Shown here: piece by piece, positions 1 to 64,000 of the stretch | Layout: each line of letters starts with the position of its first letter | How positions within the stretch are numbered: position 1 is the first letter of the stretch | Assembly: GCA_965219445.1 (NCBI GenBank) | Contig: CBDCNQ010000004.1 | Coordinates: 1-64,000, forward strand | Direction of reading: 5' to 3' | Length of the DNA stretch: 64,000 nt | Source: Longimicrobiales bacterium | Lineage (GTDB): Bacteria > Gemmatimonadota > Gemmatimonadetes > Longimicrobiales > Gaopeijiaceae | The notes under the pieces: model-generated | What the model was told of the DNA's origin: nothing | The model's database searches: none | The model's input: the letters and a program-made list of their open reading frames with translations, nothing else | Program-made: the position numbers and the translations under genes

Positions 1-795
1 CGTCCTCGCGTTGGCCCGAATCGTCCGAGGTGTCCGTCCGTACTTGCTGGTCCGCACCCCCCGCTCCCCCCGACTCCTTCACACCGGTCTCTACCTGAGC
101 AGTACCTGGATCGTTTGATTCGGCCGAGGCCTGTTGTTCTTGATCACGCGGGTCTGGCTGTCCCCGCCCATCGTTGGGTGAATTACTGTCCACTGTTTTG
201 GATTTCCTTATGTGGGCCTGCGCGCTCGGCGGGCCTGAAACTACTGCCTACAAAATGGAACGAGAGAAGCCGGCTTCTCATCCCGCTGCGACGTATGCAA
301 CGTCTGAACACCGAGATACGCCACCGACATTTTCAGGCCGAAAAGGATCCTGCCCCGGCTGTCTTGGGGCAGCTCGTCCATCGCCTGAGCCCAGGCTCGG
401 CTCTCGCCGCACGGGCATTTCCCACGGCCGAAGCCATGGAAGGACGGTGTCCGAGGTTGGAACGACTAGAGTTCGGCCTGTTGAATCGAAGACCTTCGTT
501 CCGGGCACCCGATTGGGTGCACCATTAATTTCCGCTCTTTCTGTCTCCGGGGCAAGGGTGTTGAACATCGGACACACCGAGGTCGGAGTGCATGACACGA
601 GTGCTCCCGTAGGTCCAACCACCCTGTCACGTGGTACCGGCGCGGAGTCCGTCCTCGTGCGAGGACAGGCCAGCTCGGGCCACACCGGCCCTTATGGCCG
701 TTTGCCCGCAACAAATATAAGTTTCTCGGCTGTGGGAGGTCCGATGGCACGGCCTATGCAACTGATCGGAGCAGGATCTCCCAAGGAGGACATCG

Positions 796-2408
796 TGGCC
801 AAACTGATGCGAGCGGCTATTGCTGATCGGACTCGCGGCCGCCTGGCGCCCCGACGCCGCGGCCGCACAGTATTCCTGGTCCAACTTCTCGGCTTCGGCT
901 TGGGCTTCGGAACCGGAAATGCCCGTTTGGGAATCGGTGCATCTTATACCGCCTTGGATCCCCTTGTACGATTTCTACTTCGAGGATCCCTGCTGGGACT
1001 ACGCCTACTACGAGTGGTACCGCCACGCGTGTCACAGGGGGTACGACCGCATCCACCTTCGGCATAACTATTCAGTTGTTTCGGTGGAGCCACTTACCGT
1101 CGTCCCCACCGGCGATACGTATTATTGGCCCTACGGTTACTCTAGCTACTCCCATTTCTCCCTGAGCTTCGGGCTGCAGTTTCGGATACGGATATCCATC
1201 CTCGTACTACGGATCCCACTATTACACGCCCTTCTATCCCACGTACGGGTACCCCGCCTACGGGTACGCGGCCTATGGCTACCCAGCCTACGGTTACCCA
1301 GGCTACGGTTACCCCGCCTACGGTTACCCCGCTTATGGTGTCGTACGGTACGGGAGGAACAGAACGGCATCTGTGATGATCCGGCCCACACGTCCGCCTA
1401 TCCCGGCTCGCCGCTCGTGCGCTCCTCCCCGCTGTACAAGGAGTCCCCGCGGGCTGGCGCACAACGTACCGCGACCGCCCGCTCTGATCACGTCCGGAAG
1501 AGCCACAGCCACACGGACCTATCACGGACCGGAGGGCCAGAGCCAGGGCCTCAAGCGCGCTGAGTAATGTGAGGGAACGACCCCCGCAGCTTCGGGGGCG
1601 CGATACCCGTGCGTCAACAACGAGCAGGCCTCAGGGCGCCTCGGGATACGTCCGCCCGGCGCAATTCTGTCCGGGGGAGTCGCCCGACGTCGACCGTACG
1701 GATAGGCGTGTGACGCGCGCGCAGGCTCCACGGGATCGCTCCGGTGTAACGGGTCGACGCTCGACACGGGCTCGACCTTCCGAGGCGGTTTCGCGAGGCG
1801 CGGATGATCGTACGGATGCTTTGCGTGCCCGGCGCGGCATCTCTACGCGCCTCTACCCGTGCTTCTCGGGCAACACGACCCCCCGGCCATCCAAGTCGAG
1901 CAGCCGTGCACGCAGCAGCACAACGCGACGGAGCACAGTCGACGCTGGGCGCGAAGCCCGAACGATCCGTCCGGAGAGCCGACGACGGAACGCGAGGGAA
2001 CCACGGGCTCCCACAAACGCCGCACCTCGTCCGACAGCCCAATCTCGCTCTGGAGCGGAAACCCGGTCACTTTCTTTGAGAGAGCAGGCGCCGACCCCCC
2101 GTTCCCGGATCGGGAAGGCGCCGACCACGCGTTCCGGCCCCAGGGCAGGGCCTCGGGCCTCCCGCCGACCACAAGCGGGCTCGGCCTCTCCCCGCCGGAG
2201 CCGTGCGACCCAGCCGTCCGCCCGTTCGGCGCCCACTCGCGCGGCACCTCGGGCCCGGGCCACCCGGTCAGCGGCTCCAAGAGCGACGACCCCACGCTCG
2301 CGCGCGTCCTCGGGTGGAGTGTCCCGGGGAGCCGCGTCCCGGGGAGCCGCAAGGGCAAGGGCAGCCGCGCCGGCTCGCGGCCGAAGTATGCAACGGCCAC
2401 GTCGCTAG
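796..2408 (+). CDS. Hypothetical secreted protein with Tyr/Gly-rich repeats and an Arg/Ala/Ser-rich tail, broken by several apparent frameshifts
   Basis: RBS AAGGAGG precedes GTG 796. A signal-peptide-like segment (ORF 820-1563), YGYP repeats in another frame (~1185-1340) and the low-complexity ORF 1569-2408 appear to be pieces of one gene. Confidence 0.45.
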
Positions 2409-2558
2409 AGAACCCTGGCCCGCCACAAACCCCTTACATCCCTCGTACGGTGGCGTATAAGTTAGACACAGTCCTCTAGTGTGGTGTCCCAGAAGCTCGC
2501 GAGCCACCGAGAGCGCCGAGGTCGGCCCTGGGGACGTCATCAGGCAGGAGGGAGATGG

Positions 2559-2795
2559 ATGGACGATTTCGGCGAGGAACGCCGAAAGGGAGAGCGGCGG
2601 GTCAAGGACACGCGCGCCCCACGAGAGAGGCGAGCCGGTCCGGGTCGCCGGATCTGGATCCGGCGAGACCCGGACGAGGAGGTCGAAGTCGACGAGGAGC
2701 GTCGGCAAGGCGAGCAGCGTTCAGGAGGACCACGGCGCAGCGGGGACCTCCGGCGAAAGGATCAGCGCCGTAAGGGCGATCGGCGCCTCGACTGA
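2559..2795 (+). CDS. Small charged hypothetical protein with (E/D)RR repeats
   Basis: GGAGGGAG RBS, ATG 2559, recurring ERR/DRR motifs, terminator downstream. Confidence 0.55.
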   Translation: MDDFGEERRKGERRVKDTRAPRERRAGPGRRIWIRRDPDEEVEVDEERRQGEQRSGGPRRSGDLRRKDQRRKGDRRLD

Positions 2796-2859
2796 CCAAC
2801 ACCTCACCGCGTTGACACCTTCTCCGTAATAATTAGTATTAGCGATAAGGATCGCTAAG

Positions 2860-2879
2860 AACCCCTAGCGGGGTTTTTT
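2860..2879 (+). terminator. Rho-independent terminator
   Basis: AACCCC-TAGC-GGGGTT hairpin followed by a T-run, between convergent genes. Confidence 0.7.
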
Positions 2880-2960
2880 GATAGCTTTCCCCGCCAAAGC
2901 GCCATCCTCGAGAGAGGATGTAGAAAGGGGGTCGACCGGAAACGGTCGGCCCCCGCTTTG

Positions 2961-4244
2961 TTAGAATGGCTCCGGGGGAGCGTCCAGACTGACCCTCCAT
3001 CGCTGGTACTCGCCCCCTCCTCCCGCGCCCCACTCGAGGAACAACATTTCAGTAGCGGCCCTCTCGAGATCCACTGCCAAGAGCTTGCCATCGTAGCGAG
3101 CTTCGATAGTGCTCAGGGGAGTATGGGCCACGACATGGATCTCCGCCCCGAACTCCTCCAAAACGTCGTCGAGCGCCGACGTCAACGTGTCCGATTCCAC
3201 GTAACCTCGGAACCACAGGATGCCCGTCCCGTCGAAGAGGACGCCGGTCCGCCGCGCGACGGCCGCCGGGTCCATGATGATCACACTCGTGTACTGATCC
3301 GCTACCCGCTCGGCCGTCGCGGAGTCGGTGACCAGAGCCAGGGTCGTGTCGGCCCACCGGTAGAAGAGGTCCTCCGACATGAACGTCCGTATCGAATCGT
3401 TCACCGCCTCGACGGAACGGGGGCTCGATTCCGGACCCACACCGCCATGGGCCAGCAGCACCTCGTTCACCTTCATCACACCCGGCCGGCCAGCCAGCCA
3501 GCGGCCCAGCAATGAATGCCGAATATCGAACAGGTTGGAATAGGAGGTGCCGTGTAGGCGAGCGATGAGTTGCTCCTTCGAGGAGACGTAGCGGACGTCC
3601 TCCGTGAAGATCATCGTCTCGTGGTTCCCCAGCACGACATGAGAGCCTCCCCCGGCCGCCCGGGCCTGGCGCTCCAATTCGTAGAGAAACCACAGGACCC
3701 GAGTGACGTCCGCACCGCGATCGAAGAGGTCACCGAGGAATACCACGTGACTCTCTCCCCCGACCCATTTGCTCTCCTCGTCGATGAGCCCGGCGTTCCC
3801 CAGGAGACCGAGGACTCGGTCGAACTCTCCGTGCACGTCCCCCACCACGTACAGGGAATCGACATCAGTGAGGACTGCGGGGACCCGTGGCACGTCCTCA
3901 TTCAGATACAGCACGGTTTCCTGGAGATCCTCGCTGGACAACGTACCGTAGCGCAGGAGCGCCGTAGCTCCCCTTGGACGGGGAAACGTCGTGAAGTGCG
4001 CCCCTTGAGGCGGAGTCTCGATGCGGTGGACCGTGCTACCCGCGGAGATGACCTCCAGGACTCCCTCCTCGGCACTGGATGTGAGCCACCCCACGCCGAC
4101 CTCACCCGCGCTATCCGTTACCCAGAGTCCATACTCGCCTTCGAGCTGCGCTTGGCTGCCGGCCACAGGTAAAGGGCCCAGAAGCATGAGGCTCACGAGG
4201 GTCGCAGCGGCAGGAAGCGCGGTCCTGGACCCGATCGAGGTCAC
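2961..4244 (-). CDS. Secreted calcineurin-like metallophosphoesterase
   Basis: GDVHG, GDLFDRG and GNHE motifs; signal peptide. Confidence 0.85.
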   Translation of the reverse strand: MTSIGSRTALPAAATLVSLMLLGPLPVAGSQAQLEGEYGLWVTDSAGEVGVGWLTSSAEEGVLEVISAGSTVHRIETPPQGAHFTTFPRPRGATALLRYGTLSSEDLQETVLYLNEDVPRVPAVLTDVDSLYVVGDVHGEFDRVLGLLGNAGLIDEESKWVGGESHVVFLGDLFDRGADVTRVLWFLYELERQARAAGGGSHVVLGNHETMIFTEDVRYVSSKEQLIARLHGTSYSNLFDIRHSLLGRWLAGRPGVMKVNEVLLAHGGVGPESSPRSVEAVNDSIRTFMSEDLFYRWADTTLALVTDSATAERVADQYTSVIIMDPAAVARRTGVLFDGTGILWFRGYVESDTLTSALDDVLEEFGAEIHVVAHTPLSTIEARYDGKLLAVDLERAATEMLFLEWGAGGGGEYQRWRVSLDAPPEPF

Positions 4245-4387
4245 ATGTGCTCCAGGTTGGAGGAATCCTTGGGCCCGGCTGGTCGCCTATGTGTGGACCA
4301 TAGGTTCATACCAGCGTTAGACTTCGTTGGTTCGAACTCGGTATGCTCACGAGCCGTCACCACCACCGTTTTACTCCGACGCCGAAG

Positions 4388-6700
4388 ATGACTGATCATC
4401 CTGATCGTCCTGCTGCCGGGCAAGATTTCGTGCGTGCCATCATCGCCGCCGACGTCGAGACGGGCAAGCACGGGGGGGCCGTCGTCACGCGGTTCCCACC
4501 CGAGCCCAACGGCTTCTTACACATCGGCCACGCGAAATCGATCTGTCTCAACTTCGGCGCAGCCGCTGAGCACGATGGTGTCACTCATCTTCGGTTCGAC
4601 GACACGAACCCGGAGACCGAAGACGAACTCTACGTCCGCTCGATCCAGGAGGACGTGCGTTGGCTCGGGTTCGACTGGGGAGATCACCTCTATTTCGCGT
4701 CGGATTACTTCGAGCGCTTGTACCAGTACGCGATCGAATTGATCGAGGCGGGCCTGGCGTACGTGGACAGCTCGAGCGAGGAAGAGATCAGGGATTATCG
4801 AGGTACCGTAACCGAGCCGGGACGACCCACCTCGTACCGGGACCGATCCGTCGCAGAAAATTTGGATCTCTTCCGCCGCATGCGCGAAGGCGAGTTCGCC
4901 GACGGCACCCACGTGCTGCGAGCAAAGATCGACCTCACATCGCCGAACATGCTCATGCGCGATCCCGTGCTCTATCGGATTCGGCACGCGGACCATTACC
5001 GCACGAGTGGTGACTGGTGCATCTATCCGCTCTACGACTTCACCCACTGTCTTTCCGACTCCATCGAGGGCATTACACACTCCCTGTGCACTCTGGAGTT
5101 CGACAACAACCGGGAGTTGTACGACTGGATTCTGGATCATGTCGACGTCCCTCGGCCCCAGCCGAGACAGTACGAGTTCGCACGGCTCAACCTGGAATAC
5201 ACCCTCCTGAGCAAGCGAAATCTCCTCTGCTTGGTACGGGAGGCGCACCTAGACGGATGGGACGACCCCAGGATGCCCTCGATCGCCGGAATGCGGCGCC
5301 GTGGGGTTCCGCCGGCCGCTCTCCGTACCTTTTGTGACATGATCGGTGTGGCCAAGACCGAGAACCGGGTGGACTTCGCGAAGCTCGAGTACGCGATCCG
5401 GGATGAGCTGAATCCGACCGCGCCGCGCGTCATGTGCGTGCTTCGCCCTCTCAAGCTCATCGTGGACAACTTCGGAGAGCAGGAGCTCGAAGAGTTGGAC
5501 GCGCCGTACTTCCCGGACGATATCGGCAAGGAGGGGTCACGCCTCGTACCCTTCACGCGGGAGCTTCTGATCGAGCGTGGCGACTTCGAAGAGGATCCCC
5601 CAAAGGGATTCCGCCGGCTGGTTCCGGGCGGGGAGGTGCGCCTGCGCTACGGTTACGTCGTCCGCTGTGTCGACGCCGTAAAGGATGAAGATGGGGTGGT
5701 CACCGAGGTGCACTGTACGTACGATCCCGAAACGAGGGGTGGCTCGACGCCCGACGGACGCAAGGTCAAAGGCACCATCCACTGGGTCTCCGCGTCGCAC
5801 TCCGTTCCCGCGGAGGTCCGCCTGTACGATCGGCTGTTTTCAGTGCCGGACCCGGAGAACGTAGAAGATGGAGAGGATTTTACGGTGCACCTGAACCCCG
5901 ACTCTCTTACGGTCCTCGCCGACAGCCGAGTCGAGCAGAGCGTCGCGTCGGATCCGACCGATACGACCTATCAGTTCGAGCGCACCGGTTACTTCGTTCA
6001 CGACGCCGTCGACTCCAGGCCCGACCACCTGGTCTTCAACCGCATCGTGACGCTCCGGGACAGCTGGGCAAGGGCTCGAACGGAGGCCGAAGGCGAAGCG
6101 GCGAAACCTCATCCGGCTCAGGTAGAAGAGAAGGCGGGCGGCCGCGCCTCACCGAGTGATCCACGCCCGGGGGATCCGAAGGCCGCTTCGCGGTACGACG
6201 GGCTGCTGGAGGAGCACGCATTGGCCGAGAGCGAGGCATCGGTACTGGCGCAAGACCTCGGCTTGTTCGGGCTCTTCGGCGAGGGATCGAAGCACACGGC
6301 CGACCTAGTCGGCCTCGCAAAGTGGATCGTGAACGAGGTGCCCCGTGTTCTCGAGAACCGCCCGGTGGACGCGTTGCTTTTCGGGGGACGGGAACTCGCC
6401 CGCCTCGTTGAGCTCGTCTCGAAGGGCGACGTCTCTGGGCGGGCCGCCAAGGACGTGCTCGCGGTTTTGGCGGAAGAGGGTGGAGATCCAGACACCGTGA
6501 TCGAGGCGAGGGGCTTGGGCCGGGTGAGCGATGCGTCGACGCTCCAGCCCATGGTCGCGCGCCTGGTTGAATCCAATCCCACCCAGGCCCAGAGTTACCG
6601 CGACGGTAAGACGGGCCTCATGGGCTTCTTCGTCGGGCAGGTGATGAAGGAAACCAACGGGGCGGCCGATCCGGAGGTCACACAGAATCTCCCTACGTGA
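4388..6700 (+). CDS. glnS: Glutamine--tRNA ligase with C-terminal GatB/YqeY domain
   Basis: TRFPPEPNGFLHIGHAKS (HIGH) and LSKR motifs; C-terminal GFFVGQVMK. The extreme C-terminus probably carries a 1-nt indel near 6690. Confidence 0.95.
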   Translation: MTDHPDRPAAGQDFVRAIIAADVETGKHGGAVVTRFPPEPNGFLHIGHAKSICLNFGAAAEHDGVTHLRFDDTNPETEDELYVRSIQEDVRWLGFDWGDHLYFASDYFERLYQYAIELIEAGLAYVDSSSEEEIRDYRGTVTEPGRPTSYRDRSVAENLDLFRRMREGEFADGTHVLRAKIDLTSPNMLMRDPVLYRIRHADHYRTSGDWCIYPLYDFTHCLSDSIEGITHSLCTLEFDNNRELYDWILDHVDVPRPQPRQYEFARLNLEYTLLSKRNLLCLVREAHLDGWDDPRMPSIAGMRRRGVPPAALRTFCDMIGVAKTENRVDFAKLEYAIRDELNPTAPRVMCVLRPLKLIVDNFGEQELEELDAPYFPDDIGKEGSRLVPFTRELLIERGDFEEDPPKGFRRLVPGGEVRLRYGYVVRCVDAVKDEDGVVTEVHCTYDPETRGGSTPDGRKVKGTIHWVSASHSVPAEVRLYDRLFSVPDPENVEDGEDFTVHLNPDSLTVLADSRVEQSVASDPTDTTYQFERTGYFVHDAVDSRPDHLVFNRIVTLRDSWARARTEAEGEAAKPHPAQVEEKAGGRASPSDPRPGDPKAASRYDGLLEEHALAESEASVLAQDLGLFGLFGEGSKHTADLVGLAKWIVNEVPRVLENRPVDALLFGGRELARLVELVSKGDVSGRAAKDVLAVLAEEGGDPDTVIEARGLGRVSDASTLQPMVARLVESNPTQAQSYRDGKTGLMGFFVGQVMKETNGAADPEVTQNLPT

Positions 6701-8241
6701 GGCGTTGATGAGACCGGGTGGAGAGTAGCTCTCAGGGCCTCCTCCAACCCCGCTTCCCCCGATCCGTACACGTAGTCCTCTACGGCACCGTGGATCCGCC
6801 CGACGGTCTCATGGGAAGGGGGCCTCGTGAACGCGGACACCGTGATGCAAGTCGCGAAATTCGCCGCGAGGGACCAGATCGCTCCGTGCACTCCCAGCGC
6901 ATGGGGGACCGTCACCAGAGTCACGTACAGAACAGCCAGCCCCACGCCGACCCCGGCGAGCACGCCCGATTTCGTGAACGGGCGCCGCGTCGGATAGCAC
7001 ACGCCGAGCGTGCCCGGTAGCAGTTGCAGCGCCCCGGCTCCGGAAAGTGTCACCAGGGTCACGAGGAATCCAAACGTCCGCACCGACAGCACATAGCCGA
7101 CGATCAGGAGTCCAAGGACGATGGCCCGCCCGACCCACACATAGTGCGCCTGCTCTCTGTCGCGGGCGATGTAGCGCTGATAGACGTCGCGCGTGAGTAC
7201 GGTCATGTTCGCGTGAAGGATCGAGTCGAGCGTCGACATGGCGGCGGCCGTCGCTCCAGCCAGAATCAGGCCTGTGAGCCATGCGGGTGCATATCGAACC
7301 AGAAGTTCGGGAAAGATCTGATCGGGAATCGCGAGATCCGGCAGAACGATCGCGCCACCCAGGCCCACCAGCGCCGCGGGGATGTATAGGGTCATCAAGA
7401 AGATGGGCGTGGTAGCCCCGAGCCACTTGATCGTGCGACCCGACACGGCCGTGTAGTAGCGGATCATGATATGCGGTTGGAGAACGATCCCGAACGACAG
7501 CGCGATCGTCATCCCGATCCACATCCCGGGGGTGAAGAAACCCTCCGGTCCCGGCAGCGAAAGCAGATCCGGCCGCTCGGATGACACTCGTCTCCAGAGC
7601 GCCAACGGCCCGCCGAAGAGCCGGTTGGACAGAACCAGGGCCCCGGTCCACACAGCCACATACATCCAAGCGCCCTGGACCACGTCCGTCCAATACACGG
7701 CTCTGAGCCCCCCCGCCATCAGGTATCCCCCCGCCACGACCATGAGGAGCAACGTGCCCATCTCGAAGGAGATCCGGTCGCCCGAGGCCACCGAGATGAT
7801 GTACCCGAGGCCCTGCGCCTGCACCTGGATATAGAGGATCGTGAAGAGAACGGAGACCAGGGCCGCGACGACCCGCACGGCCTCACTCTCGTAAAAATCG
7901 GCCAGCATGTCCGCCGGCGTGATGTAGCTGAACCGTTTCCCCAAGGCCCAGATGCGGACCCCGAGCGTGTAGGTGATCGCCCCGGTGAGCACGGTCCACG
8001 TGCCGGCCTCCCAAAATCCGATCCCGTGCCGGTAGAAGAAGCCACCCGAACCGAGAAAGGCGAACGCCGAGTGGTACGTGGCCACGACCGTCAGGTACAG
8101 GACCACGAAGCCGGCCCTGCGCCCGTATAGAAGGAAATCCTCGAGATCCACGGACATCGCCCGGTTGGCCAGAACACCCAGCACGATTGTGACGAGGATA
8201 TAGAGAAGGACCAACCCGGTCGCGACGACCCAACTCTCCAC
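6595..8241 (-). CDS. Sodium:solute symporter (SSS family)
   Basis: Many TM helices; GGLRAVYWTDVVQG and AAAMSTLDS motifs. The 3' overlap with glnS is probably inflated by an indel. Confidence 0.9.
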   Translation of the reverse strand: MESWVVATGLVLLYILVTIVLGVLANRAMSVDLEDFLLYGRRAGFVVLYLTVVATYHSAFAFLGSGGFFYRHGIGFWEAGTWTVLTGAITYTLGVRIWALGKRFSYITPADMLADFYESEAVRVVAALVSVLFTILYIQVQAQGLGYIISVASGDRISFEMGTLLLMVVAGGYLMAGGLRAVYWTDVVQGAWMYVAVWTGALVLSNRLFGGPLALWRRVSSERPDLLSLPGPEGFFTPGMWIGMTIALSFGIVLQPHIMIRYYTAVSGRTIKWLGATTPIFLMTLYIPAALVGLGGAIVLPDLAIPDQIFPELLVRYAPAWLTGLILAGATAAAMSTLDSILHANMTVLTRDVYQRYIARDREQAHYVWVGRAIVLGLLIVGYVLSVRTFGFLVTLVTLSGAGALQLLPGTLGVCYPTRRPFTKSGVLAGVGVGLAVLYVTLVTVPHALGVHGAIWSLAANFATCITVSAFTRPPSHETVGRIHGAVEDYVYGSGEAGLEEALRATLHPVSSTPHVGRFCVTSGSAAPLVSFITCPTKKPMRPVLPSR

Positions 8242-8315
8242 GCGCTACGCCTCCCAGCCTAGCACGCTAGCTTGTCCCATTCCGGACGTGTCTCGGACAG
8301 TCGTGGGACGGAGCA

Positions 8316-8552
8316 CTAGACTCCTCTCCGGACGGCCCAAAGCAGGACCCCGATCAGCGCGAAGTAGACCGCGCCGAGGTAGACGTACAGGAAGGGCATG
8401 CCTAGGACCCACGCGGAGCCGAAGCGTGCGTTCACCCAGAAGACGAGAGGCGGCTGGACCAGCGCCATCAGGCCGAGGAAGGCGAGGACAGCAGTCCAGC
8501 CCGTGCCGGAGCGCGGCAGATAGTGGCTACGGAAGCTCAGAGCGACCTCCAA
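8316..8552 (-). CDS. Small 2-TM partner of the SSS transporter (DUF3311-like)
   Basis: WVLGMPFLY motif; directly upstream of the SSS gene. Confidence 0.7.
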   Translation of the reverse strand: MEVALSFRSHYLPRSGTGWTAVLAFLGLMALVQPPLVFWVNARFGSAWVLGMPFLYVYLGAVYFALIGVLLWAVRRGV

Positions 8553-8576
8553 GTGTAGCGTCGCAGAAGTTCACGC

Positions 8577-10106
8577 CTACAGTAGGTAGGCCTGAAAGGC
8601 CACCAAGCTCCACGCCACGCCGGCCCCCGCCACCGTATTGGCCAGGTTTCGAAGGTGGTGATCGGAGCGGGTCCCCTTCCCCATCATCGCTCCGAGGAAC
8701 GACTCGAGCGTCGAACCGCAAAACGCTCCGATGATCACCGCTAAAGCCGTGGCGCCGGCGATCAGTCCCATCGCCCAGCCCACGCCCGTCAGTGCGGTCG
8801 CTGCAAGAACGCCCGCAAGGGTGCCCGCCACGGACACGCCACCCGCCGTGCCCTCAGGGACGGTCCGCCAGGTCGTGACGAGTACGTGGCGGCGCCCGAA
8901 GGCCTGACCGAACTCGGTCGCGGTAGTGTCGAAGAGCGAGGTGGCGAAGGCAGCGACCATCGCGATACGGAACGCCTCGGCATGGGGCGTCGACACAGCC
9001 AGAAATGCGCACGCCACACCGGCCCCGGTGTTCGCCCCGACACTGCCGAGCCCTCTTCGGCCACCCCTCCCTTCCGCCACCCCCAACGCTTCCTTCCGTG
9101 CGTGGCCCAGTCGGGTCACGCCCGTACCGATCACCATGAGACCACCCAGCATCACGAGTCCCGGCCACGCCGCGTAAACGTAGAGCACGGTGGCCAGGAG
9201 TGCCCCTGCCACGGCTCCAGACCGATCCACGGCACCTGCGAAGTAGGCCATGACCGTGACGGGCAGCGTGATCGCCACACCGGTCAACCAGGCCCCGTCG
9301 GCGGCAGCAAACGCGCCTCCGACGCCCGTTGCGGCGGCTCCGCCCGCAACGAGCAATCCGGGGTCCACGAGCGTCGCCAGCCAGAGCACCACGCCCCCGA
9401 CCACGGGCACCAGGATGTTGTCGTCGACGTTCGTCTCCAGTGATTCGGCGAGCGCGGCCGCCGTGGTCGCCACGAGGCATCCGATCACCAGGACGGACAG
9501 CGAGCCCGGCACACCGGCGGCGCCCGCGTCCCCGACGGCCCCACCCAACAGGAACGCATCCCCGATACGCGCGGACGCGTCGCTCCCGCCCAGCGTCAGC
9601 AGCCCTCCGGGCACCAGGGAGTCACCCAGAGTCCACGTCCCTGCGCGCTGGGTCCAGCGAATGACCCACGCACATGCGGCAGTACCGAACACGACGAACG
9701 CCACCAGGCCCGACCAGGTCTTCTTGGGGTTCCAAGGCAATCGCGGACCCCGGATCAGCAAGCCCGACAGCGCGGCCATCCCGTCCCCAACGGCGAGCAG
9801 CGCCCAGATCCCCGCCGCCAGCTCCAGCCGTGACCGGAAAATGATGAAGGTCAGAAGAAGAATTGCCGGGTAAAGCACCACCCCCCGTGAGAATCGGGAG
9901 GCCCGCTCCTCAGGCCGCAATAAGGCCCCTCGGGTGATGCTATGGAGAAAGAACGAATTCACGATCAGGGCCGCCACCGCCATGAAAACGGCTTGCCACG
10001 GCGTCAGCCAACGCAGCAGGAGCGCGAAGGCCCCCATGCCGACGTGCACCAGCTTCCGCGGGAGCTCCGAGCGGAGCGTAGTGGGGTCCGTCCGAGGGGT
10101 GCCCAC
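8577..10106 (-). CDS. DUF92 membrane protein with N-terminal phytol/dolichol-kinase-like domain
   Basis: RKLVH, GDGMAA, KKTWSG and DDN motifs; DTTATEFG and GTAGGVS (DUF92). Confidence 0.8.
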   Translation of the reverse strand: MGTPRTDPTTLRSELPRKLVHVGMGAFALLLRWLTPWQAVFMAVAALIVNSFFLHSITRGALLRPEERASRFSRGVVLYPAILLLTFIIFRSRLELAAGIWALLAVGDGMAALSGLLIRGPRLPWNPKKTWSGLVAFVVFGTAACAWVIRWTQRAGTWTLGDSLVPGGLLTLGGSDASARIGDAFLLGGAVGDAGAAGVPGSLSVLVIGCLVATTAAALAESLETNVDDNILVPVVGGVVLWLATLVDPGLLVAGGAAATGVGGAFAAADGAWLTGVAITLPVTVMAYFAGAVDRSGAVAGALLATVLYVYAAWPGLVMLGGLMVIGTGVTRLGHARKEALGVAEGRGGRRGLGSVGANTGAGVACAFLAVSTPHAEAFRIAMVAAFATSLFDTTATEFGQAFGRRHVLVTTWRTVPEGTAGGVSVAGTLAGVLAATALTGVGWAMGLIAGATALAVIIGAFCGSTLESFLGAMMGKGTRSDHHLRNLANTVAGAGVAWSLVAFQAYLL

Positions 10107-10550
10107 GTGGATCGAATCCCTCGGCTATCCGAACATGCGCTTGAACATCGAGCGAACATGACCCTCGTACTGCTTCACGACCAGTACGGAGGCCGAGGAA
10201 GTTGGAATCGGTGGGCGGATATGGCTAGAGGAAAATTCGAGTCGCCTCAAATGTTTACGGAGTCTTCCGAGTCCGGTGAAGAAAGTGATTGCTACCGCAT
10301 GGGGCACGGGCAAGCTTTAATGTGGGTCGGTGTCGGCCCGTTCTGGAAATCTCGTTGAGACAGGCCGGCTGTGAACGACGACTCGGGTTCCGGTCAGGGC
10401 ACTTGTGAAGGGCGATGGATGGTCACGGCATGGATGTTAAGAAGTAGGAAATGTTTGCCGCTTTTCCCCTGTCTCCGCTCCGAGGCAAAGTCGCCTACAA
10501 CCCTTAATTCAACAAGCTTCTCGCCGGTTTTCCACATTCCCCGGCACGTG

Positions 10551-10564
10551 GGCACGCACCTTGC
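10551..10564 (+). promoter_or_regulatory. sigma54 -24/-12 promoter of pilin cluster 1
   Basis: GGCACGCACCTTGC (GG-N10-GC, TTGC) about 75 bp upstream of ATG 10639. Confidence 0.65.
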
Positions 10565-10638
10565 GTTTACAGTCGTCGATGAAGTTCAGTAGATCAGGTG
10601 CACTAAGGCTTTTGGGCCGACTTAAGAGGGTTAGCAAC

Positions 10639-11116
10639 ATGAAAGCACGGTACGAGATCATGAGTTTGGGTTCGCAGGACGGATTCGCGATGATGGCCAC
10701 TTTGGGCGTCCTCTCGATTCTTTCCGTCTTGGTTGTGAGCGTCTTCGCGAATGCGATGGCGTCCTTCCGTTCCGGTATGACGGACCTGGAGAAATCCCGT
10801 ACGTACTACGCCGCCGAGGCCGGTGCGGAGTCCGGGATGGCGCAACTGGCGTTGGCCCTCGAAGACGCGATTGTGGATGACGAAGAGCTGAACGCGATCG
10901 TCCCTCCGACGATCGAAGGCTTCACCTTCGACAGCTTCAGCGTCGTGAGGGACGGAAGCGTCCAGACGGAGCGGATCACCGACGGACCGTTCGCCGGTCT
11001 CTTTTCCCGAACGCAGATCGTGGAGATCACCACCGAGGCGGTAAGTCCCGACTACACCTCTTCGTCGGTCATGGTGACCGCCAAGGCGCAGGCGATCCCG
11101 ATCTTCCAGTTCGGGG
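10639..11116 (+). CDS. PilX-like minor pilin, 5' part, interrupted by the prophage at attL
   Basis: Prepilin-like G|FAMM leader with hydrophobic helix and YAAEAG motif. Ends ...AIPIFQFG at the att core, then runs on to a stop at 11172. Confidence 0.85.
11103..11116 (+). repeat. attL core CTTCCAGTTCGGGG
   Basis: Identical 14-mer at 37196-37209; about 60 bp from the integrase stop. Confidence 0.9.
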
Positions 11117-11175
11117 CGGATGGCTTAACTGTGCGGTGTCTGGCGGGGTATGATGTGAGAACTGTGGTTTAGCGG

Positions 11176-12417
11176 TCATCCTGTGACCCTCGCTTCGATG
11201 CGGTCGATCGCGCCGCGGAAGGTGTCGGGTACGAGGTGCGCGTAGACCTGCTCGACGACCTGCGTGGTGTCACCGAGCAGGCGTGCTACGACGGTGAGGC
11301 TCACGCCGTCCTGCGCGAGCCACGATGCGAAGGTATGGCGTCCTGAGTGCAGCGTGAGGCCATCGCCCTGGGCGCCATACTTGATGCCCGCCCGCCGGAA
11401 CGCTTCTCGCACCCAGGTCGTGATGGTCACGGCGCCTATCGGCTCGTCGCGGCCCGCGGTCCGGATCAGGTATCGTTCTCCTGCGTAGCCTCTTTGGATG
11501 TGGTTATCGATGATTGCGGCAAGGCTCGGCGCGAGCGGTACGTCGCGCTCGCCGCGGCTCGTCTTCGGTCTCCAGGGCCAACGTCCCGCCCTGGACTGCA
11601 CGCGCAGAAGCGGGTAGTCGCCGTCGAGTGCCACGTCGGTCTCGGGCCTGAGATGGATGATCTCGCCCCTTCTGAGCCCGGCGAGGAACGCGAGGGCGAC
11701 GATGGCGCGCACGGGCGAGCCGGTCGTGGCCCGGTCGAGCTGCCGCCACTCCTCGGGCGTGAGGAACGAAAAGCGTGTGCGCCGCACCTCGGGCGTCTCG
11801 ACCTTCTTCCAGGGGTTCGAACGGACCAGTAGCTGCACGCCCTGCCGTTCAAACGCTTCGGCCTCCTCGGCCATGACCATGCTCCAGAGCGCGCCGCACA
11901 CGATCCGGCAGCCCTGCTGCGTGGCGGGCGCCCATGCGCCCCGGCCGTCGCGCTTGGCATGCAGGTACTCGCGCGCGTCGGAGACGGTGAGCTCTTCCAT
12001 GGGGAAGTCCACGCCGAGCTCGCCCGTGAGCGCTTCGAGATAGCCCCGGTACTTGTCACAGGTGCGCCGGCTTCGGGTAGCCTCCTTCATCCTCATGAAC
12101 CTCTGCATGGCGGGCCCGAGCCGTGGCGAGTCGGAGCCCATGCGCCTGAGCTTGGTGGCGTCGCCGTCCCTGAGCGCGGCCTGCGCGTCGGTGATGTGCA
12201 TGTCGCCCCTGCGGATCGCTTCGAGCACGCCCCAGTCGCCTCGGTCCATGAGCTGCACCAGCACCGCGTGCCGCTCGTATGCGACATCGGGATCGTCCGT
12301 CCTGAGCGCGACGGCCAGGCGTCCGCCACGGAAGCGCGGATGCCGGCGGTCGAAGTAAGCGCGCCCAGCGCGCCACATGAGACCCTTCGGGGCCCGCTTA
12401 CGCCGTCTGGGGCTCAC
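11176..12417 (-). CDS. int: Tyrosine integrase
   Basis: GLRRGE, HSGRH and YAH catalytic motifs; adjacent to attL. Confidence 0.93.
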   Translation of the reverse strand: MSPRRRKRAPKGLMWRAGRAYFDRRHPRFRGGRLAVALRTDDPDVAYERHAVLVQLMDRGDWGVLEAIRRGDMHITDAQAALRDGDATKLRRMGSDSPRLGPAMQRFMRMKEATRSRRTCDKYRGYLEALTGELGVDFPMEELTVSDAREYLHAKRDGRGAWAPATQQGCRIVCGALWSMVMAEEAEAFERQGVQLLVRSNPWKKVETPEVRRTRFSFLTPEEWRQLDRATTGSPVRAIVALAFLAGLRRGEIIHLRPETDVALDGDYPLLRVQSRAGRWPWRPKTSRGERDVPLAPSLAAIIDNHIQRGYAGERYLIRTAGRDEPIGAVTITTWVREAFRRAGIKYGAQGDGLTLHSGRHTFASWLAQDGVSLTVVARLLGDTTQVVEQVYAHLVPDTFRGAIDRIEARVTG

Positions 12418-12673
12418 CGTGCCGCTCTTCTTTCAGTTTCTGGAGGTACCGTTCTTCGGACTCGCGCATGAACCGCCCGAGCTCCTCGGACGAGATCCGG
12501 TAGTTGACTTTCGTCGACCGCGAGATGTTCACGACGCCCGAGGGTCCGAGGTGTCCGCCCTTGATCAGGAGCCGGACCTGCTCTCGGGACACACCGAGCC
12601 GTCCGGCGACCTGTCTGGTACTGAGCCAGTTGTACTCGGCCTCGTACTGCTCCGGGGTTTTCGTTCTGCTCAC
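12398..12673 (-). CDS. Excisionase-like HTH protein
   Basis: WLSTRQVAGRLGVSREQVRLLIKGGHL...YRISSEEL; overlaps the int start. Confidence 0.8.
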   Translation of the reverse strand: MSRTKTPEQYEAEYNWLSTRQVAGRLGVSREQVRLLIKGGHLGPSGVVNISRSTKVNYRISSEELGRFMRESEERYLQKLKEERHGEPQTA

Positions 12674-12674
12674 G

Positions 12675-13508
12675 TCACCACGCCTCTGCGGCTTCAGTAG
12701 CCCAGGGAGTCGGGCACACGACCCGCTCCTCCGCGCCCCGCTCCACCATCCGCCGGAACAGAAGGACCGCGCTGTCTTGCAGTGCGCGTTTCGTGGGCTC
12801 CAGCGGGGCCCCGGCAGAGGCCCCGGCAGCGGCCCAGGCAGCGGCCCAGGCAGCATCCCAGGCAGCGGCCCAGGCAGCATCCCAGGCAGCGGCCCAGGCA
12901 GCATCCCAGGCAGCGGCCCTGGCAGCATCCCAGGCAGCGGCCCTGGCAGCGGCCCTGGCAGCGTCCCTGGCAGCGGCCCCGGCGGCGTCCCTGGCAGCGG
13001 CCCCGGCGGCGGCCCCGGCAGCGGCCCTGGCAGCGGCCCAGGCAGCGGCCGCCGACTTGCGGGCGGCATCCAACATCTCCTGCGCACCCCTGAGCGTAGC
13101 TGCGTCCGCGATCTCGGGGAGCGACTGCAAGCCGTCGGCCTCCGTGTCCAGCCGAGCCAGCCGAAGCCATGCGGGCGTATAGGTACGGACGATCCAATCC
13201 ATCGCCATGAAGCCGCGAGCGTCGGCGTGGCCATCGCTCGCCGTGCCGACGAGCGCCGGAATGAGTGGCTTCAGCCGTTGCCGCCGCTCGACGTCCAGAC
13301 AGTCGTTGAGGCCGCGCCCGAACGCACCGAGCACCGGGCAGACGCAATTCGGTTTATCGCTGTGCGGCTCGCGCGCCAGCCATGCGACGGCCTCCATGAG
13401 GCACACGCCTTCGTCCGGGCTCTGGTGCGATCCATTTTCCAGCCTCAAGCGCCCGAACTCCTCCGCACTCCGCCAGAACCACGGTTCGTTACGTGTCTCT
13501 CTCATCAT
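12675..13508 (-). CDS. Phage hypothetical protein with AAAW/DAAW repeats
   Basis: AAGGAG RBS; CLMEAVAW...CVCPVL N-terminal domain; Ala-rich tetrapeptide repeats. Confidence 0.75.
   Translation of the reverse strand: MMRETRNEPWFWRSAEEFGRLRLENGSHQSPDEGVCLMEAVAWLAREPHSDKPNCVCPVLGAFGRGLNDCLDVERRQRLKPLIPALVGTASDGHADARGFMAMDWIVRTYTPAWLRLARLDTEADGLQSLPEIADAATLRGAQEMLDAARKSAAAAWAAARAAAGAAAGAAARDAAGAAARDAARAAARAAAWDAARAAAWDAAWAAAWDAAWAAAWDAAWAAAWAAAGASAGAPLEPTKRALQDSAVLLFRRMVERGAEERVVCPTPWATEAAEAW
12813..13050. repeat. 12-bp tandem repeat (~19-20 units, GGCAGCGGCCCA variants)
   Basis: Seen directly; encodes the Ala-rich tetrapeptides on the minus strand. Confidence 0.9.
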
Positions 13509-13557
13509 TACACTCCTTTGTTGTGCGGTCCGCCCCCACCTGCGAGCCCGAGCCAAT

Positions 13558-13809
13558 TCATCTGTCTATGTTCTCCGCCACGGCCCCAGAGCCGCCCACG
13601 CGCAGCGCATCGATAAGCTCGCGCCGCTTCGATTCGATGCCGTCGAGCCGCGAGAGCGAGGTATCCACACACGTTTGAGCGAGGTCGCGGAACCCCACCG
13701 CGCTTTCGGCCAGCTGTGCGTTGTGCACCTCGGCCCTCCACCAGCCGACGGCCGTGAAGAGCAGACCCGAGAGCAGCAACCACCGTTTCAGCGCTTCGAC
13801 GTCGATCAC
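13558..13809 (-). CDS. Small phage membrane-anchored protein
   Basis: GGAGG plus GTG start, single TM, coupled to neighbouring genes. Confidence 0.55.
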   Translation of the reverse strand: MIDVEALKRWLLLSGLLFTAVGWWRAEVHNAQLAESAVGFRDLAQTCVDTSLSRLDGIESKRRELIDALRVGGSGAVAENIDR

Positions 13810-13924
13810 TGCGCCTCCTGGGTCTCGGACTCTTCGTCTTCCTCGCTGCCCTCGGCCCACGCGAGCCCGGCGAGCAGCGCAAGGCACAGCACCACCACGG
13901 TGAGCGCTATCCACTGGGCGGCGG

Positions 13925-14275
13925 TCATTGGCCTGTCCTCACGACCCAGACGGCGCACCGACGTCCGGTATGAAGTGAGGTTCTACGGCGCCCGGAGTCG
14001 CGGATCATTCCGAGCTTCACGAGCTCGTTACGTCGAGCGCATACGCTCTGGCGCAGCATCGGCAGGCCGCCTTCGATCTCCGCGTCGGTGGCCCCAGCGT
14101 CGCCCCGTGCCAGGATGTAGCCATAGACCTCGGCCCGCTTGGTCGGCGCGCCCCGAGCTACGCTCCGTGCCGCCTCGCGCGACGTGTCGGAGCCCTTCTG
14201 GTGCGGGGGCAGCCCTCCGTAGGGCTGCTGCTCATCGAGGAAAAGCGGCAGGCCCGTCAGTTCAGCCGGCCTCAC
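13925..14275 (-). CDS. Phage winged-HTH protein
   Basis: GATDAEIE...QSVCARRNELVKLGMIRDSG pattern. Confidence 0.7.
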   Translation of the reverse strand: MRPAELTGLPLFLDEQQPYGGLPPHQKGSDTSREAARSVARGAPTKRAEVYGYILARGDAGATDAEIEGGLPMLRQSVCARRNELVKLGMIRDSGRRRTSLHTGRRCAVWVVRTGQ

Positions 14276-15405
14276 ACCGGCCTCGGGATGGAGTGTTCCA
14301 CCCGCAGAGGTGATACCACAAAGACCACCGAGTCACCGTCTACGGGTTCGATGCGTATCGGCCTAGTGGCTTCGCTCAATTTTTCGCTCAATCTCAGGAT
14401 CATGCGTCCACTGACACTGCGCGCGATCTGGCGCAGATACGCAGCGTTGACAACGAACGTGATGTCTCCCTGAACGTCGGCGGCGAGCGCCTCCTCGTAT
14501 CCGCCCCGGTCTGTGGAGTCCGAGCGGAAGAGCGCTCTGCCGTCGTAGAGATCGACCTGAAGCCGGAAGAAATCCCCGCGCATGACGGAAACAGCCAGCT
14601 CACAGACCCTGGCAACGGATGTCGCTTCCAGTTCGGCGCTGACCGCGCAATCGGCGGCGTCAGGGATCACACGATCGAGGTCGGGATACTTCCCTTCCTT
14701 TTGCGATACCCGAAGCGTCTCGTGCCCAGCGGCGAACTCGGCCCAGCGGCGGTCCCAGCGAAAGCGCACGTCCTCTTCGGTGCGCTTGGCCATGGCCGCC
14801 AGGAGCCGCACGTCCTGGCGCGTGATCAACACAGACAGGCCAACGGGCACCTCGATCCGTGAGTCGTACCGGCCGAGCACATGGCCGCTCGTGGCTTCGA
14901 CTGTGAGGTGCCCTTCGCGCTCCCGAAAATGCACACAGGCGAGGTGCGGGCGGGCGATGTCCTCGGTGGAGGCGGCCCAGGCCGTCGCGGCCAGGGCGTC
15001 TCGCATGACGGACGCCGGCACCTCCACCTCTCCCGCCGACTCGATGTCCCCGAACAGAGGCCAGTCGCTAACCGATAGCGTGGGCAGGGTCACCAAAGCG
15101 GAACCGCCGCGCGCCGTGCGTGGCCCTTCACCGTTTCCAGACAACTCGATCATCTCGCCGGATGCGTGCTCGGCGAGCGCCAACAGGCCGTCCGCCCGGA
15201 TCAACGTCCGGCCTTCCTCGCACACGTCGCACTCGACGCGCACAGAGCTCCAACGCTGCAGGTCCGTGGCCTGGAGCTCCAACCCGTCCTCGCGGGCCTG
15301 GGCGTGGATCATGTCCAGCACCGGCAAGATGCTGCGGGACGCCTGAACCTTGGAGACGGTGGCCAGTGCAGCGCGTAGCGCCTTGGCTTCGACGGTTGCT
15401 TTCAC
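14272..15405 (-). CDS. Phage-encoded DNA polymerase III beta-clamp homologue
   Basis: 377 aa; ILPVL..LQATDL, ATSGHVL and EGKYPD motifs and C-terminal VVSPLR resemble DnaN. Confidence 0.85.
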   Translation of the reverse strand: MKATVEAKALRAALATVSKVQASRSILPVLDMIHAQAREDGLELQATDLQRWSSVRVECDVCEEGRTLIRADGLLALAEHASGEMIELSGNGEGPRTARGGSALVTLPTLSVSDWPLFGDIESAGEVEVPASVMRDALAATAWAASTEDIARPHLACVHFREREGHLTVEATSGHVLGRYDSRIEVPVGLSVLITRQDVRLLAAMAKRTEEDVRFRWDRRWAEFAAGHETLRVSQKEGKYPDLDRVIPDAADCAVSAELEATSVARVCELAVSVMRGDFFRLQVDLYDGRALFRSDSTDRGGYEEALAADVQGDITFVVNAAYLRQIARSVSGRMILRLSEKLSEATRPIRIEPVDGDSVVFVVSPLRVEHSIPRPV

Positions 15406-15665
15406 GTGGCTAGCTCCTCTTCGTGGATCGCCAGCGCCAGGCGTTCCAGCTTGGCGAGGTCGATGGCCATACTCTCGATGTCAGCGCCCAGCCGGAACCG
15501 CTTGTCCTCGTCATTCGCCCTGCGTCTTTTGGCCTCAAGCCGAGCAATTGTGCTCCGATACGAACGCAGCTCGCCGAACACCCGCGCTCGCCCCTCGCCG
15601 GGCGGCGGGATCTTGGGCTCCGCGCCCGTGCCAGCCTGTGTCTCCGTGGACGACTCCTCGCTCAT
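15402..15665 (-). CDS. Phage hypothetical protein
   Basis: Overlapping-start ORF within the operon. Confidence 0.5.
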   Translation of the reverse strand: MSEESSTETQAGTGAEPKIPPPGEGRARVFGELRSYRSTIARLEAKRRRANDEDKRFRLGADIESMAIDLAKLERLALAIHEEELAT

Positions 15666-15692
15666 CGCGCCGGGCCTTGAACGCCGCGGTTG

Positions 15693-16217
15693 TCAGAATG
15701 GCAAGGCATCGTCGGCAGTCGGAGAGGCGTCGGCGGAAGATGCTGCGGGAGCCGCAGACACCGCGGCCGCCGCGCGCAATAAGGACCCGAACCGGGTTTG
15801 CAGGTTGCCGACCTTTTCCTCGCTGGCTCCCTGCAGCTGCGGCTCATGGTCTTCCGGGTTCATCCAGGACGCCTTGAACCGGGTTTGCCCGTTGTACTCC
15901 TCGGGCTTGACGGATATTTGAACGATTCTGGTCGGCGGCGGACCCAGAACGCTCTGAAGGTCCCCGTTCCAGCCCAGCGACCGGGCCAGCTGATCGACAG
16001 CGCTGGTGTTGATCTGGCCGCCCTTTTTGACCACCCACCAGTTTCCAAAGCAGCGGTGCTCGTCATAGTCGGACCAGTTCGTCCATTCGTCGGCGCCGTT
16101 CCATTGGGCCCCGACCTGGAACTCACACGAGACGGCCACCGCTCCGCTGTCCGCGTCCCACACCTTCCAGCTCAACAAGTGCGCCTTGAACAGGCCCTCA
16201 CGGTCCAGGTTTCTCAT
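15693..16217 (-). CDS. Phage single-stranded DNA-binding protein (DUF669-like)
   Basis: Acidic C-terminal DDALPF tail; follows a Sak4-like ATPase. Confidence 0.7.
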   Translation of the reverse strand: MRNLDREGLFKAHLLSWKVWDADSGAVAVSCEFQVGAQWNGADEWTNWSDYDEHRCFGNWWVVKKGGQINTSAVDQLARSLGWNGDLQSVLGPPPTRIVQISVKPEEYNGQTRFKASWMNPEDHEPQLQGASEEKVGNLQTRFGSLLRAAAAVSAAPAASSADASPTADDALPF

Positions 16218-16700
16218 GCCTCACCTCCGAAGATCCGCCGCCAGATCGTGTCGTCGGTTGCGTGGCTAAACTGCGCCGGACCGGCGATCCGCCGCGATTT
16301 GGCGATATGGCTGGGCTGCTCGGCGGGCCAGATCGTGCGCGTCCCGCCACCGATGCCCTTGCCGTCTTCCGACACCACGTCATAGCCGAGAAACAGCACA
16401 TGGTCGGCCCACTGAACGACCCGGTTGCGGATCGACGCCTTGCCCGAGCGCGGCCGCTGTAGATGCGGCTCGTAGCGAATCCAGTCGTCTCCGGTCGGAT
16501 TCGGTACGCTCTCGATGCAGTCATGCGCGATCAGGACCACGTTGCGGCCCGCCCGCACTTGCCGGTCCAGGTCCGCGAGCAACAGCAGAAACGTGTCGTA
16601 GACGTGCTGGTAGCCTTTGCCGAATCCGTAGCCCTCGATGCTGGAGACCGTCGCCCCTTTCTCGTGCTTCACGGTTTCGAGCGTGTGGGCGATCGCAAGC
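16214..16700 (-). pseudogene. Sak4/AAA_24-like ATPase, 5'-truncated
   Basis: SIEGYGFGKGY, VVLIAH, WADHVLF and HIAKSR motifs. The Walker A half is missing and the frame stops at ~16702. Confidence 0.75.
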
Positions 16701-16770
16701 TAGTACTTTTTCGTGCAACGTTTCACCAGCCGCTATCCCCTCGAAGCGGTGAACAGGGAGAGGGTGCCCA

Positions 16771-17172
16771 ATGACCGCAGCAATCTCTAGCGCATCCTTA
16801 GCCGTCTACACCTTTCTTTTGCCTATAGCCCAAGTGAGTCTGGTAGTCGCGGTGCTGATCCTTGTCCCGATGGCATTTTTTCAGGGCACCAAGAAACCAG
16901 CGGGCGTGGGTCTTCTTTGGGCATCCTACCTCTTGGGAGCAACCACCTGGACCCTCGGCGCGGCAATCACTTTTAGCATCTATAGTTGGTTGGGTCTGGC
17001 GGTGGGGATGTTGTTTTTCGGGGTGGGAGTTGTGGCACTCGCTATCGTTGGAAGTGTCTTCGTGATTAAGTCCGCCAGCATGGCTATTTCGCTAATCGTT
17101 ATGGCCATTTTAGTGTGGGGTTTTCGTGCTTGGGGGGTTGCCCTGATGATAGCGCTCCCAGGCGGCGAATAA
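16771..17172 (+). CDS. 4-TM membrane protein (moron-like)
   Basis: RBS GGAGAGG; hydrophobic; lower GC; opposite strand to the other phage genes. Confidence 0.7.
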   Translation: MTAAISSASLAVYTFLLPIAQVSLVVAVLILVPMAFFQGTKKPAGVGLLWASYLLGATTWTLGAAITFSIYSWLGLAVGMLFFGVGVVALAIVGSVFVIKSASMAISLIVMAILVWGFRAWGVALMIALPGGE

Positions 17173-17381
17173 AGGGGGCACCGTGTCTGGGGTGTATTGG
17201 GGAGGCGTCATCATCGTTGGCGGTGCCGCTTTTCTTCGGCACCTGGATTTATGCAGCGATGACCTACGGGGTGTTTCTCGGCATCGGGCTCGGATGGATT
17301 CCGACCATCGTTGTCGGAGTGGTGGCGGGGCTGGTTTGGCCGCTTTTCGCTCTCGTTGCGGTAGCCCCCAGCGGACCATAG
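17115..17381 (+). CDS. Small membrane protein (start uncertain)
   Basis: Hydrophobic C-terminal ~55 aa. Confidence 0.45.
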   Translation: MGFSCLGGCPDDSAPRRRIKGAPCLGCIGEASSSLAVPLFFGTWIYAAMTYGVFLGIGLGWIPTIVVGVVAGLVWPLFALVAVAPSGP

Positions 17382-17450
17382 GGCGGGGCTCAAAAAAATG
17401 GCGACTATACACTTGACGACACCCATCACAGGGTGCAAAAAAATATAAGG

Positions 17451-17491
17451 AAATAAGAAAAGGGGCCGCGCCGTTTCTGACGTGACCCCTT
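17451..17491 (-). terminator. Rho-independent terminator of the antisense sRNA/tRNA unit
   Basis: GGGGTCACGTC-loop-GGCGCGGCCCC followed by TTTTCTTATTT on the minus strand. Confidence 0.75.
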
Positions 17492-17525
17492 CAGTGTGGC
17501 AGAACCACACTCTAACTTCGCAAGT
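17455..17525 (-). ncRNA. Putative anti-tRNA small RNA (~70 nt)
   Basis: Begins ACUUGCGAAGUUAGAGUGU, the perfect complement of the tRNA segment at 17623-17641; has its own promoter and terminator. Confidence 0.7.
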
Positions 17526-17531
17526 ACCTAT

Positions 17532-17560
17532 AGTATCGGCGGAAAGCTGCTCCTGGTCAA
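17532..17560 (-). promoter_or_regulatory. sigma70 promoter of the antisense sRNA
   Basis: TTGACC-17 bp-GATACT; predicted +1 at 17525, the first antisense base. Confidence 0.65.
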
Positions 17561-17576
17561 GTAAGAATGCCAGCCG

Positions 17577-17663
17577 TGGTGCCCGGGGCGGGATTCGAAC
17601 CCGCACGACCCGAAGGCCACTAACTTGCGAAGTTAGAGTGTCTACCAGTTCCACCACCCGGGC
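17577..17663 (-). tRNA. tRNA with Leu-type body and Ala anticodon CGC (predicted mistranslating tRNA)
   Basis: GCCCGGG TG GTGGAACTGGTAGACAC T CTAAC-TTCGCAA-GTTAG TGGCCTTCGGGTCGT GCGGG-TTCGAAT-CCCGC CCCGGGC A CCA. All stems pair; long variable arm, A73, no G3:U70. Confidence 0.9.
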
Positions 17664-17739
17664 ACCTAAACAAAGCGGGCGTCGTCGTCGTCGACACAAC
17701 TCGCAAGCTATTCAGTCCGCGATGATGGCTGACCTATTG

Positions 17740-17768
17740 AGGCTAGATAAACCTGGGCTTGGGGTCAA
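17740..17768 (-). promoter_or_regulatory. sigma70 promoter of the tRNA
   Basis: TTGACC-17 bp-TAGCCT, giving a ~70-nt leader. Confidence 0.6.
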
Positions 17769-17775
17769 CCGACAT

Positions 17776-18459
17776 CTAGCGCACCACCCACACCACCGCG
17801 ACACCTGTACCGAGACCTCTCATGAAGCTCCCGACGTGCCCGAAGAAGCCGCTAGGCAGCGCGTCCCGGAGGAACCCGATCTCCTCTTCGTAGAGCCGGT
17901 TCGACTCGGCGAGGATGGCTTTCTCGGCTCGCTCGGTCGCCAGATTCCGTTCCAGCAAGACGATGGCGAACGAGTCTGCTTGATGGAGGGCCGTAGCCCC
18001 GAGTAGCTGTTCCCGGAACGCTTCGCGGACGCTCTGCTCCGCTGCCTGCTCCTCCCGGTGCTGCGCCTGAGCGATCTCGACCAACGGACGGAGCTCGGGA
18101 CGTACGACGGCATAGAGGCTGTCGTGGGTCGCGTCGAGGTCGGTGCCTGCCTGAGCGGCGCGCTCGGAGGCATCGGTCTCCTGTTGCTCGGCTTGCGCGA
18201 TCATCTCACGGGCCTGGACGCGCTCGATTCGTAGAGAATCCCGCACCTGTTCGAGCTCAAGCGAATCGGCACGGGTGCGCGCACTCGCGTCACGGAGTTG
18301 CACCTGGAGCTGTGCCTGATCTTCGGCCCGGTCGTCAGCAAGCGCTTTCGCCACGGCGAGATCGGACAGCGCGCCTTGGAGCCACCAGCCGAGGACGCCG
18401 AGCGCTACGATCATGATGAGCTCGCCGGGCAGACGAACGCGGGTGAGCCAGTCGTTCAT
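17776..18459 (-). CDS. Rz/i-spanin-like coiled-coil membrane protein
   Basis: N-terminal TM and long coiled coil; end of the lysis cassette. Confidence 0.55.
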   Translation of the reverse strand: MNDWLTRVRLPGELIMIVALGVLGWWLQGALSDLAVAKALADDRAEDQAQLQVQLRDASARTRADSLELEQVRDSLRIERVQAREMIAQAEQQETDASERAAQAGTDLDATHDSLYAVVRPELRPLVEIAQAQHREEQAAEQSVREAFREQLLGATALHQADSFAIVLLERNLATERAEKAILAESNRLYEEEIGFLRDALPSGFFGHVGSFMRGLGTGVAVVWVVR

Positions 18460-18914
18460 CGCGGCGCCAACGGTATTGGCCTGATCTCGCACTCTGCGAA
18501 GCGGGGGTCGTCATGATCACCACCACCGAGCAAATCGTGGATCGCTTCGTGGCTTACCACGACAGGGTCATTCACCGTGCGCCGGTCGAGCAGGATCTCG
18601 CGGGGCAGGGGAGCGGCCCAGCCTCCGAATTTTCGGCCTAGCGTCTCTACGTCGAGCAAAAAGTCCACGACCGACCAATTAATCGCGAAGAAGTCGCCTT
18701 CCAGACCCGTACACTCCTCCATCAGCGAATAGATGTAGGCGTGCATCGTGGTCGGATAGAACTGGATCCTGTTCCAGTAGCGCACCTCGGTCCAGCCCGT
18801 TTCGGTCGACGCCGAGGGGGGCGCCACGCGCAGCACGGGGGACGGCAGAGCAGATCCCGTGCAAGCAGCGAGCATGGACAGCGCGAGTCCGACGCAGAGG
18901 ATGCGCCGGATCAT
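18456..18914 (-). CDS. Phage lipoprotein with HExxH motif
   Basis: Lipobox LAAC; HEAIH. Confidence 0.6.
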   Translation of the reverse strand: MIRRILCVGLALSMLAACTGSALPSPVLRVAPPSASTETGWTEVRYWNRIQFYPTTMHAYIYSLMEECTGLEGDFFAINWSVVDFLLDVETLGRKFGGWAAPLPREILLDRRTVNDPVVVSHEAIHDLLGGGDHDDPRFAECEIRPIPLAPR

Positions 18915-19459
18915 GCCCTCGACACCTTGGGCAACAGCTGGCGGATGTCGTCGACGGACAGGATCGGGTTGTTCGGGTCGGTGCCTTCGGGATCAGTCTT
19001 GCGGCCGCGTGGCCAAGCTTCGCTGGAGTGGCCGACGATGCGCCACGTGTCTCTGAGGTTCCAGCCGTGTTTCTCGTAGTAGATGCGGCAGAGCAGGGCC
19101 ATGGTGAGCATCTGTAGCGGGGTGACGTCGTGTTTTCCGCTGGAAGCGATCGCGATGCCGTAGAACGCCGAGTTGGCGTCGCCGTAGTGGAGCCTGGCCG
19201 GGTCTGAGGGCCTACAGCGGCCCGCATGCCACGCCCGGGCGCTGTCGGGCGCTATGCGTACGTAGGAGCCGTCGTCGAGGATTAGGAGGTTGTAGCTCAC
19301 GTGGCAGCGCGGATCGCCGAACCACTGCATCGAGCCGCGGTCGGATCCGCTCCCGTCGTAGTGGAGAAGGATGCCCTGGCGGTCCTCGCGGAGCGTTCCG
19401 TAACGCTGGTTCAGGATCTCGCCCGTGAGCGTCGGCGTCCAGACGAGCTGCCCGGTCAT
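18911..19459 (-). CDS. N-acetylmuramoyl-L-alanine amidase (endolysin)
   Basis: ILLHY, AWHAG, IVGH and KTDP Amidase_2-type motifs. Confidence 0.88.
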   Translation of the reverse strand: MTGQLVWTPTLTGEILNQRYGTLREDRQGILLHYDGSGSDRGSMQWFGDPRCHVSYNLLILDDGSYVRIAPDSARAWHAGRCRPSDPARLHYGDANSAFYGIAIASSGKHDVTPLQMLTMALLCRIYYEKHGWNLRDTWRIVGHSSEAWPRGRKTDPEGTDPNNPILSVDDIRQLLPKVSRA

Positions 19460-19758
19460 CGCTCGTCGTCCTTGAACCGGTCGTCGGTGCCGGCGTTGCG
19501 GCGTGCGGCAGCCGCGACGGCCGCTGCGACACCGCCGAGCTGTGGGCCGACATACTGGGCGATCCGCGGCCCGGCGGCCCAAGCCAGCAGCCCCGTGCAG
19601 ACCGTTCCCATGAGTGCGTACGCGGGGCCGGGCACGTTCCAGGCCAGCGAGTCCAGCACGATCAGCGCACCGGCGAAGAGCAGCGCGCCGATCAGCAGCA
19701 ACCTTGCCGAGGATCTGGAGCCGCGCTCATCGTGGAGGAACCCCGGTTCCTGGCTCAT
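19456..19758 (-). CDS. Holin-like 2-TM protein
   Basis: Two TMs; directly upstream of the endolysin. Confidence 0.6.
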   Translation of the reverse strand: MSQEPGFLHDERGSRSSARLLLIGALLFAGALIVLDSLAWNVPGPAYALMGTVCTGLLAWAAGPRIAQYVGPQLGGVAAAVAAAARRNAGTDDRFKDDER

Positions 19759-20283
19759 GACCCGTTACTCCCGCCCAACCACGGCACTGACTTCATCCTG
19801 AGCTTCGCCGACTTGATGAAGAACTGTGCGTTACCCTGAAACGAGATCGCCTCCTCCCAGAACATCGCGACGGTGACCGTCATGATGAGCTTTCCGGCCG
19901 GATCCCAGCCGAGGATCTCGAAGGTCATGCCTTCGATGAACGCCGCCATGATGACCACGAGGAAGATCACGAGCAGCTTCAGGACCCCATTCCTGGCTTT
20001 GTCGGCGCGCAGCTTCACCTTTCGGATCCGCAATCGCACGTAGCACTCCGGTCGCCCAGTCGACGCCCCACGCGCCGAGCAGGAACCAGAACGGAATGCC
20101 GAACGCGCCCTGCATCTGCGCGAGCACGGCCACGAGCGCGCCCATCCCGACCTTCGGGACGAGCGAATGCGTGACGGTATCCTGGACGTAGTGGCCGAAA
20201 TAGACGAAGAACGACTGCGCGGTGTTGATCTCCTTGCTGCCGTCAATCGGTCCGACCCATGTTCCTTCGCCTAGAACGTACAT
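19755..20283 (-). pseudogene. Phage holin (holin_4_1-like) with a frameshift at ~20020
   Basis: DWATGVLRAIADPK continues in another frame as VKLRADKARNGVLKLL...EEAIS. Confidence 0.65.
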
Positions 20284-20395
20284 CTCGTGTCCTTGTGAGC
20301 GTGGAGGCTGGCGAGGACGACGCAGGCCGACACCGGATAGGTCCGGAGCCTCCGGGAGCATTTGGACTGGGACCTGCGCCGCCACTCATGAACGC

Positions 20396-23300
20396 TCACC
20401 TCTCGGAGCGCCGTCGGGTGGTGTCCTGCCCAGCATTGCGCTGTCTCCGCTGCGCGTCTAAGAACAACAACTGACCGACGCGATTGGCACCGCCGGTCCC
20501 TGCCTGCTGCCCCGACGTCTCACGCCAATCCGGGGTGTAGCCGGCCAAGGGGTCCTCGTTGGGAAGGGAACCAATGCGGTCTATGCGGTTGGGTGTCTGT
20601 TTGCGCTCTTGCTCGCGGCGCGTGCGCTCGCGCTGTGTTTCCGCCCGGATCCGACCCACACGGAACGGCCCCCTGGCGGGTCGCCCCTCCTCACCGATCT
20701 CCTGGAGCGCGGCCCGGGCCAGCGCGTTCGCTTCGGTGCTCAACGTCCTACGATCATTCACCGAGGGTGTGAAGCGGCGCACGTAGGACAATGCCGTGAC
20801 GGCTTTTGATGCGTCCGCGAGCAGCAGGCGCTTCTCGCGCTGGACGGCGCTCTCTTCACGCACATTGGAGCTCTGAATCTTCTGAGCGGCTTCCAGCGCA
20901 TCGTACAGCTCGTCGATCGAGCGAGAGCGGGTCGTGCCACCGCGCACGAACAGGCGCCCGAATATGGGCGTATCGGCCAACTCGTTCTCGCGCTCGATGC
21001 CCGCCGCTCCAAGCCCGACGAGTTCTACCAAATCGGAGCCGACCGGCCCGAACATTCCCCTGATGCCGTGATCGATACGTCTGGGCGATACCTTGAATAT
21101 CTGGCCCATCGTGATCGCGGCTCGGCTCGTGAACTCGTTGAACTGTTCCTCAGCGGGAAGATTCTGTTGGCCACGCGGAACGATCGGCGTGTCGAAGAAC
21201 GTGTCTCGGTTCGCGCCTTGCTCGTAAATCTCCTCCAACCCCGGCGGCGTGAGGGGCGGCACCATCGTCTGAAGCGCGACTTTCATAAACGCGATCGCGC
21301 TCTTTCGATCGTTCAAATACCACGCATCGAGCAGCATCTCTGGGAACGCACTAAAGACGTAGCCGACCTCGAAACCTCGCGGGATCCGCACGAGCTCCTC
21401 ACGTCCATCCGGCAGTGTGACGGAGAAATGCCAGTGCAAGAACTTCTCGCGGGAGTCCATCTCCTTCCACCACTCTTCGTCCTTGTTCCGCCACCACAGG
21501 AGCAGTGTCGCGGCCGTGAGTTGGAGCCCACGTAGCGCGAATTTCTGCAGGTTTCGTTTCCCGGCACGCAGGTTCGCGCGCGGGCCCTGGATCGCGGCGT
21601 TGTGGAACGGCACCATGCGGTTCGCCGCACGGCTGAACTCGCCAGCGGCGGTGAAGTCGGTCGTCACCTGTTTGGCGGCGAGCAAGAGACGGAACGACTG
21701 ATCGACGGTCATCGGCTCGCCAGGCTGCCACCCGATTTCTGCGGACAACAGCTTGAGTTCGGCCACACGCGGCGCCGATTCAGGGGCCTGCACGAGGTCC
21801 CGATACCAGTCGAACCAATTCCTTGGATCGAGTGTGCGTGCTGTACGGCCGTGGAACAGCCGACGAGCGGCGCGACTGGCTTGTGGTAGGTCCTGGCCGA
21901 GCGGTTGCGCCATCTCGCCACCGAGCCGCACGAAGGCGTCCAGATATTCACTGCGCCGCCCGACGGTCCTGTCCAGCGCCGCATCGGTCATCGCACCGAG
22001 CCACGTAGCCAGCAGCCTTGGCCCGGCAGCCGACGTCTGTGTGTTCACCCACATCGTTTGTGCGTCGCGGATCGGATTCCACAGCAGACCGAACGATGCA
22101 CGGAGGCCGGTGGTGCCTGCCCTAAAGATTTCGGCGCTCTTGCCGAGCGTCGCCTCAAGGATTCCTAGGCCGGCGACTTGCGGCAAGCGGTAGACGTCGA
22201 GTGCCGAGAGCGCACCGAACAACTTGGCGTCTACCTGAAACCACCGGATTTTCTCGCCGTCCCGCAGCGGAACGATCGGATCGGCGCCACTCGGTCGGTC
22301 CTTGGGCACGAAGAAGGTGACCGCTTCGTTGAAAACTTCCAGCGTCTCATCATTGACGGGGCCCGGGTCTGTTTCGAGCCCGACGCCCTCGCGCGCGAGG
22401 CGCTTCTTGAGTTGGTCCAAGAGTTGACCGATCGTGCGTGTCGCACCCGGCACCATCTCGGGCGGCACCTCTTCGATCAGGCCGCCCATGCCTTCGATGC
22501 TGCTCAAGCGGATGATCTGGTCGATGACCATTCGGTGATGGGCAGCACGTAGGGTCGAGGACGCCTGCGAGATCATAACGGGGAACGGGTCTTTGATCCT
22601 GCGACCGCTGCCCTTGAGACGCTTCACCGGACTGCGAGTAGTCGCGCCTCCCTTCTGCGCTGCGCGGCCCCACAGATCGTCGATCTCATCGAACATCCGT
22701 TGCAGCGGCACGTAGTCGCCAGGATCCCGCTCGCGCACCTTCGAGACGATTTGACGGAACGAGGGCGACGCCTGAGCGGCGTAATTCAGCACCCCATCGT
22801 TCCACTCGTAAACGATTTGGGCGCCCTGCGCGAATCTGGGGTTTTCCAGTTCGGATATGATCTGTTCGGCATCGATGAGCGAGAGCCCTGGGTTGCGAGC
22901 GCCCTGTGGATCGTTCCACAACGCCCTGGCGCGCCTGGCCCATAGATAGATCGTGAAATCCTCGCGCTCTAAGGGCCGAATCATCGCCTCGATCGAGTTC
23001 AGCGGTTGACCCACCTTATTGCCAGCCAGGTCGATCATCGCGTTCTCGACCATGTAGCGTGTACGAGCGGTATGCGTCGTTCTGAGCGCCGAGAGCGTTA
23101 AGGATGGATCCTGTGACGGAGCCAGCGGACGTTCAAGCTTGCGCTGTGCCTCGGCCGAGAACTCAGCGATCGGCTGCGCCATATCGACGAGATTCTCCAT
23201 GCTGAAGAACCGCCTCACTCCTTTGCCGGCCCTCCCTATGCGCTCACGCAGACTGCCCGTGTCCGCCATGCTCGCCACCGCACGTTGCCGGCTGCCCTGA

Positions 23301-26107
23301 TCGCCGTAGCGCGTGGTAGCGTCCCGAGCCGATTCCATCGCCTTACGAACCTTCGGTTGACCGGCTAGAAACGAACCATCGAACCACTCCGCGAAGGTCG
23401 GGGCCACGCGCAAAGATTCTTCGTCCGACGTGATCCACGCCCGAACGAACTCGGCGAACCCTTCGCGCTTGTATCCACCAACGGGCTTGCTCTCGCCGTA
23501 CAGACGGAAACCGAGTTGCCTGAGCTCCCTCTGCATCTTCCCGGTAACGCCCGCTATGGAGCCTTTCCAAGGCCCACCCTTCGGCCAACCGTAGATAACT
23601 TTCTCGATCGCGTGCGCGACCTCGTGTGCTGCGGTCGGGATGTCGTTCGCCTCGCGCGTCCTGATAACCTCGGGGCGCACTTTGAAAATGCCGAGCGCAC
23701 GACGTTGTCCTATCCGACCACTACGCAGCGGTAGCGCGCGACCCGCCGCCTCGGTGATCTTGGCCATCGCGCCGATGACGGCCGGCGCCGACACGGGACC
23801 GCTCGCGGCTACGTCGACAGCCGGCGTCAGGCGTCCCTTCAGGCTCGGATAGATCGTAACCCGTTCGTCCTCGTCCACGAGCGGATCCGTCGGAGGTACG
23901 ATCCTCGCACTCGTCGGTACCGAACTCGCTGTGCCCGTGGCGGTGGGGGCAGGATAGAACTGTGTGCCGGCGGGACCGCCGAAATCGTCGGAGATGTCAC
24001 CCGACGCAGCCGGAACTTCTTCGTCGATCCCACGCGCTCGCGCCTCGCCGGCGTAAAGCGTGCGGCGCACAGCAGCAGTTGTAGAGCCCAGGTCGCTGAG
24101 TGCTTCCACCTCGGCACGAACAAGACGCTCGATAACCTCTGAGTCGGTTAGATCGGAAAGCTCAAGGAACTCGGCACGAACACCGACTGGCACGTTCCCG
24201 GCCCTGACGTATCGGTATGCGTCATCGAAATCGGGCAGCTCGATCTCACGACGACGGAGCTCGTTCTCGTACGCGACCCGACGATGCCCTGCTTGCGTCA
24301 GCCGGCCACGTGCGAACGAGCCTTTGCCGGTGCCCGCAACGCCCTTGATCCCGGCGTTATCGAACACGCGGATCCCCGGTCCCGCTTCGTTGGCCTCCGC
24401 CTCGGTCTCCGCAGACTGCCGCAGGGTCGCACGGTATCGGGCCGCAAGTTCCTCGTCGGTAAGACTCTTCGCTATCTGTGTGGCCTTCTCGAACACCGCG
24501 CCCGCGCCTGCCGGCCTTACGTCGTCGCTTGCGACCTCGCCCGCCCGCGGCCCAATCGCTTCGGCGACCGGGAGAGCGTCGTCCTGCGGGATTGATTCGA
24601 TCGGAACGCCAGAGTCGTCTAGCTTCACCTCAGGGCCAATAGTGATCTTGTCTGTGCGTTCCTGCGGGATCTGGACGTCACCTCTACGAGAGCTTGCACC
24701 GGCAGCCGAGGCACCCGCTACCGATCCGACCAGCGCACCGATGGCGCCCGCACCCTTCATGCGCTCACCGATGTCCCTCAGCGCTTCGGGATCCTTGGTC
24801 GCTACGAACTGCGTAGTGGCCTGGAATGCTTCCTGCACCGCTTCGGTGACGCCCTCAGCGATGAGCCCCGAGCCCGCACGGCGCGCGACGTTCGGGATGA
24901 GCTCCATGAATTTGCTACGGAAGAACGCCTGAGCGCCCGGCACGCGATCGAACAGGATCACGGCACCCGGGATCGCTTCCAGCACGGCGGAACCAAGGCC
25001 AACGACCGCCGCGACGCCGGCAGCCGTCCGTTCGGCCTCTTCGGCGCTCGCGCCCTGTCTGAGCGCCATCGCTTTCGTTTCCTCGAACGAGCCGCCGCCC
25101 TCAAGAACAAGGTTCGGGGCTGCGAACGCGGCGAGCCTGAGCGCTGGCGATCCCGGCACCGCGAGAGCGAGCCCAACCTGAGAGCCGAGCTGCAAGAACC
25201 CTTCGCCGCCACGGGCGAGCCACCAGCGTGGATTCGATGGGTCGAACGCGCCACCGGCTTGCACCGACAGACTCGGCGGGTTGCGTTCCTGGATCTCTTG
25301 CCCCGCGGACGATAATGAGCGCCCTGGGCGCTTGAGCGGGGGCACAACCTGCCCGATCGTTCGCAGCGTACCGCCTACACCCTCAGTGGCTTGTCCACCA
25401 AAACGCTTCGCGGTACGTGCCATCTCCGTACTGAGCGGTAGATCGGGCTTCAGTGCACCGGTTAGCTCCATGCCCGGTGGCGGAGCGTCCCCGAACTGTG
25501 GATCCCTTAGGCCCAGACGCCGATTGAACTCACGGCCTTGCTCCACGACTCTGCGCATCTGCTCGCCTAAGCGTTCGCGCTCACCTTCAGGCGCTTCGAC
25601 GGCCGGTGGAGTCCGAGCGATTGTTGCGTTTCGTAGGCTTACCGTGTTGTCGCGATCCGCCCGGATCTTTTCGCGCATGAGGTCGAGCGAGGTCGGTCCC
25701 GTGGGTTCCGGCGGCCTGGCAACCCTCGTCGCGTCAGCAGCCGAGTCGGGGGACACCCGCGTTTCCTTCAAGTCGCCCAGTGGGTCGGCGGCGGGCTGCG
25801 GACGAGTCGTAGGCAACGCCACCGCCGTGGCGTCTGCGGCGAGGTCCGGGGACACGGGACGAGGCTCCCTCCGGCCCAAGGTGGCTCGAAGCCTAGCACC
25901 AGCCCGCTGTAGTAGAGAGGGCTGCGGCTTGGCCTGCCGTTCACGCCAGTCGGGTGTATATCCCGCTAACGGGTCCCCGGCCTGTCGGCCCGATGCCTGC
26001 CGTTCACGCCAGTCGGGCGTATAGCCTGCGAGAGGATCCCCCGTCTGTTGCCCTACCTTTTCACGCCAGTCTGGGGTGTAGCCAGCAAGAGGATCGTCAG
26101 GATCCAT
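20396..26107 (-). CDS. Large polyvalent/internal virion protein (LPD38-like C-terminus)
   Basis: 1903 aa; C-terminal VRIPRGFE...ANRDTFFDTPIVP...VSPRRIDH pattern; lies before the lysis genes. Confidence 0.7.
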   Translation of the reverse strand: MDPDDPLAGYTPDWREKVGQQTGDPLAGYTPDWRERQASGRQAGDPLAGYTPDWRERQAKPQPSLLQRAGARLRATLGRREPRPVSPDLAADATAVALPTTRPQPAADPLGDLKETRVSPDSAADATRVARPPEPTGPTSLDLMREKIRADRDNTVSLRNATIARTPPAVEAPEGERERLGEQMRRVVEQGREFNRRLGLRDPQFGDAPPPGMELTGALKPDLPLSTEMARTAKRFGGQATEGVGGTLRTIGQVVPPLKRPGRSLSSAGQEIQERNPPSLSVQAGGAFDPSNPRWWLARGGEGFLQLGSQVGLALAVPGSPALRLAAFAAPNLVLEGGGSFEETKAMALRQGASAEEAERTAAGVAAVVGLGSAVLEAIPGAVILFDRVPGAQAFFRSKFMELIPNVARRAGSGLIAEGVTEAVQEAFQATTQFVATKDPEALRDIGERMKGAGAIGALVGSVAGASAAGASSRRGDVQIPQERTDKITIGPEVKLDDSGVPIESIPQDDALPVAEAIGPRAGEVASDDVRPAGAGAVFEKATQIAKSLTDEELAARYRATLRQSAETEAEANEAGPGIRVFDNAGIKGVAGTGKGSFARGRLTQAGHRRVAYENELRRREIELPDFDDAYRYVRAGNVPVGVRAEFLELSDLTDSEVIERLVRAEVEALSDLGSTTAAVRRTLYAGEARARGIDEEVPAASGDISDDFGGPAGTQFYPAPTATGTASSVPTSARIVPPTDPLVDEDERVTIYPSLKGRLTPAVDVAASGPVSAPAVIGAMAKITEAAGRALPLRSGRIGQRRALGIFKVRPEVIRTREANDIPTAAHEVAHAIEKVIYGWPKGGPWKGSIAGVTGKMQRELRQLGFRLYGESKPVGGYKREGFAEFVRAWITSDEESLRVAPTFAEWFDGSFLAGQPKVRKAMESARDATTRYGDQGSRQRAVASMADTGSLRERIGRAGKGVRRFFSMENLVDMAQPIAEFSAEAQRKLERPLAPSQDPSLTLSALRTTHTARTRYMVENAMIDLAGNKVGQPLNSIEAMIRPLEREDFTIYLWARRARALWNDPQGARNPGLSLIDAEQIISELENPRFAQGAQIVYEWNDGVLNYAAQASPSFRQIVSKVRERDPGDYVPLQRMFDEIDDLWGRAAQKGGATTRSPVKRLKGSGRRIKDPFPVMISQASSTLRAAHHRMVIDQIIRLSSIEGMGGLIEEVPPEMVPGATRTIGQLLDQLKKRLAREGVGLETDPGPVNDETLEVFNEAVTFFVPKDRPSGADPIVPLRDGEKIRWFQVDAKLFGALSALDVYRLPQVAGLGILEATLGKSAEIFRAGTTGLRASFGLLWNPIRDAQTMWVNTQTSAAGPRLLATWLGAMTDAALDRTVGRRSEYLDAFVRLGGEMAQPLGQDLPQASRAARRLFHGRTARTLDPRNWFDWYRDLVQAPESAPRVAELKLLSAEIGWQPGEPMTVDQSFRLLLAAKQVTTDFTAAGEFSRAANRMVPFHNAAIQGPRANLRAGKRNLQKFALRGLQLTAATLLLWWRNKDEEWWKEMDSREKFLHWHFSVTLPDGREELVRIPRGFEVGYVFSAFPEMLLDAWYLNDRKSAIAFMKVALQTMVPPLTPPGLEEIYEQGANRDTFFDTPIVPRGQQNLPAEEQFNEFTSRAAITMGQIFKVSPRRIDHGIRGMFGPVGSDLVELVGLGAAGIERENELADTPIFGRLFVRGGTTRSRSIDELYDALEAAQKIQSSNVREESAVQREKRLLLADASKAVTALSYVRRFTPSVNDRRTLSTEANALARAALQEIGEEGRPARGPFRVGRIRAETQRERTRREQERKQTPNRIDRIGSLPNEDPLAGYTPDWRETSGQQAGTGGANRVGQLLFLDAQRRQRNAGQDTTRRRSER

Positions 26108-26860
26108 TCATCGCACCGTATAAACTTCGGCAATCTGCTCGTCGGGCCAGCCCTGTCTGGTCCGTAGGTACTCGGCATGATCTCGCGTGATTACCTCTTT
26201 CTCCGGCCCACCGCCACCTATCCCACCGCCACTTGGCCCATCTCCTCCGAGATCGTACCTCCCGATGATACTTTGGACGTATTCTTGTCTTAGTCGAAGA
26301 TAATCGTCCTCACCTTCAAAGCCGGCTCTTCGTGCGGCCTCATTAGCCGCCGCGTTCTGATCCTCTCCGAAATCCTGTGCCCGTTGCCTGGCTCGGCTGA
26401 TGGCCTCCCAGGCGTCGTCCAGCACGGAGCCGAAATCGGACAGGTCTGGCGACTCGACCTGTGTGGGATTGTTCCTAAGGAATGCGTCTACCTGAGCCTG
26501 GATCGTTGCACCGGTCATTGTCGGCCTGCCATCCGACCCGACCCCATACGTCGGATCTTTTGGCTCTTCCGGAGTCACGGGATTGCGTTCTTGAAATGCC
26601 CGGGCGTCCCCTTCGGTCCCGAAGCCGGAGCCCGTGATGTTTCCCCTTGCATCGACGCCATACTTCGGTGTCGGCACCGGGGGATTCTTCTTGGCATACA
26701 GATCGACCAGATTCATCTGCCGCTGGATGTCGCGCGTCTGAGCGTCTTCGGCTTCACGCGCCTCGAAGTCGGCGCGGTCGCGTGCGGCGAGCTGGCCTTG
26801 TTTGTGGCCGACGAGTCCTGAGCCCGCTGCCCTGATCAGGGTCCCCGTATCGAAGCCCAT
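26108..26860 (-). CDS. Putative phage ejection/internal protein
   Basis: Coupled to the large protein; Gly/Ala-rich N-terminus. Confidence 0.55.
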   Translation of the reverse strand: MGFDTGTLIRAAGSGLVGHKQGQLAARDRADFEAREAEDAQTRDIQRQMNLVDLYAKKNPPVPTPKYGVDARGNITGSGFGTEGDARAFQERNPVTPEEPKDPTYGVGSDGRPTMTGATIQAQVDAFLRNNPTQVESPDLSDFGSVLDDAWEAISRARQRAQDFGEDQNAAANEAARRAGFEGEDDYLRLRQEYVQSIIGRYDLGGDGPSGGGIGGGGPEKEVITRDHAEYLRTRQGWPDEQIAEVYTVR

Positions 26861-28222
26861 TAGGCTGGCCGTCCTAGCGCGGCATCGAGGCCATCGACGC
26901 TACGCGGCGGCTGCGAGACGATCGGGGGTGTGCCTCTTCGCGCCGCATCGAGCGCCATCAGCTGTTGGATGAAGTCTGTGCCGGCGCTGGCCTGGCCTCC
27001 GAAGTTCCTGGCGGCGTCACCGAAACCTCTGGTGTCGACCCCGCCGAAGCCGGCCCAGCCGAGCTGGTCGAGGCGCCCTTGTTCGCGATCGAACGCTGAG
27101 TTAGTGAGATCGTTTTCCAGCACGAGCTGACGGATCGCATCGTCGGTCGCGAGTCGGGCGAGCTGGTCCTGGAAGTCGCGCTCGGTACGGAACTCGTTGC
27201 GGTCGAGCAGGCCCTGGTTCACGAGCTGAGACTCCAGACCTGCCACGTCGCCCAACCTGGCACGGTCGGCCAGGAATCGATCGAACGCGACCTGTGTCGC
27301 GAAGTCACGCTCACCGACGTCTTCGGCCCTTGAAGGCGCGGCCTATGCCTTCGAGTTGGGAGCCGACGGCTGATTCCGCACCGGCACGGCTCAAGCCGAA
27401 GCGGCCGCGCCCGATGTCCTGCGCCGTGAAGTCGCTGCCGGCTCCGAGCGTCGCACCGAGTCGGTTCAGCTGGTCGGACAATTGCTTGTCGGCCGTCTCG
27501 ATACCGAGGCCCCGACGTGCATCGGCCAAGAAGCGCTCGCGGTCGCCTTCGAGGGTGCCGAGATCGGTGGTCACTTTGCCCGATCCGATGTGCCCGAACG
27601 TCGCCGCATCACGCCCTACGTCGCGGCGTCTCCTCGCGAAATCGCGGTCGGCCCGATCACCGAGCAGGTCGAAAGTTTCCTCGGCGAGCTGGCGGCGGTT
27701 CGGGCCTTCGAGACCGGCAACCTGATCCAGGGCGAGGCTCCGAACGAAGTCGGCGTCCCTGGTGTCGAGCTCGGAGCCAGCGATCGCGTCCTGAGCCCGC
27801 TGCACGGCGCTCAGCGCACCGGACACGTCGGTACCGGCGACGGGGCCGGGCTCGGGCAACGCGAAATTCGAGACGTCCCCACGTAGACGGTCCACGTCGC
27901 CCTGCACGCTGGCGAGGCGCGGATCGGGACCCGGCAAGATCGACTGGCCGCGCAGCGACTGCTCCGGGTCGATCGGTGCCAAGCTCGTAGAGGGCGGTGT
28001 GCCGAACTGACCGGGACCGCCCGTAGCCACGGGCACAGCAGGTGCAGTGGGCACCGTGGGCACCGTGGGCGCGTTCGGCAGCACCGGAGCGTGCGGCGCC
28101 TTGGGCGCCGCCACACCCTGCACCGGCGGCGGGGTGACGGGCGGCCGATCCTGCACGTTCGCGGCGTCTAAAGCACTCGGCACGAGTCCCGGCACCGACG
28201 GCCTACTCGTTGCGCTCGCCAT
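26860..28222 (-). CDS. Putative phage ejection protein, frameshifted at ~27325
   Basis: ORFs 27311-28222 and 26860-27255 join with a single-base shift. Confidence 0.5.
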
Positions 28223-28599
28223 CAGCTTGGCCTCCTCACGGCTCGCTTATCCGGAACGAACCCGGGGTCTGTGGGCAACAGCCCAGCGAGCGACACGGGC
28301 TCATCGGGGCTGAACGGGTTGCTGCGTGTGGCACCGAAGGCTGCCGACAGATTCGGGGGCGCTGGGAGCGGGCCGAGGGCGCGGTTACTGAAGGCGTCGC
28401 GTAGAGGCTGACGGTCGGCGATGTCGCGCCTGACGATGTCGAGTTGCTCTGCTGTGAGGTCGTTCGCCTCACCCTGCTTCAGGGCACCCGACACCGCACC
28501 AGCGGCTGACAAGCCGAGCGCAGGATTACGCGTGAGCAGCCCGGTGCCGATACCGACCGCTGGCGCGGCCAACCCTTTCAAGAACCCTCCGAGACCCAT
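28222..28599 (-). CDS. Putative phage ejection protein
   Basis: Gly/Ala-rich hydrophobic N-terminus; strong RBS. Confidence 0.55.
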   Translation of the reverse strand: MGLGGFLKGLAAPAVGIGTGLLTRNPALGLSAAGAVSGALKQGEANDLTAEQLDIVRRDIADRQPLRDAFSNRALGPLPAPPNLSAAFGATRSNPFSPDEPVSLAGLLPTDPGFVPDKRAVRRPS

Positions 28600-28611
28600 G
28601 ATCTTTCTCCT

Positions 28612-29085
28612 CTATCCTGTGGACTGTAGCTCCCGCGCCTGCTCGTCCTCGACCTTGCTCGCGTCGTATTGCTCGGCACCCTTCACGAGCTGCCACACGT
28701 CGTCGAACTCCTCTTGCATCATCGGGTGGACGTGCGGGATGAAGGCCCTGAAACGCTCCTCGACCACCCTGTATACGTCCTCCTCGAACTCGAATGCGTG
28801 CTCCCCGTTCTTGAGTTTGTAGTTCGGCCACCAGCGCTGCCCGCTCTCCTCGACCGCCGCCAAGACCTTAGGTTTCGGGGACTCCGCATACGTGACGTCC
28901 GGGTCCTTGAGTTGCCGGATCAGACGCAACGCGATCTCATAGCCCTGCTCATCCTGGGGCGTGCTGTGTCCGTTCGTCAGCACCCCATAGAACACCTCGT
29001 CGAACTGTTGCTTGGTCAAATGGATCGATCTCATCGGTTTGCTCCCTTTCGTGACGTGACGTCTGAACTTTCGGGTCGCGCTCAT
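28612..29085 (-). CDS. Phage hypothetical protein
   Basis: Coupled ORF after the tail-fibre remnant. Confidence 0.6.
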   Translation of the reverse strand: MSATRKFRRHVTKGSKPMRSIHLTKQQFDEVFYGVLTNGHSTPQDEQGYEIALRLIRQLKDPDVTYAESPKPKVLAAVEESGQRWWPNYKLKNGEHAFEFEEDVYRVVEERFRAFIPHVHPMMQEEFDDVWQLVKGAEQYDASKVEDEQARELQSTG

Positions 29086-29335
29086 GGCCTCAGCGCCGCG
29101 ACCTCGGCCTCCAAGGTTGCAATGCGGCCGTCCGTCTGGGCCACATATTCCTGGAATGCCTTGATGAGGATCGGCGGCCCGATCGCGCCTTGCCTCACAG
29201 CTTTTTTCATAACCGCCGGTGTGATGACCCTTCCCTGTGCATCATGGACCGCAGACCTCTGGGTAACGAGCTCGACCAAGGTGGGGAATATGGCCTCCAC
29301 GTCGGAGGCCCCGAGACCGATCCTCTTTCGTCTCG
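29082..29335 (-). pseudogene. C-terminal remnant of a tail-fibre intramolecular chaperone (peptidase S74-like)
   Basis: RIGLGASDVEAIFPTLV...ILIKAFQE...IATLEAEVAAL with no upstream gene body. Confidence 0.7.
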
Positions 29336-29529
29336 TGTGCGGCGTCGAGCATCGTCTTGAGCATCGTGCACTGATCTTCTAGGTGATGGATGCGGCCTTC
29401 CGATCTCGCCAACGCCTCTCTGCTCGCAGCCAGAGCCGAGCGCCACTTCTGGCCTCTCTTCGAATGGATCTGCTCGGTGAGCACTAGGGCGAGAACGCCG
29501 ACGATCGCGAGCGCGAGGATGTCCATCAC
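29242..29529 (-). CDS. Small TM protein after TerL, probably truncated by deletion
   Basis: TM plus coiled coil; its C-terminus overlaps the S74 remnant out of frame. Confidence 0.5.
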   Translation of the reverse strand: MMDILALAIVGVLALVLTEQIHSKRGQKWRSALAASREALARSEGRIHHLEDQCTMLKTMLDAAHETKEDRSRGLRRGGHIPHLGRARYPEVCGP

Positions 29530-29563
29530 GCCTGATCGAGGCGCGGGTTGCAGTCTTCGCGTT

Positions 29564-31069
29564 TCATACGCCCTCGGCTACCCGGGTCCAGCGAGGTCCT
29601 CGCTGTTCGTCGGGCCAACCCAGGCCGTCCGAGCCGGGCTGCGGCAGGAGCTTGTGGCCCGCATCGTCCGGATGCTTCGGTGGCCCCTTCGGGCGCTCGA
29701 CGGCCGGCGTACGAGACATGAGCCAGCTGGTGATGCCGTCGTAGCCGTGATCGTCGGAGTCCGTCGCTACGTCCTCGCTGTTCTTATCGTCGAGCGGCAG
29801 AGCGGGCAGCGTGCGGATCAGATACTTACAGCTCGGGTGCACCTGCAGCTTCGGCAGCCCCCACGGGTAGACCTCGCCGTCGTCCGCTCGCTTGTACCTC
29901 AGGTAGTCGTGCAACATCTGCTTCTTGGTGTCGCGCGAGCCAGCACCCTTGGGCGGGTTGATGAAGGGCACGGGGAACTTCGAGACCGCCGCGTTCATGC
30001 CGGCCTGCAGCTTCTCCAGGATCGTCGGGCCGCCGTCGGCCACGGCCGGCGTATCGATCGCCGTCCATTCTGGCCGTGGATAGCGCATCAGCACCTGGCC
30101 CCACGTGTAGCCGACCGAGTAAGGGTCGGTCTCCTTGAACAGGTACTCGTGACGCACGAGGCTGCGCTCGGGGCCGCTCGCCATGAGGTACATGCAGCCC
30201 TGAGCCGTGTGGCCCCAGTCGCCGCCCGCGCTCCAGCGGTATTTGCCGCGGTCGGCACCGCGTTCGGGTTCGTATTCGGCTACGTGCACGTCACGGTTCC
30301 ACTCGGCGAAGGCCATGCCAACGAAGTGGTCCCAGTTGCCCTCGACCCATGCCTTGCGGAGGTTCTCGCCCAGCGTATTGAGCTCCTCCCAGTATTCCTT
30401 GGTCAGGTACGGGTTGTCCGTCGGCAGTGAGCGGATGAAGCAGAACTCATGAGCGAGCGGCGTCAGTCGTTCGTAGTCGCCCGTATAGTCTTGCTCGATC
30501 CACAGCGCCTTGACCCACAGGTGCCCGGCCGAGCCCGGATTCGTCGCGCCCCAGAAGAACGTGTCCGTGATCCTCGGCCAGCGCAGCGAGCCCCTGAGCG
30601 TGTCGAAGATCGAGATGTCGGCGCTCTTCGTCAGCTCCTCGACGGCGACGCCCGCGAACTCGGCCGACTGGTACTTCTCAGGCTTGTCGAGATTGCGGAG
30701 TAAGATGGCGCCGCCGCCGAAGCGCTCGTGCAGGTAGAAGCCAAGGCCCTCGTCCTTCGTGTCGGCGAGCCTGCCGAGCCACTCGGGGAACTCGGCTTTG
30801 ATCTTCGTCACCTGCCGGTCCTTGAGCGTCGGATAGTCCTCGCTGAACAATCCGACACGCACGCCTTTGTGGCCCGCAAGCGCCCACAGGATGAGACGAT
30901 AGAGTAGACCCCACCTCAGCAGCCGGCTCTTGCCGCCGCCGCGAGCTCCACCGTAGAGCATGTAGCGATGCTGCTTCGCCTCTTTCAGGAATTCGAGCTG
31001 GCGCGGGATCGGCTTGAACAGCGCCCAGAAGTCGAAGCCGCCGTCCTTCAAGGCCCTAGCGCTATTCAT
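29564..31069 (-). CDS. terL: Terminase large subunit
   Basis: GGARGGGKS Walker A, VEE Walker B, ATNPG, and DWG and DHGYD nuclease motifs. Confidence 0.93.
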   Translation of the reverse strand: MNSARALKDGGFDFWALFKPIPRQLEFLKEAKQHRYMLYGGARGGGKSRLLRWGLLYRLILWALAGHKGVRVGLFSEDYPTLKDRQVTKIKAEFPEWLGRLADTKDEGLGFYLHERFGGGAILLRNLDKPEKYQSAEFAGVAVEELTKSADISIFDTLRGSLRWPRITDTFFWGATNPGSAGHLWVKALWIEQDYTGDYERLTPLAHEFCFIRSLPTDNPYLTKEYWEELNTLGENLRKAWVEGNWDHFVGMAFAEWNRDVHVAEYEPERGADRGKYRWSAGGDWGHTAQGCMYLMASGPERSLVRHEYLFKETDPYSVGYTWGQVLMRYPRPEWTAIDTPAVADGGPTILEKLQAGMNAAVSKFPVPFINPPKGAGSRDTKKQMLHDYLRYKRADDGEVYPWGLPKLQVHPSCKYLIRTLPALPLDDKNSEDVATDSDDHGYDGITSWLMSRTPAVERPKGPPKHPDDAGHKLLPQPGSDGLGWPDEQRGPRWTRVAEGV

Positions 31070-31464
31070 TCCACCTCGACCTCGCTCAGGTCGCGCACGA
31101 TCAGGAACTTCACGTCGCCGCCGTCCGGCTGTGCGTAGGCTCCGTGCAGCTTCAGGATCTCCCTGGTCGCGTCCTTCGTGTCGAACTCCTCAACCGACTT
31201 GCCTGCTTTCGTGATGACCTTCGTGCTCACCCTACCACGAGCCATCTCGGCCATGCGCTCGGTCGCTTCCGCTGCGCTCATGCTGTATTGCTCCAGCCGC
31301 TCGGCGATCGCGTCTCGGATCTGAGGTTTTCTGAGGTTTTCGTAACCGATCGCGCTGGCCGATCTCTCACTGTAGCCGGCAGCGATGGCCGCCTGGGTCG
31401 CGTTGAGCCGTGAGGGTCCGCAATACTCCTCCACGAAGCGCTTACGCTTGCCGCTCATGGTCAT
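31066..31464 (-). CDS. terS: Terminase small subunit
   Basis: FVEEY...NATQAAIAAGYS...IGYENLRKP. Confidence 0.92.
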   Translation of the reverse strand: MTMSGKRKRFVEEYCGPSRLNATQAAIAAGYSERSASAIGYENLRKPQIRDAIAERLEQYSMSAAEATERMAEMARGRVSTKVITKAGKSVEEFDTKDATREILKLHGAYAQPDGGDVKFLIVRDLSEVEVE

Positions 31465-31534
31465 TCGGCTAGGTACCTCACCGCAAAGTGGGGGCCATAC
31501 GAAACTCTGGGATGAACGGCGGCCGTCTCATGAC

Positions 31535-31828
31535 TCACCCGCCTTCAGCGGACCTCCATGCGGGTCCCTTCTCGACTCCAATGACATCCCCATCCCTGAT
31601 GAACAGGAAATCCTCACCATCCACCGGCACCTCGTCGCCTGTGTACTTCCCGTAGAGCACCTCGTCGCCCACCCTGCACGACGTGACCGCGGGCCCGACG
31701 CCGAGAAGCTCACCCGTCTGGGGCTGCTCCCGTGCGGCTTCCGGGATGTGAAGCGCCACGGCGCCTCCACTCATGGCCGCCGCCACGGTAGGTCTGACCT
31801 GGATGCGGTCGTGCGTGGGCTCGATCAT
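31535..31828 (-). CDS. Phage-encoded GroES-like co-chaperonin
   Basis: IEPTHDRI...GELLGVGP...VGDEVLYGKYTG...DVIGV. Confidence 0.85.
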   Translation of the reverse strand: MIEPTHDRIQVRPTVAAAMSGGAVALHIPEAAREQPQTGELLGVGPAVTSCRVGDEVLYGKYTGDEVPVDGEDFLFIRDGDVIGVEKGPAWRSAEGG

Positions 31829-32166
31829 GTTCGTTGTTTCCTCACTTGGCGGCTCTCCGCCTCTAGTTCATGGAGTTGACAGCAGGATTTGCAGGCCATG
31901 ACGAAGCTGCGCGAGCGAGCCGCGTCCGAGTGCTCGATGAGCCGCACCAAGCGAACGGCGTACGGGAAGCGCGCGACGAACCCGCCGCACAGGTCTCCGT
32001 CGAACCGAGAGGGCTTGCGTGCTCCATAGCACCTCACAACAAAAAAGGCCGGCATTCCCGTCTCGGGATCTGCCGGCCGCTGGGCCATTTCCATCGATGT
32101 CTGTCCTAAAAAGTTACCCAACTCCGTGCAATAGGTTGCTGCAACGATTCCGGGGATCTGCGTCAT
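31825..32166 (-). CDS. Phage hypothetical protein, Cys-rich
   Basis: Coupled ORF; CxxC-like motif. Confidence 0.5.
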   Translation of the reverse strand: MTQIPGIVAATYCTELGNFLGQTSMEMAQRPADPETGMPAFFVVRCYGARKPSRFDGDLCGGFVARFPYAVRLVRLIEHSDAARSRSFVMACKSCCQLHELEAESRQVRKQRT

Positions 32167-32242
32167 TTATCCTGGCTCCTGCTCAGTGGCCCAACTGCGC
32201 TCCGCTATCTTCTGGCGAGCAATCAGATCACCCAACACGGGA

Positions 32243-32575
32243 TCAATGCCCGCTTTCATCCACGCCAGGTTCGATACCTGGGGGGTGTCTCCGATCGGCA
32301 TGGCCACGTCGCTGTCCAGCGCTCGAAAGCGGCTGACACGGAACGGAGCCGGTCCAGACGGGCCGCTCGTCGGGCCATCCGGCGAGCCGGAAGGCGTAGG
32401 ACCAACCGCCGATCCCGGCGAAGAAGTGGCACTGCGCGTAGCCTTCGAGCTCATCCGGCGCGACCTCCTCGATGCTCCGCTCGTCCACGTCGCCGGGCGC
32501 GATCAGCCCCTCGGCGATCAGGTTCCGCAACCACTCGGCGGCATACGGCTCGATCTCGTTGTAGTAGGCTCTCAC
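32243..32575 (-). pseudogene. C5-cytosine DNA methyltransferase, 3'-truncated
   Basis: AYYNEI...HFFAGIGGW...GSVPCQPLSSAG, then breaks off. Confidence 0.8.
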
Positions 32576-32670
32576 GCCGCTTCATGCCTCATCGCTCGCT
32601 CGGGGTGTGGGTGACAGAACATCAGCATTGGCAAGGCCGATGTGTGCCGTCTTCTTCTTGGGTGCCTCGC

Positions 32671-32889
32671 TCACGTCCCCCACGGGCCCTCCGTGTAGAA
32701 ATGCTTGATCAACCACAGGAGCAGGATCATCAGCGGGATGCCCACGAAATAGGGCTGCGCCTTGATCAGGTACCAGATGTGCGAGGACAGGGTGTCGTTC
32801 GCGCGTTCGTTGAACACGGCAACACCCTCGACGACGAGGAAGAAGGCGATCCACAGCGCCCAGAGCCAGGTGAAGGCGTTAACTGGCAT
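32671..32889 (-). CDS. Small 2-TM phage protein
   Basis: Hydrophobic ORF with DTLSSHIW motif. Confidence 0.55.
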   Translation of the reverse strand: MPVNAFTWLWALWIAFFLVVEGVAVFNERANDTLSSHIWYLIKAQPYFVGIPLMILLLWLIKHFYTEGPWGT

Positions 32890-33349
32890 TAGAGGTCTCC
32901 CAGCTCGGGCTACTGATTTCTTCTGGCTCACCGTGCCGCTCGACCAAGAAGCTTAGGTGATCGACGATCATCGAGTGGAACGGGTACTCCCGGCCTTGGT
33001 CGGTGTGCTCGTGGAAGCGCATCGAGTATCTCAAGAGCAGTCCGAGGCGCATCATTGTCTTGGCCGCGATAACCTGGTGGGCGAGCAGCCGGGTCCGGGT
33101 GATCAGGTCGTCTCCAGTCGGGGCGGGTGCCGTCTGCAGGTCCCGGATCACCGGATGATCTTTGAGATTTGCAGAGTACAGTCGTCCGGTGGTCGCACGC
33201 TCGCGCACGGCCTGGTATTGCCATCCGATGGCCGGCCACTCGAAGTCTTCGATGAACGCGAACGCCTCCTTGGCGAGCTTCCGATCGAAAAGCGCGAACC
33301 TCACGAGTTCGGTCGCGGCCTCTTCTGCGCTCTCCATCAGGTGGGCCAT
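32879..33349 (-). CDS. Phage hypothetical protein
   Basis: GAGGAG RBS; follows the helicase. Confidence 0.55.
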   Translation of the reverse strand: MAHLMESAEEAATELVRFALFDRKLAKEAFAFIEDFEWPAIGWQYQAVRERATTGRLYSANLKDHPVIRDLQTAPAPTGDDLITRTRLLAHQVIAAKTMMRLGLLLRYSMRFHEHTDQGREYPFHSMIVDHLSFLVERHGEPEEISSPSWETSNAS

Positions 33350-34257
33350 CGTGACTCCTCGTCGGGCGCTGCCTGGCGGACGCCATGGTGGCGATAGTTG
33401 AATTCGAGAGGCACGTCGATTCCCTGACGGCCGTGGCGGTTCTTTGCGATCATGAGCCATGTGCGCCGCACGTGATCTTCATCCTCTTCCCGAGTGTGAT
33501 CGAGCAGCCATACGAAGTGTGCGGCCCGCTCCAGCGCGGGACAGGAGTCGAGTCCCTCAGCACGGGGCCGAACCTTAGGGAGAGCATTTCCGCGGTTCAG
33601 CTGGCTCGCCACGATGAGCAGCGACTTCGTGGCCTTGACGAACAGTTGCAGTTCTTTGACCGCATCTTGGAGCTCGGCGAACTTCCGGGCGTCGCTACTC
33701 GCTGAGAGGATTTGGAAGTAATCGAGGCAAAACACTCGTACGTCGTGAGTGGCATGGAGCTCGTACATCCATGCGAGAGCCGCCGCCGCATCTGGGATGT
33801 CGTCCGTGTGCTCGTTCGAGAAGAAGCGCCCGAGTGTGCCCGACTCTCGGCCAGAGCGGATGGCCTCGGCTGTGGCTGCCGCTTTGCTGGCGTCGTAGTG
33901 TCGGCCGGCCGTGATGAACCTCTGAGGGACCTGCGTGATGATCGAGTCGATTGAAGGCGACGCTTCTTCGGCGTCGATTTCGAGTGTGAGGAAGCCGACT
34001 GCGACGCCCTGCATCACGATGTCCGCAGCCAGGTTCCAGAGCACTCGCGTCTTGTTGGAGCCGGTCCTGCCACCGACCACCGCCAGGCGTCCCAGCGGGA
34101 TGTTGCCGGGCGTGATCGACGTCACGCTGTCGCCGAGGTCCGGGATGAAAGAGGCGCAGACATAATCACGGCCGTGGTGCCTGCCCTCGCCGGCGGCAAT
34201 CTTTCGCTTCTCCTGCCAAAATGGGGAGAGCAGGTCCAAGAATCCGAGTTCAGTCAT
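33337..34257 (-). CDS. DnaB-like helicase domain protein
   Basis: GGRTGSNKT, LDYFQIL, SQLNR and IAKNRHG motifs. Confidence 0.85.
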   Translation of the reverse strand: MTELGFLDLLSPFWQEKRKIAAGEGRHHGRDYVCASFIPDLGDSVTSITPGNIPLGRLAVVGGRTGSNKTRVLWNLAADIVMQGVAVGFLTLEIDAEEASPSIDSIITQVPQRFITAGRHYDASKAAATAEAIRSGRESGTLGRFFSNEHTDDIPDAAAALAWMYELHATHDVRVFCLDYFQILSASSDARKFAELQDAVKELQLFVKATKSLLIVASQLNRGNALPKVRPRAEGLDSCPALERAAHFVWLLDHTREEDEDHVRRTWLMIAKNRHGRQGIDVPLEFNYRHHGVRQAAPDEESRWPT

Positions 34258-35033
34258 CGGCGGGCGTTCGCTCGCATCGCTTCCAGATGGGCGGTTTGGG
34301 ATGGGCTGTGAGGGAGCGTGTTGTTGGGGTTGGGTTGAGATGCTCTTGCACTGGCGGACCCACCGAACTCGGACGCCTTGCTCAGCCACAAGCGGAACGA
34401 CGCGTCCCAGTCGAGTTGAGTCCGGCCGTTCGCCTGGGCGTGCAATCGGAATCGTTCGGCCTCGCTCTCCACGTCGACTCCGAGCTCCGACGCCTTCGTG
34501 GCGTGCGTCTCAGACGGCCCCCAATCGTCTGGCAATCGCCTTTTTCTTTTGGCCCCCCGATAGGGGGGGTTTTCTTTAGCAGTAACAGCAGAAGCAGAAG
34601 CAGAAGAAGAAAGCGCGCGCGAGCTAGATTCTGCCACTGGCAAAACTGTGGCTGTGCCAGCTTTCTCTTTTGTTTTCGCGGATTCTGACGTGTCTCCATG
34701 TCGTGCCGCTGCGCCCTTTTTTCCGGCGTTTGACTTCTGTTTGTGATGTAAGTCTTGTTTCCGACGTTCCGCAGCAAGCCTCGGATGGATGAGCCGGGTA
34801 CCCTTTCGGTTCGGTTTGAAGCACGGTTTGATGGCCGGCCAGAGCTTCGCGAACCGTGCCTTGGAGATGCGGCACAGCTTCGCCAATTGCGCCATGTCAT
34901 TCGGAAGACCTGTGTGCAGCCACTCGTAGTCCATCAGTCTCCGGTATGCGCCTTGTGTTTCGAGTGACATCAGCTCGACGTTTTCGTCCGTCAGGAAGTC
35001 CTTCGGGTACCACTGGAACGAGGGTCGCTTCAT
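34254..35033 (-). CDS. Replication initiator (DUF1376/YdaU-like)
   Basis: PSFQWYPKDFLTD...GAYRRLM; C-terminal DWDASFRLWL. Confidence 0.8.
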   Translation of the reverse strand: MKRPSFQWYPKDFLTDENVELMSLETQGAYRRLMDYEWLHTGLPNDMAQLAKLCRISKARFAKLWPAIKPCFKPNRKGTRLIHPRLAAERRKQDLHHKQKSNAGKKGAAARHGDTSESAKTKEKAGTATVLPVAESSSRALSSSASASAVTAKENPPYRGAKRKRRLPDDWGPSETHATKASELGVDVESEAERFRLHAQANGRTQLDWDASFRLWLSKASEFGGSASARASQPNPNNTLPHSPSQTAHLEAMRANARR

Positions 35034-35109
35034 GGCCTCCCCCTCAGCGGCCCGTGGGATTGAAGGGTGTTTCGCTCGCCTTCGAGCCTGGCGTCTCGGT
35101 AGGTCTGCA

Positions 35110-35370
35110 TCAGCCCCGGACTCCGCGGATCTTTACCATCCGGCTTGCTTTGCGCCGCCGCAGGGGCCCCTCCGGCTCCTGCCACTCGCCACTTTCCAGA
35201 AGATCCAGCGCCCGCCTGGCGATCGCCTCGAAATGCCTGGTACGGTGTCCGAGATCCCGCATCGCTTCTAGCCGCTCCATCAGCTCGCCATACGTCCCAT
35301 GCGGACAGCCCGTCAGGAGCCGCCGCGCTATACGCTCTAGCTCGCGTGGCACCAGAGGCTGATGGCTCAT
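35110..35370 (-). CDS. Phage hypothetical protein (3' end uncertain)
   Basis: Coupled ORF. Confidence 0.4.
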   Translation of the reverse strand: MSHQPLVPRELERIARRLLTGCPHGTYGELMERLEAMRDLGHRTRHFEAIARRALDLLESGEWQEPEGPLRRRKASRMVKIRGVRG

Positions 35371-35880
35371 TCACTCGCTCCCCTTCGGCAGCAACCGTAG
35401 CGCACCGCTTCCGGGTTGCAGCGACATCCGACGTGCCACCAGCTCGGCCATCGTGACCACCTCGTCGGATTCATCGTCCCACACTTCCACGTTCGCCATG
35501 AACGCGCCCGCGATGTCGAACAGGCCCGTCTCCACGGCGAGCAGCGACTGCTCTACGAAGTCCCGCAGCTGACGCCACGCGATCCGGTAGGCCAGTTTCT
35601 GCTCGACCCAGGCCCGGTATTGCTCCTCGGTTCTTCTCATCTGGGGGGAGTAGGGCTTCTTCTCCCGGATGATCTCGGCCACTCTCTCCACTCGCGCCTC
35701 CAGGCGAACCGGCACCTCCCCGTGTTCGGTCTGGATCGCGAAGCGGACACCCCGCAGGCCGTGATTTCCCCACATCATCTCGAAGCGAGTTCCCCCATAC
35801 GCTCTGACGAGCTGCATGATCTCCGCCGCGCTCTGCTCGGGCTCGACCGTCGTGGACTCGTACTTGATCGCCTGGCTCAT
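35371..35880 (-). CDS. Phage hypothetical protein
   Basis: AYRIAWRQLRDFVEQSL; coupled ORF. Confidence 0.65.
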   Translation of the reverse strand: MSQAIKYESTTVEPEQSAAEIMQLVRAYGGTRFEMMWGNHGLRGVRFAIQTEHGEVPVRLEARVERVAEIIREKKPYSPQMRRTEEQYRAWVEQKLAYRIAWRQLRDFVEQSLLAVETGLFDIAGAFMANVEVWDDESDEVVTMAELVARRMSLQPGSGALRLLPKGSE

Positions 35881-35884
35881 GCGC

Positions 35885-36316
35885 TCACCCCACGAAGTAC
35901 CGGGCGCTCTTCGTGAGCAGGAACAGCTTCTCGTGCGCCGATGTTGGCCGGTCCCGCACGCTCTCCGGCATCGGGTTCGACTTGTGCCACACGATCTCGC
36001 TGCGCAGCCACCAGCCGTCCGCCTGGAGCGCCAAGGCGACGCGGGCGGGCATCATGAGGAGTTGCTTGGCCCGATAGGCATCCCCGTAGTTCAGCCACAG
36101 CATGCCGTCAGATCGCAGCACCCGGCGTACTTCGCGGAACACGCGCACCAGAGCATCGATGTGTTCCTGCAACGTCCGCTCCAGCCCGATAGCGCCCGCG
36201 ACCCCGTAGTCACGGAGGCCCCAGTACGGCGGGCTTGTCACGACGCAGTGGACGGACTCTTCCGGGAGGGTTCGCAGCCGCTCTAGGCAGTCGCCCACGA
36301 GGATCTGGACGCTCAC
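35885..36316 (-). pseudogene. N6/N4 DNA methyltransferase, 3'-truncated
   Basis: GDCLERL...VTSPPYWGLRDYG...HEKLFLLTKS; the SAM-binding half is absent. Confidence 0.8.
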
Positions 36317-36699
36317 CCGAACCTCCCCCGCGCCAGGAAGTGAGTGAGCAGCCACACGCACAGCCCGCCCACGAGGCACAACCGGGCCGCGTCGTGCCCC
36401 CACACGGTGACGGGGACGCCCCCGAAGCCGAGCAGACGGAACCCGATCCAGCCGACCCATCCGAGGATGAGCGTGACCCGTGCAGGCTGCCCGGAGAAAA
36501 ACACCCAAACCAGTTCGGACCAGGTGTCGCCCTTGGCCCCGCGCTTGATGGCCAGCCCTTCGCCGAGGGCGAACCATGCCAGCGCGACCGCCCAGAGCCA
36601 CCCGATGCCGAGCAGTTCAGCCGCCAGCGTTACGCCGATCCAGCCCGCCCATGCTGCCGCGTAGCGCACGCTGTATCCGGTCGTGGGCTTCTCGGTCAT
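36313..36699 (-). CDS. Phage membrane protein
   Basis: Multi-TM with GDTWSELVW motif. Confidence 0.6.
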   Translation of the reverse strand: MTEKPTTGYSVRYAAAWAGWIGVTLAAELLGIGWLWAVALAWFALGEGLAIKRGAKGDTWSELVWVFFSGQPARVTLILGWVGWIGFRLLGFGGVPVTVWGHDAARLCLVGGLCVWLLTHFLARGRFG

Positions 36700-36905
36700 G
36701 GCGCTTCTCCGACGTTTTCCGCCTTGGCGATGGCGGCACAGAGGTTGTCACGCACCCTCTGGGTTTCGTACAGGTGCCGCCGTTTGTACTCGGGATGGCC
36801 TTCGAGCTGCGCTCGGATCGACACGTCGACCTTAGCACGCCCAATCAGCGGAGGCTCGCCCGTTCTCATAGGCGGTACCATCCGATACTTCGGCGACTTG
36901 CTCAT
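36696..36905 (-). CDS. Phage hypothetical protein
   Basis: Coupled ORF. Confidence 0.5.
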   Translation of the reverse strand: MSKSPKYRMVPPMRTGEPPLIGRAKVDVSIRAQLEGHPEYKRRHLYETQRVRDNLCAAIAKAENVGEAP

Positions 36906-37195
36906 GCCGAACCTTGCGCCGAGGTGCGCTCGCCTGTGGGCTGCCTCATGCGCCCACCCCCCGCTGGCTCCTTAGCCACCAGGCGCCCGCGTCGTCGAAG
37001 ATCCGGTCTATGAGCTCGCGGAAGAGGTCCGGGGCGGACCTACGCCAATGTGGGGCGTTGTGAAAACCGTTGACAAAGGTACCTACTTTCGGGCGCGCTT
37101 CGGGCCTGGAACGACGGGGGTCGGGGGGTTCGGGCTCGCTGTGTTCGCCCGCCGTTATTGGCTTTTTCGGTCGTTTTGGGCTTTTCGGCTCGTAA

Positions 37196-37209
37196 CTTCC
37201 AGTTCGGGG
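37196..37209 (+). repeat. attR core CTTCCAGTTCGGGG
   Basis: Identical to 11103-11116. Confidence 0.9.
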
Positions 37210-38792
37210 TCTTCTTCGAGAAGGATCTGGAGATCACCAACGGACCGCGTATGGACTTCGACGGTTGGGTACACTCGAACGGCAATATCTACCTGAACTC
37301 GGCGAACCAGTATTTCGGGGACTTGATCACCACGCCGAACGACGTGTATAAGGACCGTAAGGACGAGCATGACATCGACACCGGCATGTATATCGCCGAC
37401 GCGTCGGCCAACTACGTCCAGCTCGACTTCGACAGCCGTGACACCCCGGATCCCAACGCGTTCCGCACGAAGAGCGACGCCAGCTTCGACAACCGGCTCA
37501 AGACGAACGCCTATGGCGTCGATTCGCTGAGGGTGCCGCTGCCCGATGGCATGGACGCGATCGCGGTCATGCAGCCGCGACTCGGCGCTGATGGCGCGCT
37601 CGAGAAGCAAGCGAAGTTCTCCTGGAAGGCGGACTGGTACATCGAGGTGGACATGGGCGTCGTCAGCGAGAACAGCGTGATGACGTTCGGCCGGCTTCTC
37701 GCGTCTCTTCAGAGCTACATCGACGCCTATGAGCAGCAAGATGAGGAGGAGATCGCCGAAAAGTTAGGACAAGCCCTCTTGAAGGCCACCGACGCCTTCA
37801 ACAAGTACTTGATTCCGGACGCATCCGCTGCCGTCTCCGACCTGGACGGAGCCAAAGGCGAGGTCGACGCTGCTCAAGCTGAGGGACTGCCAGGACCGGA
37901 AGCGGCAGACCTGCGCTCCCAGATCAACCAGCTTAGAGCGGTAATCCTGTCGGGAGGCAACGCCAACGCCGGCGGCAACGGCAACGGCACCCTGTGCAGC
38001 GTCGGTATGACGCACACACGGTCCGCCGGATTGAATAGTCCGAGCACCGCCCAGTGTGGCGACATCTTCTCCTTCACCGCCGACAAGTGGTACGAAGGTC
38101 GCGAGCAGCGCTATGTCGACATCATCGACATCGACGTGGCCAGCCTGCACAACTGGACGGGGGGCAACGCCAACCGGGCGACATCGCTCATGTACGTCAC
38201 GATAACAAACACGAACGGTGCCATGGATCCGGCCGGTGATGGCATCTATCCCGTAGTCCGCCTCATCAACGCGAACAAGCTCCTCGGCCCCATGAGCTTC
38301 TCCACGAATCACCCGCTGTACACCCAGGGCAACTACAACACGGACCCCCTTTGGTATCCTTCGGCGCTCGTCGCGGACGCGATCACGTTTCTCTCGACGG
38401 TCTGGGACGACGCACAGCACCTCGACCCGGTGCAGATCCGGCCGGTAGCGGCGGACACGGACATATACGCGGCCATCATGGCCGGCCACTCCGAAACGCC
38501 GTGTGACCACGAGGTTGCTGGATGCGGCATCACGAGCCCGTACGGCGGCGGACTGGAGAACTTTCCCCGCTTCCTCGAGGATTGGAACCCGGAGATTCTA
38601 TTGTTCCGGGGCTCGCTCGTGTCGCTGTCCTTCGCGCAACAGGCGACCGGCCTATGGGGGAATGGTCCCTACTACAGGCCACCGGTCCGTGACTGGGAGT
38701 TCGACACGCGCTTCGACCAGCCCGAGAACATGCCGCCCGGAACGCCCGTGGTGGGTAATGTGATCCACACGGCCTTCCGGCCCGTCTTCTAG
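37197..38792 (+). CDS. PilX-like protein, 3' part (in frame with 10639-11116 after excision)
   Basis: FQFGVFFEKDLEI...GWVHSNGNIY; C-terminal GGLENFPRFLEDW...MPPGTP; followed by minor pilin genes. Confidence 0.85.
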   Translation, partial: FQFGVFFEKDLEITNGPRMDFDGWVHSNGNIYLNSANQYFGDLITTPNDVYKDRKDEHDIDTGMYIADASANYVQLDFDSRDTPDPNAFRTKSDASFDNRLKTNAYGVDSLRVPLPDGMDAIAVMQPRLGADGALEKQAKFSWKADWYIEVDMGVVSENSVMTFGRLLASLQSYIDAYEQQDEEEIAEKLGQALLKATDAFNKYLIPDASAAVSDLDGAKGEVDAAQAEGLPGPEAADLRSQINQLRAVILSGGNANAGGNGNGTLCSVGMTHTRSAGLNSPSTAQCGDIFSFTADKWYEGREQRYVDIIDIDVASLHNWTGGNANRATSLMYVTITNTNGAMDPAGDGIYPVVRLINANKLLGPMSFSTNHPLYTQGNYNTDPLWYPSALVADAITFLSTVWDDAQHLDPVQIRPVAADTDIYAAIMAGHSETPCDHEVAGCGITSPYGGGLENFPRFLEDWNPEILLFRGSLVSLSFAQQATGLWGNGPYYRPPVRDWEFDTRFDQPENMPPGTPVVGNVIHTAFRPVF

Positions 38793-38803
38793 AGGACCAC
38801 GGA

Positions 38804-39406
38804 ATGCTCCCGATAATGCACGGCAACGGCGTGCGGCCGCTCCGAGGCAAGGACGGCTTCACGGTCGTCGAGCTGGTCATCGTGATGTCCATACTGGTGA
38901 TCATGGTCGGAATCGTGGCACCGCGCCTGCAGGTAAGCGCTTCGCGCAGGGTCGAGGGCATGGCCCACCAAATGGCGGCCCACCTAGAGATGGCTCGGAG
39001 CAACGCTCTGGGTAAGCGCTTCATTACACAGATCGTCTTCGACGAGGGTGCCCGCACCTACACGGCATATGTGGACCACGACCGGGACGGCAACATCACG
39101 CAGCACGTCAGCAACGTGGAGGTGATTGCATTCCCGGAGTTCGGGGAGCGCGAGCTCGAGATGTTCGTCAATTTCGGTCAGGGAAACGCCTCGCCCGTTC
39201 CAGGCGACCCGTCGCTGGACGCAGTAACGCTCACGGACGCCACGCTCGACCTGAGCATTCAGGGTGTGCCCGAACCGTGGGGGACCATGGGAACCGTGTA
39301 TCTCGTCCACCGCGAAGACAAAGATGCGGTCATGGCGATCTCCATCGCGTCCTCGGGCTCCTTCAAGGTCTGGCGCTGGTCGCCGGGCGGAAATGAATGG
39401 CGATGA
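38804..39406 (+). CDS. FimT/GspH-like minor pilin
   Basis: G|FTVVEL prepilin motif. Confidence 0.85.
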   Translation: MLPIMHGNGVRPLRGKDGFTVVELVIVMSILVIMVGIVAPRLQVSASRRVEGMAHQMAAHLEMARSNALGKRFITQIVFDEGARTYTAYVDHDRDGNITQHVSNVEVIAFPEFGERELEMFVNFGQGNASPVPGDPSLDAVTLTDATLDLSIQGVPEPWGTMGTVYLVHREDKDAVMAISIASSGSFKVWRWSPGGNEWR

Positions 39407-39810
39407 GAAAGCAACAGAAACACGAGCTATCCGTCCAGCGGCATGACGCCGGCTACAGCCTGATATCGGTGATCGTGGCGATCGTCCTGCTCTCGGTCGG
39501 CATCCTGAGCCTCTCGCAGTTGCTCACGCAATCGGTGTCGATGCAAACGATCATCGGCAGCCGGACCACTGCGCTTGACGTAGCCCGCTCGTACATGGAG
39601 GAGGTGAGGGGCCTCGATCCTCTTCTGGTTGAAGCAGTGCCGGCGGTCAGGGTGAATGAAAGAGGGGAGGTGGACTCGAACGGGCTCTTCACACGCGAGC
39701 TCACCGTGTCAACGGTGACTCTTCACCTCATGGAGGCCACCGTGATCGTCACGGTGCCCCAATCCAACCCCATCAGGCTCGTGACCTGGATTTACGATGG
39801 AGTATACTAA
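39397..39810 (+). CDS. PilV-like minor pilin
   Basis: G|YSLISVIVAIVLLSVGILSL. Confidence 0.8.
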   Translation: MAMRKQQKHELSVQRHDAGYSLISVIVAIVLLSVGILSLSQLLTQSVSMQTIIGSRTTALDVARSYMEEVRGLDPLLVEAVPAVRVNERGEVDSNGLFTRELTVSTVTLHLMEATVIVTVPQSNPIRLVTWIYDGVY

Positions 39811-39811
39811 G

Positions 39812-40741
39812 ATGGTGGCACGTGTCTCGACGAGGAGCGAGGGCTTCACGCTGATCGAATTGTTGATCTCGGTCGTACTTTCGGTCGTGGTCATGAGCGC
39901 CTCCCTCAGCTTCGCGCTCGCCGCATTCCGCGGCACGGAGGGGAACAAGCTCCGTGAGGAGGTCTACCGGAGCTCCCGATTCATCGGCATGAGCCTGGAG
40001 CGGGACTTCCAGACCACTGGCGTCGGTATCGCCAGCGAGATCCGATTCGGTAGTTTGAACGTGTACGGCGACACGGTCGTCATATTCCACGTACCGTGGA
40101 AGCCCACGAACGCGTACCCGTATGAGATCGACCCCCCGGGCGGCACAAACAATCCGCTCGATCCAGGGGGGACGTGTGGGTCTACGTGCATCGACCTGAA
40201 CAAGGGCCCCGGCAACACATTCGACCTGGTGCCCGGCGATATCGCCCGCCTGCAGATCAACGCCGAGCGGCGGCTGATCCTGGTCACCGATGTCCGGGAG
40301 ATGGGTAATAAGGTGCAGCTGACTTTCGCATCCGGCGCCACATTGCTCAATTCCCAAGCCGCGCTCTCGGGCGGGGTGCAGCTGGACCGCTTCAGCACCA
40401 TCGTGCAGAAGCTCCAGCCGATCATCTATTACGTCGAGAATGAGATCCTCTACCGCTCCGACCAGCTAGACCCGACCGGGGGCCTGATCGCATCACCCAT
40501 CGCGTACGGCGTGAAATCCTGGGAGGCGAAGATGATCTTCCTCGACTTGGACGAGGCGGACCAGGGCAACCCGTACGACGCCGACGCCACGAACGATTTC
40601 GACGACATCCTCGGCACGCGGATCACCGCGACATTAGGGACGAACCGTCCCGACATCCGCGTGGCCGGTGGTGAGATCTTCACGCGGACGTACGTGTGGA
40701 CGCTGTATCCGCGGAACCTCATGTATGAGAGGAACCGTTAG
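39812..40741 (+). CDS. PilW-like minor pilin
   Basis: G|FTLIELL; C-terminal PRNL. Confidence 0.85.
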   Translation: MVARVSTRSEGFTLIELLISVVLSVVVMSASLSFALAAFRGTEGNKLREEVYRSSRFIGMSLERDFQTTGVGIASEIRFGSLNVYGDTVVIFHVPWKPTNAYPYEIDPPGGTNNPLDPGGTCGSTCIDLNKGPGNTFDLVPGDIARLQINAERRLILVTDVREMGNKVQLTFASGATLLNSQAALSGGVQLDRFSTIVQKLQPIIYYVENEILYRSDQLDPTGGLIASPIAYGVKSWEAKMIFLDLDEADQGNPYDADATNDFDDILGTRITATLGTNRPDIRVAGGEIFTRTYVWTLYPRNLMYERNR

Positions 40742-40848
40742 CCCGGGCCACCTTGTCGGGAGCCCTGGGGAGGTCTATCGTCCGGCCACGTGATGACGAC
40801 GCGATCGGCGTCAACGGGGATCGCACGAGACCGCGGCAGGAAGTTGCA

Positions 40849-41241
40849 ATGACGACCGACAACACCTCCTTTTCCCGAAAATTGGCTGCCCGGGCGCCAC
40901 TGTTTGCCAGTGTGGCAGGGATGGTGATCTCATTGAGTAGCGTCTTCTTCTTCGTCGAGGACGACTTTCGCCGGATCCTGGGCGTAACCGCCGGGCTTTT
41001 CTGCCTTCTGCTCGCGGTCTGGTACGCAACCCATCCCTTCGTCAAGAATGAGCGCCGTTATACGGAGCTCAGGGGAGAAGTGGTCAAATTCGTCGGTCTC
41101 GCAAAGGAGCTGCACCACGCAGCCGTTCGAGGAGACGACGACGAGTTCGAGTCGATCAAGGACCGGGTGCCGGCCCAGGTCGAGACGGTCATCGATATGG
41201 CGCGACAATCAGAGCCGATCGGCCCTGCGGCTGGGGACTAG
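40849..41241 (+). CDS. Hypothetical 2-TM protein
   Basis: Two TMs; resembles 42661-43113 in architecture. Confidence 0.65.
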   Translation: MTTDNTSFSRKLAARAPLFASVAGMVISLSSVFFFVEDDFRRILGVTAGLFCLLLAVWYATHPFVKNERRYTELRGEVVKFVGLAKELHHAAVRGDDDEFESIKDRVPAQVETVIDMARQSEPIGPAAGD

Positions 41242-41298
41242 CTGTTGGGGTCGCCTTGTCCATGACGCAAGGCTCGCGCTCGCCTTGGGAGAGGTGCT

Positions 41299-42144
41299 TC
41301 AGCTGATCCGCAACCGAGCTGTAAGATACGCGAGTCGCGATGAGAGATCGGCCTGGGCGACGTCCCTCAGATCCGGCGACAGGGAAGCGAGCAGATCCGC
41401 CAGCGCCTCGGTAGCATAAGAGAAGCCCGTCCGAACCGGCTCGGGGTTGGTCCCCGTCACGACCCTCGCAATTCCCCGAAGCGTCATGTCGACCAAACGG
41501 CGATCGACGTAGGCGTTCTCGAATCGATTCTCATATTCGGCCACGAGATTCTGCATGGCCGACAGCCCGTGCGGCAGGTTGTCGGGCAACGAAGAGAAAT
41601 CGGTGATCCCCGGGACGATCGAGATTCGGAGGAGCCCGGTCTCGGAGGGCACGTAGAGGTCGAGAAACGGCGAGGCTCCGAGCTCGAGCGGGCCAGCACC
41701 TCCACTCGGTCGCCGGAACCCCCGTCCCCAGCTCGAAAGCTGTGTAGCGATCGAGCTGGCGGGCGCCCTCCCGTCCTGCTCCTCGACGCGCGGCCGGCCG
41801 AACACGGCGATGGCCGGCGCAGAGTAAGCCAGGGTCCATCCCCAATCGTCGCCATCGACCTGCAGCCCCTCGTCGGTGAAGGCGAACGACTCTGCCGGAC
41901 TCTGCGGAGGAACGTCGACGAGGTCACTCCCAGCAACGAGAACGGTCTCGAGACCGGCCGCGTCCAGGGCGGTTGCAGTGTCCAGGAGGCTGTCCTCGCC
42001 TTTTGCCGCAAACCAGATCTCGGGCAGGGCGTAATTGGTCTTCATCCCGACCTCGGCGGCCGTGAGACCGAAATGGGACGCCGCCTCGGCCGCGTCCACG
42101 TCACCATGAGGCGGGTTGGAGATGAGCAGTTGCCGAGCGTTCAC
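41299..42144 (-). CDS. Hypothetical protein
   Basis: 281-aa ORF directly after the response regulator. Confidence 0.65.
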   Translation of the reverse strand: MNARQLLISNPPHGDVDAAEAASHFGLTAAEVGMKTNYALPEIWFAAKGEDSLLDTATALDAAGLETVLVAGSDLVDVPPQSPAESFAFTDEGLQVDGDDWGWTLAYSAPAIAVFGRPRVEEQDGRAPASSIATQLSSWGRGFRRPSGGAGPLELGASPFLDLYVPSETGLLRISIVPGITDFSSLPDNLPHGLSAMQNLVAEYENRFENAYVDRRLVDMTLRGIARVVTGTNPEPVRTGFSYATEALADLLASLSPDLRDVAQADLSSRLAYLTARLRIS

Positions 42145-42147
42145 GCG

Positions 42148-42558
42148 CTAATTCCCAAAAAGGTCCTCTCCCGTTGGTCGCCTTGGCTGTGCTCGTGGCG
42201 TTGGCAGCCCCCCGAGGACCTCTTGGATCGTTTCGATGAGGTCTTCCGGCCTGACGGGCTTGACGAGCCCCGTAATCGCTCCGGACTGCTCTGCTGCATC
42301 GAGGTGTTGGGCCAGGCCGGATACAGCAATGATGGCGGCTTCGGGATCGTACGCGACAATGCGTCGGATGAGGCTCAGTCCGTCGACCTTGGGCATCCGA
42401 AGATCCGTGACGACCAACGCGATGTCGTTTTCCTTATACATCTGCATGGCAGCCTCTCCGTCGCCCGCGAAGAAGGGGGTGTGCCCGGCCTGCTCGATAA
42501 TCCTGCTCTGCAGGAGCCGGTCCATCTCTTCGTCATCGACTATCAATACGTTGGCCAT
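42148..42558 (-). CDS. Single-domain response regulator
   Basis: VLIVDD, TDLRMP and KP motifs. Confidence 0.92.
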   Translation of the reverse strand: MANVLIVDDEEMDRLLQSRIIEQAGHTPFFAGDGEAAMQMYKENDIALVVTDLRMPKVDGLSLIRRIVAYDPEAAIIAVSGLAQHLDAAEQSGAITGLVKPVRPEDLIETIQEVLGGLPTPRAQPRRPTGEDLFGN

Positions 42559-42660
42559 GGCGTATGCAGGTCTGGGGGGGCACCTTCACATACCGGATGA
42601 TAATCGATCCATACAGCGTGACCGTCAGGGGCGCAAGCGCTACTCTCTCGGCCACTCGAG

Positions 42661-43113
42661 CTACCCGACTCTCTCCCGGTCCATCCGCTCCCGCGCCTGG
42701 AGCAAGTCCATCTCGGGCTCCACGGTGGGCCTACCCGCGGCCCGCCGGACGTCCGTGATGATCTCCCTGATCTCGTTCTCGATGTCGTCCATTTCACGTA
42801 TGGCCTCGTCTTGGTTCCGGAACCCGCGCTCCGCATCCACGGCGATCCAGTTGAGTCGCCGTACGTGCTCCAGGAGCAGCACCACCTGGGATCGAAGCTC
42901 GCGAAAGACCCGACCGCGAGTCGCCCAACGGGTGGGGCCGGCCTCCATCGCCGTGACTTCGAAGCGTATGCCGGCCCAGAGAATGATGGGAACGAGGAGC
43001 AAGCCGATAATCAGGCGTGGAGCCTGGTCGAGCGGGAAGTAGAGTACCAGGGCGTCTAACAAGACGCCCAAGACCAGAACGGTTAGATAGAAGGTTCGTG
43101 ACCAGGGTGACAT
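42661..43113 (-). CDS. Hypothetical 2-TM protein
   Basis: Two TMs plus helical tail. Confidence 0.65.
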   Translation of the reverse strand: MSPWSRTFYLTVLVLGVLLDALVLYFPLDQAPRLIIGLLLVPIILWAGIRFEVTAMEAGPTRWATRGRVFRELRSQVVLLLEHVRRLNWIAVDAERGFRNQDEAIREMDDIENEIREIITDVRRAAGRPTVEPEMDLLQARERMDRERVG

Positions 43114-43364
43114 AGGTTCTCCCTCATACGATTCTCGCGCTCACCGCGAGCATCAATTTCCCGTCCGACATCAGGGGGTCGTCGGTCCCCCGCCAAGGAG
43201 ACCCATTCGGCCCTCGTTGGCGAAGCAGGGAAACATATTTTTGCCGAACACCTAATTCACGATTCACCAGATCCCAAGCCGTGTCAAGAGATTTTTCGGG
43301 CCGGAACCAGCCGAGGCCCTGGGAAACATCTGGAGAAGATATCGGCCTTCCGCTCTGTGGTACT

Positions 43365-44525
43365 CTAGCTTTCCGAGATTGCCGACAGATCGACCCAACT
43401 CCGAGCTGCCAAAGGCCGGACCCGGGTGAGGCCCGAATTTTCGAGGATGGCGCGGCTGACGGCACACGTTGAAGTCGAGACCACGGATCCGCCTACGAGC
43501 GACTGAGTGTTCAAGTCGGCGTTGCTGGCCATGACGCCACCGTACACGCGGTTCCCCGAGCCCTGGGTCCCCAAGCTTCCCTGCACGATGACGATGCCGT
43601 AGAAGGCGAAGTTGCCCCGCAGATCGAGGTCTCCATCCACGAGCAGGACTCCCTGGCCCACGCCTCCGGACTGCACGTTGGCGTTGCCGGTGATGTGGAT
43701 GACGGGAAACCAATCCCAGCAGGCGGCTCCCGGGTTCTCGGGATTGCCCCAGTTGAGGGGGAATCCCGGGCCCGCAAGACAGTCACCGCCGGCCGTGCTG
43801 TCAGGCTCCAGGCTGCTGAGGCCCCCTCCGCTGAGGCGGATGTTCGCCATGGCGGTGAGCGCATCCCATTCCAGGTCGCCGAACTGGGTGAAGGTCGAGT
43901 CCGCGATGTAGGTGTCCTCCGCTACGGGCGGATCTCCCGTGAGTTCCGCAGCGCCCCCCTGTATCGTGACCTGGCTGGCGTCGTCCGTGAGGATCCCCGG
44001 CTTGTCGGCCCCTAGCGGGCCGCAGACGCCTCCCCAACCGATGGGCATTTCGTCTTCGCCGTGCACCTCCGCCGTCCCTTGGAGCCTCGTTGGTCCCCGA
44101 GTGGTCAGCGCCGCGGGCGGCGCGATGTCGGCGATCACCAAGCGGGTGGTCACGCCCACGCGACGTGAGGCCCCCGAAAGCATCGCGCCACCCCTGGTGA
44201 CCGTGCCGTCGACATCCACGAAGTACAGGAGGTCGGTCAGCTTGGTGATGCGGGCCGTCACCTGGCCGACGCCCGCGTAGTTCTGCGTAACGGTCGTATC
44301 ACCCCAGTTGGGCAGCGCTCCGAAGAGCTCGACGTCCCAGTTGTCCATGACGTCCACCAACCCCTGCTCGGTCAAATAGAAGGCCATGCCGGCGTGCTCG
44401 CTCGCTGTGCCGATCCGCCCCTCCTGGCGCGCCATGAAGAATCCTCCAGTGGTGATTACGCCGACGATCACAAGGGCGAAAACCGCCACGGGAAGTGCAA
44501 AGCCGCGCTGTTCTTTCTGTACCAT
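43365..44525 (-). CDS. PilX-like minor pilin (cluster 2)
   Basis: G|FALPVA; G-rich C-terminal GVLLVDGDL repeats. Confidence 0.85.
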   Translation of the reverse strand: MVQKEQRGFALPVAVFALVIVGVITTGGFFMARQEGRIGTASEHAGMAFYLTEQGLVDVMDNWDVELFGALPNWGDTTVTQNYAGVGQVTARITKLTDLLYFVDVDGTVTRGGAMLSGASRRVGVTTRLVIADIAPPAALTTRGPTRLQGTAEVHGEDEMPIGWGGVCGPLGADKPGILTDDASQVTIQGGAAELTGDPPVAEDTYIADSTFTQFGDLEWDALTAMANIRLSGGGLSSLEPDSTAGGDCLAGPGFPLNWGNPENPGAACWDWFPVIHITGNANVQSGGVGQGVLLVDGDLDLRGNFAFYGIVIVQGSLGTQGSGNRVYGGVMASNADLNTQSLVGGSVVSTSTCAVSRAILENSGLTRVRPLAARSWVDLSAISES

Positions 44526-44578
44526 CTCATCCTACCTCGATTGGACCGATCCAGGCCGTTCGCTGATTCCGTAGTTCG

Positions 44579-45379
44579 TTAATTCCGTAGATAGATCGCA
44601 GTTGAAAGGGAATCCGCCACCGGATATCCCTGCTGGTTCAGGACGCTGGCCTTGGACCGAAGGGTCACGTCGACGCGTGACACCGCCCTGGGGTTCGTCG
44701 TGACGTTTCCGATGGAGTCCACGTATGTGAACGAGACTCCATTCGGTGCGAGTGGCCCCACCAGGGGCTCCGTCCTCGCGCCTGACCTGCGGGCCAGATA
44801 GTTTTCCCCGTCCACCACGTACAATCCGTACGTGTAGATCTTGAACCCTCTGACCGGAGCGCCAATCCGCACCGTGTCGCTCGCCAGCGCCGCGGCCAAG
44901 GCCGGAACCGTAAGCAACTGGGCAGGATCTCCTCCCAAGCACGTCTGGGTCGTGTCGATGCCACCCACGGCCCCCGCAAGGATCGTGTCGTCACTCGCGA
45001 TGTCGGTATCGTTGTCGGCGAAGACCATGACGGAGTCTCCGTCCTCGAAAAAGCGACCGATCTTCTGCACGCGCACCGGGCTTCCCGTTGCGTTCGTCCC
45101 GCACACCAAGCCGAAAGCCCGCATGGCTCGGATCTCGATCCGATCGGATCCCAAAGTCAGGATGTCACCTTCGGCGCGGCTTATCTCTCGGAGCTCGGAA
45201 AAAAGGATGTCGAGCCCGGCACGAACGTTCTGCTGACCCTGAATCTGCGCCGTCTGGACCGTCAAGGCTCTCTGACTTGAAAGCAGGATCTGATAGGTGG
45301 CGCCGACCAACATTGCACCGACGACGGCCACGATCATCAGCTCAACGAGCGTGAACCCGCGTCTGTCCCCGGTCTTCAT
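44579..45379 (-). CDS. PilW-like minor pilin (cluster 2)
   Basis: G|FTLVEL; terminal LRN. Confidence 0.85.
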   Translation of the reverse strand: MKTGDRRGFTLVELMIVAVVGAMLVGATYQILLSSQRALTVQTAQIQGQQNVRAGLDILFSELREISRAEGDILTLGSDRIEIRAMRAFGLVCGTNATGSPVRVQKIGRFFEDGDSVMVFADNDTDIASDDTILAGAVGGIDTTQTCLGGDPAQLLTVPALAAALASDTVRIGAPVRGFKIYTYGLYVVDGENYLARRSGARTEPLVGPLAPNGVSFTYVDSIGNVTTNPRAVSRVDVTLRSKASVLNQQGYPVADSLSTAIYLRN

Positions 45380-45786
45380 GGCCTCAGCACCCTGTAGAGC
45401 ACCGTATCCGCGACGGCGTTCGATAGCATGGGACTCGACTGACTCTCGGATGCCGAGACCCGGCCCGGCCCCACCGCCACGATGCGGACCGCCTGGGTCT
45501 GCGGCGTGGTAACGGTCGGGGTCCAGGAGACCACCAACGGCCCGATCGTGTCCTGCCCCTCGCTGATCGAATCGTAGGGGGTCGCGCGGATGCGCTCCAT
45601 CACGCTTTGGATGGCTGCGACCCGCGCCGTAGTCACCTCAGCCAGCGTGAGCTGGCGGGTGATGAACAGTGTCGTCGTGGCGAGCCCCATTACACCGAAG
45701 GCGAGTACGAAAAGGGCCATGACCAGCTCGACCAGCGAGAAACCAGCGTCGGGGCGCATGCCACCTGCTTGGCGTCCGGACATCAT
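45376..45786 (-). CDS. PilV-like minor pilin (cluster 2)
   Basis: G|FSLVEL. Confidence 0.85.
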   Translation of the reverse strand: MMSGRQAGGMRPDAGFSLVELVMALFVLAFGVMGLATTTLFITRQLTLAEVTTARVAAIQSVMERIRATPYDSISEGQDTIGPLVVSWTPTVTTPQTQAVRIVAVGPGRVSASESQSSPMLSNAVADTVLYRVLRP

Positions 45787-46244
45787 TTGACCACCACCTG
45801 TCCGAGCGTAAGAACCCGAACCGAAGCCGTGTCCGACGCAAGCAGAAAGGAGACCGTCACGGGAGAATCGAAGTTGTTGCATCCTATATCGGCGAAGCCG
45901 CGAGCGTTCATACAGACGCTCACGTCCGCGTTGGTCGACGTGCGCATGTCCACGTTGAACTCATCCCCGAAATCAACGGTCTCGAGGACCTCGCCAGCCC
46001 GACTCAGCCATACGCTGTCATCGTCTGGATCGAGGTTCAGCTGAACGATTTGTCCGTACTCCACGGCATGTGCCCGGGCACGAGCGTGCATCGACATGAA
46101 GGTCTGTCGGGCTCCCTTGGTCGCGAAGCGCCCGGAAACGCCGTTGAAGCTCGTGATGGCGATGCTGGTGAGGACGGATCCCACCATGATGACCACCACG
46201 AGTTCAATGATTGAAAAGCCTGACCTTCTTGTATCCATTTCCAT
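45783..46244 (-). CDS. FimT-like minor pilin (cluster 2)
   Basis: G|FSIIEL. Confidence 0.85.
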   Translation of the reverse strand: MEMDTRRSGFSIIELVVVIMVGSVLTSIAITSFNGVSGRFATKGARQTFMSMHARARAHAVEYGQIVQLNLDPDDDSVWLSRAGEVLETVDFGDEFNVDMRTSTNADVSVCMNARGFADIGCNNFDSPVTVSFLLASDTASVRVLTLGQVVVK

Positions 46245-46286
46245 TTCGTTCGTTAAGACGATGGGAGGAGCCACGTTGGACAATCC

Positions 46287-46301
46287 GCGAGATCCGTGCC
46301 A
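46287..46301 (-). promoter_or_regulatory. sigma54 -24/-12 promoter of pilin cluster 2
   Basis: TGGCACGGATCTCGC (GG-N10-GC) about 45 bp upstream of fimT. Confidence 0.55.
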
Positions 46302-46614
46302 TGCGAGGATCCCAACAACCGCGGGCCCTCTTCCCTTATGCAGTCACTGATTCGGGTAAACTTTTCCCGGCACCGGGTAAAGAGTACCCTGAAAAAAGGC
46401 GCTCAGAATGGGTAGAAAACGGGGTAGACGTGGGGGAGTTTTCGGCTAGGAAGGGCGCGGTGGCGTGGAGTCGCGATGCGGCCGGGAGGCCACGGCCATT
46501 AAGCTCAGCCTAGGGTGGGGACCACTCAGGAGCTCGAATGCCATGTAGCTTCCGTCCGGAGAGATCGCCGCATCCGTCAGGGCATCGGAGCGGCTAGATG
46601 TTGTACATTAAGCT

Positions 46615-48930
46615 TTGAGCAACCGTCACCCGGAGTTCACGCTGAACGCTTCCCAATACTGTAGCTTCCGCTACCGTGCCGCACCGCTCGCGACCGGTCT
46701 GCTGTTGGCTGTGACTGCGCTCCCAGCATCGGCACAGGTCAGTCCTGAGGAAGGGCACTCAAGGGGCGCGCTCAAGGAGCCCACAGCAGCAGCTTCCGCG
46801 ACCGAGACGAACCGTGAGCGGTACGAGCTCCCTGCCGTGCGGGTTGAGGAGGGCCCGGTCATCGACGGAGTCCTGGACGACCCGGCATGGGAACAAGCCG
46901 CCCTGATTGACGAGTTCGTCCAGCAGGAGCCCCTCGAGGGTGCCCCTGCCACGCAACGGACCGAGGTTCGCGTGCTCTTCGACGGGGCGAGCCTCTACGT
47001 GGGCGTCCTTGCTTTCGATTCCTCTCCGGAACGTGTCACCGCCACCGAGATGCGGCGGGACGGGCCCCAGATCATGAACGAGGACAGCTTCCAGATCATC
47101 CTCGACACCTTCATGGACTCCCGTTCCGCGTACATGTTCGTCGTGAGCCCGCTCGGGGCGATGCTGGACCAGCAGGTCATTCGGGAGGGCCAGGGGACGC
47201 AGCGTGGCACCTCGTCGAACATAAACCTGCAGTGGGACGGAGTCTGGGACGCGTCGGCGCGCAGGACCCCGGAGGGGTGGGCCGCCGAGGTTCGGATCCC
47301 GATGGTCACCCTCCGGTTCCCCGCCGCGTCCCCGCAGTCGTGGGGGATCAACTTCATGCGGAACATCCCTCACCTGAACGAGGTGTTGTTCTGGGCCCCG
47401 ATTCCACTCCCCTACGGAATCACCCGGGTGAGCCTCGCGGGCACGCTGAACGGACTCGAAGGCCTCAGCCGGGGGCGGGATCTGCGCATCAAGCCTTTCG
47501 TGGTGGCGGGAGGCGAGGCTGAGCGCAGCGAAGGGGTTTCGACCCGGTCGATCTCCCGCGATATGGGCCTCGATATCAAGTACGGGATCACCCCCAGCCT
47601 GAACCTCGATCTGACCCTCAACACGGATTTCGCGCAAGCAGAGGTAGACGACGAGCGAGTGAACTTGACGCGCTTCCCCCTCTTCTTCCCGGAGAAGCGG
47701 GACTTCTTCCTGGAAAACGCCGGCCAATTCAACGTCGGGACGACGGGCACAGGCCAACGGGCCGACCTCTTCTTCACCCGCCGGATCGGGATTGACGAGA
47801 GCGGTGGGCAGGTTCCGATCATCGCCGGGGCACGGATGACCGGGAAGGTGGGGCAGAACGACGTCGCGGTCATGGACATCCAGACCGACGACGCGTTCGG
47901 CCAACCCGGACAGAACTTCCTGGTGGCACGCTATAGCCGTGACATCCTGAGCCGTTCGAAGGTGGGGGGGATCGTGGTCAACCGGCAGGCTACGAGCGGT
48001 GGGGACTACAACCGCACCTACGCAGCAGACGCCGCGCTCGCGCTCGGTTCGAGTCTACGGATCAACGGGTTCCTGGCCCAGACCCAGACTCCGGCGATCT
48101 CTTCGGACGACCAAGCAGGTTATTTCCGGGCGCATTGGCTGAGCGATTCCTGGGATATCTATCTCGATCACGTTGACCTCGGGGACAACTTCAACCCGGA
48201 GGTGGGCTTCGTGCCCCGGGTCGGCGTCCGCTCGACCAAGTTCCTTTTCAATTGGACTCCTAGGCCCGATTTTGGGGGGATTCGGGTCATGGACGGACCG
48301 ATGTGGCAGCTGGTCTATACGACCGACCAGGCCGGACGGCTCGTATACCGACAGTTTCACCACATGATCCGGATCATATTCGAGAACAGCGCGCGCTTGG
48401 ACTTCGTCTACAACAGGAACTTCGAACGTCTGGACGAGCCGTTTTCTGTGCAGGGCATCTCCATCGCCCCTGGGAAATACTACTTCTACAACGCGAGAAT
48501 CGGCTTCAACAGCGATCCATCCCGACAGGTCAGCTACAGCGTCACCTACCGTCCCCAGGGCTTCTACGGCGGGAACCGGAAGGATCTTTCGCTGAATCTC
48601 GGATCCCGGATTACCTCCAAGTTCTCGACCGCAGTACAGTACACGCGAAACGACGTGGACCTCCCGGTTGGAGACTTCGTGACTCAGCTCGGCTCCCTCC
48701 GCGTCGACTACGCATTCTCTCCGACGCTCAGCCTCCGGACGCTGACGCAATACAACTCGTCAAGGGATCAGTGGAGCACGAGCGCGCGCTTCCGCTACAT
48801 CTATCGTCCTGGAAGCGACCTCTACATCGTCTACGATGAGGTACGCCGGGACATCAACGGCATTCCCCTCGCTCAGGAGTTCCGGGACCGCCGGCTCATC
48901 ATCAAGGCGACCTACCTCCTGACCATGTAG
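46615..48930 (+). CDS. CBM9-like/DUF5916 outer-membrane protein
   Basis: PVIDGVLDD, NTDFAQAEVD and FPEKRDFFLE motifs; beta-barrel-like C-terminus. Confidence 0.85.
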   Translation: MSNRHPEFTLNASQYCSFRYRAAPLATGLLLAVTALPASAQVSPEEGHSRGALKEPTAAASATETNRERYELPAVRVEEGPVIDGVLDDPAWEQAALIDEFVQQEPLEGAPATQRTEVRVLFDGASLYVGVLAFDSSPERVTATEMRRDGPQIMNEDSFQIILDTFMDSRSAYMFVVSPLGAMLDQQVIREGQGTQRGTSSNINLQWDGVWDASARRTPEGWAAEVRIPMVTLRFPAASPQSWGINFMRNIPHLNEVLFWAPIPLPYGITRVSLAGTLNGLEGLSRGRDLRIKPFVVAGGEAERSEGVSTRSISRDMGLDIKYGITPSLNLDLTLNTDFAQAEVDDERVNLTRFPLFFPEKRDFFLENAGQFNVGTTGTGQRADLFFTRRIGIDESGGQVPIIAGARMTGKVGQNDVAVMDIQTDDAFGQPGQNFLVARYSRDILSRSKVGGIVVNRQATSGGDYNRTYAADAALALGSSLRINGFLAQTQTPAISSDDQAGYFRAHWLSDSWDIYLDHVDLGDNFNPEVGFVPRVGVRSTKFLFNWTPRPDFGGIRVMDGPMWQLVYTTDQAGRLVYRQFHHMIRIIFENSARLDFVYNRNFERLDEPFSVQGISIAPGKYYFYNARIGFNSDPSRQVSYSVTYRPQGFYGGNRKDLSLNLGSRITSKFSTAVQYTRNDVDLPVGDFVTQLGSLRVDYAFSPTLSLRTLTQYNSSRDQWSTSARFRYIYRPGSDLYIVYDEVRRDINGIPLAQEFRDRRLIIKATYLLTM

Positions 48931-48999
48931 TCGGAAGCTAGCAACCCCCAAGGAGCCAATCGAGGGACCGGCACCCAGCGCAACATACTGCTTGTGTGT

Positions 49000-49464
49000 T
49001 CAGCGCGACTCGTAGATCGAGCTATTGCCTTCCCGGTCGAACGTCAGAACGTCATAGGGCATCGGCCGGGAGCCTTCCATCCCCGGTGGACCTACGATCA
49101 TGCCGGGCACGGTGATGCCCGCCCAGCCTGCATCCTCCTCCAAGAAGCGCATGAGCAGGTCCGCCGGAACGTGGCCCTCGACGATGTGGTCTCCGACCTG
49201 GGCCGTGTGACACCCTCTGAACTCGGGGGCGACTCCGTGCTCCTCCTGTATCGCCCAGACGTCATCGACCTCGTTGAGCGTTACTTCAAAACCGTTGTCT
49301 CGTAGGTGACCCACCCACCGGGCGCAGCATGCTCAGGTAGGGTTGTGGTACACCGTGACGGTCGGAAGCTGAGTCTGAGCAGGAGCGAACCCGATACCCG
49401 CGATCGCGACAAGGGCGAGCGCCGCAGCGCCAACTCCGAACTTCGTGGCCTTCCCGAAAGACAT
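49000..49464 (-). CDS. DUF411/CopG-like metal-binding protein, probable selenoprotein (UGA at codon 44)
   Basis: Signal peptide, VYHNPT-U-ACCARW, CHTA and VEGHVP in one frame; in-frame TGA at 49333-49335. Confidence 0.75.
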
Positions 49465-49621
49465 TTGGTATCTCCATCTGTAGGGACTAGGCGGGTGGTG
49501 GAAAGGTACGGCCAGGCACCCAGAGCCGCCATGTGTGTGTCACCGCCGGACCCCCATCCACCGTAAGGACCGGCTGCGCCAGTTTGGCGATCACCGGTTT
49601 CCGACCGTTGGCTGCAGGCCC

Positions 49622-50344
49622 TCAGTTCACCCCGTCCTGGGGATGCGCCTCGATCCATTCACGGGACAGCCTTTGGCCCTCGGCAATTTGCTCACGAGTC
49701 ATCAGCTGCTCAACGACATCCTTGTTCCCCCCCACAATATCATAGCCCTGGGCGGCGGAGAGATTGAACCACATATAGGCGAAGACTAGATCTTCCGGAA
49801 TACCTTTCCCCCGGCTATACATCGTTCCCAGGCTCCACTGGCCGAAAGCATCCCCCTGCTCAGCAGCGAGCCGATACCAGCGGACGGCTTCCGCGTCGTC
49901 CTCCGGGACGCTCCTACCTTCGTCGTACATCATCCCAAGTAGGCTCTGCATCTCAGCGACTCCCTGTTCGGCAGCTAGCCGAAACCAGCGAACGGCTTCC
50001 GTAGGGTCGGTGGTGACGCCCCACCCGTTGTAGTACATCTCTCCAAGCTTCGACTGGGCGAAAGCATCCCCCTGCTCACCAGCGAGCCGATACCAGCGCA
50101 CCGCTTCCGTATCGTCCTTCGGGACCCCACTGCCAGTGGCGTACCTCAATCCAAGCTTCGACTGGGCGTGAGCATGCCCCTGATCAGCGCAACGAATCAG
50201 ATCCTCGAACGGCGACGCGGAATCGACATTCGCGCAGGAAGGCAACTGAGCATCCTGCGCCGATCCGATGCCCAGGACGATGGAGAACGTGCCAACCACT
50301 GTGCCTATCAAGATGCCGAACGCGCCGTTACGACCCACCACCAT
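49622..50344 (-). CDS. Sel1-repeat protein
   Basis: Repeated EAVRWYRLAAEQG units. Confidence 0.9.
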   Translation of the reverse strand: MVVGRNGAFGILIGTVVGTFSIVLGIGSAQDAQLPSCANVDSASPFEDLIRCADQGHAHAQSKLGLRYATGSGVPKDDTEAVRWYRLAGEQGDAFAQSKLGEMYYNGWGVTTDPTEAVRWFRLAAEQGVAEMQSLLGMMYDEGRSVPEDDAEAVRWYRLAAEQGDAFGQWSLGTMYSRGKGIPEDLVFAYMWFNLSAAQGYDIVGGNKDVVEQLMTREQIAEGQRLSREWIEAHPQDGVN

Positions 50345-50577
50345 TCCGAGTCCTGAAGAGAGAGTCCTCGCGCTACGTCTCGCATACATCCTAAGCGGGA
50401 CTCCGCCCCTTCGCGAGTCCGCGTCCGGACACCACACGTCGGGAACGGTGGGGCACCCTGTGAACGAGGAGACGGGCGCCTTTATGTCCAGTAAGAAGCG
50501 ACGCACCCGGCAACACGGTGGCAGGATCATCGCTCGGCCCCGTAGTGCCCCCGCAGCACAATAACCCTAGAGTCTTG

Positions 50578-51594
50578 CTATCGGCTCGGAGTTGGGAAAC
50601 GAGCAATCCTGTCGCCGCCGGCGACGCCACCGACCCATATCTCGGCCCCGACCTGAATGGCGACGGTGCCAAGTATCAGGAGGTCATTCGAAGGGTAGCG
50701 GACTATTTCACTGGCCGTGAGGCTCTGCAGAGAAACCTGCGCAACCCGCGACGTCACCCCGTCGCACTGCCTCTGCCTGATGCATTCCCCGATGGCCGCC
50801 CGCGTTGGCCCGACATGACCGGCGGCAAACAACGTCTCGCCTGGGCCCCATCGGACGTTGTCGATATGAAACCCGACCTCCACGGCGTCTGTCTGGACCG
50901 GTGTACGTCCACGTGACAAGCGGATCAACGACTGGCTTCCATAGCCACCGACATAAAACCACCGACCGTCTCGAGAGATCTCCAGTCCGTTCGGACCGAT
51001 GCCCTCGCTGCCGGGCACCCGGCTCCACTCAGCGTCTGTACTCCATTCCCATACATCGCCCGTTCGTGGACTCGTCGCCGCGAAGCCACCCTCCGGAAGA
51101 GCGACCACGGAATTCAGGGCAAGCGCCTCCGGTGCCACGGCGCATCCCACCCAATTCAGGGTGGGGACCGCCCCGCCCAGATCGAGCTCGAAGACTTCGA
51201 TCGCTTCCCGATCCCCGTGGCCAACGACATACAAAGTGTGGCGCCCGTTTTCCCCGGCGCGCAGGTAGAGGCCGTGTGGCCTGAACTGCCTCGACACGGG
51301 GCCCGGGCACGCGCCATAGGTCACGGTGTCGTGTCGAGGTCGTGACGTGATGGTGGGAAAGAGGATGGTCGACGTGTAGTCACGGGTGTCCGCCAGATAG
51401 AGGTGTCCTTCATCGACCATGCTGGAGACGATGACCCAGGGGGACTGGGGGACGGGTGCGAGATCTTCCGGGCTGACCGGTCCACACAGAAACTGGACGT
51501 CGCCATCCGGCTCGCAGTCTTGCGCGTGTGCTGCGGCGGCGACCAGCCACAACATGCCAATCATGAAGGTGCCGATGACCGTCGGTGTCTTCAT
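50578..51594 (-). CDS. Paraoxonase/SMP-30-like beta-propeller protein
   Basis: PEDL, FRPHG, PNGL and IDNV motifs; signal peptide. Confidence 0.75.
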   Translation of the reverse strand: MKTPTVIGTFMIGMLWLVAAAAHAQDCEPDGDVQFLCGPVSPEDLAPVPQSPWVIVSSMVDEGHLYLADTRDYTSTILFPTITSRPRHDTVTYGACPGPVSRQFRPHGLYLRAGENGRHTLYVVGHGDREAIEVFELDLGGAVPTLNWVGCAVAPEALALNSVVALPEGGFAATSPRTGDVWEWSTDAEWSRVPGSEGIGPNGLEISRDGRWFYVGGYGSQSLIRLSRGRTPVQTDAVEVGFHIDNVRWGPGETLFAAGHVGPTRAAIGECIRQRQCDGVTSRVAQVSLQSLTASEIVRYPSNDLLILGTVAIQVGAEIWVGGVAGGDRIARFPTPSR

Positions 51595-51732
51595 AGCATC
51601 ATCCTCCACCAAGTCCGGTAGTGTCCACCTCATTCTCTCCTGCCCCGGGCAGATCCGCAACTGAGCCGGAGGGCAACACTCGGCTTGCCTCTGACCGTGC
51701 GGGATGCGGGTAGGCAATATGAAAGGGCTGGC

Positions 51733-51941
51733 GCAAGAGTATGATGAGGACCCGAGGCCAGCTTCGACGATGATCCTACTAATATTCGCCGATTAGGTGC
51801 GTGAGCACCCAGCGCGGCAGCAAGTCAGATACGTCTGGAGCTGGCTCATACTGAGGGGCCTGTGTTAGGCCCGGTTAGGGGCCATAACGGACATTGCCAC
51901 GAGCGTCCTCCTGTCGTGCCTCGGGTCCTCCGTTCTTCGTG
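51733..51941 (-). ncRNA. Putative seekRNA/bridge RNA region
   Basis: Contains matches to both target flanks and to the element end. Confidence 0.6.
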
Positions 51942-53072
51942 TTATGCGGCCGCCTCGAGCGCGGTCGCCTGTTCGATCTCGAGATCACGCATCACGGCCC
52001 AGATGAAGCCGACGAGCTCACGGGCGGCCGCGACTGCGGCGACCTGCGATGTTTTCCGGTTCGCGATGCGATGGTAGAGCTTGTACAGCCTATGCTGGGC
52101 CTTCCAGGCATGAGCAATCACGCCGGGCGGTTGGCCCGCTTGTCGCTTCTTGAGTTGGGCGCCGACGGCAGGTCGGAGCCTGTAGTGCCAGGCGGCTTGA
52201 ACGAGCACGTGACGACACCGACTGTTGCCGGCCTTGGTGATGGCCCCCCTCCGGCTCTGGTTACCGGAGGAGTGCTCCCTGGGCACGAGCCCGAGATAGG
52301 CCATGAGCTGGCCAGGTCGCTCGAAGCGCCGCCAGTCCCCGACCTCTGAGATCAGGATCATCGCCGAGAGCGTGCTGAGCCCACGGAAGCAGGAGAGTCG
52401 CTGGACCGGGGTCCGATAGGCATCGGAGAACGCGATCTCTTCGATCTGACAATCGAGATCGTCACGGCGACTGACCTTGTAGTCCATGAGCGCCAGATAC
52501 TCGCCGTAGACCGCCCGATCCTCTGGTTCAAGCCGGCCCTGGCGCAAGAGCCGCTCCAGCCACGCTCGATGCTCTTTTCCCCAACGTCCTCCTCGGAAAA
52601 CGAAGCCACGACGACTCAGGAACTTCAGAACGTGATGACGCGAGCGCAGGATCTCACGCTGAAAAGTCTGACGACACCGAACGAGGTCTCTCACTCGCTC
52701 CTCAGCCGGCGAGGGGATGCGGATCGGCACGAGCTCACCGGCCCGGTACAGACGAGCGAGCATGATGGCATCCCTCCGATCGTGCTTGCGCTGCTCGCCC
52801 GGACGAATCGGGGTCATGGAAGGTGCGATGATCTCGCAGCCATACTCCCACTCGGTGAGCTCGCGGTACAGGACGTATCCAGCTCCGCTGGCCTCGTAGC
52901 ACGTGCGGATTTCACCGCGCCCGGCCCATCGATCGAAGAACCGCTTGAGTTTGCGCAGATCGTTGGGCAGCTTCTGCACAACGGATGGCTCCTTGCTTGC
53001 TCCCTCGAAGACCGCCACGGTGATCGTGTCCTGGTGTACATCCATTCCAACGTAGATCGGTGGCTTTGACAT
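51942..53072 (-). CDS. IS110 DEDD transposase/recombinase
   Basis: YVGMDVH, CYEASG, KHDRRDA and GLVPREHSSG...ITKAGN motifs. Confidence 0.95.
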   Translation of the reverse strand: MSKPPIYVGMDVHQDTITVAVFEGASKEPSVVQKLPNDLRKLKRFFDRWAGRGEIRTCYEASGAGYVLYRELTEWEYGCEIIAPSMTPIRPGEQRKHDRRDAIMLARLYRAGELVPIRIPSPAEERVRDLVRCRQTFQREILRSRHHVLKFLSRRGFVFRGGRWGKEHRAWLERLLRQGRLEPEDRAVYGEYLALMDYKVSRRDDLDCQIEEIAFSDAYRTPVQRLSCFRGLSTLSAMILISEVGDWRRFERPGQLMAYLGLVPREHSSGNQSRRGAITKAGNSRCRHVLVQAAWHYRLRPAVGAQLKKRQAGQPPGVIAHAWKAQHRLYKLYHRIANRKTSQVAAVAAARELVGFIWAVMRDLEIEQATALEAAA

Positions 53073-53319
53073 GGGCTGGCTCTCCTTTTCCGCTGCGACC
53101 CTCTGTGTCGCATGTGGCCCTGGTGTGTGAACCCAATCGGTCCGCACTGACCCACGGTAAGCCGATTAGGTCGAGCCAGCCCTTTCATGTCTACTAATAT
53201 GAGGGGGGCTACTCGATGGGATACGTTTGGCACCGTCTGCGATATCGTGCTGGACCCGGCGCTCCTTGCAGGAAACCCAGAGGAGGTTGTGGGGCTTCTT
53301 GAGGAAGGGTAAGCCAAAG

Positions 53320-53517
53320 ATGGACACAATAAAAATGACGGCGATCATCACCTGTCCCGCCTGCGGGACGAGGACTGAGGCTGAGATCTCGGAAGGGGCG
53401 TGCCAATACTTCTGGGACTGCCCGGCTTGCAAGACGGTTCTACGACCGAAGCCGAGGGATTGTTGCGTGTTCTGCTCCTACGCGGACCGCCGCTGCGCGA
53501 CCGCACCGCCGACCTAA
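53320..53517 (+). CDS. GDCCVxC-family small Cys-rich protein
   Basis: ITCPACG...ACQYFWDCPAC...LRPKPRDCCVFCSY. Confidence 0.85.
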   Translation: MDTIKMTAIITCPACGTRTEAEISEGACQYFWDCPACKTVLRPKPRDCCVFCSYADRRCATAPPT

Positions 53518-53640
53518 ACTGTACCACCACCCGCCTCACCGTCTCACTCCAGAACGGCATCGTCGGCTCCCCTGCTCTGTCCGTCTCGACCCCGAACTCC
53601 TCGTGCTCCCGCATCATGCGCAGACACGCATTATTACCGC

Positions 53641-54111
53641 TTAGCTGTATTCCCGCTTAGTTCCTTGGAAATTATCATAAATCGCCCGGTGACGAGCCAA
53701 GCCATACTCGTCCTCACGTCGTTCATACTCCCGGACCCAACTGATCAAGTCCTCGAGCATCTTGTCCTGTTCTTCGGGCGACGTGAATTTGTCGGGTTCC
53801 CACGGACGTTTCCGGCAATTTTCGACACAAGCTGCGACACCAGGGTTTAGAAATCTCAGTTCGGTGCAGTGTGGTAACGCTGCCTCCACGAGTTCGCCAT
53901 AGCATCCTTCAAGCATCCATTCCGAGTGGCCCGATATTAACTGCGCTAAATCGTCGATGCTTTCTTCCAGTGGCCTGCGAACCGCAACGTCTGACCACGC
54001 AATCGAGTCAAGACGCGAAAGTGGTAGATCGCACTCGCGTTGAAGTTCGCGAGCCATCGTCGTCTTACCCGCACCAGCGTTTCCGTAAATAATGATCCGA
54101 CGCTTGCTCAT
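53641..54111 (-). CDS. P-loop kinase-like (FlaR/adenylate-kinase-like) protein
   Basis: GNAGAGKTT and WMLEGCY motifs. Confidence 0.8.
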   Translation of the reverse strand: MSKRRIIIYGNAGAGKTTMARELQRECDLPLSRLDSIAWSDVAVRRPLEESIDDLAQLISGHSEWMLEGCYGELVEAALPHCTELRFLNPGVAACVENCRKRPWEPDKFTSPEEQDKMLEDLISWVREYERREDEYGLARHRAIYDNFQGTKREYS

Positions 54112-54403
54112 GGCGATCTTATTGAATGCGTTCAAGCTAAGGATGGGACTGACGCGAGGCCGTTAGTTCTCCAGTTTGCCGACGATCACCACGCCTTCCA
54201 CGAAGACGCGAAGCCAGCGGATCTTAAAGGCTTTGCAGTTATGTTCAGGCTTCTGCGCCCATTTGTAAATCGTTGTTTTTCTCTTCAGCAAGGCGGGATC
54301 CGTCAAGGTCCGTCTTGCAGACCTTCGAGCCCGTTTCGCGGGGCTTTTCGGCCCGACCTTCCCATGGATCTTCCCATCCACAGCGCGGTTACGGAAGACA
54401 AGG

Positions 54404-56446
54404 TCAATTCTGTCCTCCGGCCCACGCCACCCGGAACCCGAAGCCGTCGCTCACTAAGACCGGAAAGAAGTTGTTGCGAAACGAACCGCGCAGGGCGACC
54501 GCACTGCTTTCGAAATCACCACCCCGCAACACGCGCGACGAGCCTGATTGGGCGCCCGTCGGGTCCAGGGCATCCGAAGCTTCGTAAGGACCGTACCAGT
54601 CCCGCATCCACTCCCAGACGTTCCCCGCGAGGTCGTGCACGCCTTCGGGCGTCGCCCCGTCGGGCCGTGACATCACGGGAATCGACGCCGTCTCTCCGCA
54701 GCCATCGACCTGCGCCAGTTGGCACGTCGGTGCTCGCTCGCCCCACGGGTACGTCCGACCCGCTGCCCCACGTGCCGCGAACTCCCACTGCGCTTCTGTT
54801 GGAAGGCTCCCACCGCGAGAACCGGCATAGTCCATGGCTTGCTGCCAGCTGACGGCTACAACGGGGTAGCGCTCCTGTCCGCTCGGGAACTGATGCCCGG
54901 CGTCGAAGCGGCGATACTCCTCGTTCGTCACCTCGTGCTCCTGAATCCAGAAGCCCGACATCGTCACACGGTGTACGGGCCGCTCGTCGTCGGCTCCGTC
55001 GTCGTTCCCCATCTGGAACGTCCCGCGCTCGATCCGGATGGGTCGGTTCAGCGGGTCGTCGGCTCCCGGCGGTGGAGTCGGATTTTCGAGGGCGGTCACC
55101 GTCACACCCACTTCGCGCTCGATCGTCCCACCTGTACCGGTCGCTACGAGTTGGTAGGTCTGGTCGCCGGTAGGCGTGACGCGGCGAGAGCCGCTCGCCG
55201 CGACCGTTCCGATGCCGGGCTCCAGCCTCACGCTCGTCGCGTTCGTCGTCGACCAGGTGAGCGTGGTCGCGCCCCCGCGCTCAATCGTGTTGGGCTGAGC
55301 GGTCAGGCTCGCTATAGGCGGATCGGGGACCGGTGCAGCGACGCTGATTCGCACCGACTGACGCGTTTCCCCGCCAGGTCCCGAAGCCACGAGGGCGTAA
55401 TTGACCGTCACGCGTGGAGAGACGTTCGTGTCACCGCTCAACGCGACCGGACCGCCGGGCTCCAGTTCCACACGATCCGCATCTGACGTGTTCCACGTCA
55501 GCGTGACCTCGTCGCCCTGCGTGACCGTGGTTCTGTCCGCGCTGAACTCTTCGATTGTTGGTGCGTCCGGCTCGACTGCGACGGTAATCTGGATCGGGTC
55601 ACGGGCCTCGCTACCCGCCCCGTAGGCCACCAGCACGTACTCCGTGTCCTGTTCCGGCGATAAGGCGGTAGAGCCGCTAGCGGCCACAGTTCCCTCATCA
55701 GGGAGTAGGTGGACACTGTCGGCCAATGACGTGCTCCAGGTCAAAGTGACCTCATCGCCTAGGGTGATCGAGGTCGCGCTGGCACGAAAGAGGCTGATCT
55801 GCGGTTCGACGGCCGCCTCCACCGGGGTCGTCGGGTTACTCGGTGTTGGCCCCGGGCTTGGGGACGGCCTGATTGGCCAACCCACAACCAAGGCGATCAT
55901 GCCACCTCCCACGATGGACATGGGCTTGACCCAGGCTCGGCGCTCCGGCGCCGTACCGTCTCGCTCCAAAACGGCAGCGTCCCCACTCGATCCGTCTCCA
56001 GCTCGAACTCCTGGTGCTCGCGGTGCCGATCCTGAAGCCGCTCCGCTCTGGCACTCCGTGCTGGACTCAGCTATGGAGACATCGCCGTCGACTACCGCGC
56101 CCTCATACAGCATGAGTCGCGGCGCGTGGAGGTCGCCGTGAACCACCGCCGAAGCCTGGATTTCCAACCTTTCTCGCGCGTCGACCGATCCATGCACCTC
56201 GCCGTTGAGGACCACTTCTCGAGCCTCCACACCGCCCTCCACCCGGCCGCCCTTCGTCACGATTACTTGGTCGTCGGCCAATACCGCGCCGAGGACAGTG
56301 CCCGCCACGCTCACGACCGAGGCGCTGTGCACGCTGCCAAGCACTCGCATATTGGCGGCGATCACCGATATGTCGAGGGGTCGCTGGTCCTCTTCTTGCC
56401 CGCCGATGAGGCCTAGGTGGGGCCGCAAGTCGTTGGTTTTCGTCAT
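54404..56446 (-). CDS. Bactofilin-TM-3x Ig/PKD-like-FGE/SUMF1 fusion protein
   Basis: N-terminal bactofilin-like beta-helix, one TM, three TLTW repeats, and DLAGNVWEW/RVLRGG/GFRV motifs. Confidence 0.8.
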   Translation of the reverse strand: MTKTNDLRPHLGLIGGQEEDQRPLDISVIAANMRVLGSVHSASVVSVAGTVLGAVLADDQVIVTKGGRVEGGVEAREVVLNGEVHGSVDARERLEIQASAVVHGDLHAPRLMLYEGAVVDGDVSIAESSTECQSGAASGSAPRAPGVRAGDGSSGDAAVLERDGTAPERRAWVKPMSIVGGGMIALVVGWPIRPSPSPGPTPSNPTTPVEAAVEPQISLFRASATSITLGDEVTLTWSTSLADSVHLLPDEGTVAASGSTALSPEQDTEYVLVAYGAGSEARDPIQITVAVEPDAPTIEEFSADRTTVTQGDEVTLTWNTSDADRVELEPGGPVALSGDTNVSPRVTVNYALVASGPGGETRQSVRISVAAPVPDPPIASLTAQPNTIERGGATTLTWSTTNATSVRLEPGIGTVAASGSRRVTPTGDQTYQLVATGTGGTIEREVGVTVTALENPTPPPGADDPLNRPIRIERGTFQMGNDDGADDERPVHRVTMSGFWIQEHEVTNEEYRRFDAGHQFPSGQERYPVVAVSWQQAMDYAGSRGGSLPTEAQWEFAARGAAGRTYPWGERAPTCQLAQVDGCGETASIPVMSRPDGATPEGVHDLAGNVWEWMRDWYGPYEASDALDPTGAQSGSSRVLRGGDFESSAVALRGSFRNNFFPVLVSDGFGFRVAWAGGQN

Positions 56447-56812
56447 GTGTCCGTCCGCACTACCGTAGATGGCCCCCCCGGCACGCAGCCGGTAGGGACA
56501 GTTCACTGCGCCGACGACTTCGTCACCATCGACCGTACCACAAACATCTTTTCGCGGGTCGGGAGGTGCAAGCAAAATCCCCTCAACTGTCGGGCATTCC
56601 GAAACCGGTCATCGTGGTGAGAACCCAGCACGCGAGCTGCGCCTCGGTGGCTGGCAGAGACGTATCGGGGCACTCGCAGTGCCCGCTTGATCATCGGGCG
56701 GGGGCAAAGAATCCCTTGGTTGACGGGTCTGGACCGCCCCCTCAAATTACCCTGATCCGGCAATGGGCCTTCCTTTTTTCCTATCCTTACTCGGGCTTGA
56801 GAAGGTGACACC

Positions 56813-58753
56813 ATGAGCAAGAGACTTAGTATTGCCCTCAGCGCGGCCCTCTCGATGTCGCTGCTAATCGCTGCGGATTCGTTCGCTCAAGTCACGCGCA
56901 TCGACCTGCACGTGGTGGAGTCACCCGCCCTCGACGGAGAAAGCTTCGGCCAGGTCGGACAGTACGAGTTCCTAAGGGGCGTCGTTTACGGCGAGGCCGA
57001 CCCCGCCGACCCACGACACCGTGAGATCGTGAATCTCGAGAATGCCCCCCGAAATTCTCGTGGGCGGGTTGAGTACAGTACGACGGTCGAGATCTACCGA
57101 CCGATCGACATGAGCCGGTGGAATAGGGCGATCTACCACACGGTCCCGAACCGCGGCAGAGCTAGAGCGGGTGAAGCTGCACTGCTCGAGATGGGCTTTG
57201 CGCTGGTGGGAGTCGGCTGGCAAGGAGACCTGTCGCCCACAGAGACGAACATCGTTCCCTTCCTGCCGGTCGCCAGGCAAGCGGATGGCTCACCGATCGT
57301 GGGACGGGTACTGGAGGAGCGCATCTTCAACAATGCGGACCCGGTCTCTAACGGTCGACTGACGTACAAGGCCGCGTCGCTGGATCCGCGCGATGCCACC
57401 CTGACGGTCCGTCGGAGCCAGACGGCTCCCCGAAAGACCCCGGATGATCTGAGGTGGAGTTACGTCGACTCTGGCGAGATCCGCATAGAACGCCCCGCCG
57501 GATTCGACGGCGGTGCGATCTACGAGTTCATCTACAACGCAAAGGACCCGATCGTCATGGGACTCGGGTTCGTGGCGATGCGGGATGCGATCTCGTTTCT
57601 CCGGTACGATGCGACGGACACGTTCGGAAGCACGAACCCACTCTCGTTCGACGGCCTGGCGAGCACCGCGATCTCCCTTGGCGTCTCACAGAGCGGGCGA
57701 TACCTGAGGGATTTCCTCTATCAGGGATTCAACGAGGACGTATCGGGCCGAATCGTCTTCGACGGCATGCATCCAGACATCGCCGGATCACGAAAGACCC
57801 TCACGAACTACGCGTTCAGTCAGCCCGGTCGTATGCAGGCGCAGCACGAGGATCACCTCTACCCGGGAGACCAGTTCCCCTTCACCTACGCGAGGCTCAC
57901 GGATCCGATTAGCGGACGAACGGACGGTCTCCTGGAGAAGTGCTCAGCCTCCAACACCTGCCCGAAGATCATTCACACCGATAGTGAGACCGAGATCTGG
58001 CAGGCACGCTCCTCCCTCGTGGTCACAGACGGGCTTGGACGCGACATCGAACTACCGGAGAGCGTGAAAGTTTACCTCGTCGCCGGTACTCAGCACGGAG
58101 GCGGCCCGGGTGTTCACGTGGCCACGCCGAGCCGGAGAAGCTGCGAGAATTTGATCAATCCACTGGGCTACCGGCAGATACGGCTTGCGCTGACCGTGGC
58201 CCTCTACGAGTGGATCGTCGAGGGAGTCGATCCTCCGGCGAGCCGCTTTCCCAGCGTAGCGGACGGTGGGCTCGTGCCCGCTGCTGACAACGGCTTTCCC
58301 CACATCCCGGGCGTGTTCTTCTCCGGAGGCTACAACCCCCTTCGCCTGCACGATCACGAGGCTGTGCCGCCGAAGCAGGGCGACCCGTATATGGTTCTGG
58401 TAGGAAGCGTAGACCGCGACGGAAACATGATCGACGGCATCCGGCATCCGAACCTGTCCGTTCCGATCGGGACGCACACAGGCTGGAATCTATGGCGGGA
58501 GGACTTGGCGGAAGGGGCGCTGTGCCGCACGACCGGCTCGTTCATTCCCTTTGCCACTGATCGAGCGGAGCGCGAGGCCATGGGAGACCCCCGGCCCTCA
58601 CTCAAGGAGCGGTATCCGGGGCACGAAGAGTATGTGAGCGCGGTGTCCGAGGCGGCGGAGGCCCTGGTTCGCGATCGGCTCCTACTCCCGCGGGACGCGG
58701 AGGAGATCGTTAAGCTAGCCCGAGGGAGCGAGATCGGCAGGGTAGGACGATAA
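56813..58753 (+). CDS. Secreted alpha/beta-hydrolase-domain protein
   Basis: GVSQSG nucleophile motif; signal peptide. Confidence 0.8.
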   Translation: MSKRLSIALSAALSMSLLIAADSFAQVTRIDLHVVESPALDGESFGQVGQYEFLRGVVYGEADPADPRHREIVNLENAPRNSRGRVEYSTTVEIYRPIDMSRWNRAIYHTVPNRGRARAGEAALLEMGFALVGVGWQGDLSPTETNIVPFLPVARQADGSPIVGRVLEERIFNNADPVSNGRLTYKAASLDPRDATLTVRRSQTAPRKTPDDLRWSYVDSGEIRIERPAGFDGGAIYEFIYNAKDPIVMGLGFVAMRDAISFLRYDATDTFGSTNPLSFDGLASTAISLGVSQSGRYLRDFLYQGFNEDVSGRIVFDGMHPDIAGSRKTLTNYAFSQPGRMQAQHEDHLYPGDQFPFTYARLTDPISGRTDGLLEKCSASNTCPKIIHTDSETEIWQARSSLVVTDGLGRDIELPESVKVYLVAGTQHGGGPGVHVATPSRRSCENLINPLGYRQIRLALTVALYEWIVEGVDPPASRFPSVADGGLVPAADNGFPHIPGVFFSGGYNPLRLHDHEAVPPKQGDPYMVLVGSVDRDGNMIDGIRHPNLSVPIGTHTGWNLWREDLAEGALCRTTGSFIPFATDRAEREAMGDPRPSLKERYPGHEEYVSAVSEAAEALVRDRLLLPRDAEEIVKLARGSEIGRVGR

Positions 58754-58989
58754 GGGCCCTCTAAGCCACGAGGACGCAAACAGCGTCCCCGGGCCAAATT
58801 TCCGAAGATGTGGATAACTCCGGAAAGCCTAGAGGCGCCGCCCGGATGGAGCTGCGGTTGCCTTCGGCAATCCTCGCTCGTCTCGGCGGTCGGCGCTGAG
58901 CCCGTATTACGGAGGGCGTTCTTCGCGCCTCGGCTCGAACCGACGGTTCGAACCCGGGCGGCGGCACCATGAGGGACTCCATCCAAAAG

Positions 58990-59061
58990 AGGCGCCGCCC
59001 GGATTCGAACCGGGGAATAAAGGCTTTGCAGGCCTCTGCCTTACCGCTTGGCTACGGCGCC
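58990..59061 (-). tRNA. tRNA-Cys(GCA)
   Basis: Cloverleaf with anticodon loop CTGCAAA and U73; CCA not encoded. Confidence 0.95.
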
Positions 59062-59110
59062 AAGAAAAGAGGGGCTGCGCGTCGTGAGTGACGGGCTCAC
59101 CCCTCTTCAA

Positions 59111-59183
<73 letters not shown>

Positions 59184-59383
59184 AAGAAAAAAGGTGTCCC
59201 GGATCCCTACCCAAACCTACTTAAAACGTTTCCGAAACACCCTTCATTTGTGCGCTGGAACCTAGAATGGGCCCATGAAATGTCAAGTTCCCACGGCCTC
59301 TTTTCCCCATTATGTTCCCCCGCCACATCCCTCGTCCTGGCCTGGGGCGGAGGAACGCTATAGCCGAAGGGAATCATTATCGA

Positions 59384-60934
59384 ATGAAGGTGGTTTTCGC
59401 AGTTCTCGCCTCTATCATTATGCCGTTTGGCTTGGGGGCACAGGAGTTCTCGGAACCGCTCCTCCCGGCCGGACAACTCCGGCTCGAGGTCAATTCGGTC
59501 TTCCTGTTCGCGGATGAGCGTTTCGGCCGACGCATGGAGGGCGCATCACTCATCGAGGAGGACGAACCGCTCGGGTTCGACTTCGAGGACACCGCGGCAG
59601 GTGCCCGTCTGTTCCCTGCCCTCGAAGATCTGGAGGCGAACCTGATGACGGCTACGGGGGCGGCCGTCACACCGGTGGTGCTCGGCCAGACTCGGGCGGT
59701 TCTGACGAAGGACGCTGTCTGGCTTCCGATCCGGCTGGACCTGGGCGTATTCGACTGGCTGAGCGTTGGCGCTACGGTTCCGTTCTCGCGACGCCGCGCC
59801 GAGTTCGAGACGTCCATCCAAACTGACGGAGCCAACGTTGGCCTGACGCCCGGCACGGCGGGCGACTTCCTCGGGTCTGTGTCGGCGGCCAACGACGCCC
59901 TTTCGCTCATTAATACGACGTTGTGTACATCGGATCCCTCGAGTCCGGAGTGCTCCCAAGCGACCAGCCTTTTGGCTGAGGGCCAGAGCTTCCATGGAGC
60001 TCTGACAGACGGGGCGGCTCATGGCGTGTTCCCGCTCGAAGGCTCCGATACGGGGGGGGCGCTCCAGGACCGCGTGACCACGCTTGTGAATGCCTATCAG
60101 GCGGTCGGGGTCTCGTCCTTTCCGGCGTCGATCCCCTTGGCCACTGAAGTGTTGACCGAAGCGACATACTTGGACCTGGTGAGGAAGGCCCGGCCGGTCG
60201 GCGTCGAGGGCGATTCCCTCAAGACCTGGAGGAGCCCCTGGGAGATGGGCGATGTGGAGATTCATGCCCGCGCCCGTCTGTGGGGGATCGGCCAAGAGGC
60301 CAGTCCAGAGGGGTCGGAGCCCACCCTCAGCCTGGAGATCGGCGCGGGCGCGCTCTTTCGATTTGGCACGGGCCGGACGGACTCTCCGCGGAACTTTATC
60401 GACACGGGGAGCGGAGACGGTCAGTACGACATCGAGTTGAGCGTGTTCGGAGCGTTGAGCGTTGGAAGTCGCCTCGGCATCGTGGGAGACCTCGCGTATG
60501 GGCTCCAGCAACCCGTCCAGGTCCTCAAGCGGATCGCGGCTCCCGAGCGGATCTTCGCCCCTCTCATCCCGGCTGAGCAGGTGGTGCGTTGGAACCCCGG
60601 CGACTACACGCAGCTTCGTGTATCCCCGCGAGTGTACCTGACACAAGAGGTCGCCGTGGCGTTCGATCTCCGGTACTTCTCGAAGAAGGCGGATCGCTAC
60701 CGCTCGGTCGGCGCCGCGGTGGGACCCAGTGCCGGTTTACTCGACCTCGAGACCAAACAGCGGTTCCTCGGCGTCGGCGGTGGCCTCGTCTTCTCTACGG
60801 TGCAAAGCGGGCGAGGCCGACCGCTAGAAGCCCGATTCTTCTTTCAGCAGGCGGTGTCGGGAAGTGGAGGTCTGACCCCGAAAACCTGGCGTGTCGAGGT
60901 CGGGCTGCGCTTTTATCGAGGCCTTTGGCAGTAA
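59384..60934 (+). CDS. Hypothetical secreted/outer-membrane protein
   Basis: Signal peptide; beta-strand-rich C-terminus. Confidence 0.7.
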   Translation: MKVVFAVLASIIMPFGLGAQEFSEPLLPAGQLRLEVNSVFLFADERFGRRMEGASLIEEDEPLGFDFEDTAAGARLFPALEDLEANLMTATGAAVTPVVLGQTRAVLTKDAVWLPIRLDLGVFDWLSVGATVPFSRRRAEFETSIQTDGANVGLTPGTAGDFLGSVSAANDALSLINTTLCTSDPSSPECSQATSLLAEGQSFHGALTDGAAHGVFPLEGSDTGGALQDRVTTLVNAYQAVGVSSFPASIPLATEVLTEATYLDLVRKARPVGVEGDSLKTWRSPWEMGDVEIHARARLWGIGQEASPEGSEPTLSLEIGAGALFRFGTGRTDSPRNFIDTGSGDGQYDIELSVFGALSVGSRLGIVGDLAYGLQQPVQVLKRIAAPERIFAPLIPAEQVVRWNPGDYTQLRVSPRVYLTQEVAVAFDLRYFSKKADRYRSVGAAVGPSAGLLDLETKQRFLGVGGGLVFSTVQSGRGRPLEARFFFQQAVSGSGGLTPKTWRVEVGLRFYRGLWQ

Positions 60935-60947
60935 GACTCGTCGGCAG

Positions 60948-62612
60948 CTAATCGTTGGCAGCGAGCAGCTCCTTGGCGTGGTCCTGCGAGGTCTCGGATT
61001 CGGGATCGCCCCCCAGCATTCGCGCGATCTCCCGCACACGGGCATCGCCCGAAAGTCCCTTTACGTCCGCAGCGGCGAGCCCTTCGCCGTCACTCTTCTC
61101 CACGAACAGATGACTGCGGGCTTGTGAGGCGAGTTGCGGAAGATGGGTCACGACGAACACCTGATGGTAACGGGCCACATCCTTCAGCTTGGCGCCAACC
61201 AACGTGGCAACCTGCCCCCCGATTCCGGCGTCGATTTCGTCGAAAACCAACGTCGGAACCTCATCGACCTGCGCCAGAATCGCCTTCAGGGTCAGCATGA
61301 CCCTCGACAACTCACCGCCGCTGGCCACTCGCGCGAGCCCGGAGGGCGGAAAGCCAGCATTGACCGAGACCAGGAACTCGACGGATTCGGCTCCATGGGA
61401 TCTCACCTCGGGAAGAGCGTCCATCTGGACCTTGAAGGTCGCGGCCGACAGGCCCAGGTCGGGCAGCAGCGCCTCGACCTCTTCCTCGAGGCGGGTCGCC
61501 GCCTTCCGCCTCTTCTTGCTGAGGCGGGCTGCAGCGGAAGCGAGGCTTTCTTGCATGCGTTCGACATCGGCGGTGAGGGCGTCCTCGTCCCAGCCTCCGT
61601 CCTCTAGCTCGCTCAGCTCCCCTCGGACCCGTTCCCTCGCCGCCACGACGTCCTCTGACGTGGGGCCGTACTTCCTCTTGAGCGAGTGAATCACGTCGAG
61701 CCGGGCACGAACCTCCTCGAGCCGCCCGGGATCATGAATGACGGTGCCCACGTAGTCGCTCAGCTCCCGACCGACCTCGGCGAGTGTGTGATACGCCTCC
61801 TCGAGCTCCTTGTGAGGTGCATCCAGCGACGAATCCCACTCCTTCAGCCGGGCAAGAGTCTGGGCCAGACCGGAAATTTTTTCGGTAATTGCACCCTCCG
61901 TGTCGTACAGCTCACCGTGGACCCTCGTGGCCTCACCGAGAAGCTCCTCGGAGTGCTCGAGGCGCCGACTCTCTTCCGTAAGCTCCTCCTCCTCTCCGGG
62001 CTGTACGTTCGCCTCATCGAGCTCACTCATTTGGAAGCGGAGGAATTCGACCCGACTCGCGAGTTCCTGGCGATGCTCCCGCAGCTCCTTCAACTGGGCT
62101 TCCAGCTTGGAAAGGTTTTGGAACTCCTCCGCCACCGCGGTCGCGTCGGACCCGGCTTCACCGAAGGCGTCCAAGATGCCGCGCTGCGTGTCCTTCCTCA
62201 GAAGCGTCTGATGTTCGTGCTGTCCGTGCAGATCTACTAGGGATCGTCCCAGATCTCCCACCGTGCGGGCCGTGGTCGGGGACTCATTGATCCAGGCGCG
62301 GTTCCTGCCCGCCGCCGCCACCTCTCGCCGAAGGATCAACAGGCCATCCTCGGCCTCGATTCCGAGTTCGCTCACCTGAGCCATGAGCTTCGGATGTCCC
62401 GACACGTCGAAGACCGCCTCGACCATGGCCCGCTCCGCGCCGGAACGCACCTTGTCGCTAGACGCGCGCTCGCCCAACAGAAGCGAGAGCGCGCCGACGA
62501 TGATCGACTTCCCCGCCCCGGTCTCCCCGGAGAGAGCACTCAACCCGGGTCCCAGCTCAAGGGTCAGATCATGGATGACTGCGTAGTCACGAATGCGGAG
62601 TTCAATGAGCAT
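60948..62612 (-). CDS. recN: DNA repair protein RecN
   Basis: GETGAGKS, HGQHEHQ, ASGGELSR and FDEIDAG motifs. Confidence 0.97.
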   Translation of the reverse strand: MLIELRIRDYAVIHDLTLELGPGLSALSGETGAGKSIIVGALSLLLGERASSDKVRSGAERAMVEAVFDVSGHPKLMAQVSELGIEAEDGLLILRREVAAAGRNRAWINESPTTARTVGDLGRSLVDLHGQHEHQTLLRKDTQRGILDAFGEAGSDATAVAEEFQNLSKLEAQLKELREHRQELASRVEFLRFQMSELDEANVQPGEEEELTEESRRLEHSEELLGEATRVHGELYDTEGAITEKISGLAQTLARLKEWDSSLDAPHKELEEAYHTLAEVGRELSDYVGTVIHDPGRLEEVRARLDVIHSLKRKYGPTSEDVVAARERVRGELSELEDGGWDEDALTADVERMQESLASAAARLSKKRRKAATRLEEEVEALLPDLGLSAATFKVQMDALPEVRSHGAESVEFLVSVNAGFPPSGLARVASGGELSRVMLTLKAILAQVDEVPTLVFDEIDAGIGGQVATLVGAKLKDVARYHQVFVVTHLPQLASQARSHLFVEKSDGEGLAAADVKGLSGDARVREIARMLGGDPESETSQDHAKELLAAND

Positions 62613-62665
62613 GAATCAATTTACCGAGTGCAATGCGGGGATCCCACAAAAATCTGCGGGTCCCA

Positions 62666-63649
62666 CTAACCGGTGTGCCGTGCCGCCCAGTTGAGCTTGC
62701 GCCGGAGCGTTCCGAAAAAATTCTGCCCGGCAAACCGGACCAGCGGGATCTGGATTTCTGAACGTCCGATGTGGATCTCCGCACCCGTCTCGAAGTCGTT
62801 CGCGACCTGTCCGTCCGCCGTTACCACCAAATCCTTCGTCCGTTCGATCGGACTGATGGCGACCCGCTGTGTTCCCGGAATCACCAGGGGTCGCATGGCC
62901 AGGGTGTGTGGACAGATGGGCGTGACAATCAAGCAGTCGACCGACGGCACGACGATGGGTCCGCCCGCCGACAGCGAATAGGCCGTCGAGCCCGTGGGCG
63001 TGGCCACGATCAGTCCGTCCGCCGAGAAGCTGCCCATCTCCTGCCAGGCACCGTCCCCTTCGGCCCCGCCATTCGGTCCGTCTGCCCCGTTCGTTCGTGC
63101 CGCTCTCTCTTGGACCCGGAGGTCCAGCCGAGTCACACGAGCGCCCCCCCGCTTATGAATCACGAAGTCGTTCCACGCGAACATCGGCTCCCCTCGCGAC
63201 GCGTCGGGATGGACGATACGAGCCTCCAGCGTGTACCGACGATCGAGCACGTAGTCGCCGTTCAAGACCAACGCCAGGTGTTCCTCGAACTCCGCCTGCG
63301 GAAGGGCCGTGAGGAAACCGAGGTGCCCGAGATTCACACCGAGAACCGGGATGTCTCGTCCGGCGACTGACCGGCCCGCCCGCAGCAGCGTTCCGTCCCC
63401 GCCCAATGCGATCAGGAGATCGATCGGGTCGGCATCGAGATCCATGCCCTTGGCCCCTTCGGGTGCCAAGTCGGTGAGGCGTTCCTCGAAGGCGAGATCG
63501 ATCTGGTGGTTGCTGGCGAAGTGGACCAACCGATCGACGCAGCCGGGCACGTCATCGTTGTCCGGACGGCCCGCGACGCCGATACGTCTCAGACCGGCCC
63601 CTGTACCGACGCCGACGGCGCCTTCGGTCGGTGCGGCCCGCCCACTCAC
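62666..63649 (-). CDS. nadK: NAD+ kinase
   Basis: GGDGT and TPTGSTAYSLSAGGP motifs. Confidence 0.95.
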   Translation of the reverse strand: MSGRAAPTEGAVGVGTGAGLRRIGVAGRPDNDDVPGCVDRLVHFASNHQIDLAFEERLTDLAPEGAKGMDLDADPIDLLIALGGDGTLLRAGRSVAGRDIPVLGVNLGHLGFLTALPQAEFEEHLALVLNGDYVLDRRYTLEARIVHPDASRGEPMFAWNDFVIHKRGGARVTRLDLRVQERAARTNGADGPNGGAEGDGAWQEMGSFSADGLIVATPTGSTAYSLSAGGPIVVPSVDCLIVTPICPHTLAMRPLVIPGTQRVAISPIERTKDLVVTADGQVANDFETGAEIHIGRSEIQIPLVRFAGQNFFGTLRRKLNWAARHTG

Positions 63650-64000
63650 GCAGACTCCACCGCCGCCGACACCGCGTCTCCCAACATCCTGCGGGCCTCC
63701 GTGGCGATCCCTTCTGCGTCGAGCCCGAGATCGTGAAGGAGCTCGTCACGTCCGCCGTGCTCGACGAACTGGTCGGGGAGTCCCAGACACCGCACGTCGA
63801 TCGTATCCTCTGACGAGAGGGCCGATAGCTCCCGGACCATGTGGGCACCGAACCCGTTGATCACGGCGCCTTCCTCGATCGTGATCACGCGCCGATGTCG
63901 CTCGGCCACATCTCTGAGGACCTCGCGATCGTACGGTTTCAGGAAACGGCAGTTCACGACCTCCGCCTGAAAGCCGCGGGACGCCAGCGCCTCTGCGGCC
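63646..64000 (-). CDS. dxs: 1-deoxy-D-xylulose-5-phosphate synthase, 3' end (partial)
   Basis: VNCRFLKP, TIEEG and GLPDQFVEHG motifs; dxs-nadK-recN synteny. Confidence 0.85.
   Translation of the reverse strand, partial: AAEALASRGFQAEVVNCRFLKPYDREVLRDVAERHRRVITIEEGAVINGFGAHMVRELSALSSEDTIDVRCLGLPDQFVEHGGRDELLHDLGLDAEGIATEARRMLGDAVSAAVESA

Follow-up and report, generated by a model that had tools for sequence, protein, structure and literature searches.

Why should a prophage carry, 52 nt beyond the end of a tRNA gene, an exact complement of part of that same tRNA? The question is raised by a locus in the window, by which we mean the whole 64,000-nucleotide stretch analyzed here, taken from a Longimicrobiales bacterium with a genome of 4.56 Mb (5 contigs, 63% G+C). 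The original prediction saw in the complement the start of a separate, antitoxin-like antisense RNA. From sequence comparison we arrive at a related reading, to which we give a probability of roughly 0.55: the locus would be a self-contained prophage cassette of two RNAs, with a small RNA that likely binds the tRNA and so prevents GCG codons from being misread as leucine. The features of the cassette and of the surrounding prophage are collected in Table 1.

Table 1. Positions of the observed and predicted features of the cassette and of the prophage around it
Feature	Position	Strand	Remarks
Candidate promoter of the tRNA unit	17740-17768	minus	TTGACC (17768-17763), 17-nt spacer, TAGCCT (17745-17740); by eye
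Predicted 5′ leader of the tRNA	17664-17733	minus	
Imperfect antisense-like stretch in leader	17707-17693	minus	
Hairpin and T run in leader	17697-17669	minus	terminator-like
Class II tRNA, 87 nt	17577-17663	minus	long variable arm; ARAGORN and Rfam
Target segment in tRNA	17623-17641	minus	right arm of the inverted repeat (17623-17641)
Promoter-like site of small RNA	17532-17560	minus	TTGACC (17560-17555), 17-nt spacer, GATACT (17537-17532); consensus scan
Predicted small RNA, ~72 nt	17452-17525	minus	ends predicted
Antisense 5′ 19 nt of small RNA	17525-17507	minus	left arm of the inverted repeat (17507-17525)
Hairpin GUGUGG/CCACAC	17511-17493	minus	
Terminator hairpin	17492-17460	minus	GC-rich
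U run	17461-17451	minus	
Integrase (tyrosine)	11176-12417		prophage; ~5 kb from cassette
Clamp-like and Sak4-like genes			prophage
Amidase	18911-19582		prophage
Holin gene; gene for 1903-aa LPD38 protein			prophage
Terminase subunits	29564-31464		prophage
DnaB-like helicase and methylase	up to ~36.6 kb		prophage

The inverted repeat on which the prediction was built is real, with two 19-nt arms that are 100% complementary and separated by 97 nt. No second copy is present in the genome when up to three mismatches are allowed, and by an arithmetic estimate the chance expectation of such a match in a region of 2.3 kb is about 1e-5. A transcript of the minus strand would contain the tRNA segment followed by its exact complement. 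Within the tRNA the target runs from the 3′ strand of the D stem across nucleotide 26, the 5′ strand of the anticodon stem, and the loop UUCGCAA to the first two nucleotides of the 3′ strand. A tRNA duplication of the att type, which would be a direct repeat of the 3′ part of the tRNA flanking an integrated element, was considered for the repeat and rejected, as the repeat is inverted, copies an internal segment of the 5′ half (raw nucleotides 23-41), and lies 52 nt away from the tRNA itself; the distance to the integrase gene also disfavors it.

The tRNA is a leucine-type body with an alanine anticodon and not an ordinary tRNA-Ala, the point that gives an "antitoxin" something to neutralize. 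The original prediction did not mention this leucine-type identity. The gene passes the gathering threshold of the Rfam tRNA family (RF00005; 55.5 bits against a threshold of 29) and has a 15-nt variable arm, A73, an encoded CCA, the T loop UUCGAAU, and, in the anticodon loop UUCGCAA, the anticodon CGC, which reads the alanine codon GCG. The label given by ARAGORN follows the anticodon, and the build of the molecule is class II. When a 281-nt region was compared with 60 related genomes, all matches fell inside the tRNA part, and the six of these that were run through ARAGORN were all tRNA-Leu (UAA or CAA). Alignment A1 shows acceptor, D, and T arms that hardly differ from those of tRNA-Leu(UAA) in two genomes of the same order, next to an anticodon arm wholly unlike its counterpart. 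The substrates of alanyl-tRNA synthetase (AlaRS) are marked by a G3:U70 wobble pair in the acceptor stem. This mark, which the available portion of PMC5389517 also states for tRNA-Ala, is missing from the window tRNA, where C3:G70 is found, and across the family the corresponding column pair of alignment A2 (3/83) holds CG seven times, GC seven times, and UA and UG once each, with G:U never seen in that orientation. The host has a separate, normal 74-nt tRNA-Ala(CGC).

According to the part of PMC2377443 that is accessible, a bacterial leucyl-tRNA synthetase (LeuRS) needs A73, the core U8-A14, G18-U55, and G19-C56, and the variable arm but can aminoacylate without the anticodon arm. The window tRNA has A73, the long variable arm, and the core of a tRNA-Leu and lacks a leucine anticodon (NAG or YAA); A73, U8, A14, G18, and G19 are invariant in 16/16 family members. 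The family cloverleaf is 97.9% paired over these 16 members, with a 7-bp acceptor stem, a 5-bp T stem, and compensatory changes in all five stems, the least well paired being the tRNA's own anticodon stem (90%, against 100% in the other stems). Anticodon loops of canonical form, 7 nt long, are retained, and the members inspected have A37. Some members carry C at position 33 or 55, which should weaken ribosomal or LeuRS function, such that these tRNAs are possibly unused in decoding. The candidate promoter of the tRNA unit was left unreported by the consensus scan because its 8/12 matches lie below the scan threshold; the leader starting from it would be about 70 nt long, and comparable promoter-like sites are found about 80 nt upstream of the tRNA at two other loci, L071 and L073.

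Beyond the tRNA, the second promoter-like site was found as the original prediction had described it, with 9/12 consensus matches compared with 0.2 ± 0.5 sites in shuffled sequences. A transcription start on the first complementary base, 17525, is predicted from the spacing only. Of the structures proposed for the RNA, the GUGUGG/CCACAC hairpin and the GC-rich hairpin followed by a U run are both present in the minimum-energy fold, which has an energy of −34.1 kcal/mol (z = −4.55) and is equaled by 0/200 shuffles. The same cannot be said of the ACUU-GCG-AAGU hairpin, supposed to present the cognate codon in a loop for a kissing interaction: its computed energy is +1.2 kcal/mol and it is absent from the predicted fold. 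The 5′ end is instead predicted to be single-stranded, with nucleotides 1-14 mostly unpaired (probability of being unpaired 0.70-0.99) and the last bases of the complement sequestered by the GUGUGG/CCACAC hairpin. A single-stranded seed facing the pre-formed anticodon loop would be an equally good place for pairing to start. The predicted antitoxin-like layout, a separately promoted antisense RNA encoded behind the tRNA, has strong comparative support; the display of the codon has none from folding.

Cofolding of the tRNA with the small RNA, a check proposed with the original prediction, favored the heteroduplex over the two RNAs folded separately by −19.5 kcal/mol, an energy that leaves out the tertiary structure and modifications of the tRNA. 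A folded, modified tRNA may resist strand invasion. Of the families in Rfam 15, tRNA alone matched within the cassettes, and the downstream RNA matched none, either in the window (E up to 1) or at 13 other loci (E up to 0.1); the window search gave one weak, chance-level match to a snoRNA family, outside the cassette. The remainder of the small RNA resembles a decayed antisense copy of the D arm, which suggests that the small-RNA gene arose as an inverted copy of the 5′ half of the tRNA.

The cassette belongs to a wider family, drawn from metagenomes and related genomes. A degenerate pattern composed of a leucine-type D arm, six free bases, and UUCGCAA, which fixes the anticodon as CGC, matched 67 metagenome loci, comprising 18 long-arm CGC tRNAs, 5 non-CGC tRNAs, and 44 loci without a tRNA, the last being chance matches. 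The 18 loci are laid out alike, with a tRNA, a TTGAC-type −35 element, 16-18 nt, a −10 element, a complement of the tRNA's own arm, a hairpin, and a terminator. In 17/17 modules examined, a TTGAC-type −35 and a −10 with A2 and T6 are spaced 16-18 nt apart, and the complement begins 1-7 nt past the −10; in alignment A3, A2 and T6 of the −10 are invariant and the TTG of the −35 is invariant or nearly so. The same pattern found two further genomes, G494 and G543, in a 400-genome sample of the phylum, and gave no match in 70 other members of this genome's family. In G494, two cassettes with different arms lie at a distance of 5.5 kb from one another, and the stretch downstream of each tRNA matches the arm of that tRNA. 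Decayed copies exist, among them L094 in G543, where the 3′ half of the tRNA is deleted and the small-RNA gene is kept.

A covariance model (R1), built from 16 modules and extending from tRNA nucleotide 18 through the complement, gave matches of 60-135 bits in at least 13 of the 151 class genomes scanned, with ordinary tRNA-Leu genes scoring approximately 40-58 bits. Counting G000, carriers amount to 1/33 in family f1, 9/28 in f4, 2/10 in f5, and 1/3 in f6; the f1 carrier is this genome alone, R1 giving no strong match in the other 32 members. In all, 35 long-arm tRNAs (the window and 34 others) with eight non-leucine anticodons were collected: CGC (23), GGC (2), and AGC (1) for alanine, CAC (3) for valine, GUC (2) for aspartate, GCC (2) for glycine, CUC (1) for glutamate, and GGU (1) for threonine. 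The excess of CGC arises because the search began with the CGC-fixed pattern, and related modules are not independent, so that all such counts overstate the number of evolutionary events. Several cassettes with differing anticodons or arms may share a genome, as in G494 (two), G499 (three), and G515 (at least four). Their neighbors differ by locus (MutS/TonB, S9 peptidase, ExbD, GNAT, amylase, MnmA, ClpXP, UvrD, kinases, permeases), and no partner protein gene is conserved beside the cassettes at the loci whose flanks were read. The two families rich in cassettes have them among housekeeping genes, a setting that also fits a physiological regulator. A T-box-like leader was rejected as a description of the cassette, the gene past the terminator being on the opposite strand and convergent with it at L051 and L071.

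The complementarity itself was examined by searching the 150 nt downstream of each tRNA for the longest exact Watson-Crick run with the 22-nt anticodon-arm segment. The median run was 12 in the 35 modules, with 10 nt or more in 29/35, compared with a median of 5.5 and 0/16 at that length for 16 ordinary tRNA-Leu genes. The upstream flanks of the modules gave runs of 5-9 and a single value of 12, and the best of 50 shuffles gave 6-10. Ranked by duplex energy, the cognate downstream region came first of 34 in 29 modules and within the top three in 33, the exception being a degenerate copy; in the first set of modules, 15/15 small RNAs bound their own tRNA best. In alignment A3, which was made with MAFFT and not fitted to a structure, the 22-pair long-range helix is 90.8% paired, both partners are altered in ten of its pairs, and single positions show as many as five pair types. 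For the whole 31-pair structure on A3, 0/500 shuffles reached the observed value and slid registers gave 33-48%. Structure-fitted alignments (A5 and A6) show 89.2% pairing in the modules, and the ordinary tRNA-Leu control still reaches 79.4%; because such alignments flatter the helix, the case rests on the unfitted counts.

The anticodon triplet is fully Watson-Crick paired in 31/32 distinct modules, representing eight anticodons, and the last is W-W-GU. Isolated internal mismatches comprise 20 G-U, 7 A-C, and 4 others, and over all cells of the first 15 modules there are 25 G-U against 6 A-C. This excess argues for pairing at the RNA level, on the tRNA's strand, and against a site in DNA, because a G-U pair would be meaningful only for RNA of that strand. 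Collectively, these comparisons make it highly probable that the pairing of each small RNA (or trailer) with its own miscoding tRNA is a selected feature.

With that bias among the mismatches (20 to 7), it is scarcely credible that the 19-bp repeat serves DNA recombination or inversion, or is a neutral leftover of a template-switch duplication, as the perfect identity of the two window arms and a tyrosine integrase about 5 kb away might suggest. The arrangement recurs at 34 other loci, where the arm sequences differ and covary, and metagenome contigs of seven runs show the reference arrangement and no inverted form or strand-change joint, at a coverage (~4×) where a minor form could be missed; the contigs break inside the tRNA. 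Inversion would, in addition, not create a second tRNA, as no matching acceptor strand can be read in the upstream sequence. An RNA-level alternative is that the complement acts in cis within a read-through precursor, the tRNA being made as an inactive "pro-tRNA" in which the anticodon arm is bound by the 3′ trailer and possibly also by the 5′ leader; processing would set the amount of mature tRNA. The consensus scan finds no terminator-like site between the tRNA and the complement, so pairing could indeed act in cis, and the 224-nt transcript from the tRNA to the terminator folds with the long-range helix (−100.1 kcal/mol, z = −5.70). The 5′ leaders also show a tendency toward complementarity with their own arms, ranking in the top three of 34 in 11/34 cases where about three are expected, and the window leader ranks second of 34 with a duplex of −21.7 kcal/mol. 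A pure cis element, however, needs no promoter, and the −35/−10 at fixed spacing is kept before the complement in 17/17 modules, which makes this explanation unlikely as a full account. Cis pairing and a separate small RNA are not mutually exclusive.

Other alternatives accept the pairing between the two RNAs and differ on what the tRNA is for. The pairing might serve beneficial mistranslation, a stress-induced diversification of the proteome, instead of a toxin-antitoxin or defense role. Two families of the class, with several cassettes per genome placed among housekeeping genes, would suit such a use, and the available text of PMC11415595 (tRNAProX) and PMC5389517 (allo-tRNAs) describes natural mistranslating tRNAs in soil bacteria. 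In the accessible part of the yeast screen in PMC11028032, however, leucine for alanine, glycine, aspartate, or glutamate is among the most harmful swaps; with the patchy distribution, the decayed copies, and the prophage location of this genome's copy, this renders beneficial mistranslation quite unlikely. It is improbable, too, that the tRNA works off the ribosome as a decoy, a sponge, or a non-ribosomal aminoacyl donor, the two RNAs titrating each other. The C33 or C55 of some members, the weaker anticodon stem, and the charged but non-translating irregular tRNAs reported by Mukai et al. (PMC5389517, as far as its text is available) point in this direction; the canonical anticodon loops with A37, the real sense anticodons for frequent codons, and the missing conserved partner protein gene point away from it.

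The preferred reading, a miscoding tRNA held in check by its own antisense RNA, has precedents in part. In type I toxin-antitoxin pairs such as Hok/Sok, Ibs/Sib, and Ldr/Rdl, an antisense RNA binds the mRNA of a small toxic peptide. The cassette shares with them a small antisense RNA, here predicted, that has a strong promoter of its own, is encoded beside its target, and is cognate-specific, the occurrence of several orthogonal chromosomal copies, also in prophages, and a patchy distribution. It differs in that its two genes lie in tandem on one strand without overlap and in that the complementary target is the tRNA itself, which places it outside type I. Type VIII systems, which pair an RNA toxin with an RNA antitoxin, include SdsR/RyeA and CreT/CreA, the latter with a toxin, CreT, that acts through the tRNA pool. 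Here too both partners would be RNAs, with complementarity and covariation observed and toxicity and rescue predicted; unlike in type VIII, the toxic partner would be a working miscoding tRNA, and no Cas proteins are involved.

Antisense control is also known from plasmids, as in ColE1 RNA I/RNA II and R1 CopA/CopT. As in those systems, recognition in the cassette would start at a pre-formed 7-nt loop and spread to a long duplex, but the loop is on the tRNA side only and the small-RNA 5′ end is predicted to be single-stranded. The c4 antisense RNA of phages P1 and P7 (Rfam RF01695) acts on an mRNA. Like the cassette, it is prophage-borne and encoded with its target on the same strand in one region; unlike it, c4 targets mRNA, and the cassette has no Rfam match to RF01695.

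On the tRNA side, the allo-tRNAs of Acidobacteria (PMC5389517) and tRNAProX of Streptomyces (PMC11415595), as described in the available portions of these papers, likewise combine one body with the anticodon of another amino acid, and likewise come from soil bacteria. Allo-tRNAs have been reported near toxin-antitoxin systems and proposed to be missense suppressors or regulatory RNAs (PMC5389517, available text). The cassette tRNAs differ in their canonical 7/5 acceptor/T-stem layout, their leucine-type body, and their dedicated antisense gene; the accessible text of PMC5389517 and PMC11415595 mentions no dedicated antisense partner. They are not allo-tRNAs, for which an 8/4 or 9/3 acceptor/T-stem arrangement is required, the cassette tRNA having 7 and 5 bp. 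Within a full-text literature search whose scope stopped short of subscription journals and supplements, no natural antisense RNA against a tRNA and no leucine-type tRNAs with these anticodons were found described. The cassettes form a conserved and apparently undescribed family that resembles type I, type VIII, and plasmid control and is probably a member of none.

In this genome the cassette sits within a prophage of about 25 kb, flanked on both sides by ordinary host genes, at the end of the minus-strand late/lysis block. The neighboring ORF (17776-18492) has six relatives in the protein collection, and its sole match in a family search of 314 genomes was in G006, of the same genus. G006 holds the only related element found, in three copies that are 2.3-3.2-kb fragments among IS copies, without the tRNA, and its homology ends at 17789, just upstream of the cassette. 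This end point, the position of the cassette at the block end, and the tRNA-free fragments suggest that the cassette is an accessory, self-transcribed insert (a "moron") of the prophage.

Searches for relatives of the locus elsewhere gave little. Megablast of 16500-19500 against phage records returned no close relative, the 19-mer had no match in the genome contigs or metagenome contigs searched, and the neighboring ORF had none in the genome contigs or in 300 genomes of the order. In the viral contigs searched, the window's anticodon-arm pattern was absent, no relatives of the locus were found with the neighboring ORF and the amidase, and the general leucine-body/CGC pattern gave two chance matches only, both without a tRNA. 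A relative of approximately 90% identity from another study, X5, spans only 17634-17770.

Codon usage was compared between the prophage (17 ORFs) and the host (~2,090 ORFs). GCG is used at 45.7 per 1000 codons in the prophage versus 40.5 in the host and accounts for 39.7 and 39.2% of their alanine codons, respectively, being the joint commonest alanine codon; alanine makes up 11.5% of residues in the phage and 10.3% in the host. Avoidance or recoding of GCG by the prophage was rejected on these near-equal shares. As the prophage uses GCG as heavily as the host, proteins of the phage itself would also be harmed by an active tRNA.

How might such a cassette work? LeuRS is predicted to charge the tRNA with leucine, and the charged tRNA would then insert leucine at GCG codons, which would be strongly proteotoxic given that GCG is the joint commonest alanine codon here. 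Yeast tRNA-Leu variants with G or C at anticodon positions 35-36, alanine anticodons included, cause dramatic growth defects in the accessible part of PMC11028032. The small RNA, made from its own promoter, would first contact the exposed anticodon loop through its single-stranded 5′ end and then extend the pairing through the anticodon and D stems, unfolding the tRNA, and thereby block decoding and/or form a duplex of the type cleaved by RNase III. The simplest purpose would be to keep a leucine-charged miscoding tRNA off the ribosome by sequestration and/or duplex cleavage. A tRNA is long-lived, whereas a small antisense RNA is usually short-lived; if the cassette were lost or its transcription stopped, the tRNA would therefore be set free and would poison translation. 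This is how an addiction or abortive-infection module, here borne by the prophage as a moron, would operate. Among these steps, the pairing is the best supported and the release of the tRNA the least.

A selfish or defensive cassette of the toxin-antitoxin kind, in which the stable tRNA would be the toxin and the small RNA the antitoxin, is a tentative proposal that we rate a little short of even. It would fit the self-contained form, the orthogonal copies, the differing neighbors, the decay that strikes the tRNA first, and the restriction to a prophage within this genome's own family. About as tentatively, the family may represent a new class of RNA-only toxin-antitoxin system, in which the toxin is a tRNA that inserts leucine at frequent alanine, valine, glycine, aspartate, glutamate, or threonine codons and the antitoxin a tRNA-specific, short-lived "anti-anticodon" RNA. 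As part of that same reading, the class would have spread among soil bacteria and by way of at least one phage as an addiction or abortive-infection device that sets off proteome-wide mistranslation once transcription stops.

If this is correct, the cassette would add a tRNA-based member to the repertoire of toxin-antitoxin and phage-defense systems, with a toxin that turns the genetic code itself into its weapon. It would mean that cells and phages keep loaded miscoding tRNAs under dedicated antisense RNA control, and that a natural antisense RNA targeting a tRNA serves as an on/off switch for mistranslation. This would explain the persistence of anticodon-mismatched tRNAs in genomes and would offer synthetic biology ready orthogonal tRNA/anti-tRNA pairs for the control of missense suppression. 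Should the toxin idea fail, the conserved, covarying pair of a tRNA and a small RNA would still, judging by the sequence record, be a clear new RNA-RNA interaction.

Within the tRNA 5′ leader of the window's cassette, the anticodon arm, to which the 5′ stretch of the predicted antisense small RNA is complementary, has an imperfect second antisense-like counterpart. When leaders were ranked family-wide by their pairing with each anticodon arm, the module's own leader fell among the top three of 34 for 11 of the 34 modules, where about three would be expected. One clade of the cassette family has a conserved motif in the leader in common.

A second small-RNA gene lies behind the first in some cassettes, as at loci L051 (700–860) and L073 (690–800). 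The additional small RNA of L051 is a perfect complement of the tRNA D arm (nt 8–26) instead of the anticodon arm, and that of L073 has arisen by duplication and has since diverged, with an altered core. Many modules, including L031, L079, L100, L102, and L105, also carry a short palindrome of the CTCGGC...GCCGAG type between the −35 and −10 elements of the small-RNA promoter, as seen in the spacer columns of family alignments A2 and A3; it is not obvious in the window's own cassette. This palindrome could be an operator, or it could be a hairpin in the trailer of the tRNA's transcript.

Coordinates of features in the window, on contig CBDCNQ010000004.1
Feature	Position	Strand	Remark
Glutaminyl/glutamyl-type tRNA synthetase	4343–6700	plus	GatB/YqeY domain fused C-terminally
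Two small ORFs converging on the cassette terminator	16771–17416	plus	No family match
Second, imperfect antisense-like match to the anticodon arm	17693–17707	minus	In the predicted tRNA 5′ leader, 17664–17733
1903-aa prophage protein	20396–26107	minus	LPD38 'large polyvalent protein' domain

The third-position G+C of the two small ORFs facing the cassette is unusually low, at 0.60 and 0.51, compared with 0.73–0.86 for most ORFs of the prophage, and they may be foreign or no genes at all. The gene for the LPD38-domain protein occupies nearly a quarter of the prophage length. Three copies of a 2.3–3.2-kb fragment homologous to window positions 17789–20269 are found in G006, a genome of the same genus (L017–L024, contigs C1 and C2), where they sit among many identical IS-like repeats of ∼1.4–1.6 kb each; one copy is additionally 97% identical to positions 32870–34584. 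Outside the window, the genome holds a tRNA array of 18 genes in 2.4 kb (G000:C3:31920–34298), and 7 kb beyond it tRNA-Ser(CGA) is present a second time in truncated form, a pattern such as integration would leave.

Three of the family's cassettes, L094, L063, and L130, are decayed. The tRNA of L094 (G543:C82:1–2011, around 470–720) ends after the anticodon loop, with the promoter and small RNA retained, the 5′ end of the tRNA is replaced in L063, and the complement is degenerate in L130. Base changes are found in the tRNAs of several members: U55 is replaced by C in L048, L088, and one of the two G494 cassettes (G494a), as read from the T-loop columns of alignment A2, and position 33 is C in others (sequences examined: L118, L120, and L121). 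A C at position 55 or 33 should weaken tRNA function, and the family members that carry one may be attenuated versions.

Follow-up and report, generated by a model that had tools for sequence, protein, structure and literature searches.

The tRNA gene and the antisense small RNA described here form a conserved, co-varying module that contains no protein gene. In the window, by which we mean the whole stretch of 64,000 nucleotides that was analysed, the tRNA joins a leucine-type body to an alanine anticodon, and the first 19 nucleotides of the predicted small RNA are a perfect complement of its anticodon arm. At least about 30 loci from metagenomes and from genomes of the same phylum have the window's layout among the matches listed. 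We see about an even chance that the two partners are a leucine-charged, mis-decoding tRNA and a neutralising antisense RNA which together act as an addiction or abortive-infection pair, a reading in which we infer the charging, the toxicity, the RNA half-lives and the toxin-antitoxin (TA) role. Somewhat more tentatively, at less than even chances, we suggest that the family is a new all-RNA TA or abortive module in which Leu-type tRNAs are aimed at the most used Ala, Asp, Gly, Glu and Arg codons, an anti-tRNA small RNA unfolds the tRNA, arm and seed evolve as a pair, the module spreads without proteins and a prophage has acquired it. Whether it proves to be a TA system or a regulator, the module is in our judgement a system of a new kind.

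The two RNA genes in the window

The features of the module and the prophage genes upstream of it are as follows, listed from the lysis genes to the end of the small RNA:

19755-20246, minus strand: holin (Pfam, PHROGs)
18911-19582, minus strand: amidase endolysin (Pfam, PHROGs)
17776-20246, minus strand: upstream late/lysis genes of the prophage (Pfam, PHROGs)
17740-17768, minus strand: candidate tRNA promoter TTGACC-17-TAGCCT (sequence present; weak -10)
17700-17710, minus strand: degenerate second anti-arm of 11 nt with two G·U pairs (pairs with tRNA positions 33-43; weak across the family)
17679-17697, minus strand: terminator-like hairpin after the degenerate anti-arm, upstream of the tRNA
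17577-17663, minus strand: 87-nt type II tRNA with encoded CCA (ARAGORN, Rfam, comparison with host tRNAs)
17623-17641, minus strand: arm that can pair with the small RNA, tRNA positions 23-41 (exact 19-mer inverted repeat)
17532-17560, minus strand: promoter-like site TTGACC-17-GATACT, predicted for the small RNA (consensus scan)
17507-17525, minus strand: 19-nt seed of the predicted small RNA, perfect complement of the tRNA arm (inverted repeat, family covariation)
17450-17525, minus strand: predicted small RNA of about 76 nt, comprising the seed, a 10-bp hairpin, a GC-rich terminator hairpin and a U-run (fold; same layout in 22 relatives)

The 87-nt tRNA with a CGC anticodon that the first-pass annotation of this DNA had proposed is confirmed: ARAGORN calls a tRNA with the anticodon CGC (Ala) at 17577-17663 on the minus strand, and its score with the Rfam model RF00005 is 55.5 bits, where the gathering score is 29. 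The arm at 17623-17641 takes in the 3' strand of the D-stem, position 26, the 5' strand of the anticodon stem, the anticodon loop and the first bases of the 3' strand. As a 19-mer it has exactly two matches in the 64-kb window, 17623-17641 on the minus strand and 17507-17525 on the plus strand, and there are still two when up to three mismatches are allowed. Two or more matches were obtained in none of 100 shuffles. The perfect 19-nt complement claimed earlier is therefore an exact inverted pair.

The seed begins 51 nt downstream of the tRNA. The site TTGACC-17-GATACT, which had been put forward as a second promoter, lies at 17560-17532 on the minus strand and is the sole promoter-like site reported by the scan within 16500-18800; the seed start at 17525 falls about 6-7 nt past the end of its -10 hexamer. 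The 86-nt stretch that holds the predicted small RNA folds at -34.1 kcal/mol (z = -4.3). In this minimum free energy fold the first 11 nt, that is, five upstream nucleotides and seed nucleotides 1-6, are unpaired, and most of the remaining seed is paired. After the seed come the 10-bp hairpin, which repeats the D-arm in antisense and in shortened form, lacking part of the D-loop, then the GC-rich hairpin, and then UUUUCUUAUUU. The order of hairpins and U-run agrees with the small RNA and terminator that had been predicted. The whole unit of promoter, seed, hairpin and terminator is without an ATG. The small RNA of the window has no Rfam match at gathering scores, and the small RNAs of 19 family loci matched no Rfam family at E <= 1. 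A look-up of RNA sequencing runs listed none that contains the DNA of the window.

Upstream of the tRNA, the sequence TTGACC-17-TAGCCT that had been taken for a first promoter is present, but the scan did not list it, its -10 hexamer TAGCCT agrees with the consensus at three of six positions and nothing comparable is conserved in relatives, so that both this promoter and the leader of about 70 nt proposed with it are putative; in the upstream alignment of the family no conserved element was recognised that could be a promoter of the tRNA itself. The anti-arm in the upstream leader does not behave robustly as a partner across the family, with -20.4 kcal/mol for cognate and -17.8 kcal/mol for non-cognate pairings and the first rank in 5 of 23 loci. 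An Rfam search of the family loci for an inverted tRNA pseudogene upstream of the tRNA gave no opposite-strand tRNA match. Between the tRNA and the promoter of the small RNA there is no terminator, so read-through transcripts would hold both the tRNA and the small RNA, and the two could pair in cis. A 296-nt read-through transcript does fold with the arm and its complement paired.

Identity of the tRNA

LeuRS disregards the anticodon. AlaRS needs G3:U70 in the acceptor stem and does not read anticodons. As read directly in the sequence, the window tRNA has the discriminator A73, the pair C3-G70 and a long variable arm, and comparison with the host tRNAs shows that its D-arm is that of the host tRNA-Leu genes. 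Of the marks of a tRNA-Leu it thus has the type II body with a Leu-type D-arm and A73, and its anticodon is CGC where NAG or YAA would be expected. The mark of a tRNA-Ala, the G3:U70 wobble, is present in all three host tRNA-Ala genes and absent from the window tRNA. The host genome has 55 tRNA genes, among them a normal 74-nt tRNA-Ala(CGC) on another contig.

A 351-nt query matched DNA in 61 genomes from related taxa, over the tRNA part only. From these, 19 loci were fetched; 17 hold a tRNA-Leu, one holds no tRNA and one (L012) an odd tRNA. A 20-nt word from the D-arm occurs in 108 tRNAs of viral contigs, 102 of which have Leu anticodons. Because the relatives are tRNA-Leu and the D-arm word is found mostly in tRNAs with Leu anticodons, we regard the body of the window tRNA as Leu-type and its anticodon as Ala, in keeping with the Leu scaffold proposed at first pass. 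The identity features of the tRNA point to leucine and away from alanine.

A family of tRNA/antisense loci

Relatives were sought with a pattern that joins the Leu D-arm to a downstream anticodon with a base other than A at position 35, and an antisense partner was defined as a complement of the arm within 300 nt of the tRNA. The pattern gave at least 120 stretches in metagenomes. In the phylum, 9 of 401 genomes had a match (G000 included), with up to two loci in one genome. Since the pattern presupposes the Leu D-arm, the taxonomic range that it gives is a lower bound, and the Leu-type D-arm of the relatives, being fixed by the search, is not independent evidence of their identity; A73, the variable arm and the cloverleaf are.

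The family as used here comprises 23 aligned loci with the full layout and the variants L287, L324, L327, L374, L397, L402 and L404. Its anticodons are CGC, GGC, GCC, GTC, GCG, CTC, GGG, GGT and GTG among the matches listed, and the aligned loci have CGC in eleven cases, GCG in three, GTC and GGC in two each and GCC, CTC, GGG and GGT in one each. The odd tRNA of L012, from another genus of the same taxonomic family, is 85 nt long and has the same body with the anticodon GTC; it is followed by TTGACT-17-GATACT and then by the complement of its own arm, including the changed anticodon. As for deviations from the layout, L324 (GTC) lies below the first threshold, and in L327 (GTG) and L410 (GCG) the small RNA spans the anticodon loop and the variable arm. 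In L402 the small RNA unit, with its own terminator, is upstream of the tRNA. L287, L374 and L397 have a T-loop insertion, and L404 has lost the 3' half of the tRNA and retained the small RNA.

Among the distinct matches listed from the window, the genomes and the metagenomes, an antisense that covers the anticodon accompanies 15 of 15 tRNAs with CGC, 3 of 3 with GCG, 3 of 5 with GTC, 2 of 6 with GGC, 1 of 5 with GCC (a count that omits two T-loop-insertion loci, in which the antisense lies beyond the 300-nt limit), 1 of 17 with TGG and 1 of 14 with TGA. Leu-like tRNAs with other non-Leu anticodons and without an antisense are L407 (TGG) and most of the 109 distinct metagenome matches, among those listed. 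The existence of such tRNAs indicates that a non-cognate anticodon on a body of this kind need not be lethal.

In viral contigs, 2 of 104 matches reach the antisense threshold, both with borderline scores, and neither phage GenBank records nor exact and near-exact pattern searches of viral contigs yielded a classical family member. On an AT-rich viral contig (L185), a GCC tRNA is accompanied by a 20-nt antisense that covers tRNA positions 36-55, from the 3' side of the anticodon loop through the 3' stem strand into the variable arm; this locus is without a clear promoter and was kept out of the family. A composite pattern that included the promoter hexamers gave 21 stretches in genome contigs. 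Twenty of these pattern matches are titled as SAR86 or other gammaproteobacterial MAGs, and the remaining one is the same DNA as L012.

Covariation between the tRNA and the small RNA

Covariation was evaluated in a plain MAFFT alignment of the 23 loci, which was not fitted to structure, over 16 intermolecular pairs between tRNA columns 23-38 and small RNA columns 182-197. Standard pairs occupy 88.5% of the cells, compared with 64.8% in shuffles, and none of 500 shuffles reached as high a value; when the partner is slid by one to three columns, 28-44% of the cells are paired. Both sides have changed in 79 cells, compared with 24.3 in shuffles, with the reservation that the rows of the family are related, so that cell counts exceed the number of independent events. 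Two rows, L408 and L410, are misregistered in the MAFFT alignment and count against the structure. The first-pass annotation had suggested a search near non-cognate type II tRNAs for an inverted copy of the arm that co-varies with it; such copies exist at no fewer than about 30 loci, and compensatory changes are found in 11 of the 16 pairs. All three anticodon columns change in step with the columns that they pair with, the double changes numbering 8, 6 and 3. Across the family there are about 17 different stem pentamers, and complementarity is kept in all of them.

The kind of mismatch that is tolerated is also informative about the level at which pairing occurs. In the 12 inner pairs of the 21 rows without L408 and L410, the cells that are not Watson-Crick pairs comprise 13 G·U, one A·C and five others (p = 0.0018). 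Thirteen G·U to one A·C places the pairing at the RNA level, on the strand of the tRNA, and would not be expected of a DNA-level repeat.

In 21 of the 23 loci the best partner of the tRNA arm is the small RNA of the same locus (-38.1 vs -19.1 kcal/mol). The exceptions are L291, where the own partner ranks second behind that of a near-identical relative, and L410, where the pairing is shifted. Co-folding predicts that the heterodimer is favoured by a mean of -20.3 kcal/mol, and at least 15, usually about 30, intermolecular pairs are present in all 22 of the 22 predicted heterodimers. Nearly all of the 5' half of the tRNA has its complement in the small RNA. The earlier description of the small RNA as an RNA directed against the anticodon arm was thus correct in that the arm is covered, but too narrow, since it is not the arm alone.

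Conservation of both RNA genes

The tRNA of the family is under selection as a tRNA. In the 23 loci 98.7% of the cloverleaf cells are paired and 17 of 24 pairs show compensatory changes; the 7-bp acceptor stem is paired in 100% of cells and the 5-bp T-stem in 99.1%. A73 is found in 23 of 23 loci, C74 is invariant and G:U at 3:70 occurs in none of the 23 members. Of the 19 loci searched with the Rfam tRNA model, 17 exceeded its gathering score where the tRNA was expected.

The small RNA gene is preceded by the motif TTGNNN-16..18-NANNNT in 22 of 23 loci, and the motif ends 9-13 nt ahead of the column that pairs with A38. From this fixed distance we would predict that transcription begins at the seed. 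In a subset of the small RNA promoters the spacer contains the palindrome CTCGGC-N6-GCCGAG, which could be an operator. The complete small RNAs (22 of 23) fold below shuffled sequence, with z from -2.2 to -7.0, and in 21 of these 22 the single-sequence fold has a GC-rich hairpin of 9-18 bp that leads into a T-rich stretch. Automatic U-tract counts are low (4 of 22 and 7 of 22), since the folds pair the T-run with an A-tract upstream of it. RNAalifold returned no consensus structure for the small RNA regions, which we attribute to differences in hairpin length and to misregistration of the hairpins by MAFFT.

Genomic setting

The order in the window is holin, amidase, two unfamiliar proteins and the RNA module, with Sak4, clamp and integrase further downstream; terminases and replication genes of the prophage lie upstream of the module. 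The two unfamiliar proteins, of 238 and 152 aa and of no known family, are among the upstream late/lysis genes. With integrase, clamp, Sak4, amidase, holin and terminases all found, the prophage setting next to lysis genes that had been described at first pass is confirmed.

At ten other loci, the 37 neighbour proteins belong to unrelated families and there is no conserved neighbour. One integrase at a distance of 1.5 kb, one MazF-type toxin, one Phd antitoxin and one WYL regulator are among them, and the rest are housekeeping proteins. No synthetase lies beside the tRNA, either among these 37 proteins of ten loci or among the 29 window ORFs scanned (11176-36601). Judged from the ten loci, most members sit among housekeeping genes and not on recognisable mobile elements, which we count against the TA reading. 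The RNA module is self-contained, without protein genes, and is carried in several settings, of which the prophage is one. Prophage addiction, the use first proposed for it, is compatible with the window locus, which is in a prophage, but it is at best one use, as most family members are outside prophages. A tRNA fragment belonging to a phage attachment site, which would be a directly repeated 3' part of a tRNA gene beside an integrase, was also considered and rejected: in the window the orientation is inverted, it is the 5' half of the tRNA that is repeated and the integrase is 5 kb away, and the repeat also occurs in non-prophage contexts.

Codons targeted

The anticodons of the family read GAG, GCG, GCC, GAC and GGC, which hold ranks 1, 2, 3, 4 and 6 in the source genome; the codon at rank 5 is a Leu codon. 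GCG, at rank 2, is indeed an abundant Ala codon, as the first-pass annotation had stated. That the targeted codons are the commonest in the genome fits maximal damage. GCG avoidance in the prophage genes, as for a one-sided host-shutoff weapon, was not seen, the frequency of GCG per 1000 codons being 45.0 in the prophage and 41.8 in the host. Since the prophage genes do not avoid GCG, the tRNA would damage both the phage and its host, as expected of addiction or abortive infection, and would be no one-sided weapon. The dominance of Ala anticodons in the family makes sense if the toxin must escape correct charging, because these are anticodons that AlaRS does not read. For the anticodons that are read by their own synthetases (GTC, GCG, GCC, GGG and GGT), some correct charging is possible.

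Proposed mechanism and alternative explanations

In the mechanism that we propose, LeuRS, being blind to the anticodon, would charge the window tRNA with leucine, and AlaRS would be unable to charge it because G3:U70 is missing. The leucine-charged tRNA would then place leucine at GCG codons, compete with the genuine tRNA-Ala(CGC) and poison the proteome at one of the codons that the genome uses most. The small RNA, about 76 nt long, would be made in excess and would neutralise the tRNA by base pairing. It may touch the open anticodon loop first and then invade the anticodon stem and the D-arm, and it would either unfold the tRNA or expose it to a double-strand RNase. If the tRNA is stable and the small RNA labile, loss of the element or a phage block of host transcription would free the tRNA, with addiction or abortive infection as the outcome. 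The earlier interpretation as a TA system built on a mistranslating tRNA is supported in part: its comparative prediction is strongly borne out and the identity features favour leucine, and its functional part is what we infer.

The same molecular evidence would equally suit a regulator. The tRNA might mis-decode as a stress-inducible source of proteome variation and the small RNA might be a tunable off-switch, similar to what has been proposed for the Streptomyces tRNAProX. Many loci lie in ordinary chromosomal contexts, some small RNA promoter spacers have the possible operator palindrome CTCGGC-N6-GCCGAG, and benefits have been proposed for mistranslating tRNAs that occur in nature (PMC10404621, in its accessible text). 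We nevertheless consider regulated mistranslation unlikely, since it is the most used codons that are hit, which would cause maximal damage and not subtle variation, since the module is sporadic (9 of 401 phylum genomes, with up to two loci per genome) and since the broken tRNA with an intact small RNA in L404 resembles the dynamics of a selfish module. It is quite improbable that the tRNA-shaped RNA works outside translation, be it as a stable decoy, as a sponge or as the substrate of, for instance, a tRNA-targeting nuclease or a modification enzyme, with the small RNA as regulator, or that the small RNA is the active partner and the tRNA its antidote. The seed does also match the identical 7-nt anticodon loop of the host tRNA-Ala(CGC), and tRNAs are common targets in phage-host conflict (PMC12409363, in its accessible text). 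However, pairing over seven bases with an abundant tRNA of the host would hardly be toxic, the seed tracks the arm of each locus and hence no conserved outside target, and an acceptor stem paired in 100% of cells together with invariant A73 and C74 fits an aminoacylated RNA.

A purely cis-acting complement, which would control folding, processing or decay from within the tRNA precursor and would involve no separate small RNA, has some appeal in that no terminator separates the tRNA from the complement, both segments are paired in the fold of the 296-nt read-through transcript and a weak second anti-arm lies upstream of the tRNA. We think it very unlikely, given a promoter-like motif that precedes the seed at constant spacing in 22 of 23 loci, a strong hairpin of its own at the end of every unit and, in L402, a small RNA unit that is upstream of the tRNA and has its own terminator. 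The small RNA clearly derives from an inverted duplicate of the tRNA's 5' half that has lost some of the D-loop, and it might for that reason be a neutral inverted partial duplication of the tRNA gene or an inverted repeat that matters at the DNA level, for instance as a recombination site, without any function as RNA. We disfavour this and regard it as extremely improbable, because about 17 different stem sequences are all complementary, G·U exceeds A·C by 13 to 1, promoter and terminator are conserved and the repeat is inverted over the 5' half, unlike attachment-site duplications.

Relationship to known systems

If the putatively mis-decoding tRNA and its antisense RNA do have a TA role, the module would be a type VIII (RNA-RNA) TA system by formal definition, as two non-coding RNAs, of which the small RNA is predicted, are encoded side by side in the window. 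The first-pass annotation, which knew of no described TA class with this layout, needs correction in that type VIII is an existing class of all-RNA TA systems. SdsR/RyeA of E. coli is a type VIII TA system with an RNA toxin and an RNA antitoxin; SdsR is a regulatory small RNA and RyeA a cis-antisense transcript that acts by direct base pairing. In type I TA systems and in antisense small RNA control more generally, a short, possibly labile RNA with its own promoter and terminator silences an adjacent toxin RNA by pairing. The module resembles these in having a pairing RNA with a predicted promoter and terminator of its own and a neighbouring target, but differs from type I TA in that the targeted RNA does not encode a toxic peptide and there is no ORF.

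CreTA is likewise a type VIII TA system, and its CreT toxins act on translation via tRNAs. According to the accessible parts of the sources (e.g. PMC8501985), CreT, a mini-ORF RNA, works by sequestering rare tRNAs, and CreA, a guide resembling a crRNA, depends on Cascade. As in type VIII systems, both partners in the window would be RNAs and there is no protein gene, the toxin role here being putative. Unlike SdsR/RyeA and CreTA, neither of which has a tRNA toxin as far as the accessible CreTA sources go, the toxin candidate of the window would be a mis-decoding tRNA. The antitoxin candidate is trans-encoded on the same strand and has its own promoter, and in this it differs from RyeA, which is cis-antisense, and from CreA, which those sources describe as Cascade-dependent.

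Two groups of natural tRNAs are also comparable. The tRNAProX (tRNAProA/N/T) of Streptomyces and Kitasatospora is a natural dual-identity tRNA that is toxic when expressed in E. coli (PMC10404621, accessible text, also for what follows on this tRNA). Like tRNAProX, the window tRNA joins the body of one identity to the anticodon of another; tRNAProX has Pro identity and adjoins a dedicated ProRS isoform, whereas the present family is Leu-type and has no conserved protein neighbour. The terms 'antisense', 'small RNA' and 'toxin' have no occurrence in the accessible text of that paper (PMC10404621). The allo-tRNAs of soil bacteria are irregular tRNAs with non-cognate anticodons that are often near TA loci, and some of them kill E. 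coli (PMC5389517, accessible text). The window tRNA is like them in its non-cognate anticodon (PMC5389517). In contrast, allo-tRNAs have Ser identity and an acceptor/T-stem of 8/4 or 9/3, as given in the accessible text of PMC5389517 and PMC7609411, and the present tRNAs have a Leu-type body and the canonical 7/5. In the accessible text of PMC5389517, PMC7609411 and PMC10404621 the word 'antisense' has no occurrence and no antisense partner is mentioned. Our full-text searches of openly available papers gave no description of a tRNA that is a TA toxin or of an antisense small RNA dedicated to a tRNA.

If our preferred reading of a toxic tRNA held in check by its antisense RNA is true, then a tRNA can serve as a toxin, and bacteria own a dedicated small RNA that silences one tRNA via its anticodon arm and is a natural, programmable off-switch. 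The module would also be a protein-free means of addiction or defence that is invisible to protein-based defence finders. Even as regulated mistranslation it would be, to our knowledge, the first known bacterial mis-decoding tRNA with an RNA regulator. With the own partner preferred in 21 of 23 loci, the family is a natural set of mutually orthogonal tRNA/anti-tRNA pairs, which could help to study or control mistranslation in laboratory strains.

Variation of the tRNA/antisense unit

In one member of the family of tRNA/antisense loci (L404, G151:C82), the 3' half of the tRNA is deleted and the gene ends right after the anticodon loop, while every part of the predicted sRNA is kept: promoter, seed (the anti-arm, complementary to the D-stem/anticodon arm of the tRNA), hairpin and terminator. 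This locus looks like an orphan antidote. The downstream sRNA unit is likewise retained in three metagenome loci (L287, anticodon CGC; L374 and L397, both GCC) that have an insertion of about 40-90 nt in the T-loop of the tRNA. The three inserts share one insertion point and have similar beginnings; the tRNA could have been inactivated by a small mobile insert, or could carry an extra arm here.

A second copy of the anti-arm lies on the other side of the tRNA in the window:

17679-17710, minus strand: degenerate second anti-arm copy, then a terminator-like hairpin, upstream of the tRNA

A degenerate second copy is also present at the equivalent position in three related loci (L289, L313 and L415), and its pairing with the tRNA is only weakly locus-specific. 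The ancestral order of the unit may have been sRNA-tRNA-sRNA. The predicted sRNA promoter frequently reads TTGACTCGGC in the family, and in five loci (L289, L295, L319, L372 and L373) its spacer contains the palindrome CTCGGC-N6-GCCGAG, which could be a repressor operator or the 3'-end hairpin of transcripts reading through from the tRNA.

Leu-type tRNAs outside the family layout

In L407 (G288:C1:469469-469500), a Leu-type tRNA that is well formed carries the anticodon TGG (Pro), and no antisense to it lies within 600 nt; a complete CGC module (L414) is present in that genome too. On an AT-rich viral contig of 76 kb (L185), a Leu-type tRNA whose anticodon is GCC (Gly) is followed, about 48 nt downstream, by a 20-nt complement that matches tRNA positions 36-55, that is, the 3' side of the anticodon loop, the 3' strand of its stem and the variable arm. 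The pair is perhaps a distant instance of the tRNA/antisense idea, or an independent one.

Genomic surroundings

In L415, where the module has a CTC anticodon, the sRNA terminator is immediately followed by another RNA:

L415:1340-1423, plus strand: skipping-rope RNA, Rfam RF02924, score 45.1 bits (gathering score 36.7)

The module flanks in four related metagenome loci (L372, L373, L374 and L397) carry 8-nt tandem repeats, with units such as GTGCCCCT or GGTACGCC. The genuine tRNA-Ala(CGC) of the source genome (G000) sits in a tRNA array outside the window, and a second partial tRNA-Ser(CGA) copy is found 7 kb beyond it. This array and a prophage gene within the window are:

G000 contig C3:31920-34298: array of 17 tRNA genes in 2.4 kb
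Window 20396-26107, minus strand: 1903-aa prophage protein with an LPD38 (large polyvalent protein) domain, directly upstream of the holin

Follow-up and report, generated by a model that had tools for sequence, protein, structure and literature searches.

Natural tRNAs with mismatched anticodons are already known: nematodes have leucine-type tRNAs of this kind, and the allo-tRNAs and the tRNAProX family are bacterial examples. Allo-tRNAs, which have 8/4 or 9/3 structures, come mostly from soil bacteria and metagenomes; according to the accessible part of their description (Mukai et al., NAR 2017; PMC5389517), the synthetase goes by the tRNA body and disregards the anticodon, which reads the codon of another amino acid. 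The same text reports that induced allo-tRNAs charged with serine and carrying leucine anticodons led to arrest and killing of E. coli, and that allo-tRNAs were noted near toxin–antitoxin genes and mobile elements. In Streptomyces, tRNAs of the tRNAProX family decode sense codons with the wrong amino acid and are served by a dedicated synthetase paralogue, ProRSx (PMC10404621, accessible text). The words "antisense" and "complementary" do not occur in the accessible text of PMC5389517, nor does "antisense" in that of PMC7609411 and PMC11415595.

Here we analysed a stretch of 64,000 nucleotides from a Longimicrobiales bacterium (the window), in which a prophage carries a tRNA gene, tRNA(CGC), next to a predicted antisense small RNA. 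Like the allo-tRNAs, it combines a body and an anticodon that do not match, and two of the related cassettes described below (L230 and L252, the latter judged by eye) have allo-like 8/4 bodies; unlike them, tRNA(CGC) has a 7/5 structure and a leucine body, whereas the allo-tRNA body is that of serine. It shares with bacterial class II tRNA-Leu the long variable arm, A73, the D-arm layout and its nearest sequence relatives, but differs in its anticodon, its antisense partner, its prophage location and its encoded CCA, which most host tRNA genes lack. Like tRNAProX, it would be a natural mis-decoding tRNA of a bacterium, yet no synthetase gene lies near it, and we know of no antisense RNA in the tRNAProX/ProRSx system.

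Type I toxin–antitoxin systems pair an antisense RNA with a toxin mRNA, and in type VIII systems both toxin and antitoxin are RNAs. The present locus resembles them in its two small adjacent genes, in a predicted antisense RNA that has a strong promoter of its own and is aimed at the neighbour, and in its scattered occurrence on prophages and chromosomes; it differs in that the presumed toxin would be a tRNA acting by mistranslation. C4 of phages P1 and P7 and CI of satellite P4 are prophage-borne, only partly tRNA-like antisense RNAs that control downstream genes. They have in common with this locus a tRNA-shaped prophage RNA whose loop bases are complementary to nearby sequences on the same strand, whereas here the tRNA is complete, its predicted partner is a self-contained, terminated small RNA, and Rfam gives no C4 match. 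In the literature searched, which lay outside subscription journals, we found no description of a tRNA that has an antisense small RNA of its own as partner, or of a tRNA toxin acting through mistranslation.

The tRNA gene and its amino acid identity

Using ARAGORN, three tRNA genes were called in the window, among them an 87-nt gene with the anticodon CGC at gene position 35 (Table 1). The program labels it tRNA-Ala, as the first-pass annotation had foreseen for tools that go by the anticodon. The Rfam tRNA model is covered in full by this gene (55.5 bits, E = 1.2e-10), and a scan of 16500–19000 at E up to 1 returned just two matches beyond the tRNA, both far below their thresholds. The acceptor stem has 7 bp (GCCCGGG/CCCGGGC), with C:G and not G:U as pair 3:70, and is followed by the discriminator A73 and an encoded CCA, which the host tRNA-Cys and tRNA-Gly of the window lack. 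The D arm is of the leucine type, with a stem of three pairs, G13/A22, A14 and A15, and G18 and G19; its D loop is AACUGGUAG. The anticodon stem CUAAC/GUUAG carries the loop UUCGCAA, the variable region of 15 nt forms a 4-bp stem with a UUCG loop (GGCC-UUCG-GGUC) and has U48 at its end, and the T arm is canonical. The gene therefore has an ordinary 7/5 structure (7-bp acceptor stem, 5-bp T stem) and not an 8/4 or 9/3 one. All the structural hallmarks that the first-pass annotation had listed were found on direct reading of the sequence, as were the loop UU-CGC-AA, the C3:G70 pair in place of G3:U70, and a CCA that sets the gene apart from the host tRNAs of the window. The DNA stretch is matched with 0 differences by contigs from four public runs of one study; these runs may be the source sample, so the match is not an independent confirmation. 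Among the public runs, none that contains the stretch is listed as RNA.

To place the body, the anticodon was masked. The five best matches among the other 54 tRNAs of the host are its five canonical tRNA-Leu genes, and no tRNA-Ala appears among the 14 best. A BLAST search of the region against 60 relatives recovered the entire 281-base stretch in the host genome (G000) only. Similarity also led to 19 further loci, of which 17 hold tRNA-Leu (UAA, CAA or UAG) and one has no tRNA call; the remaining one, L086 in genome G026, has a Leu-like 85-nt tRNA with the anticodon GUC. The 19-nt D-arm string is present in at least 121 viral contig loci and lies inside 107 tRNAs of the fetched viral contigs, 103 of which have Leu anticodons; the other four have GUU (Asn), GUG (His) and the two stop-codon readers UUA and CUA. 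Phage tRNAs with a Leu-type D arm and these four anticodons (L114, L141, L158 and L202, IMG/VR) were searched for antisense partners, and the three of at least 80 nt have none (L141, at 77 nt, was left out). A search of IMG/VR for the Leu D arm together with the CGC loop returned 74 loci, none of which has a tRNA by ARAGORN, and they were rejected as chance matches. None of the three phage records searched with the tRNA has the CGC anticodon context, and the two best partial matches are annotated as tRNA-Leu.

The features of tRNA-Ala are missing, as there is neither G3:U70 nor a short class I variable loop; the class II cloverleaf, A73 and D arm of bacterial tRNA-Leu are all present, but a Leu anticodon (NAG or YAA) is not. 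Judged by sequence similarity rather than by isotype-specific scoring, the body is leucine-type and the gene is not a second tRNA-Ala. The mismatch between identity and anticodon claimed in the first-pass annotation is thus real, on the strength of the host tRNA ranking, the relatives, the D-arm string and the absence of G3:U70. In E. coli, LeuRS depends on A73 and on tertiary bases of the D arm and does not contact the anticodon, and the LeuRS of the bacteria studied does not read it. As these elements are present in tRNA(CGC), its charging with leucine is a reasonable prediction, although one drawn from LeuRS enzymes of other phyla than that of the host.

The host genome comprises 4.56 Mb in 5 contigs with about 63% G+C and 55 tRNA calls. 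Within it, tRNA(CGC) lies inside the prophage, on the same strand as the lysis genes and after them, and small membrane-protein ORFs face it from the opposite strand. Several further features were seen in the window. An exact direct repeat of 17 nt (12411–12427 and 32925–32941, 20.5 kb apart) may be the scar of an attachment site; one of its copies overlaps the start codon of the integrase. A G+C-rich tandem array (12759–13086; 19 registers with a 12-nt period) adjoins the integrase inside overlapping ORFs on both strands, and an IS110-family transposase (DEDD_Tnp_IS110 and Transposase_20; 51942–53147, minus strand) lies among host genes outside the prophage. Elsewhere in the host genome, the complete tRNA-Ser(CGA) gene at C3:34215 has a partial duplicate some 7 kb away (C3:41227–41308), identical to it over the 3′ two-thirds but not in the 5′ part, like the copy at the distal end of an integrated element. 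A second mismatched tRNA was found at C4:290848–290931 (minus strand). Its anticodon is UAA (Leu), whereas the five tRNA-Ser genes of the host are the nearest to its body; the discriminator is G, C1 and C72 form a mismatch, and there is no antisense partner within 400 nt.

Table 1. Features of the tRNA locus and of the surrounding prophage (positions in the window)
Feature	Position	Strand	Basis or setting
Leu-bodied class II tRNA, anticodon CGC, CCA encoded	17577–17663	-	ARAGORN; Rfam tRNA
Anticodon CGC, reads Ala codon GCG	17627–17629	-	Sequence and ARAGORN
tRNA arm of inverted repeat	17623–17641	-	19-nt repeat pair, 100% complementary to 17507–17525
Promoter-like site for small RNA, TTGACC-17 nt-GATACT	17532–17560	-	Promoter scan
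Predicted small RNA, about 76–79 nt	17447–17525	-	Promoter position, fold, terminator-like hairpin; ends predicted
Upstream imperfect second anti-anticodon segment (17698–17708), then hairpin and T-run (17679–17697)	17679–17708	-	Own comparison
Candidate tRNA promoter, TTGACC-17 nt-TAGCCT	17740–17768	-	Pattern match; below promoter-scan threshold, weak
Integrase	11176–12417		Prophage
DnaN-like protein	14272–15405		Prophage
Sak4-like protein	16214–16672		Prophage
Amidase endolysin	18911–19582		Prophage
1903-aa LPD38 protein	20396–26107		Prophage
Terminase large subunit	29564–31069	-	Prophage
DnaB-like helicase	33337–34389		Prophage
DNA methylase	35885–36601		Prophage

The antisense segment and the decoding of GCG

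The anticodon region of the tRNA and a segment downstream of the gene form a perfect 19-nt inverted repeat with 97 nt between its arms. The tRNA arm runs from the 3′ strand of the D stem through position 26 and the 5′ strand of the anticodon stem, takes in all of the anticodon loop and stops two bases past it, and the antisense segment, ACUUGCGAAGUUAGAGUGU, is the exact complement of tRNA positions 22–40. A promoter-like site starts 17 nt past the CCA of the tRNA (a 16-nt gap) and is the sole one in 17300–18000, where shuffled sequences have 0.3 on average; the antisense segment begins 6 nt past its −10 hexamer. The predicted small RNA is made up of the 5′ antisense segment, a first hairpin (about 17493–17513) and, at the 3′ end, a terminator-like GC-rich hairpin (about 17459–17492) with a U-rich tail. 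Its fold energy is −34.1 kcal/mol (z = −4.35), and none of 200 shuffles folds as well. Using ViennaRNA, the heterodimer of tRNA and small RNA is predicted to be 17.8 kcal/mol more stable than the separate folds; with the first 19 nt shuffled the dimer gain is −3.8 ± 3.0, and the real value was reached by none of 100 shuffles. Promoter, transcript start and terminator were all predicted from consensus patterns, in a phylum whose promoter rules are not established. As the interval from the tRNA to the antisense segment holds no terminator-like site, the antisense would be part of any tRNA transcript, in cis, and the internal promoter would supply further antisense RNA in trans.

Upstream of the tRNA lies a second, imperfect segment. 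Its complement has a single missing base and a single mismatch relative to the tRNA loop region and agrees with it at 11 of 12 bases; a terminator-like site was called at 17697–17679. One of the related cassettes (L248) likewise has an upstream copy of its own antisense, and any role of the copy seen here is conjectural. The first-pass annotation had pointed to flanking copies of CGC at 17507–17525 and 17693–17710. The former stands as one arm of the perfect repeat, and the latter is weaker, being confined to the core just described. The copies had been used only as an argument against sequencing error, and the antisense RNA gene was missed. As 17507–17525 is the start of a predicted dedicated antisense RNA gene, the locus is better read as a mistranslator that is masked or silenced than as a case of recoding.

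The recoding of GCG from alanine to leucine that the first-pass annotation had proposed would be one form of genuine, tolerated decoding; the other would be regulated mistranslation for protein diversity. The tRNA is intact and encodes CCA, and deliberate mistranslation does occur naturally with tRNAProX and ProRSx in Streptomyces (PMC10404621, accessible text). However, GCG ranks second in frequency among the codons of the host genome (42.3 per 1000, or 4.2%, in 1115 long ORFs) and reaches 44.1 per 1000 (4.4%) in 13 prophage genes; a leucine-inserting reader of so abundant a codon would damage the proteins of both. The prophage terminase, which has 14 GCG codons, was also aligned with 37 homologues. 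The mean fraction of alanine at the positions of these codons is 0.37 and that of leucine 0.02, and three of the codons fall at near-invariant alanine columns, whereas CTG and CTC codons fall at leucine columns with 0.58 and 0.61. The host has a normal tRNA-Ala(CGC) at C3:33341–33414 and two further tRNA-Ala genes, no synthetase gene accompanies the prophage tRNA, and a dedicated antisense RNA argues for silencing. While the mismatched tRNA holds, recoding was rejected on the terminase alignment and codon usage, and tolerated decoding of either form is very improbable. A separate observation concerns terminase codon 435 (29765–29767), which is GCG (Ala) at a near-invariant column where 36 of the 37 homologues have Asp; the terminase, and hence the prophage, may be defective.

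Conservation and co-variation of the cassette

The layout of a tRNA, a promoter, an antisense to the tRNA's own anticodon arm and a terminator recurs at 11 other distinct loci. In G026, the Leu-like tRNA with GUC is followed by the promoter core CTTGAC-N17-CGATACT, which is common to this locus and G026, and by an antisense to its own anticodon arm 7 nt later. The G026 cassette was found through tRNA similarity and not through its promoter; all others besides that of the window were found with a pattern of T loop plus promoter. The conservation of the promoter is therefore partly built in, and the set of 12 modules leans towards this one promoter, members with other promoters having been outside the search. 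Among the genomes of the family, the pattern occurs in 2 of 314 (G000 and G026). Genome contigs gave 15 pattern loci, of which two are real (G026 and L230, the latter with an 8/4 allo-like tRNA) and 13 are chance. Metagenome contigs gave 22 loci, 14 of them distinct, with a cognate antisense in nine and ordinary tRNAs plus promoter but no antisense in five. The two IMG/VR pattern loci are both chance matches inside coding-looking sequence, without a tRNA.

By body type, the 12 modules comprise three intact Leu-like members (CGC, GUC and GGC), two truncated Leu-like members (L241 and L247), two Ser-like (GAU and GAA), two allo-like, two type I and one irregular member. The longest exact complements between each tRNA and its own small RNA are 19, 14, 13, 11, 13, 8, 7, 16, 12, 12, 17 and 18 nt, as counted from the longest-complement table rather than from the MAFFT alignment, in which L248 is one column out of register. 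The own complement thus reaches 11–19 nt in 10 of the 12 modules, against 4–9 nt for non-cognate pairs save those among the close kin L222, L241 and L247, and the duplex energy is −50.0 kcal/mol for own pairs compared with −30.3 kcal/mol for cross pairs. In L243 complementarity extends up to 30 nt with one mismatch, whereas L239 has a weak anticodon stem and an exact match of only 8 nt. The antisense starts 6–9 nt past the −10 hexamer in 10 of 12 modules, and a hairpin stands directly 5′ of the T-run in 11 of 12. Ordinary tRNAs have no partner of this kind: among 177 long tRNAs of the fetched loci, only this tRNA and that of G026 have a same-strand antisense partner, and among the 55 host tRNAs only tRNA(CGC) does.

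The five Leu-like cassettes can be aligned over their full length of about 215 nt, which implies common ancestry, and changes in their anticodon arms are matched by changes in the antisense segments. Of the 26 predicted cloverleaf pairs in the three intact members, 12 have been kept through changes on both sides. The discriminator is A73 in all five Leu-like members, intact and truncated, and G73 in all four Ser- or allo-like ones; such agreement with body type is expected if charging matters. A type I member, L237, has G73 and the anticodon GUC and is possibly a cognate tRNA-Asp; mistranslation alone would leave such a member unexplained. In summary, the arrangement of a tRNA, a promoter-like site, a cognate antisense and a terminator-like hairpin is conserved and co-varying.

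These comparisons also bear on whether tRNA(CGC) is a functionless relic, an anticodon mutant of a phage tRNA-Leu that arose by decay or accident. Leu-bodied phage tRNAs with other anticodons do occur, as in the four of 107 with the D-arm string. Nevertheless, all stems and conserved loop bases of tRNA(CGC) are intact, CGC is at least two changes away from any Leu anticodon, and in homologous cassettes the anticodon is a different one and the antisense matches it in each case. A dead gene is accordingly barely credible, in line with the first-pass annotation, which had argued against a decayed pseudogene.

The surroundings of the cassettes vary. That of G026 adjoins pcm, surE, gpsA and der, and tblastx found no homology between its flanks and the window beyond the module; L252 lies between metK and ahcY, and L238 beside an integrase. 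At the remaining loci, the surrounding ORFs have no Pfam matches. In L241 and L247 the promoter and the antisense RNA gene are present, but of the tRNA only the 3′ part remains, starting at the anticodon loop or variable arm, and the 5′ half is gone. In L241 (1–424) a coding region runs up to the tRNA remnant, and in L247 (1–347) three repeats of about 22 nt, like collapsed tRNA pieces, lie upstream of the remnant.

A part of a tRNA joined to a promoter and an antisense, as in L241 and L247, and the integrase next to L238 would suit an explanation at the level of DNA, in which the inverted repeat and tRNA half form a mobile element or recombination site targeting tRNA anticodon loops, with the "antisense" serving as the target-matching arm. 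We consider this improbable. The window holds no att-type second copy of the tRNA 3′ half, the sole match at up to three mismatches being the gene itself, and the tRNA lies within the prophage and not at its end. A DNA site would need neither a promoter 6–9 nt before the repeat arm nor a terminator, and the compensatory changes preserve the cloverleaf of an RNA.

Possible roles of the cassette

We favour the reading that tRNA(CGC) and its antisense RNA make up an RNA-only, toxin/antitoxin-like cassette, and put it tentatively at a little below an even chance. The two genes are adjacent and their RNAs complementary, as in known cassettes of two RNAs. Transcription of the small RNA, toxicity of the tRNA and neutralisation by pairing are all predicted here from sequence. 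LeuRS would charge tRNA(CGC) with leucine, and the free Leu-tRNA would insert leucine at roughly 4% of all codons, with toxic effect on the cell. Once paired with the antisense, the tRNA would have its anticodon masked and its D and anticodon stems pulled apart, and RNase III may cleave the resulting 19-bp duplex. If transcription stopped because the element was lost or a phage took over, the presumably short-lived small RNA would be gone first and the longer-lived tRNA would be set free, as in addiction or abortive-infection modules.

Several points lead us to prefer this reading. The features on which charging would depend are kept, and tRNAs of a comparable kind were lethal to E. coli when induced. 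The codons that would be targeted are heavily used: the anticodons of the family include CGC, GGC and GUC, and GCG, GCC and GAC rank second, third and fourth among the codons of the host genome. The cassette is small and scattered, it occupies an accessory-gene position in the prophage, and the L241 and L247 remnants, with an antisense gene but without the tRNA 5′ half, resemble orphan antitoxins. On the other side, the small RNA would have to invade a folded tRNA, and upstream of the tRNA there is only a weak promoter candidate. Two host tRNA-Ala species read GCG and would compete, which may limit the harm, and L237, possibly cognate, and the weak L239 fit poorly.

The main rival is that the tRNA-shaped molecule is a regulatory or masked RNA outside translation, whose shape serves processing and stability and whose partner is a target, sponge or mask. 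That the complementarity reaches into the stems, with 19 nt here and up to 30 nt in L243, suits control of one RNA by another better than codon mimicry. The imperfect upstream and the downstream copies resemble the two target sites that P4 has around its CI RNA, and a cognate L237 would also be in keeping. The small RNA, however, ends in a terminator-like hairpin and faces convergent genes, here as in L252, which leaves no downstream gene to control. Neither C4 nor any other such RNA was matched by Rfam in the region scanned, and a mere scaffold would need none of the acceptor stems, body-fitting discriminators and T loops that are kept. We therefore regard a regulatory role as unlikely, although it deserves the most weight among the alternatives.

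If the toxin/antitoxin-like reading is extended from this locus to its relatives, the cassettes would be a new class of RNA-only toxin–antitoxin systems acting in addiction or abortive infection. The toxin would be a fully functional tRNA that is charged with leucine or serine as its body dictates and reads one of the much-used codons of another amino acid, and the antitoxin a small RNA against its anticodon arm; the class would be spread over soil bacteria, prophages and chromosomes, with interchangeable bodies and anticodons. This wider proposal is possible, with the balance tipped somewhat against it.

Annotation by anticodon would misfile tRNA(CGC) as a second tRNA-Ala, and the antisense partner makes the purpose of such odd tRNAs directly approachable through two small RNA genes. 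If the proposal is true, the tRNA would join the list of toxin types, and the antisense RNA would offer synthetic biology a natural, programmable off-switch for missense-suppressor tRNAs. Genome-wide mistranslation would then be a weapon of mobile elements held under RNA control, which would explain why tRNAs with mismatched anticodons, such as the allo-tRNAs and their relatives, persist despite their lethality when expressed alone.

Follow-up and report, generated by a model that had tools for sequence, protein, structure and literature searches.

A putative pre-tRNA 5′ leader with conserved complementarity to the anticodon arm of its own leucine-type tRNA in a Longimicrobiales prophage

Described systems and the prophage locus

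Type I toxin-antitoxin loci such as hok/sok and tisB/istR-1 have primary toxin transcripts that are inhibited by folding back on themselves. CreTA and SdsR/RyeA belong to type VIII, in which both the toxin and the antitoxin are RNA, and CreT acts through a rare tRNA. Kissing-loop antisense control is found in CopA/CopT, RNA I/RNA II, and Sok/hok. Toxin-antitoxin classes I to VIII are named in the abstract of PMC11869752. Natural tRNAs that read codons against their identity have been described as well. According to passages of PMC5389517, the allo-tRNAs of Acidobacteria and others have acceptor/T branches of 8/4 or 9/3 and serine identity, and passages of PMC11415595 describe tRNAProX of Streptomyces as a natural missense-suppressor tRNA. 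The word "antisense" is absent from the text of both papers, and the passages describe no cis or trans antisense partner. Full-text literature searches turned up no case of a tRNA gene with an antisense RNA partner or a masking leader.

The window, i.e., the whole 64,000-nucleotide stretch analyzed here, contains a prophage at about 11 to 31 kb. Its further cargo includes a DnaN-like gene, a Sak4-like gene, and a 1903-aa LPD38 protein. An RNA module lies directly behind the lysis genes and on the same strand, which is the typical position of a moron. The features of the prophage and of the RNA module are as follows.

11176-12417: integrase, prophage gene
17451-17526, minus strand: small RNA, with a 5′ seed (17525-17507), a hairpin (17511-17493), and a terminator (17491-17451)
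17532-17560, minus strand: sigma-70-type promoter of the downstream small RNA (TTGACC, 17-nt spacer, GATACT)
17577-17663, minus strand: type II tRNA of 87 nt, from ARAGORN, Rfam, the host tRNA alignment, and the covariation of the family cloverleaf
17621-17642, minus strand: target of both antisense elements (GACACUCUAACUUCGCAAGUUA), comprising the D-stem 3′ strand and the anticodon stem-loop
17664-17733, minus strand: putative pre-tRNA 5′ leader, 70 nt if the start is 17733
17693-17710, minus strand: leader core UAGCUUGCGA-GUU-GUGUC, which matches the anticodon arm and the D-stem 3′ strand in cis as an imperfect antisense
17740-17768, minus strand: promoter-like site for the pre-tRNA, read by eye (TTGACC at 17768-17763, 17-nt spacer, TAGCCT at 17745-17740)
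17776-18492: 238-aa coiled-coil membrane protein, prophage gene and neighbor of the RNA module
18911-19582: amidase, prophage lysis gene
19755-20246: holin, prophage lysis gene
29564-31069: terminase, prophage gene

The promoter-like site upstream of the leader was missed by our consensus scan because its −10 hexamer matches at only 3/6 positions. It implies a predicted pre-tRNA start near 17733. By eye, the relatives L153, L159, and L161 (see below) carry a TATAYT −10 hexamer at −87..−82 from the tRNA, a similar distance. The last three bases of the leader, GGU, are predicted to pair with the ACC of the 3′ end and so lengthen the acceptor stem (p > 0.99).

The module resembles hok/sok and tisB/istR-1 in that a cis element of the primary transcript would mask a functional site, in that a small antisense RNA is encoded alongside under a promoter of its own, and in being a small mobile unit that occurs on prophages and chromosomes. 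Judged from sequence, both candidate traits of the type I kind, a putative antisense RNA antitoxin and a predicted cis fold-back, appear as complementarities that are present and covary. By contrast, the candidate toxin is a tRNA, with no membrane-peptide mRNA and no ORF, and the mask is a 5′ leader on the tRNA 5′ half. Activation is proposed to go through RNase P and refolding, not through 3′ trimming or cleavage of a 5′ UTR, and the antisense stands in tandem on the same strand instead of overlapping on the opposite strand. A type I small-protein toxin was considered and rejected, given that Rfam calls a tRNA and that the pattern of conservation is one of RNA pairing, G:U pairs included.

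As in type VIII systems, both partners are RNA and translation is the likely target, but the RNA toxin here would be a decoding tRNA that inserts missense residues. Unlike CreTA, the antitoxin is not crRNA-like and there would be an additional cis lock. The seed of the small RNA can adopt a hairpin that mirrors the anticodon arm and presents a UUGCGAA loop to the UUCGCAA loop of the tRNA, as kissing-loop systems do, although those act on an mRNA or a primer and the target here is a folded tRNA arm. Like the allo-tRNAs and tRNAProX in the passages cited above, the tRNA has a body identity and an anticodon that disagree (PMC5389517; PMC11415595). Unlike the allo-tRNAs of those passages, the family has leucine-type features and a canonical branch (PMC5389517). 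Membership among the allo-tRNAs was rejected, as the family consensus divides the 12-bp branch into a 7-bp acceptor stem and a 5-bp T stem and not 8/4 or 9/3.

A leucine-type tRNA body with an alanine anticodon

The body of the prophage tRNA is leucine-type and its anticodon is that of alanine. ARAGORN called the 87-nt gene tRNA-Ala with anticodon CGC, and Rfam assigned it to the tRNA family (RF00005) at 55.5 bits against a gathering threshold of 29. The anticodon loop is UUCGCAA, identical to the loop of the host's genuine tRNA-Ala(CGC), and CGC reads the alanine codon GCG. The determinants of bacterial tRNA-Leu are A73, a long variable arm, and a leucine-type D arm. The prophage tRNA has all of these: the discriminator is A73, the variable arm is long (4 bp), and the D arm GUGGNGGAANUGGUAGAC (GUGGUGGAACUGGUAGAC) is common to the host Leu tRNAs. 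A leucine anticodon (NAG or YAA) is absent, the anticodon being CGC. The G3:U70 pair is the determinant for AlaRS, and it is missing here because pair 3:70 in the window is C:G. CCA is encoded. The closest host tRNA is Leu-CAA, at 69% identity, and the best matches in other genomes are all tRNA-Leu.

The host tRNA set contains the genuine tRNA-Ala(CGC) as well as Leu tRNAs with the anticodons TAG, TAA (twice), CAG, GAG, and CAA. LeuRS would presumably charge the prophage tRNA, and with its CGC anticodon the tRNA would therefore place Leu at GCG codons, i.e., about 4% of codons, which is likely to be harmful. We saw no sign that the prophage avoids or recodes GCG, which makes up 46 per 1000 codons in prophage genes vs. 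38 in long host frames. The genes of this tRNA family are labeled tRNA-Ala from the anticodon despite the leucine-type body, and tRNA annotation would be affected if this reading is right.

Two complementarities to one anticodon arm

The complementarity between leader and arm is real and beyond chance. The earlier note on this DNA had proposed that leader positions 17710-17693 pair with the tRNA anticodon arm as 10 + 3 + 5 bp, and the pairing is as it described: all 18 pairs are Watson-Crick or G:U, and the 10-bp block contains one G:U. The partners of the leader core are tRNA raw positions 43-34, 32-30, and 26-22 (window 17621-17642). A repeat search recovered the 10-nt leader core by itself as inverted repeat I4, 90% complementary. 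With RNAduplex, the 70-nt leader binds the 23-nt arm at −22.2 kcal/mol, an energy reached by 0/2000 dinucleotide shuffles (mean −11.6, sd 2.4, minimum −21.9) and by none of 5000 random genomic 70-mers (minimum −22.0). By raw energy the leader comes only seventh of the 55 tRNAs in the genome, since the arm in the window is AU-rich and the others are richer in GC. When each leader is scored against its own shuffles, the window has the first rank of the 55 (z = −4.52; the next is −2.77).

Calling the leader a second antisense presupposes a first one, which exists as a perfect 19-nt inverted repeat (17507-17525/17623-17641). Only 1/55 of the genome's tRNAs has an antisense of at least 11 nt within 400 nt. 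The small RNA unit lies on the same strand and begins 17 nt past the tRNA, and its TTGACC-17-GATACT is the only promoter-like site called in 16800-18400. Across its 19 nt the seed (17525-17507) is perfectly complementary to tRNA positions 23-41. The hairpin that follows (17511-17493) has a 3′ arm that is antisense to tRNA 8-17, with 10 bp of which 2 are G:U. The duplex of the small RNA with the arm reaches −32.6 to −34.0 kcal/mol (z = −8.4). In cofolding, the small RNA gains −15.0 kcal/mol on the pre-tRNA and −19.9 on the mature tRNA, and a free leader gains only 4.5 kcal/mol in trans on the mature tRNA. In these models the small RNA outcompetes the leader thermodynamically.

Rfam gave three matches only in 16500-18500 at E-values up to 1: the tRNA, mascRNA (20.1 bits), and YrlA, with no RtT among them. 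The last of these, a Y RNA-like family (RF02553) matched over 17514-17631, was rejected at 19.8 bits against a threshold of 69 (E = 0.52). The leader and the small RNA have no Rfam family, T-box and RtT included, at E ≤ 1 in the window and E ≤ 0.1 in relatives.

DNA contigs from the same study are identical at the locus. A 315-nt contig from another study, X5, matches 17634-17770 at 93% identity with 10 differences. The five listed (17680, 17682, 17685, 17687, and 17739) all fall outside 17693-17710, and the other five are unplaced near the ends of the match, so that four substitutions lie in the leader spacer and no listed one in the core; a single relative says little. On our reading, the four spacer substitutions break the hairpin of a candidate independent terminator in the leader (17697-17679 with a T run). 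By eye, relatives have no hairpin with a T run between core and tRNA, and this candidate was dropped. The same applies to a promoter in the leader with TTGCGA as its −35 hexamer, for which we found by eye no conserved −10 hexamer at the right spacing in the window or in relatives.

Conservation and folding across the family

Relatives were sought with a pattern that combined a leucine-type D arm with the loop TTCGCAA. The CGC anticodon was demanded, so the high prevalence of CGC in the family is by design. The pattern matched 19 metagenome loci and, with its CGC anticodon, nothing in viral contigs. In a phylum sample of 401 genomes it matched three, including G000, and two genomes of the same class yielded two new modules, one intact and one decayed. 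The metagenome loci carry 21 tRNA-like modules, four of them duplicates, and L167 and L166 come from genomes. Dropping the four duplicates and adding L167 leaves a non-redundant set of 19 modules, among which there are 17 distinct anticodon stems. All intact modules share one architecture, consisting of leader, leucine-type tRNA, and small RNA unit. Tandem modules occur in L162 and L164, where the neighbors have the anticodons GGC (Ala) and CAC (Val). In 3/22 of the modules found (L147, L152, and L166), the 3′ half of the tRNA is lost and a small RNA-like antisense unit is retained.

The family members are recognizable as tRNAs. Rfam scores 12 of them at 44-54 bits, and on the loci of 11 relatives it matched the tRNA alone at E-values up to 0.1. 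Among 14 members, 15/27 cloverleaf pairs show compensatory changes. All 14 have A73, and pair 3:70 is GC in 7, CG in 5, UG in 1, and UA in 1, with G3:U70 in 0/14. Several of the anticodon stems have internal mismatches. Synteny is absent among the metagenome loci, which are flanked by housekeeping genes; their neighbors include MutS, TonB, Fpg, HSP20, GNAT, PP2C, S9 peptidase, amylase, MnmA, and a class-V aminotransferase. Among stop-to-stop frames of at least 80 aa at these loci (82 of 152, hand-picked), Pfam matched only the flanking housekeeping genes. DNA similarity searches matched the tRNA body alone in phage records (3 records, all tRNA-Leu-like) and only ordinary tRNA-Leu genes in 61 related genomes. 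The exact 19-mer had 0 matches in viral contigs and 0 in metagenome contigs.

The small RNA unit of the family consists of a TTGAC-type promoter, the seed, a GCGUGGC..GCCACGC hairpin, and a terminator. Relatives have the TTGAC hexamer and a −10-like hexamer in the matching place by eye (TTGAC in 12/13 units). Duplexes of seed and arm have z-scores of −5.4 to −9.7 in all 14 scored units with an intact tRNA, and the seed ranks its own arm first in 14/15 cases.

These distributions bear on whether there is a toxin at all. The tRNA might be there for regulated mistranslation, to let the phage take over host translation, or for some use of Leu-tRNA outside the ribosome, with the leader as an ordinary regulatory fold that tunes output. 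Missense-suppressor tRNAs are natural in soil bacteria, as passages on the allo-tRNAs (PMC5389517) and tRNAProX (PMC11415595) have it. Viral contigs also hold tRNAs of at least 85 nt with a leucine-type D arm and other anticodons, and a nearby antisense of at least 11 nt was found for 0/29 of the pattern-matching tRNAs, some of which are ordinary tRNAs of 77-79 nt. We nevertheless regard this as quite improbable, since selfish toxin-antitoxin-like units are a better fit to several features: every intact module has its dedicated antisense RNA, the stems have diversified, tandem arrays occur, the neighborhoods are scattered among housekeeping genes, and decayed copies lose the tRNA but keep the small RNA-like unit.

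The pairing of leader and arm is conserved in place across the family and covaries with the tRNA. In 18/18 modules measured, the strongest leader-arm duplex falls at −69..−29 from the tRNA start, and the leader core at −68..−34. In a MAFFT alignment the leader outside the core can barely be aligned between subfamilies. The core pattern, about 6 stem-specific nt followed by TTG(C/T)G(A/G), 3-6 nt, and G(C/T)GTC, is anchored in 17/19 modules; L159 and L161 are unanchored. The duplex of a leader with its own arm is on average 3.9 kcal/mol stronger than with other arms, which 0/20000 permutations reach, and with the register fixed on TTGNGA, 4.29/6 of the nucleotides just upstream pair with the 3′ stem strand of the cognate arm vs. 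2.82/6 for non-cognate arms, which 0/50000 permutations reach (n = 17), though these counts overstate independence because the modules are related. When the register is left free, the variable stem pairs number 7.21 for cognate and 7.13 for non-cognate combinations, and 9746/20000 permutations reach the sum. The z-scores of single modules are modest (+0.2 to −3.7).

RNAalifold, run on the unfitted MAFFT alignment, gives a consensus pairing of GYGUC with GACRC, in which 18/18 sequences are paired at four positions and 17/18 at the fifth, with a double change from CG to UA in the window and in L153. It also pairs the leader with tRNA positions 1-4 and 8-10. Thus the leader mirrors the entire 5′ half of the tRNA: the acceptor 5′ strand, U8-G10, the D-stem 3′ strand, and the anticodon arm. 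The earlier description of the leader as an antisense to the anticodon arm needs to be widened. The arm is the strongest part of the match, but in the family the pairing is not limited to it. For a fold-back of 24 pairs, which was drawn on the unfitted alignment after the sequences had been seen, 83.1% of cells are paired vs. 77.3% in shuffled alignments (0/500) and 32.6-48.8% when the partners are slid; 27 cells are doubly changed vs. 14.7 in shuffles (0/500), and the covariation score is 0.246 vs. 0.168 (0/500).

At pair 41:134, which involves the middle position of the anticodon, 9 rows have U:G and 8 have C:G, and this alternation indicates pairing in RNA from the minus strand. It bears on a different reading, namely that the inverted copies of the anticodon arm are not RNA partners but act in DNA, where recombination would use them as, for instance, an integrase core or invertase site. 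The symmetric DNA of the anticodon arm in a tRNA gene is reportedly a frequent integrase target, and the prophage has an integrase (11176-12417). However, the pairs survive changes to T:G (U:G), which would break complementarity at the DNA level. In the relatives shown, the small RNA unit comes with a promoter and a terminator of its own, and the same architecture occurs away from integrases and beside housekeeping genes. No inversion or excision between 17507-17525 and 17623-17641 was reported in the sequencing-run contigs compared. An action in DNA is thus very improbable.

The leader could also be a decaying relic without function, with leader and small RNA both derived from inverted partial duplications of the tRNA 5′ half. 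The small RNA is antisense to tRNA 8-17 plus 23-41, which is what one expects of a duplicated half. No leader in the family is a perfect match, and those of L160 (z = −0.4) and L161 (z = +0.2) are near chance. The leader also ignores changes of the anticodon in L162b (GGC) and L164 (CAC), whose leaders retain GCG while the small RNAs follow the change. When the window's leader and its small RNA gene are aligned locally, they share ACT..ATAG..CTTGCG.AGTT..GTGT, yet 13% of shuffles reach the alignment score, and paralogy of the two was rejected as not significant on this basis. Set against the relic reading, the core is retained between subfamilies with leaders that cannot otherwise be aligned, shows covariation with 17 distinct stems, and tolerates G:U replacements as RNA pairing predicts. 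A neutral remnant should be gone at such divergence. We therefore find a relic unlikely.

A leader that pairs with the 5′ half of its tRNA competes with the cloverleaf, and predicted folds depend on how much has been transcribed. In nascent transcripts ending at tRNA 44, 48, 60, and 70, the exact leader-arm helix is present in the minimum-energy fold. In the full-length pre-tRNA of the window, a tRNA-type fold (−61.9 kcal/mol) is preferred over a leader-helix fold (−56.8) by 5.1 kcal/mol, and the leader helix has a probability below 5% in the ensemble. The earlier note had the primary transcript fold into the leader-arm conformer. This agrees with the nascent folds but not with the full-length one, and the conformer is therefore predicted to be a kinetic trap and not the ground state. 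At least 13 leader-arm pairs occur in the nascent fold of 13/18 modules vs. 8/54 ordinary host tRNAs, the latter amounting to a background of 15% for this measure. In the full-length fold the corresponding numbers are 6/14 intact modules and 2/54 ordinary host tRNAs. The leader-arm pairing and the acceptor stem can coexist only as a pseudoknot, which is beyond nested folding methods. Since the fold-back and the cloverleaf both covary, two mutually exclusive folds are conserved, and the family would be a natural two-state RNA in which covariation supports either state.

We put at about one in two the probability that the conserved leader antisense folds back on the nascent tRNA and delays formation of the cloverleaf and maturation by RNase P. 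In this model the leader would zip up during transcription, before the 3′ half exists, with the 5′ strand of the acceptor stem, the strand of the D stem, and the anticodon arm. The fold-back precursor would be neither a substrate for RNase P nor a decoder. With the 3′ half complete, the cloverleaf would win slowly, or the better-matched small RNA would displace the leader on the arm. The small RNA would neutralize mature tRNA in trans, beginning with a loop-loop contact between UUGCGAA and UUCGCAA. The leader would be the first, built-in lock, giving the antidote a time window and silencing a likely harmful Leu-for-Ala decoder. This would be the parallel to hok and tisB drawn in the earlier note, here with a tRNA taking the part of the toxin mRNA.

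The same pairings could work at a later stage. If RNase P cuts normally, from a pseudoknotted or refolded precursor, the leader may be a co-transcribed second antitoxin whose fragment, released or still annealed and present in one copy for each tRNA, masks the arm in trans for as long as it survives. The duplex energy of −22.2 kcal/mol and the favorable cofold of free leader and mature tRNA (4.5 kcal/mol) are in keeping with this, and the pairing crosses the acceptor stem only as a pseudoknot that nested folding is unable to assess. We hold it to be distinctly unlikely, as the gain in trans is small and the family leader pairs with the acceptor 5′ strand (tRNA 1-4), which is incompatible with a substrate of RNase P. 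Alternatively, the leader might be a hand-over scaffold that holds the arm open for strand displacement by the small RNA, or an entry site for a double-strand RNase that sets the level of the precursor. Toeholds exist at the bulges (UCU and U) and mismatches, the small RNA has an advantage of 15 kcal/mol on the precursor, and several anticodon stems in the family carry mismatches of their own. The leader hides the anticodon loop, though, which is the natural first contact for the UUGCGAA loop of the small RNA, and such a scaffold is improbable.

If the leader does act as a lock on the nascent tRNA, the three parts may form a protein-free toxin-antitoxin-like module that is carried as a prophage moron behind the lysis genes. 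In its widest form this is a protein-free toxin-antitoxin or abortive-infection module in which a Leu-accepting tRNA is the toxin for a common Ala/Val codon, the cis leader and a trans kissing-loop small RNA are two layers of control, hypervariable stems keep the pairs private, and the whole has spread through soil bacteria and onto a prophage. We offer this wider reading tentatively and consider it possible, if somewhat doubtful. If true, deliberate miscoding by a tRNA would be a new route of poisoning for selfish or defensive elements, and pre-tRNA leaders, usually deemed disposable, would gain a regulatory role as built-in masks. The family is also a set of orthogonal tRNA and antisense pairs that is open to direct testing.

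The 238-aa gene next to the RNA module has a distribution of its own. It has no relatives in viral contigs, and in G006 three prophage copies with a relative of the gene end about 95-140 nt past it, without a tRNA. Six relatives were found in the protein database, all from one source, along with one weak match in a genome contig.

tRNAs of the prophage, the host genome and viral contigs

The prophage tRNA gene (window 17577-17663) encodes its 3′ CCA. The host Leu, Ala, Ser and Tyr tRNA genes that were aligned with it have no encoded CCA. In G000, the genome to which the window belongs, ARAGORN also called three tRNAs of unusual length, 92-94 nt (Gly-CCC, Arg-ACG and Ser-CGA):

C4:529983-530074, long tRNA call
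C5:178968-179060, long tRNA call
C5:1021013-1021106, long tRNA call

None of the three has a nearby antisense, and these may be false calls.

Viral contigs carry tRNAs of 85-91 nt that combine a leucine-type D arm with anticodons for amino acids other than leucine (loci L027, L034, L039, L044, L053, L056, L057, L063, L069, L071, L091, L095 and L097). The anticodons are those for Asn (GTT), Asp, Pro, Gly, Thr, His and Ala (TGC). An antisense of at least 11 nt within 500 nt was found for 0/29 of the viral-contig tRNAs matching the tRNA pattern, a set that includes some ordinary 77-79-nt tRNAs. Mismatch between body and anticodon in type II tRNAs may be widespread among phages.

Variation among relatives of the module

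Three relatives of the module (L147, L152 and L166, the last on G423:C82) are decayed. Their tRNAs are intact as far as the anticodon loop, diverge beyond it and lack a T arm; the downstream antisense unit is still present in all three. Additional small RNA units follow the first unit in L161 (about 990-1054) and L153 (about 1010-1054), and each has the same promoter motif. The seed of the second unit in L161 fits a different arm sequence, with a loop reading CTAGG, and the 1.6 kb of sequence covered at this locus contains no tRNA matching this seed. One subfamily of leaders is preceded by a conserved motif:

about -125 to -80 relative to the start of the tRNA, GGTTAY-N21-CAWSTT, in L150, L158, L160, L164 and L165

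The motif does not fit the sigma-70 consensus and could be another type of promoter or a regulator site.

In the window's own module, positions 17514-17631 (minus strand) weakly match YrlA, a Y-RNA-like model of Rfam, at 19.8 bits against a threshold of 69. In this match the arm/seed duplex takes the place of the stem of the Y RNA, and its tRNA-like domain is represented by the T arm.

The prophage neighbourhood

The 238-aa gene of the lysis region has three copies, with 81-83% identity, in G006, a genome of the same genus (L023, L024 and L025). The window prophage's tRNA is absent from 3/3 of these copies. Homology among them stops about 95-140 nt past the gene, after which the flanks differ, as expected at the termini of a prophage that is present in several copies and may be transposable. 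The prophage also encodes a protein with an LPD38 'large polyvalent protein' domain:

window 20396-26107, minus strand, 1903-aa LPD38 protein (Pfam 100.6 bits)

At its position one would expect a tape-measure gene.
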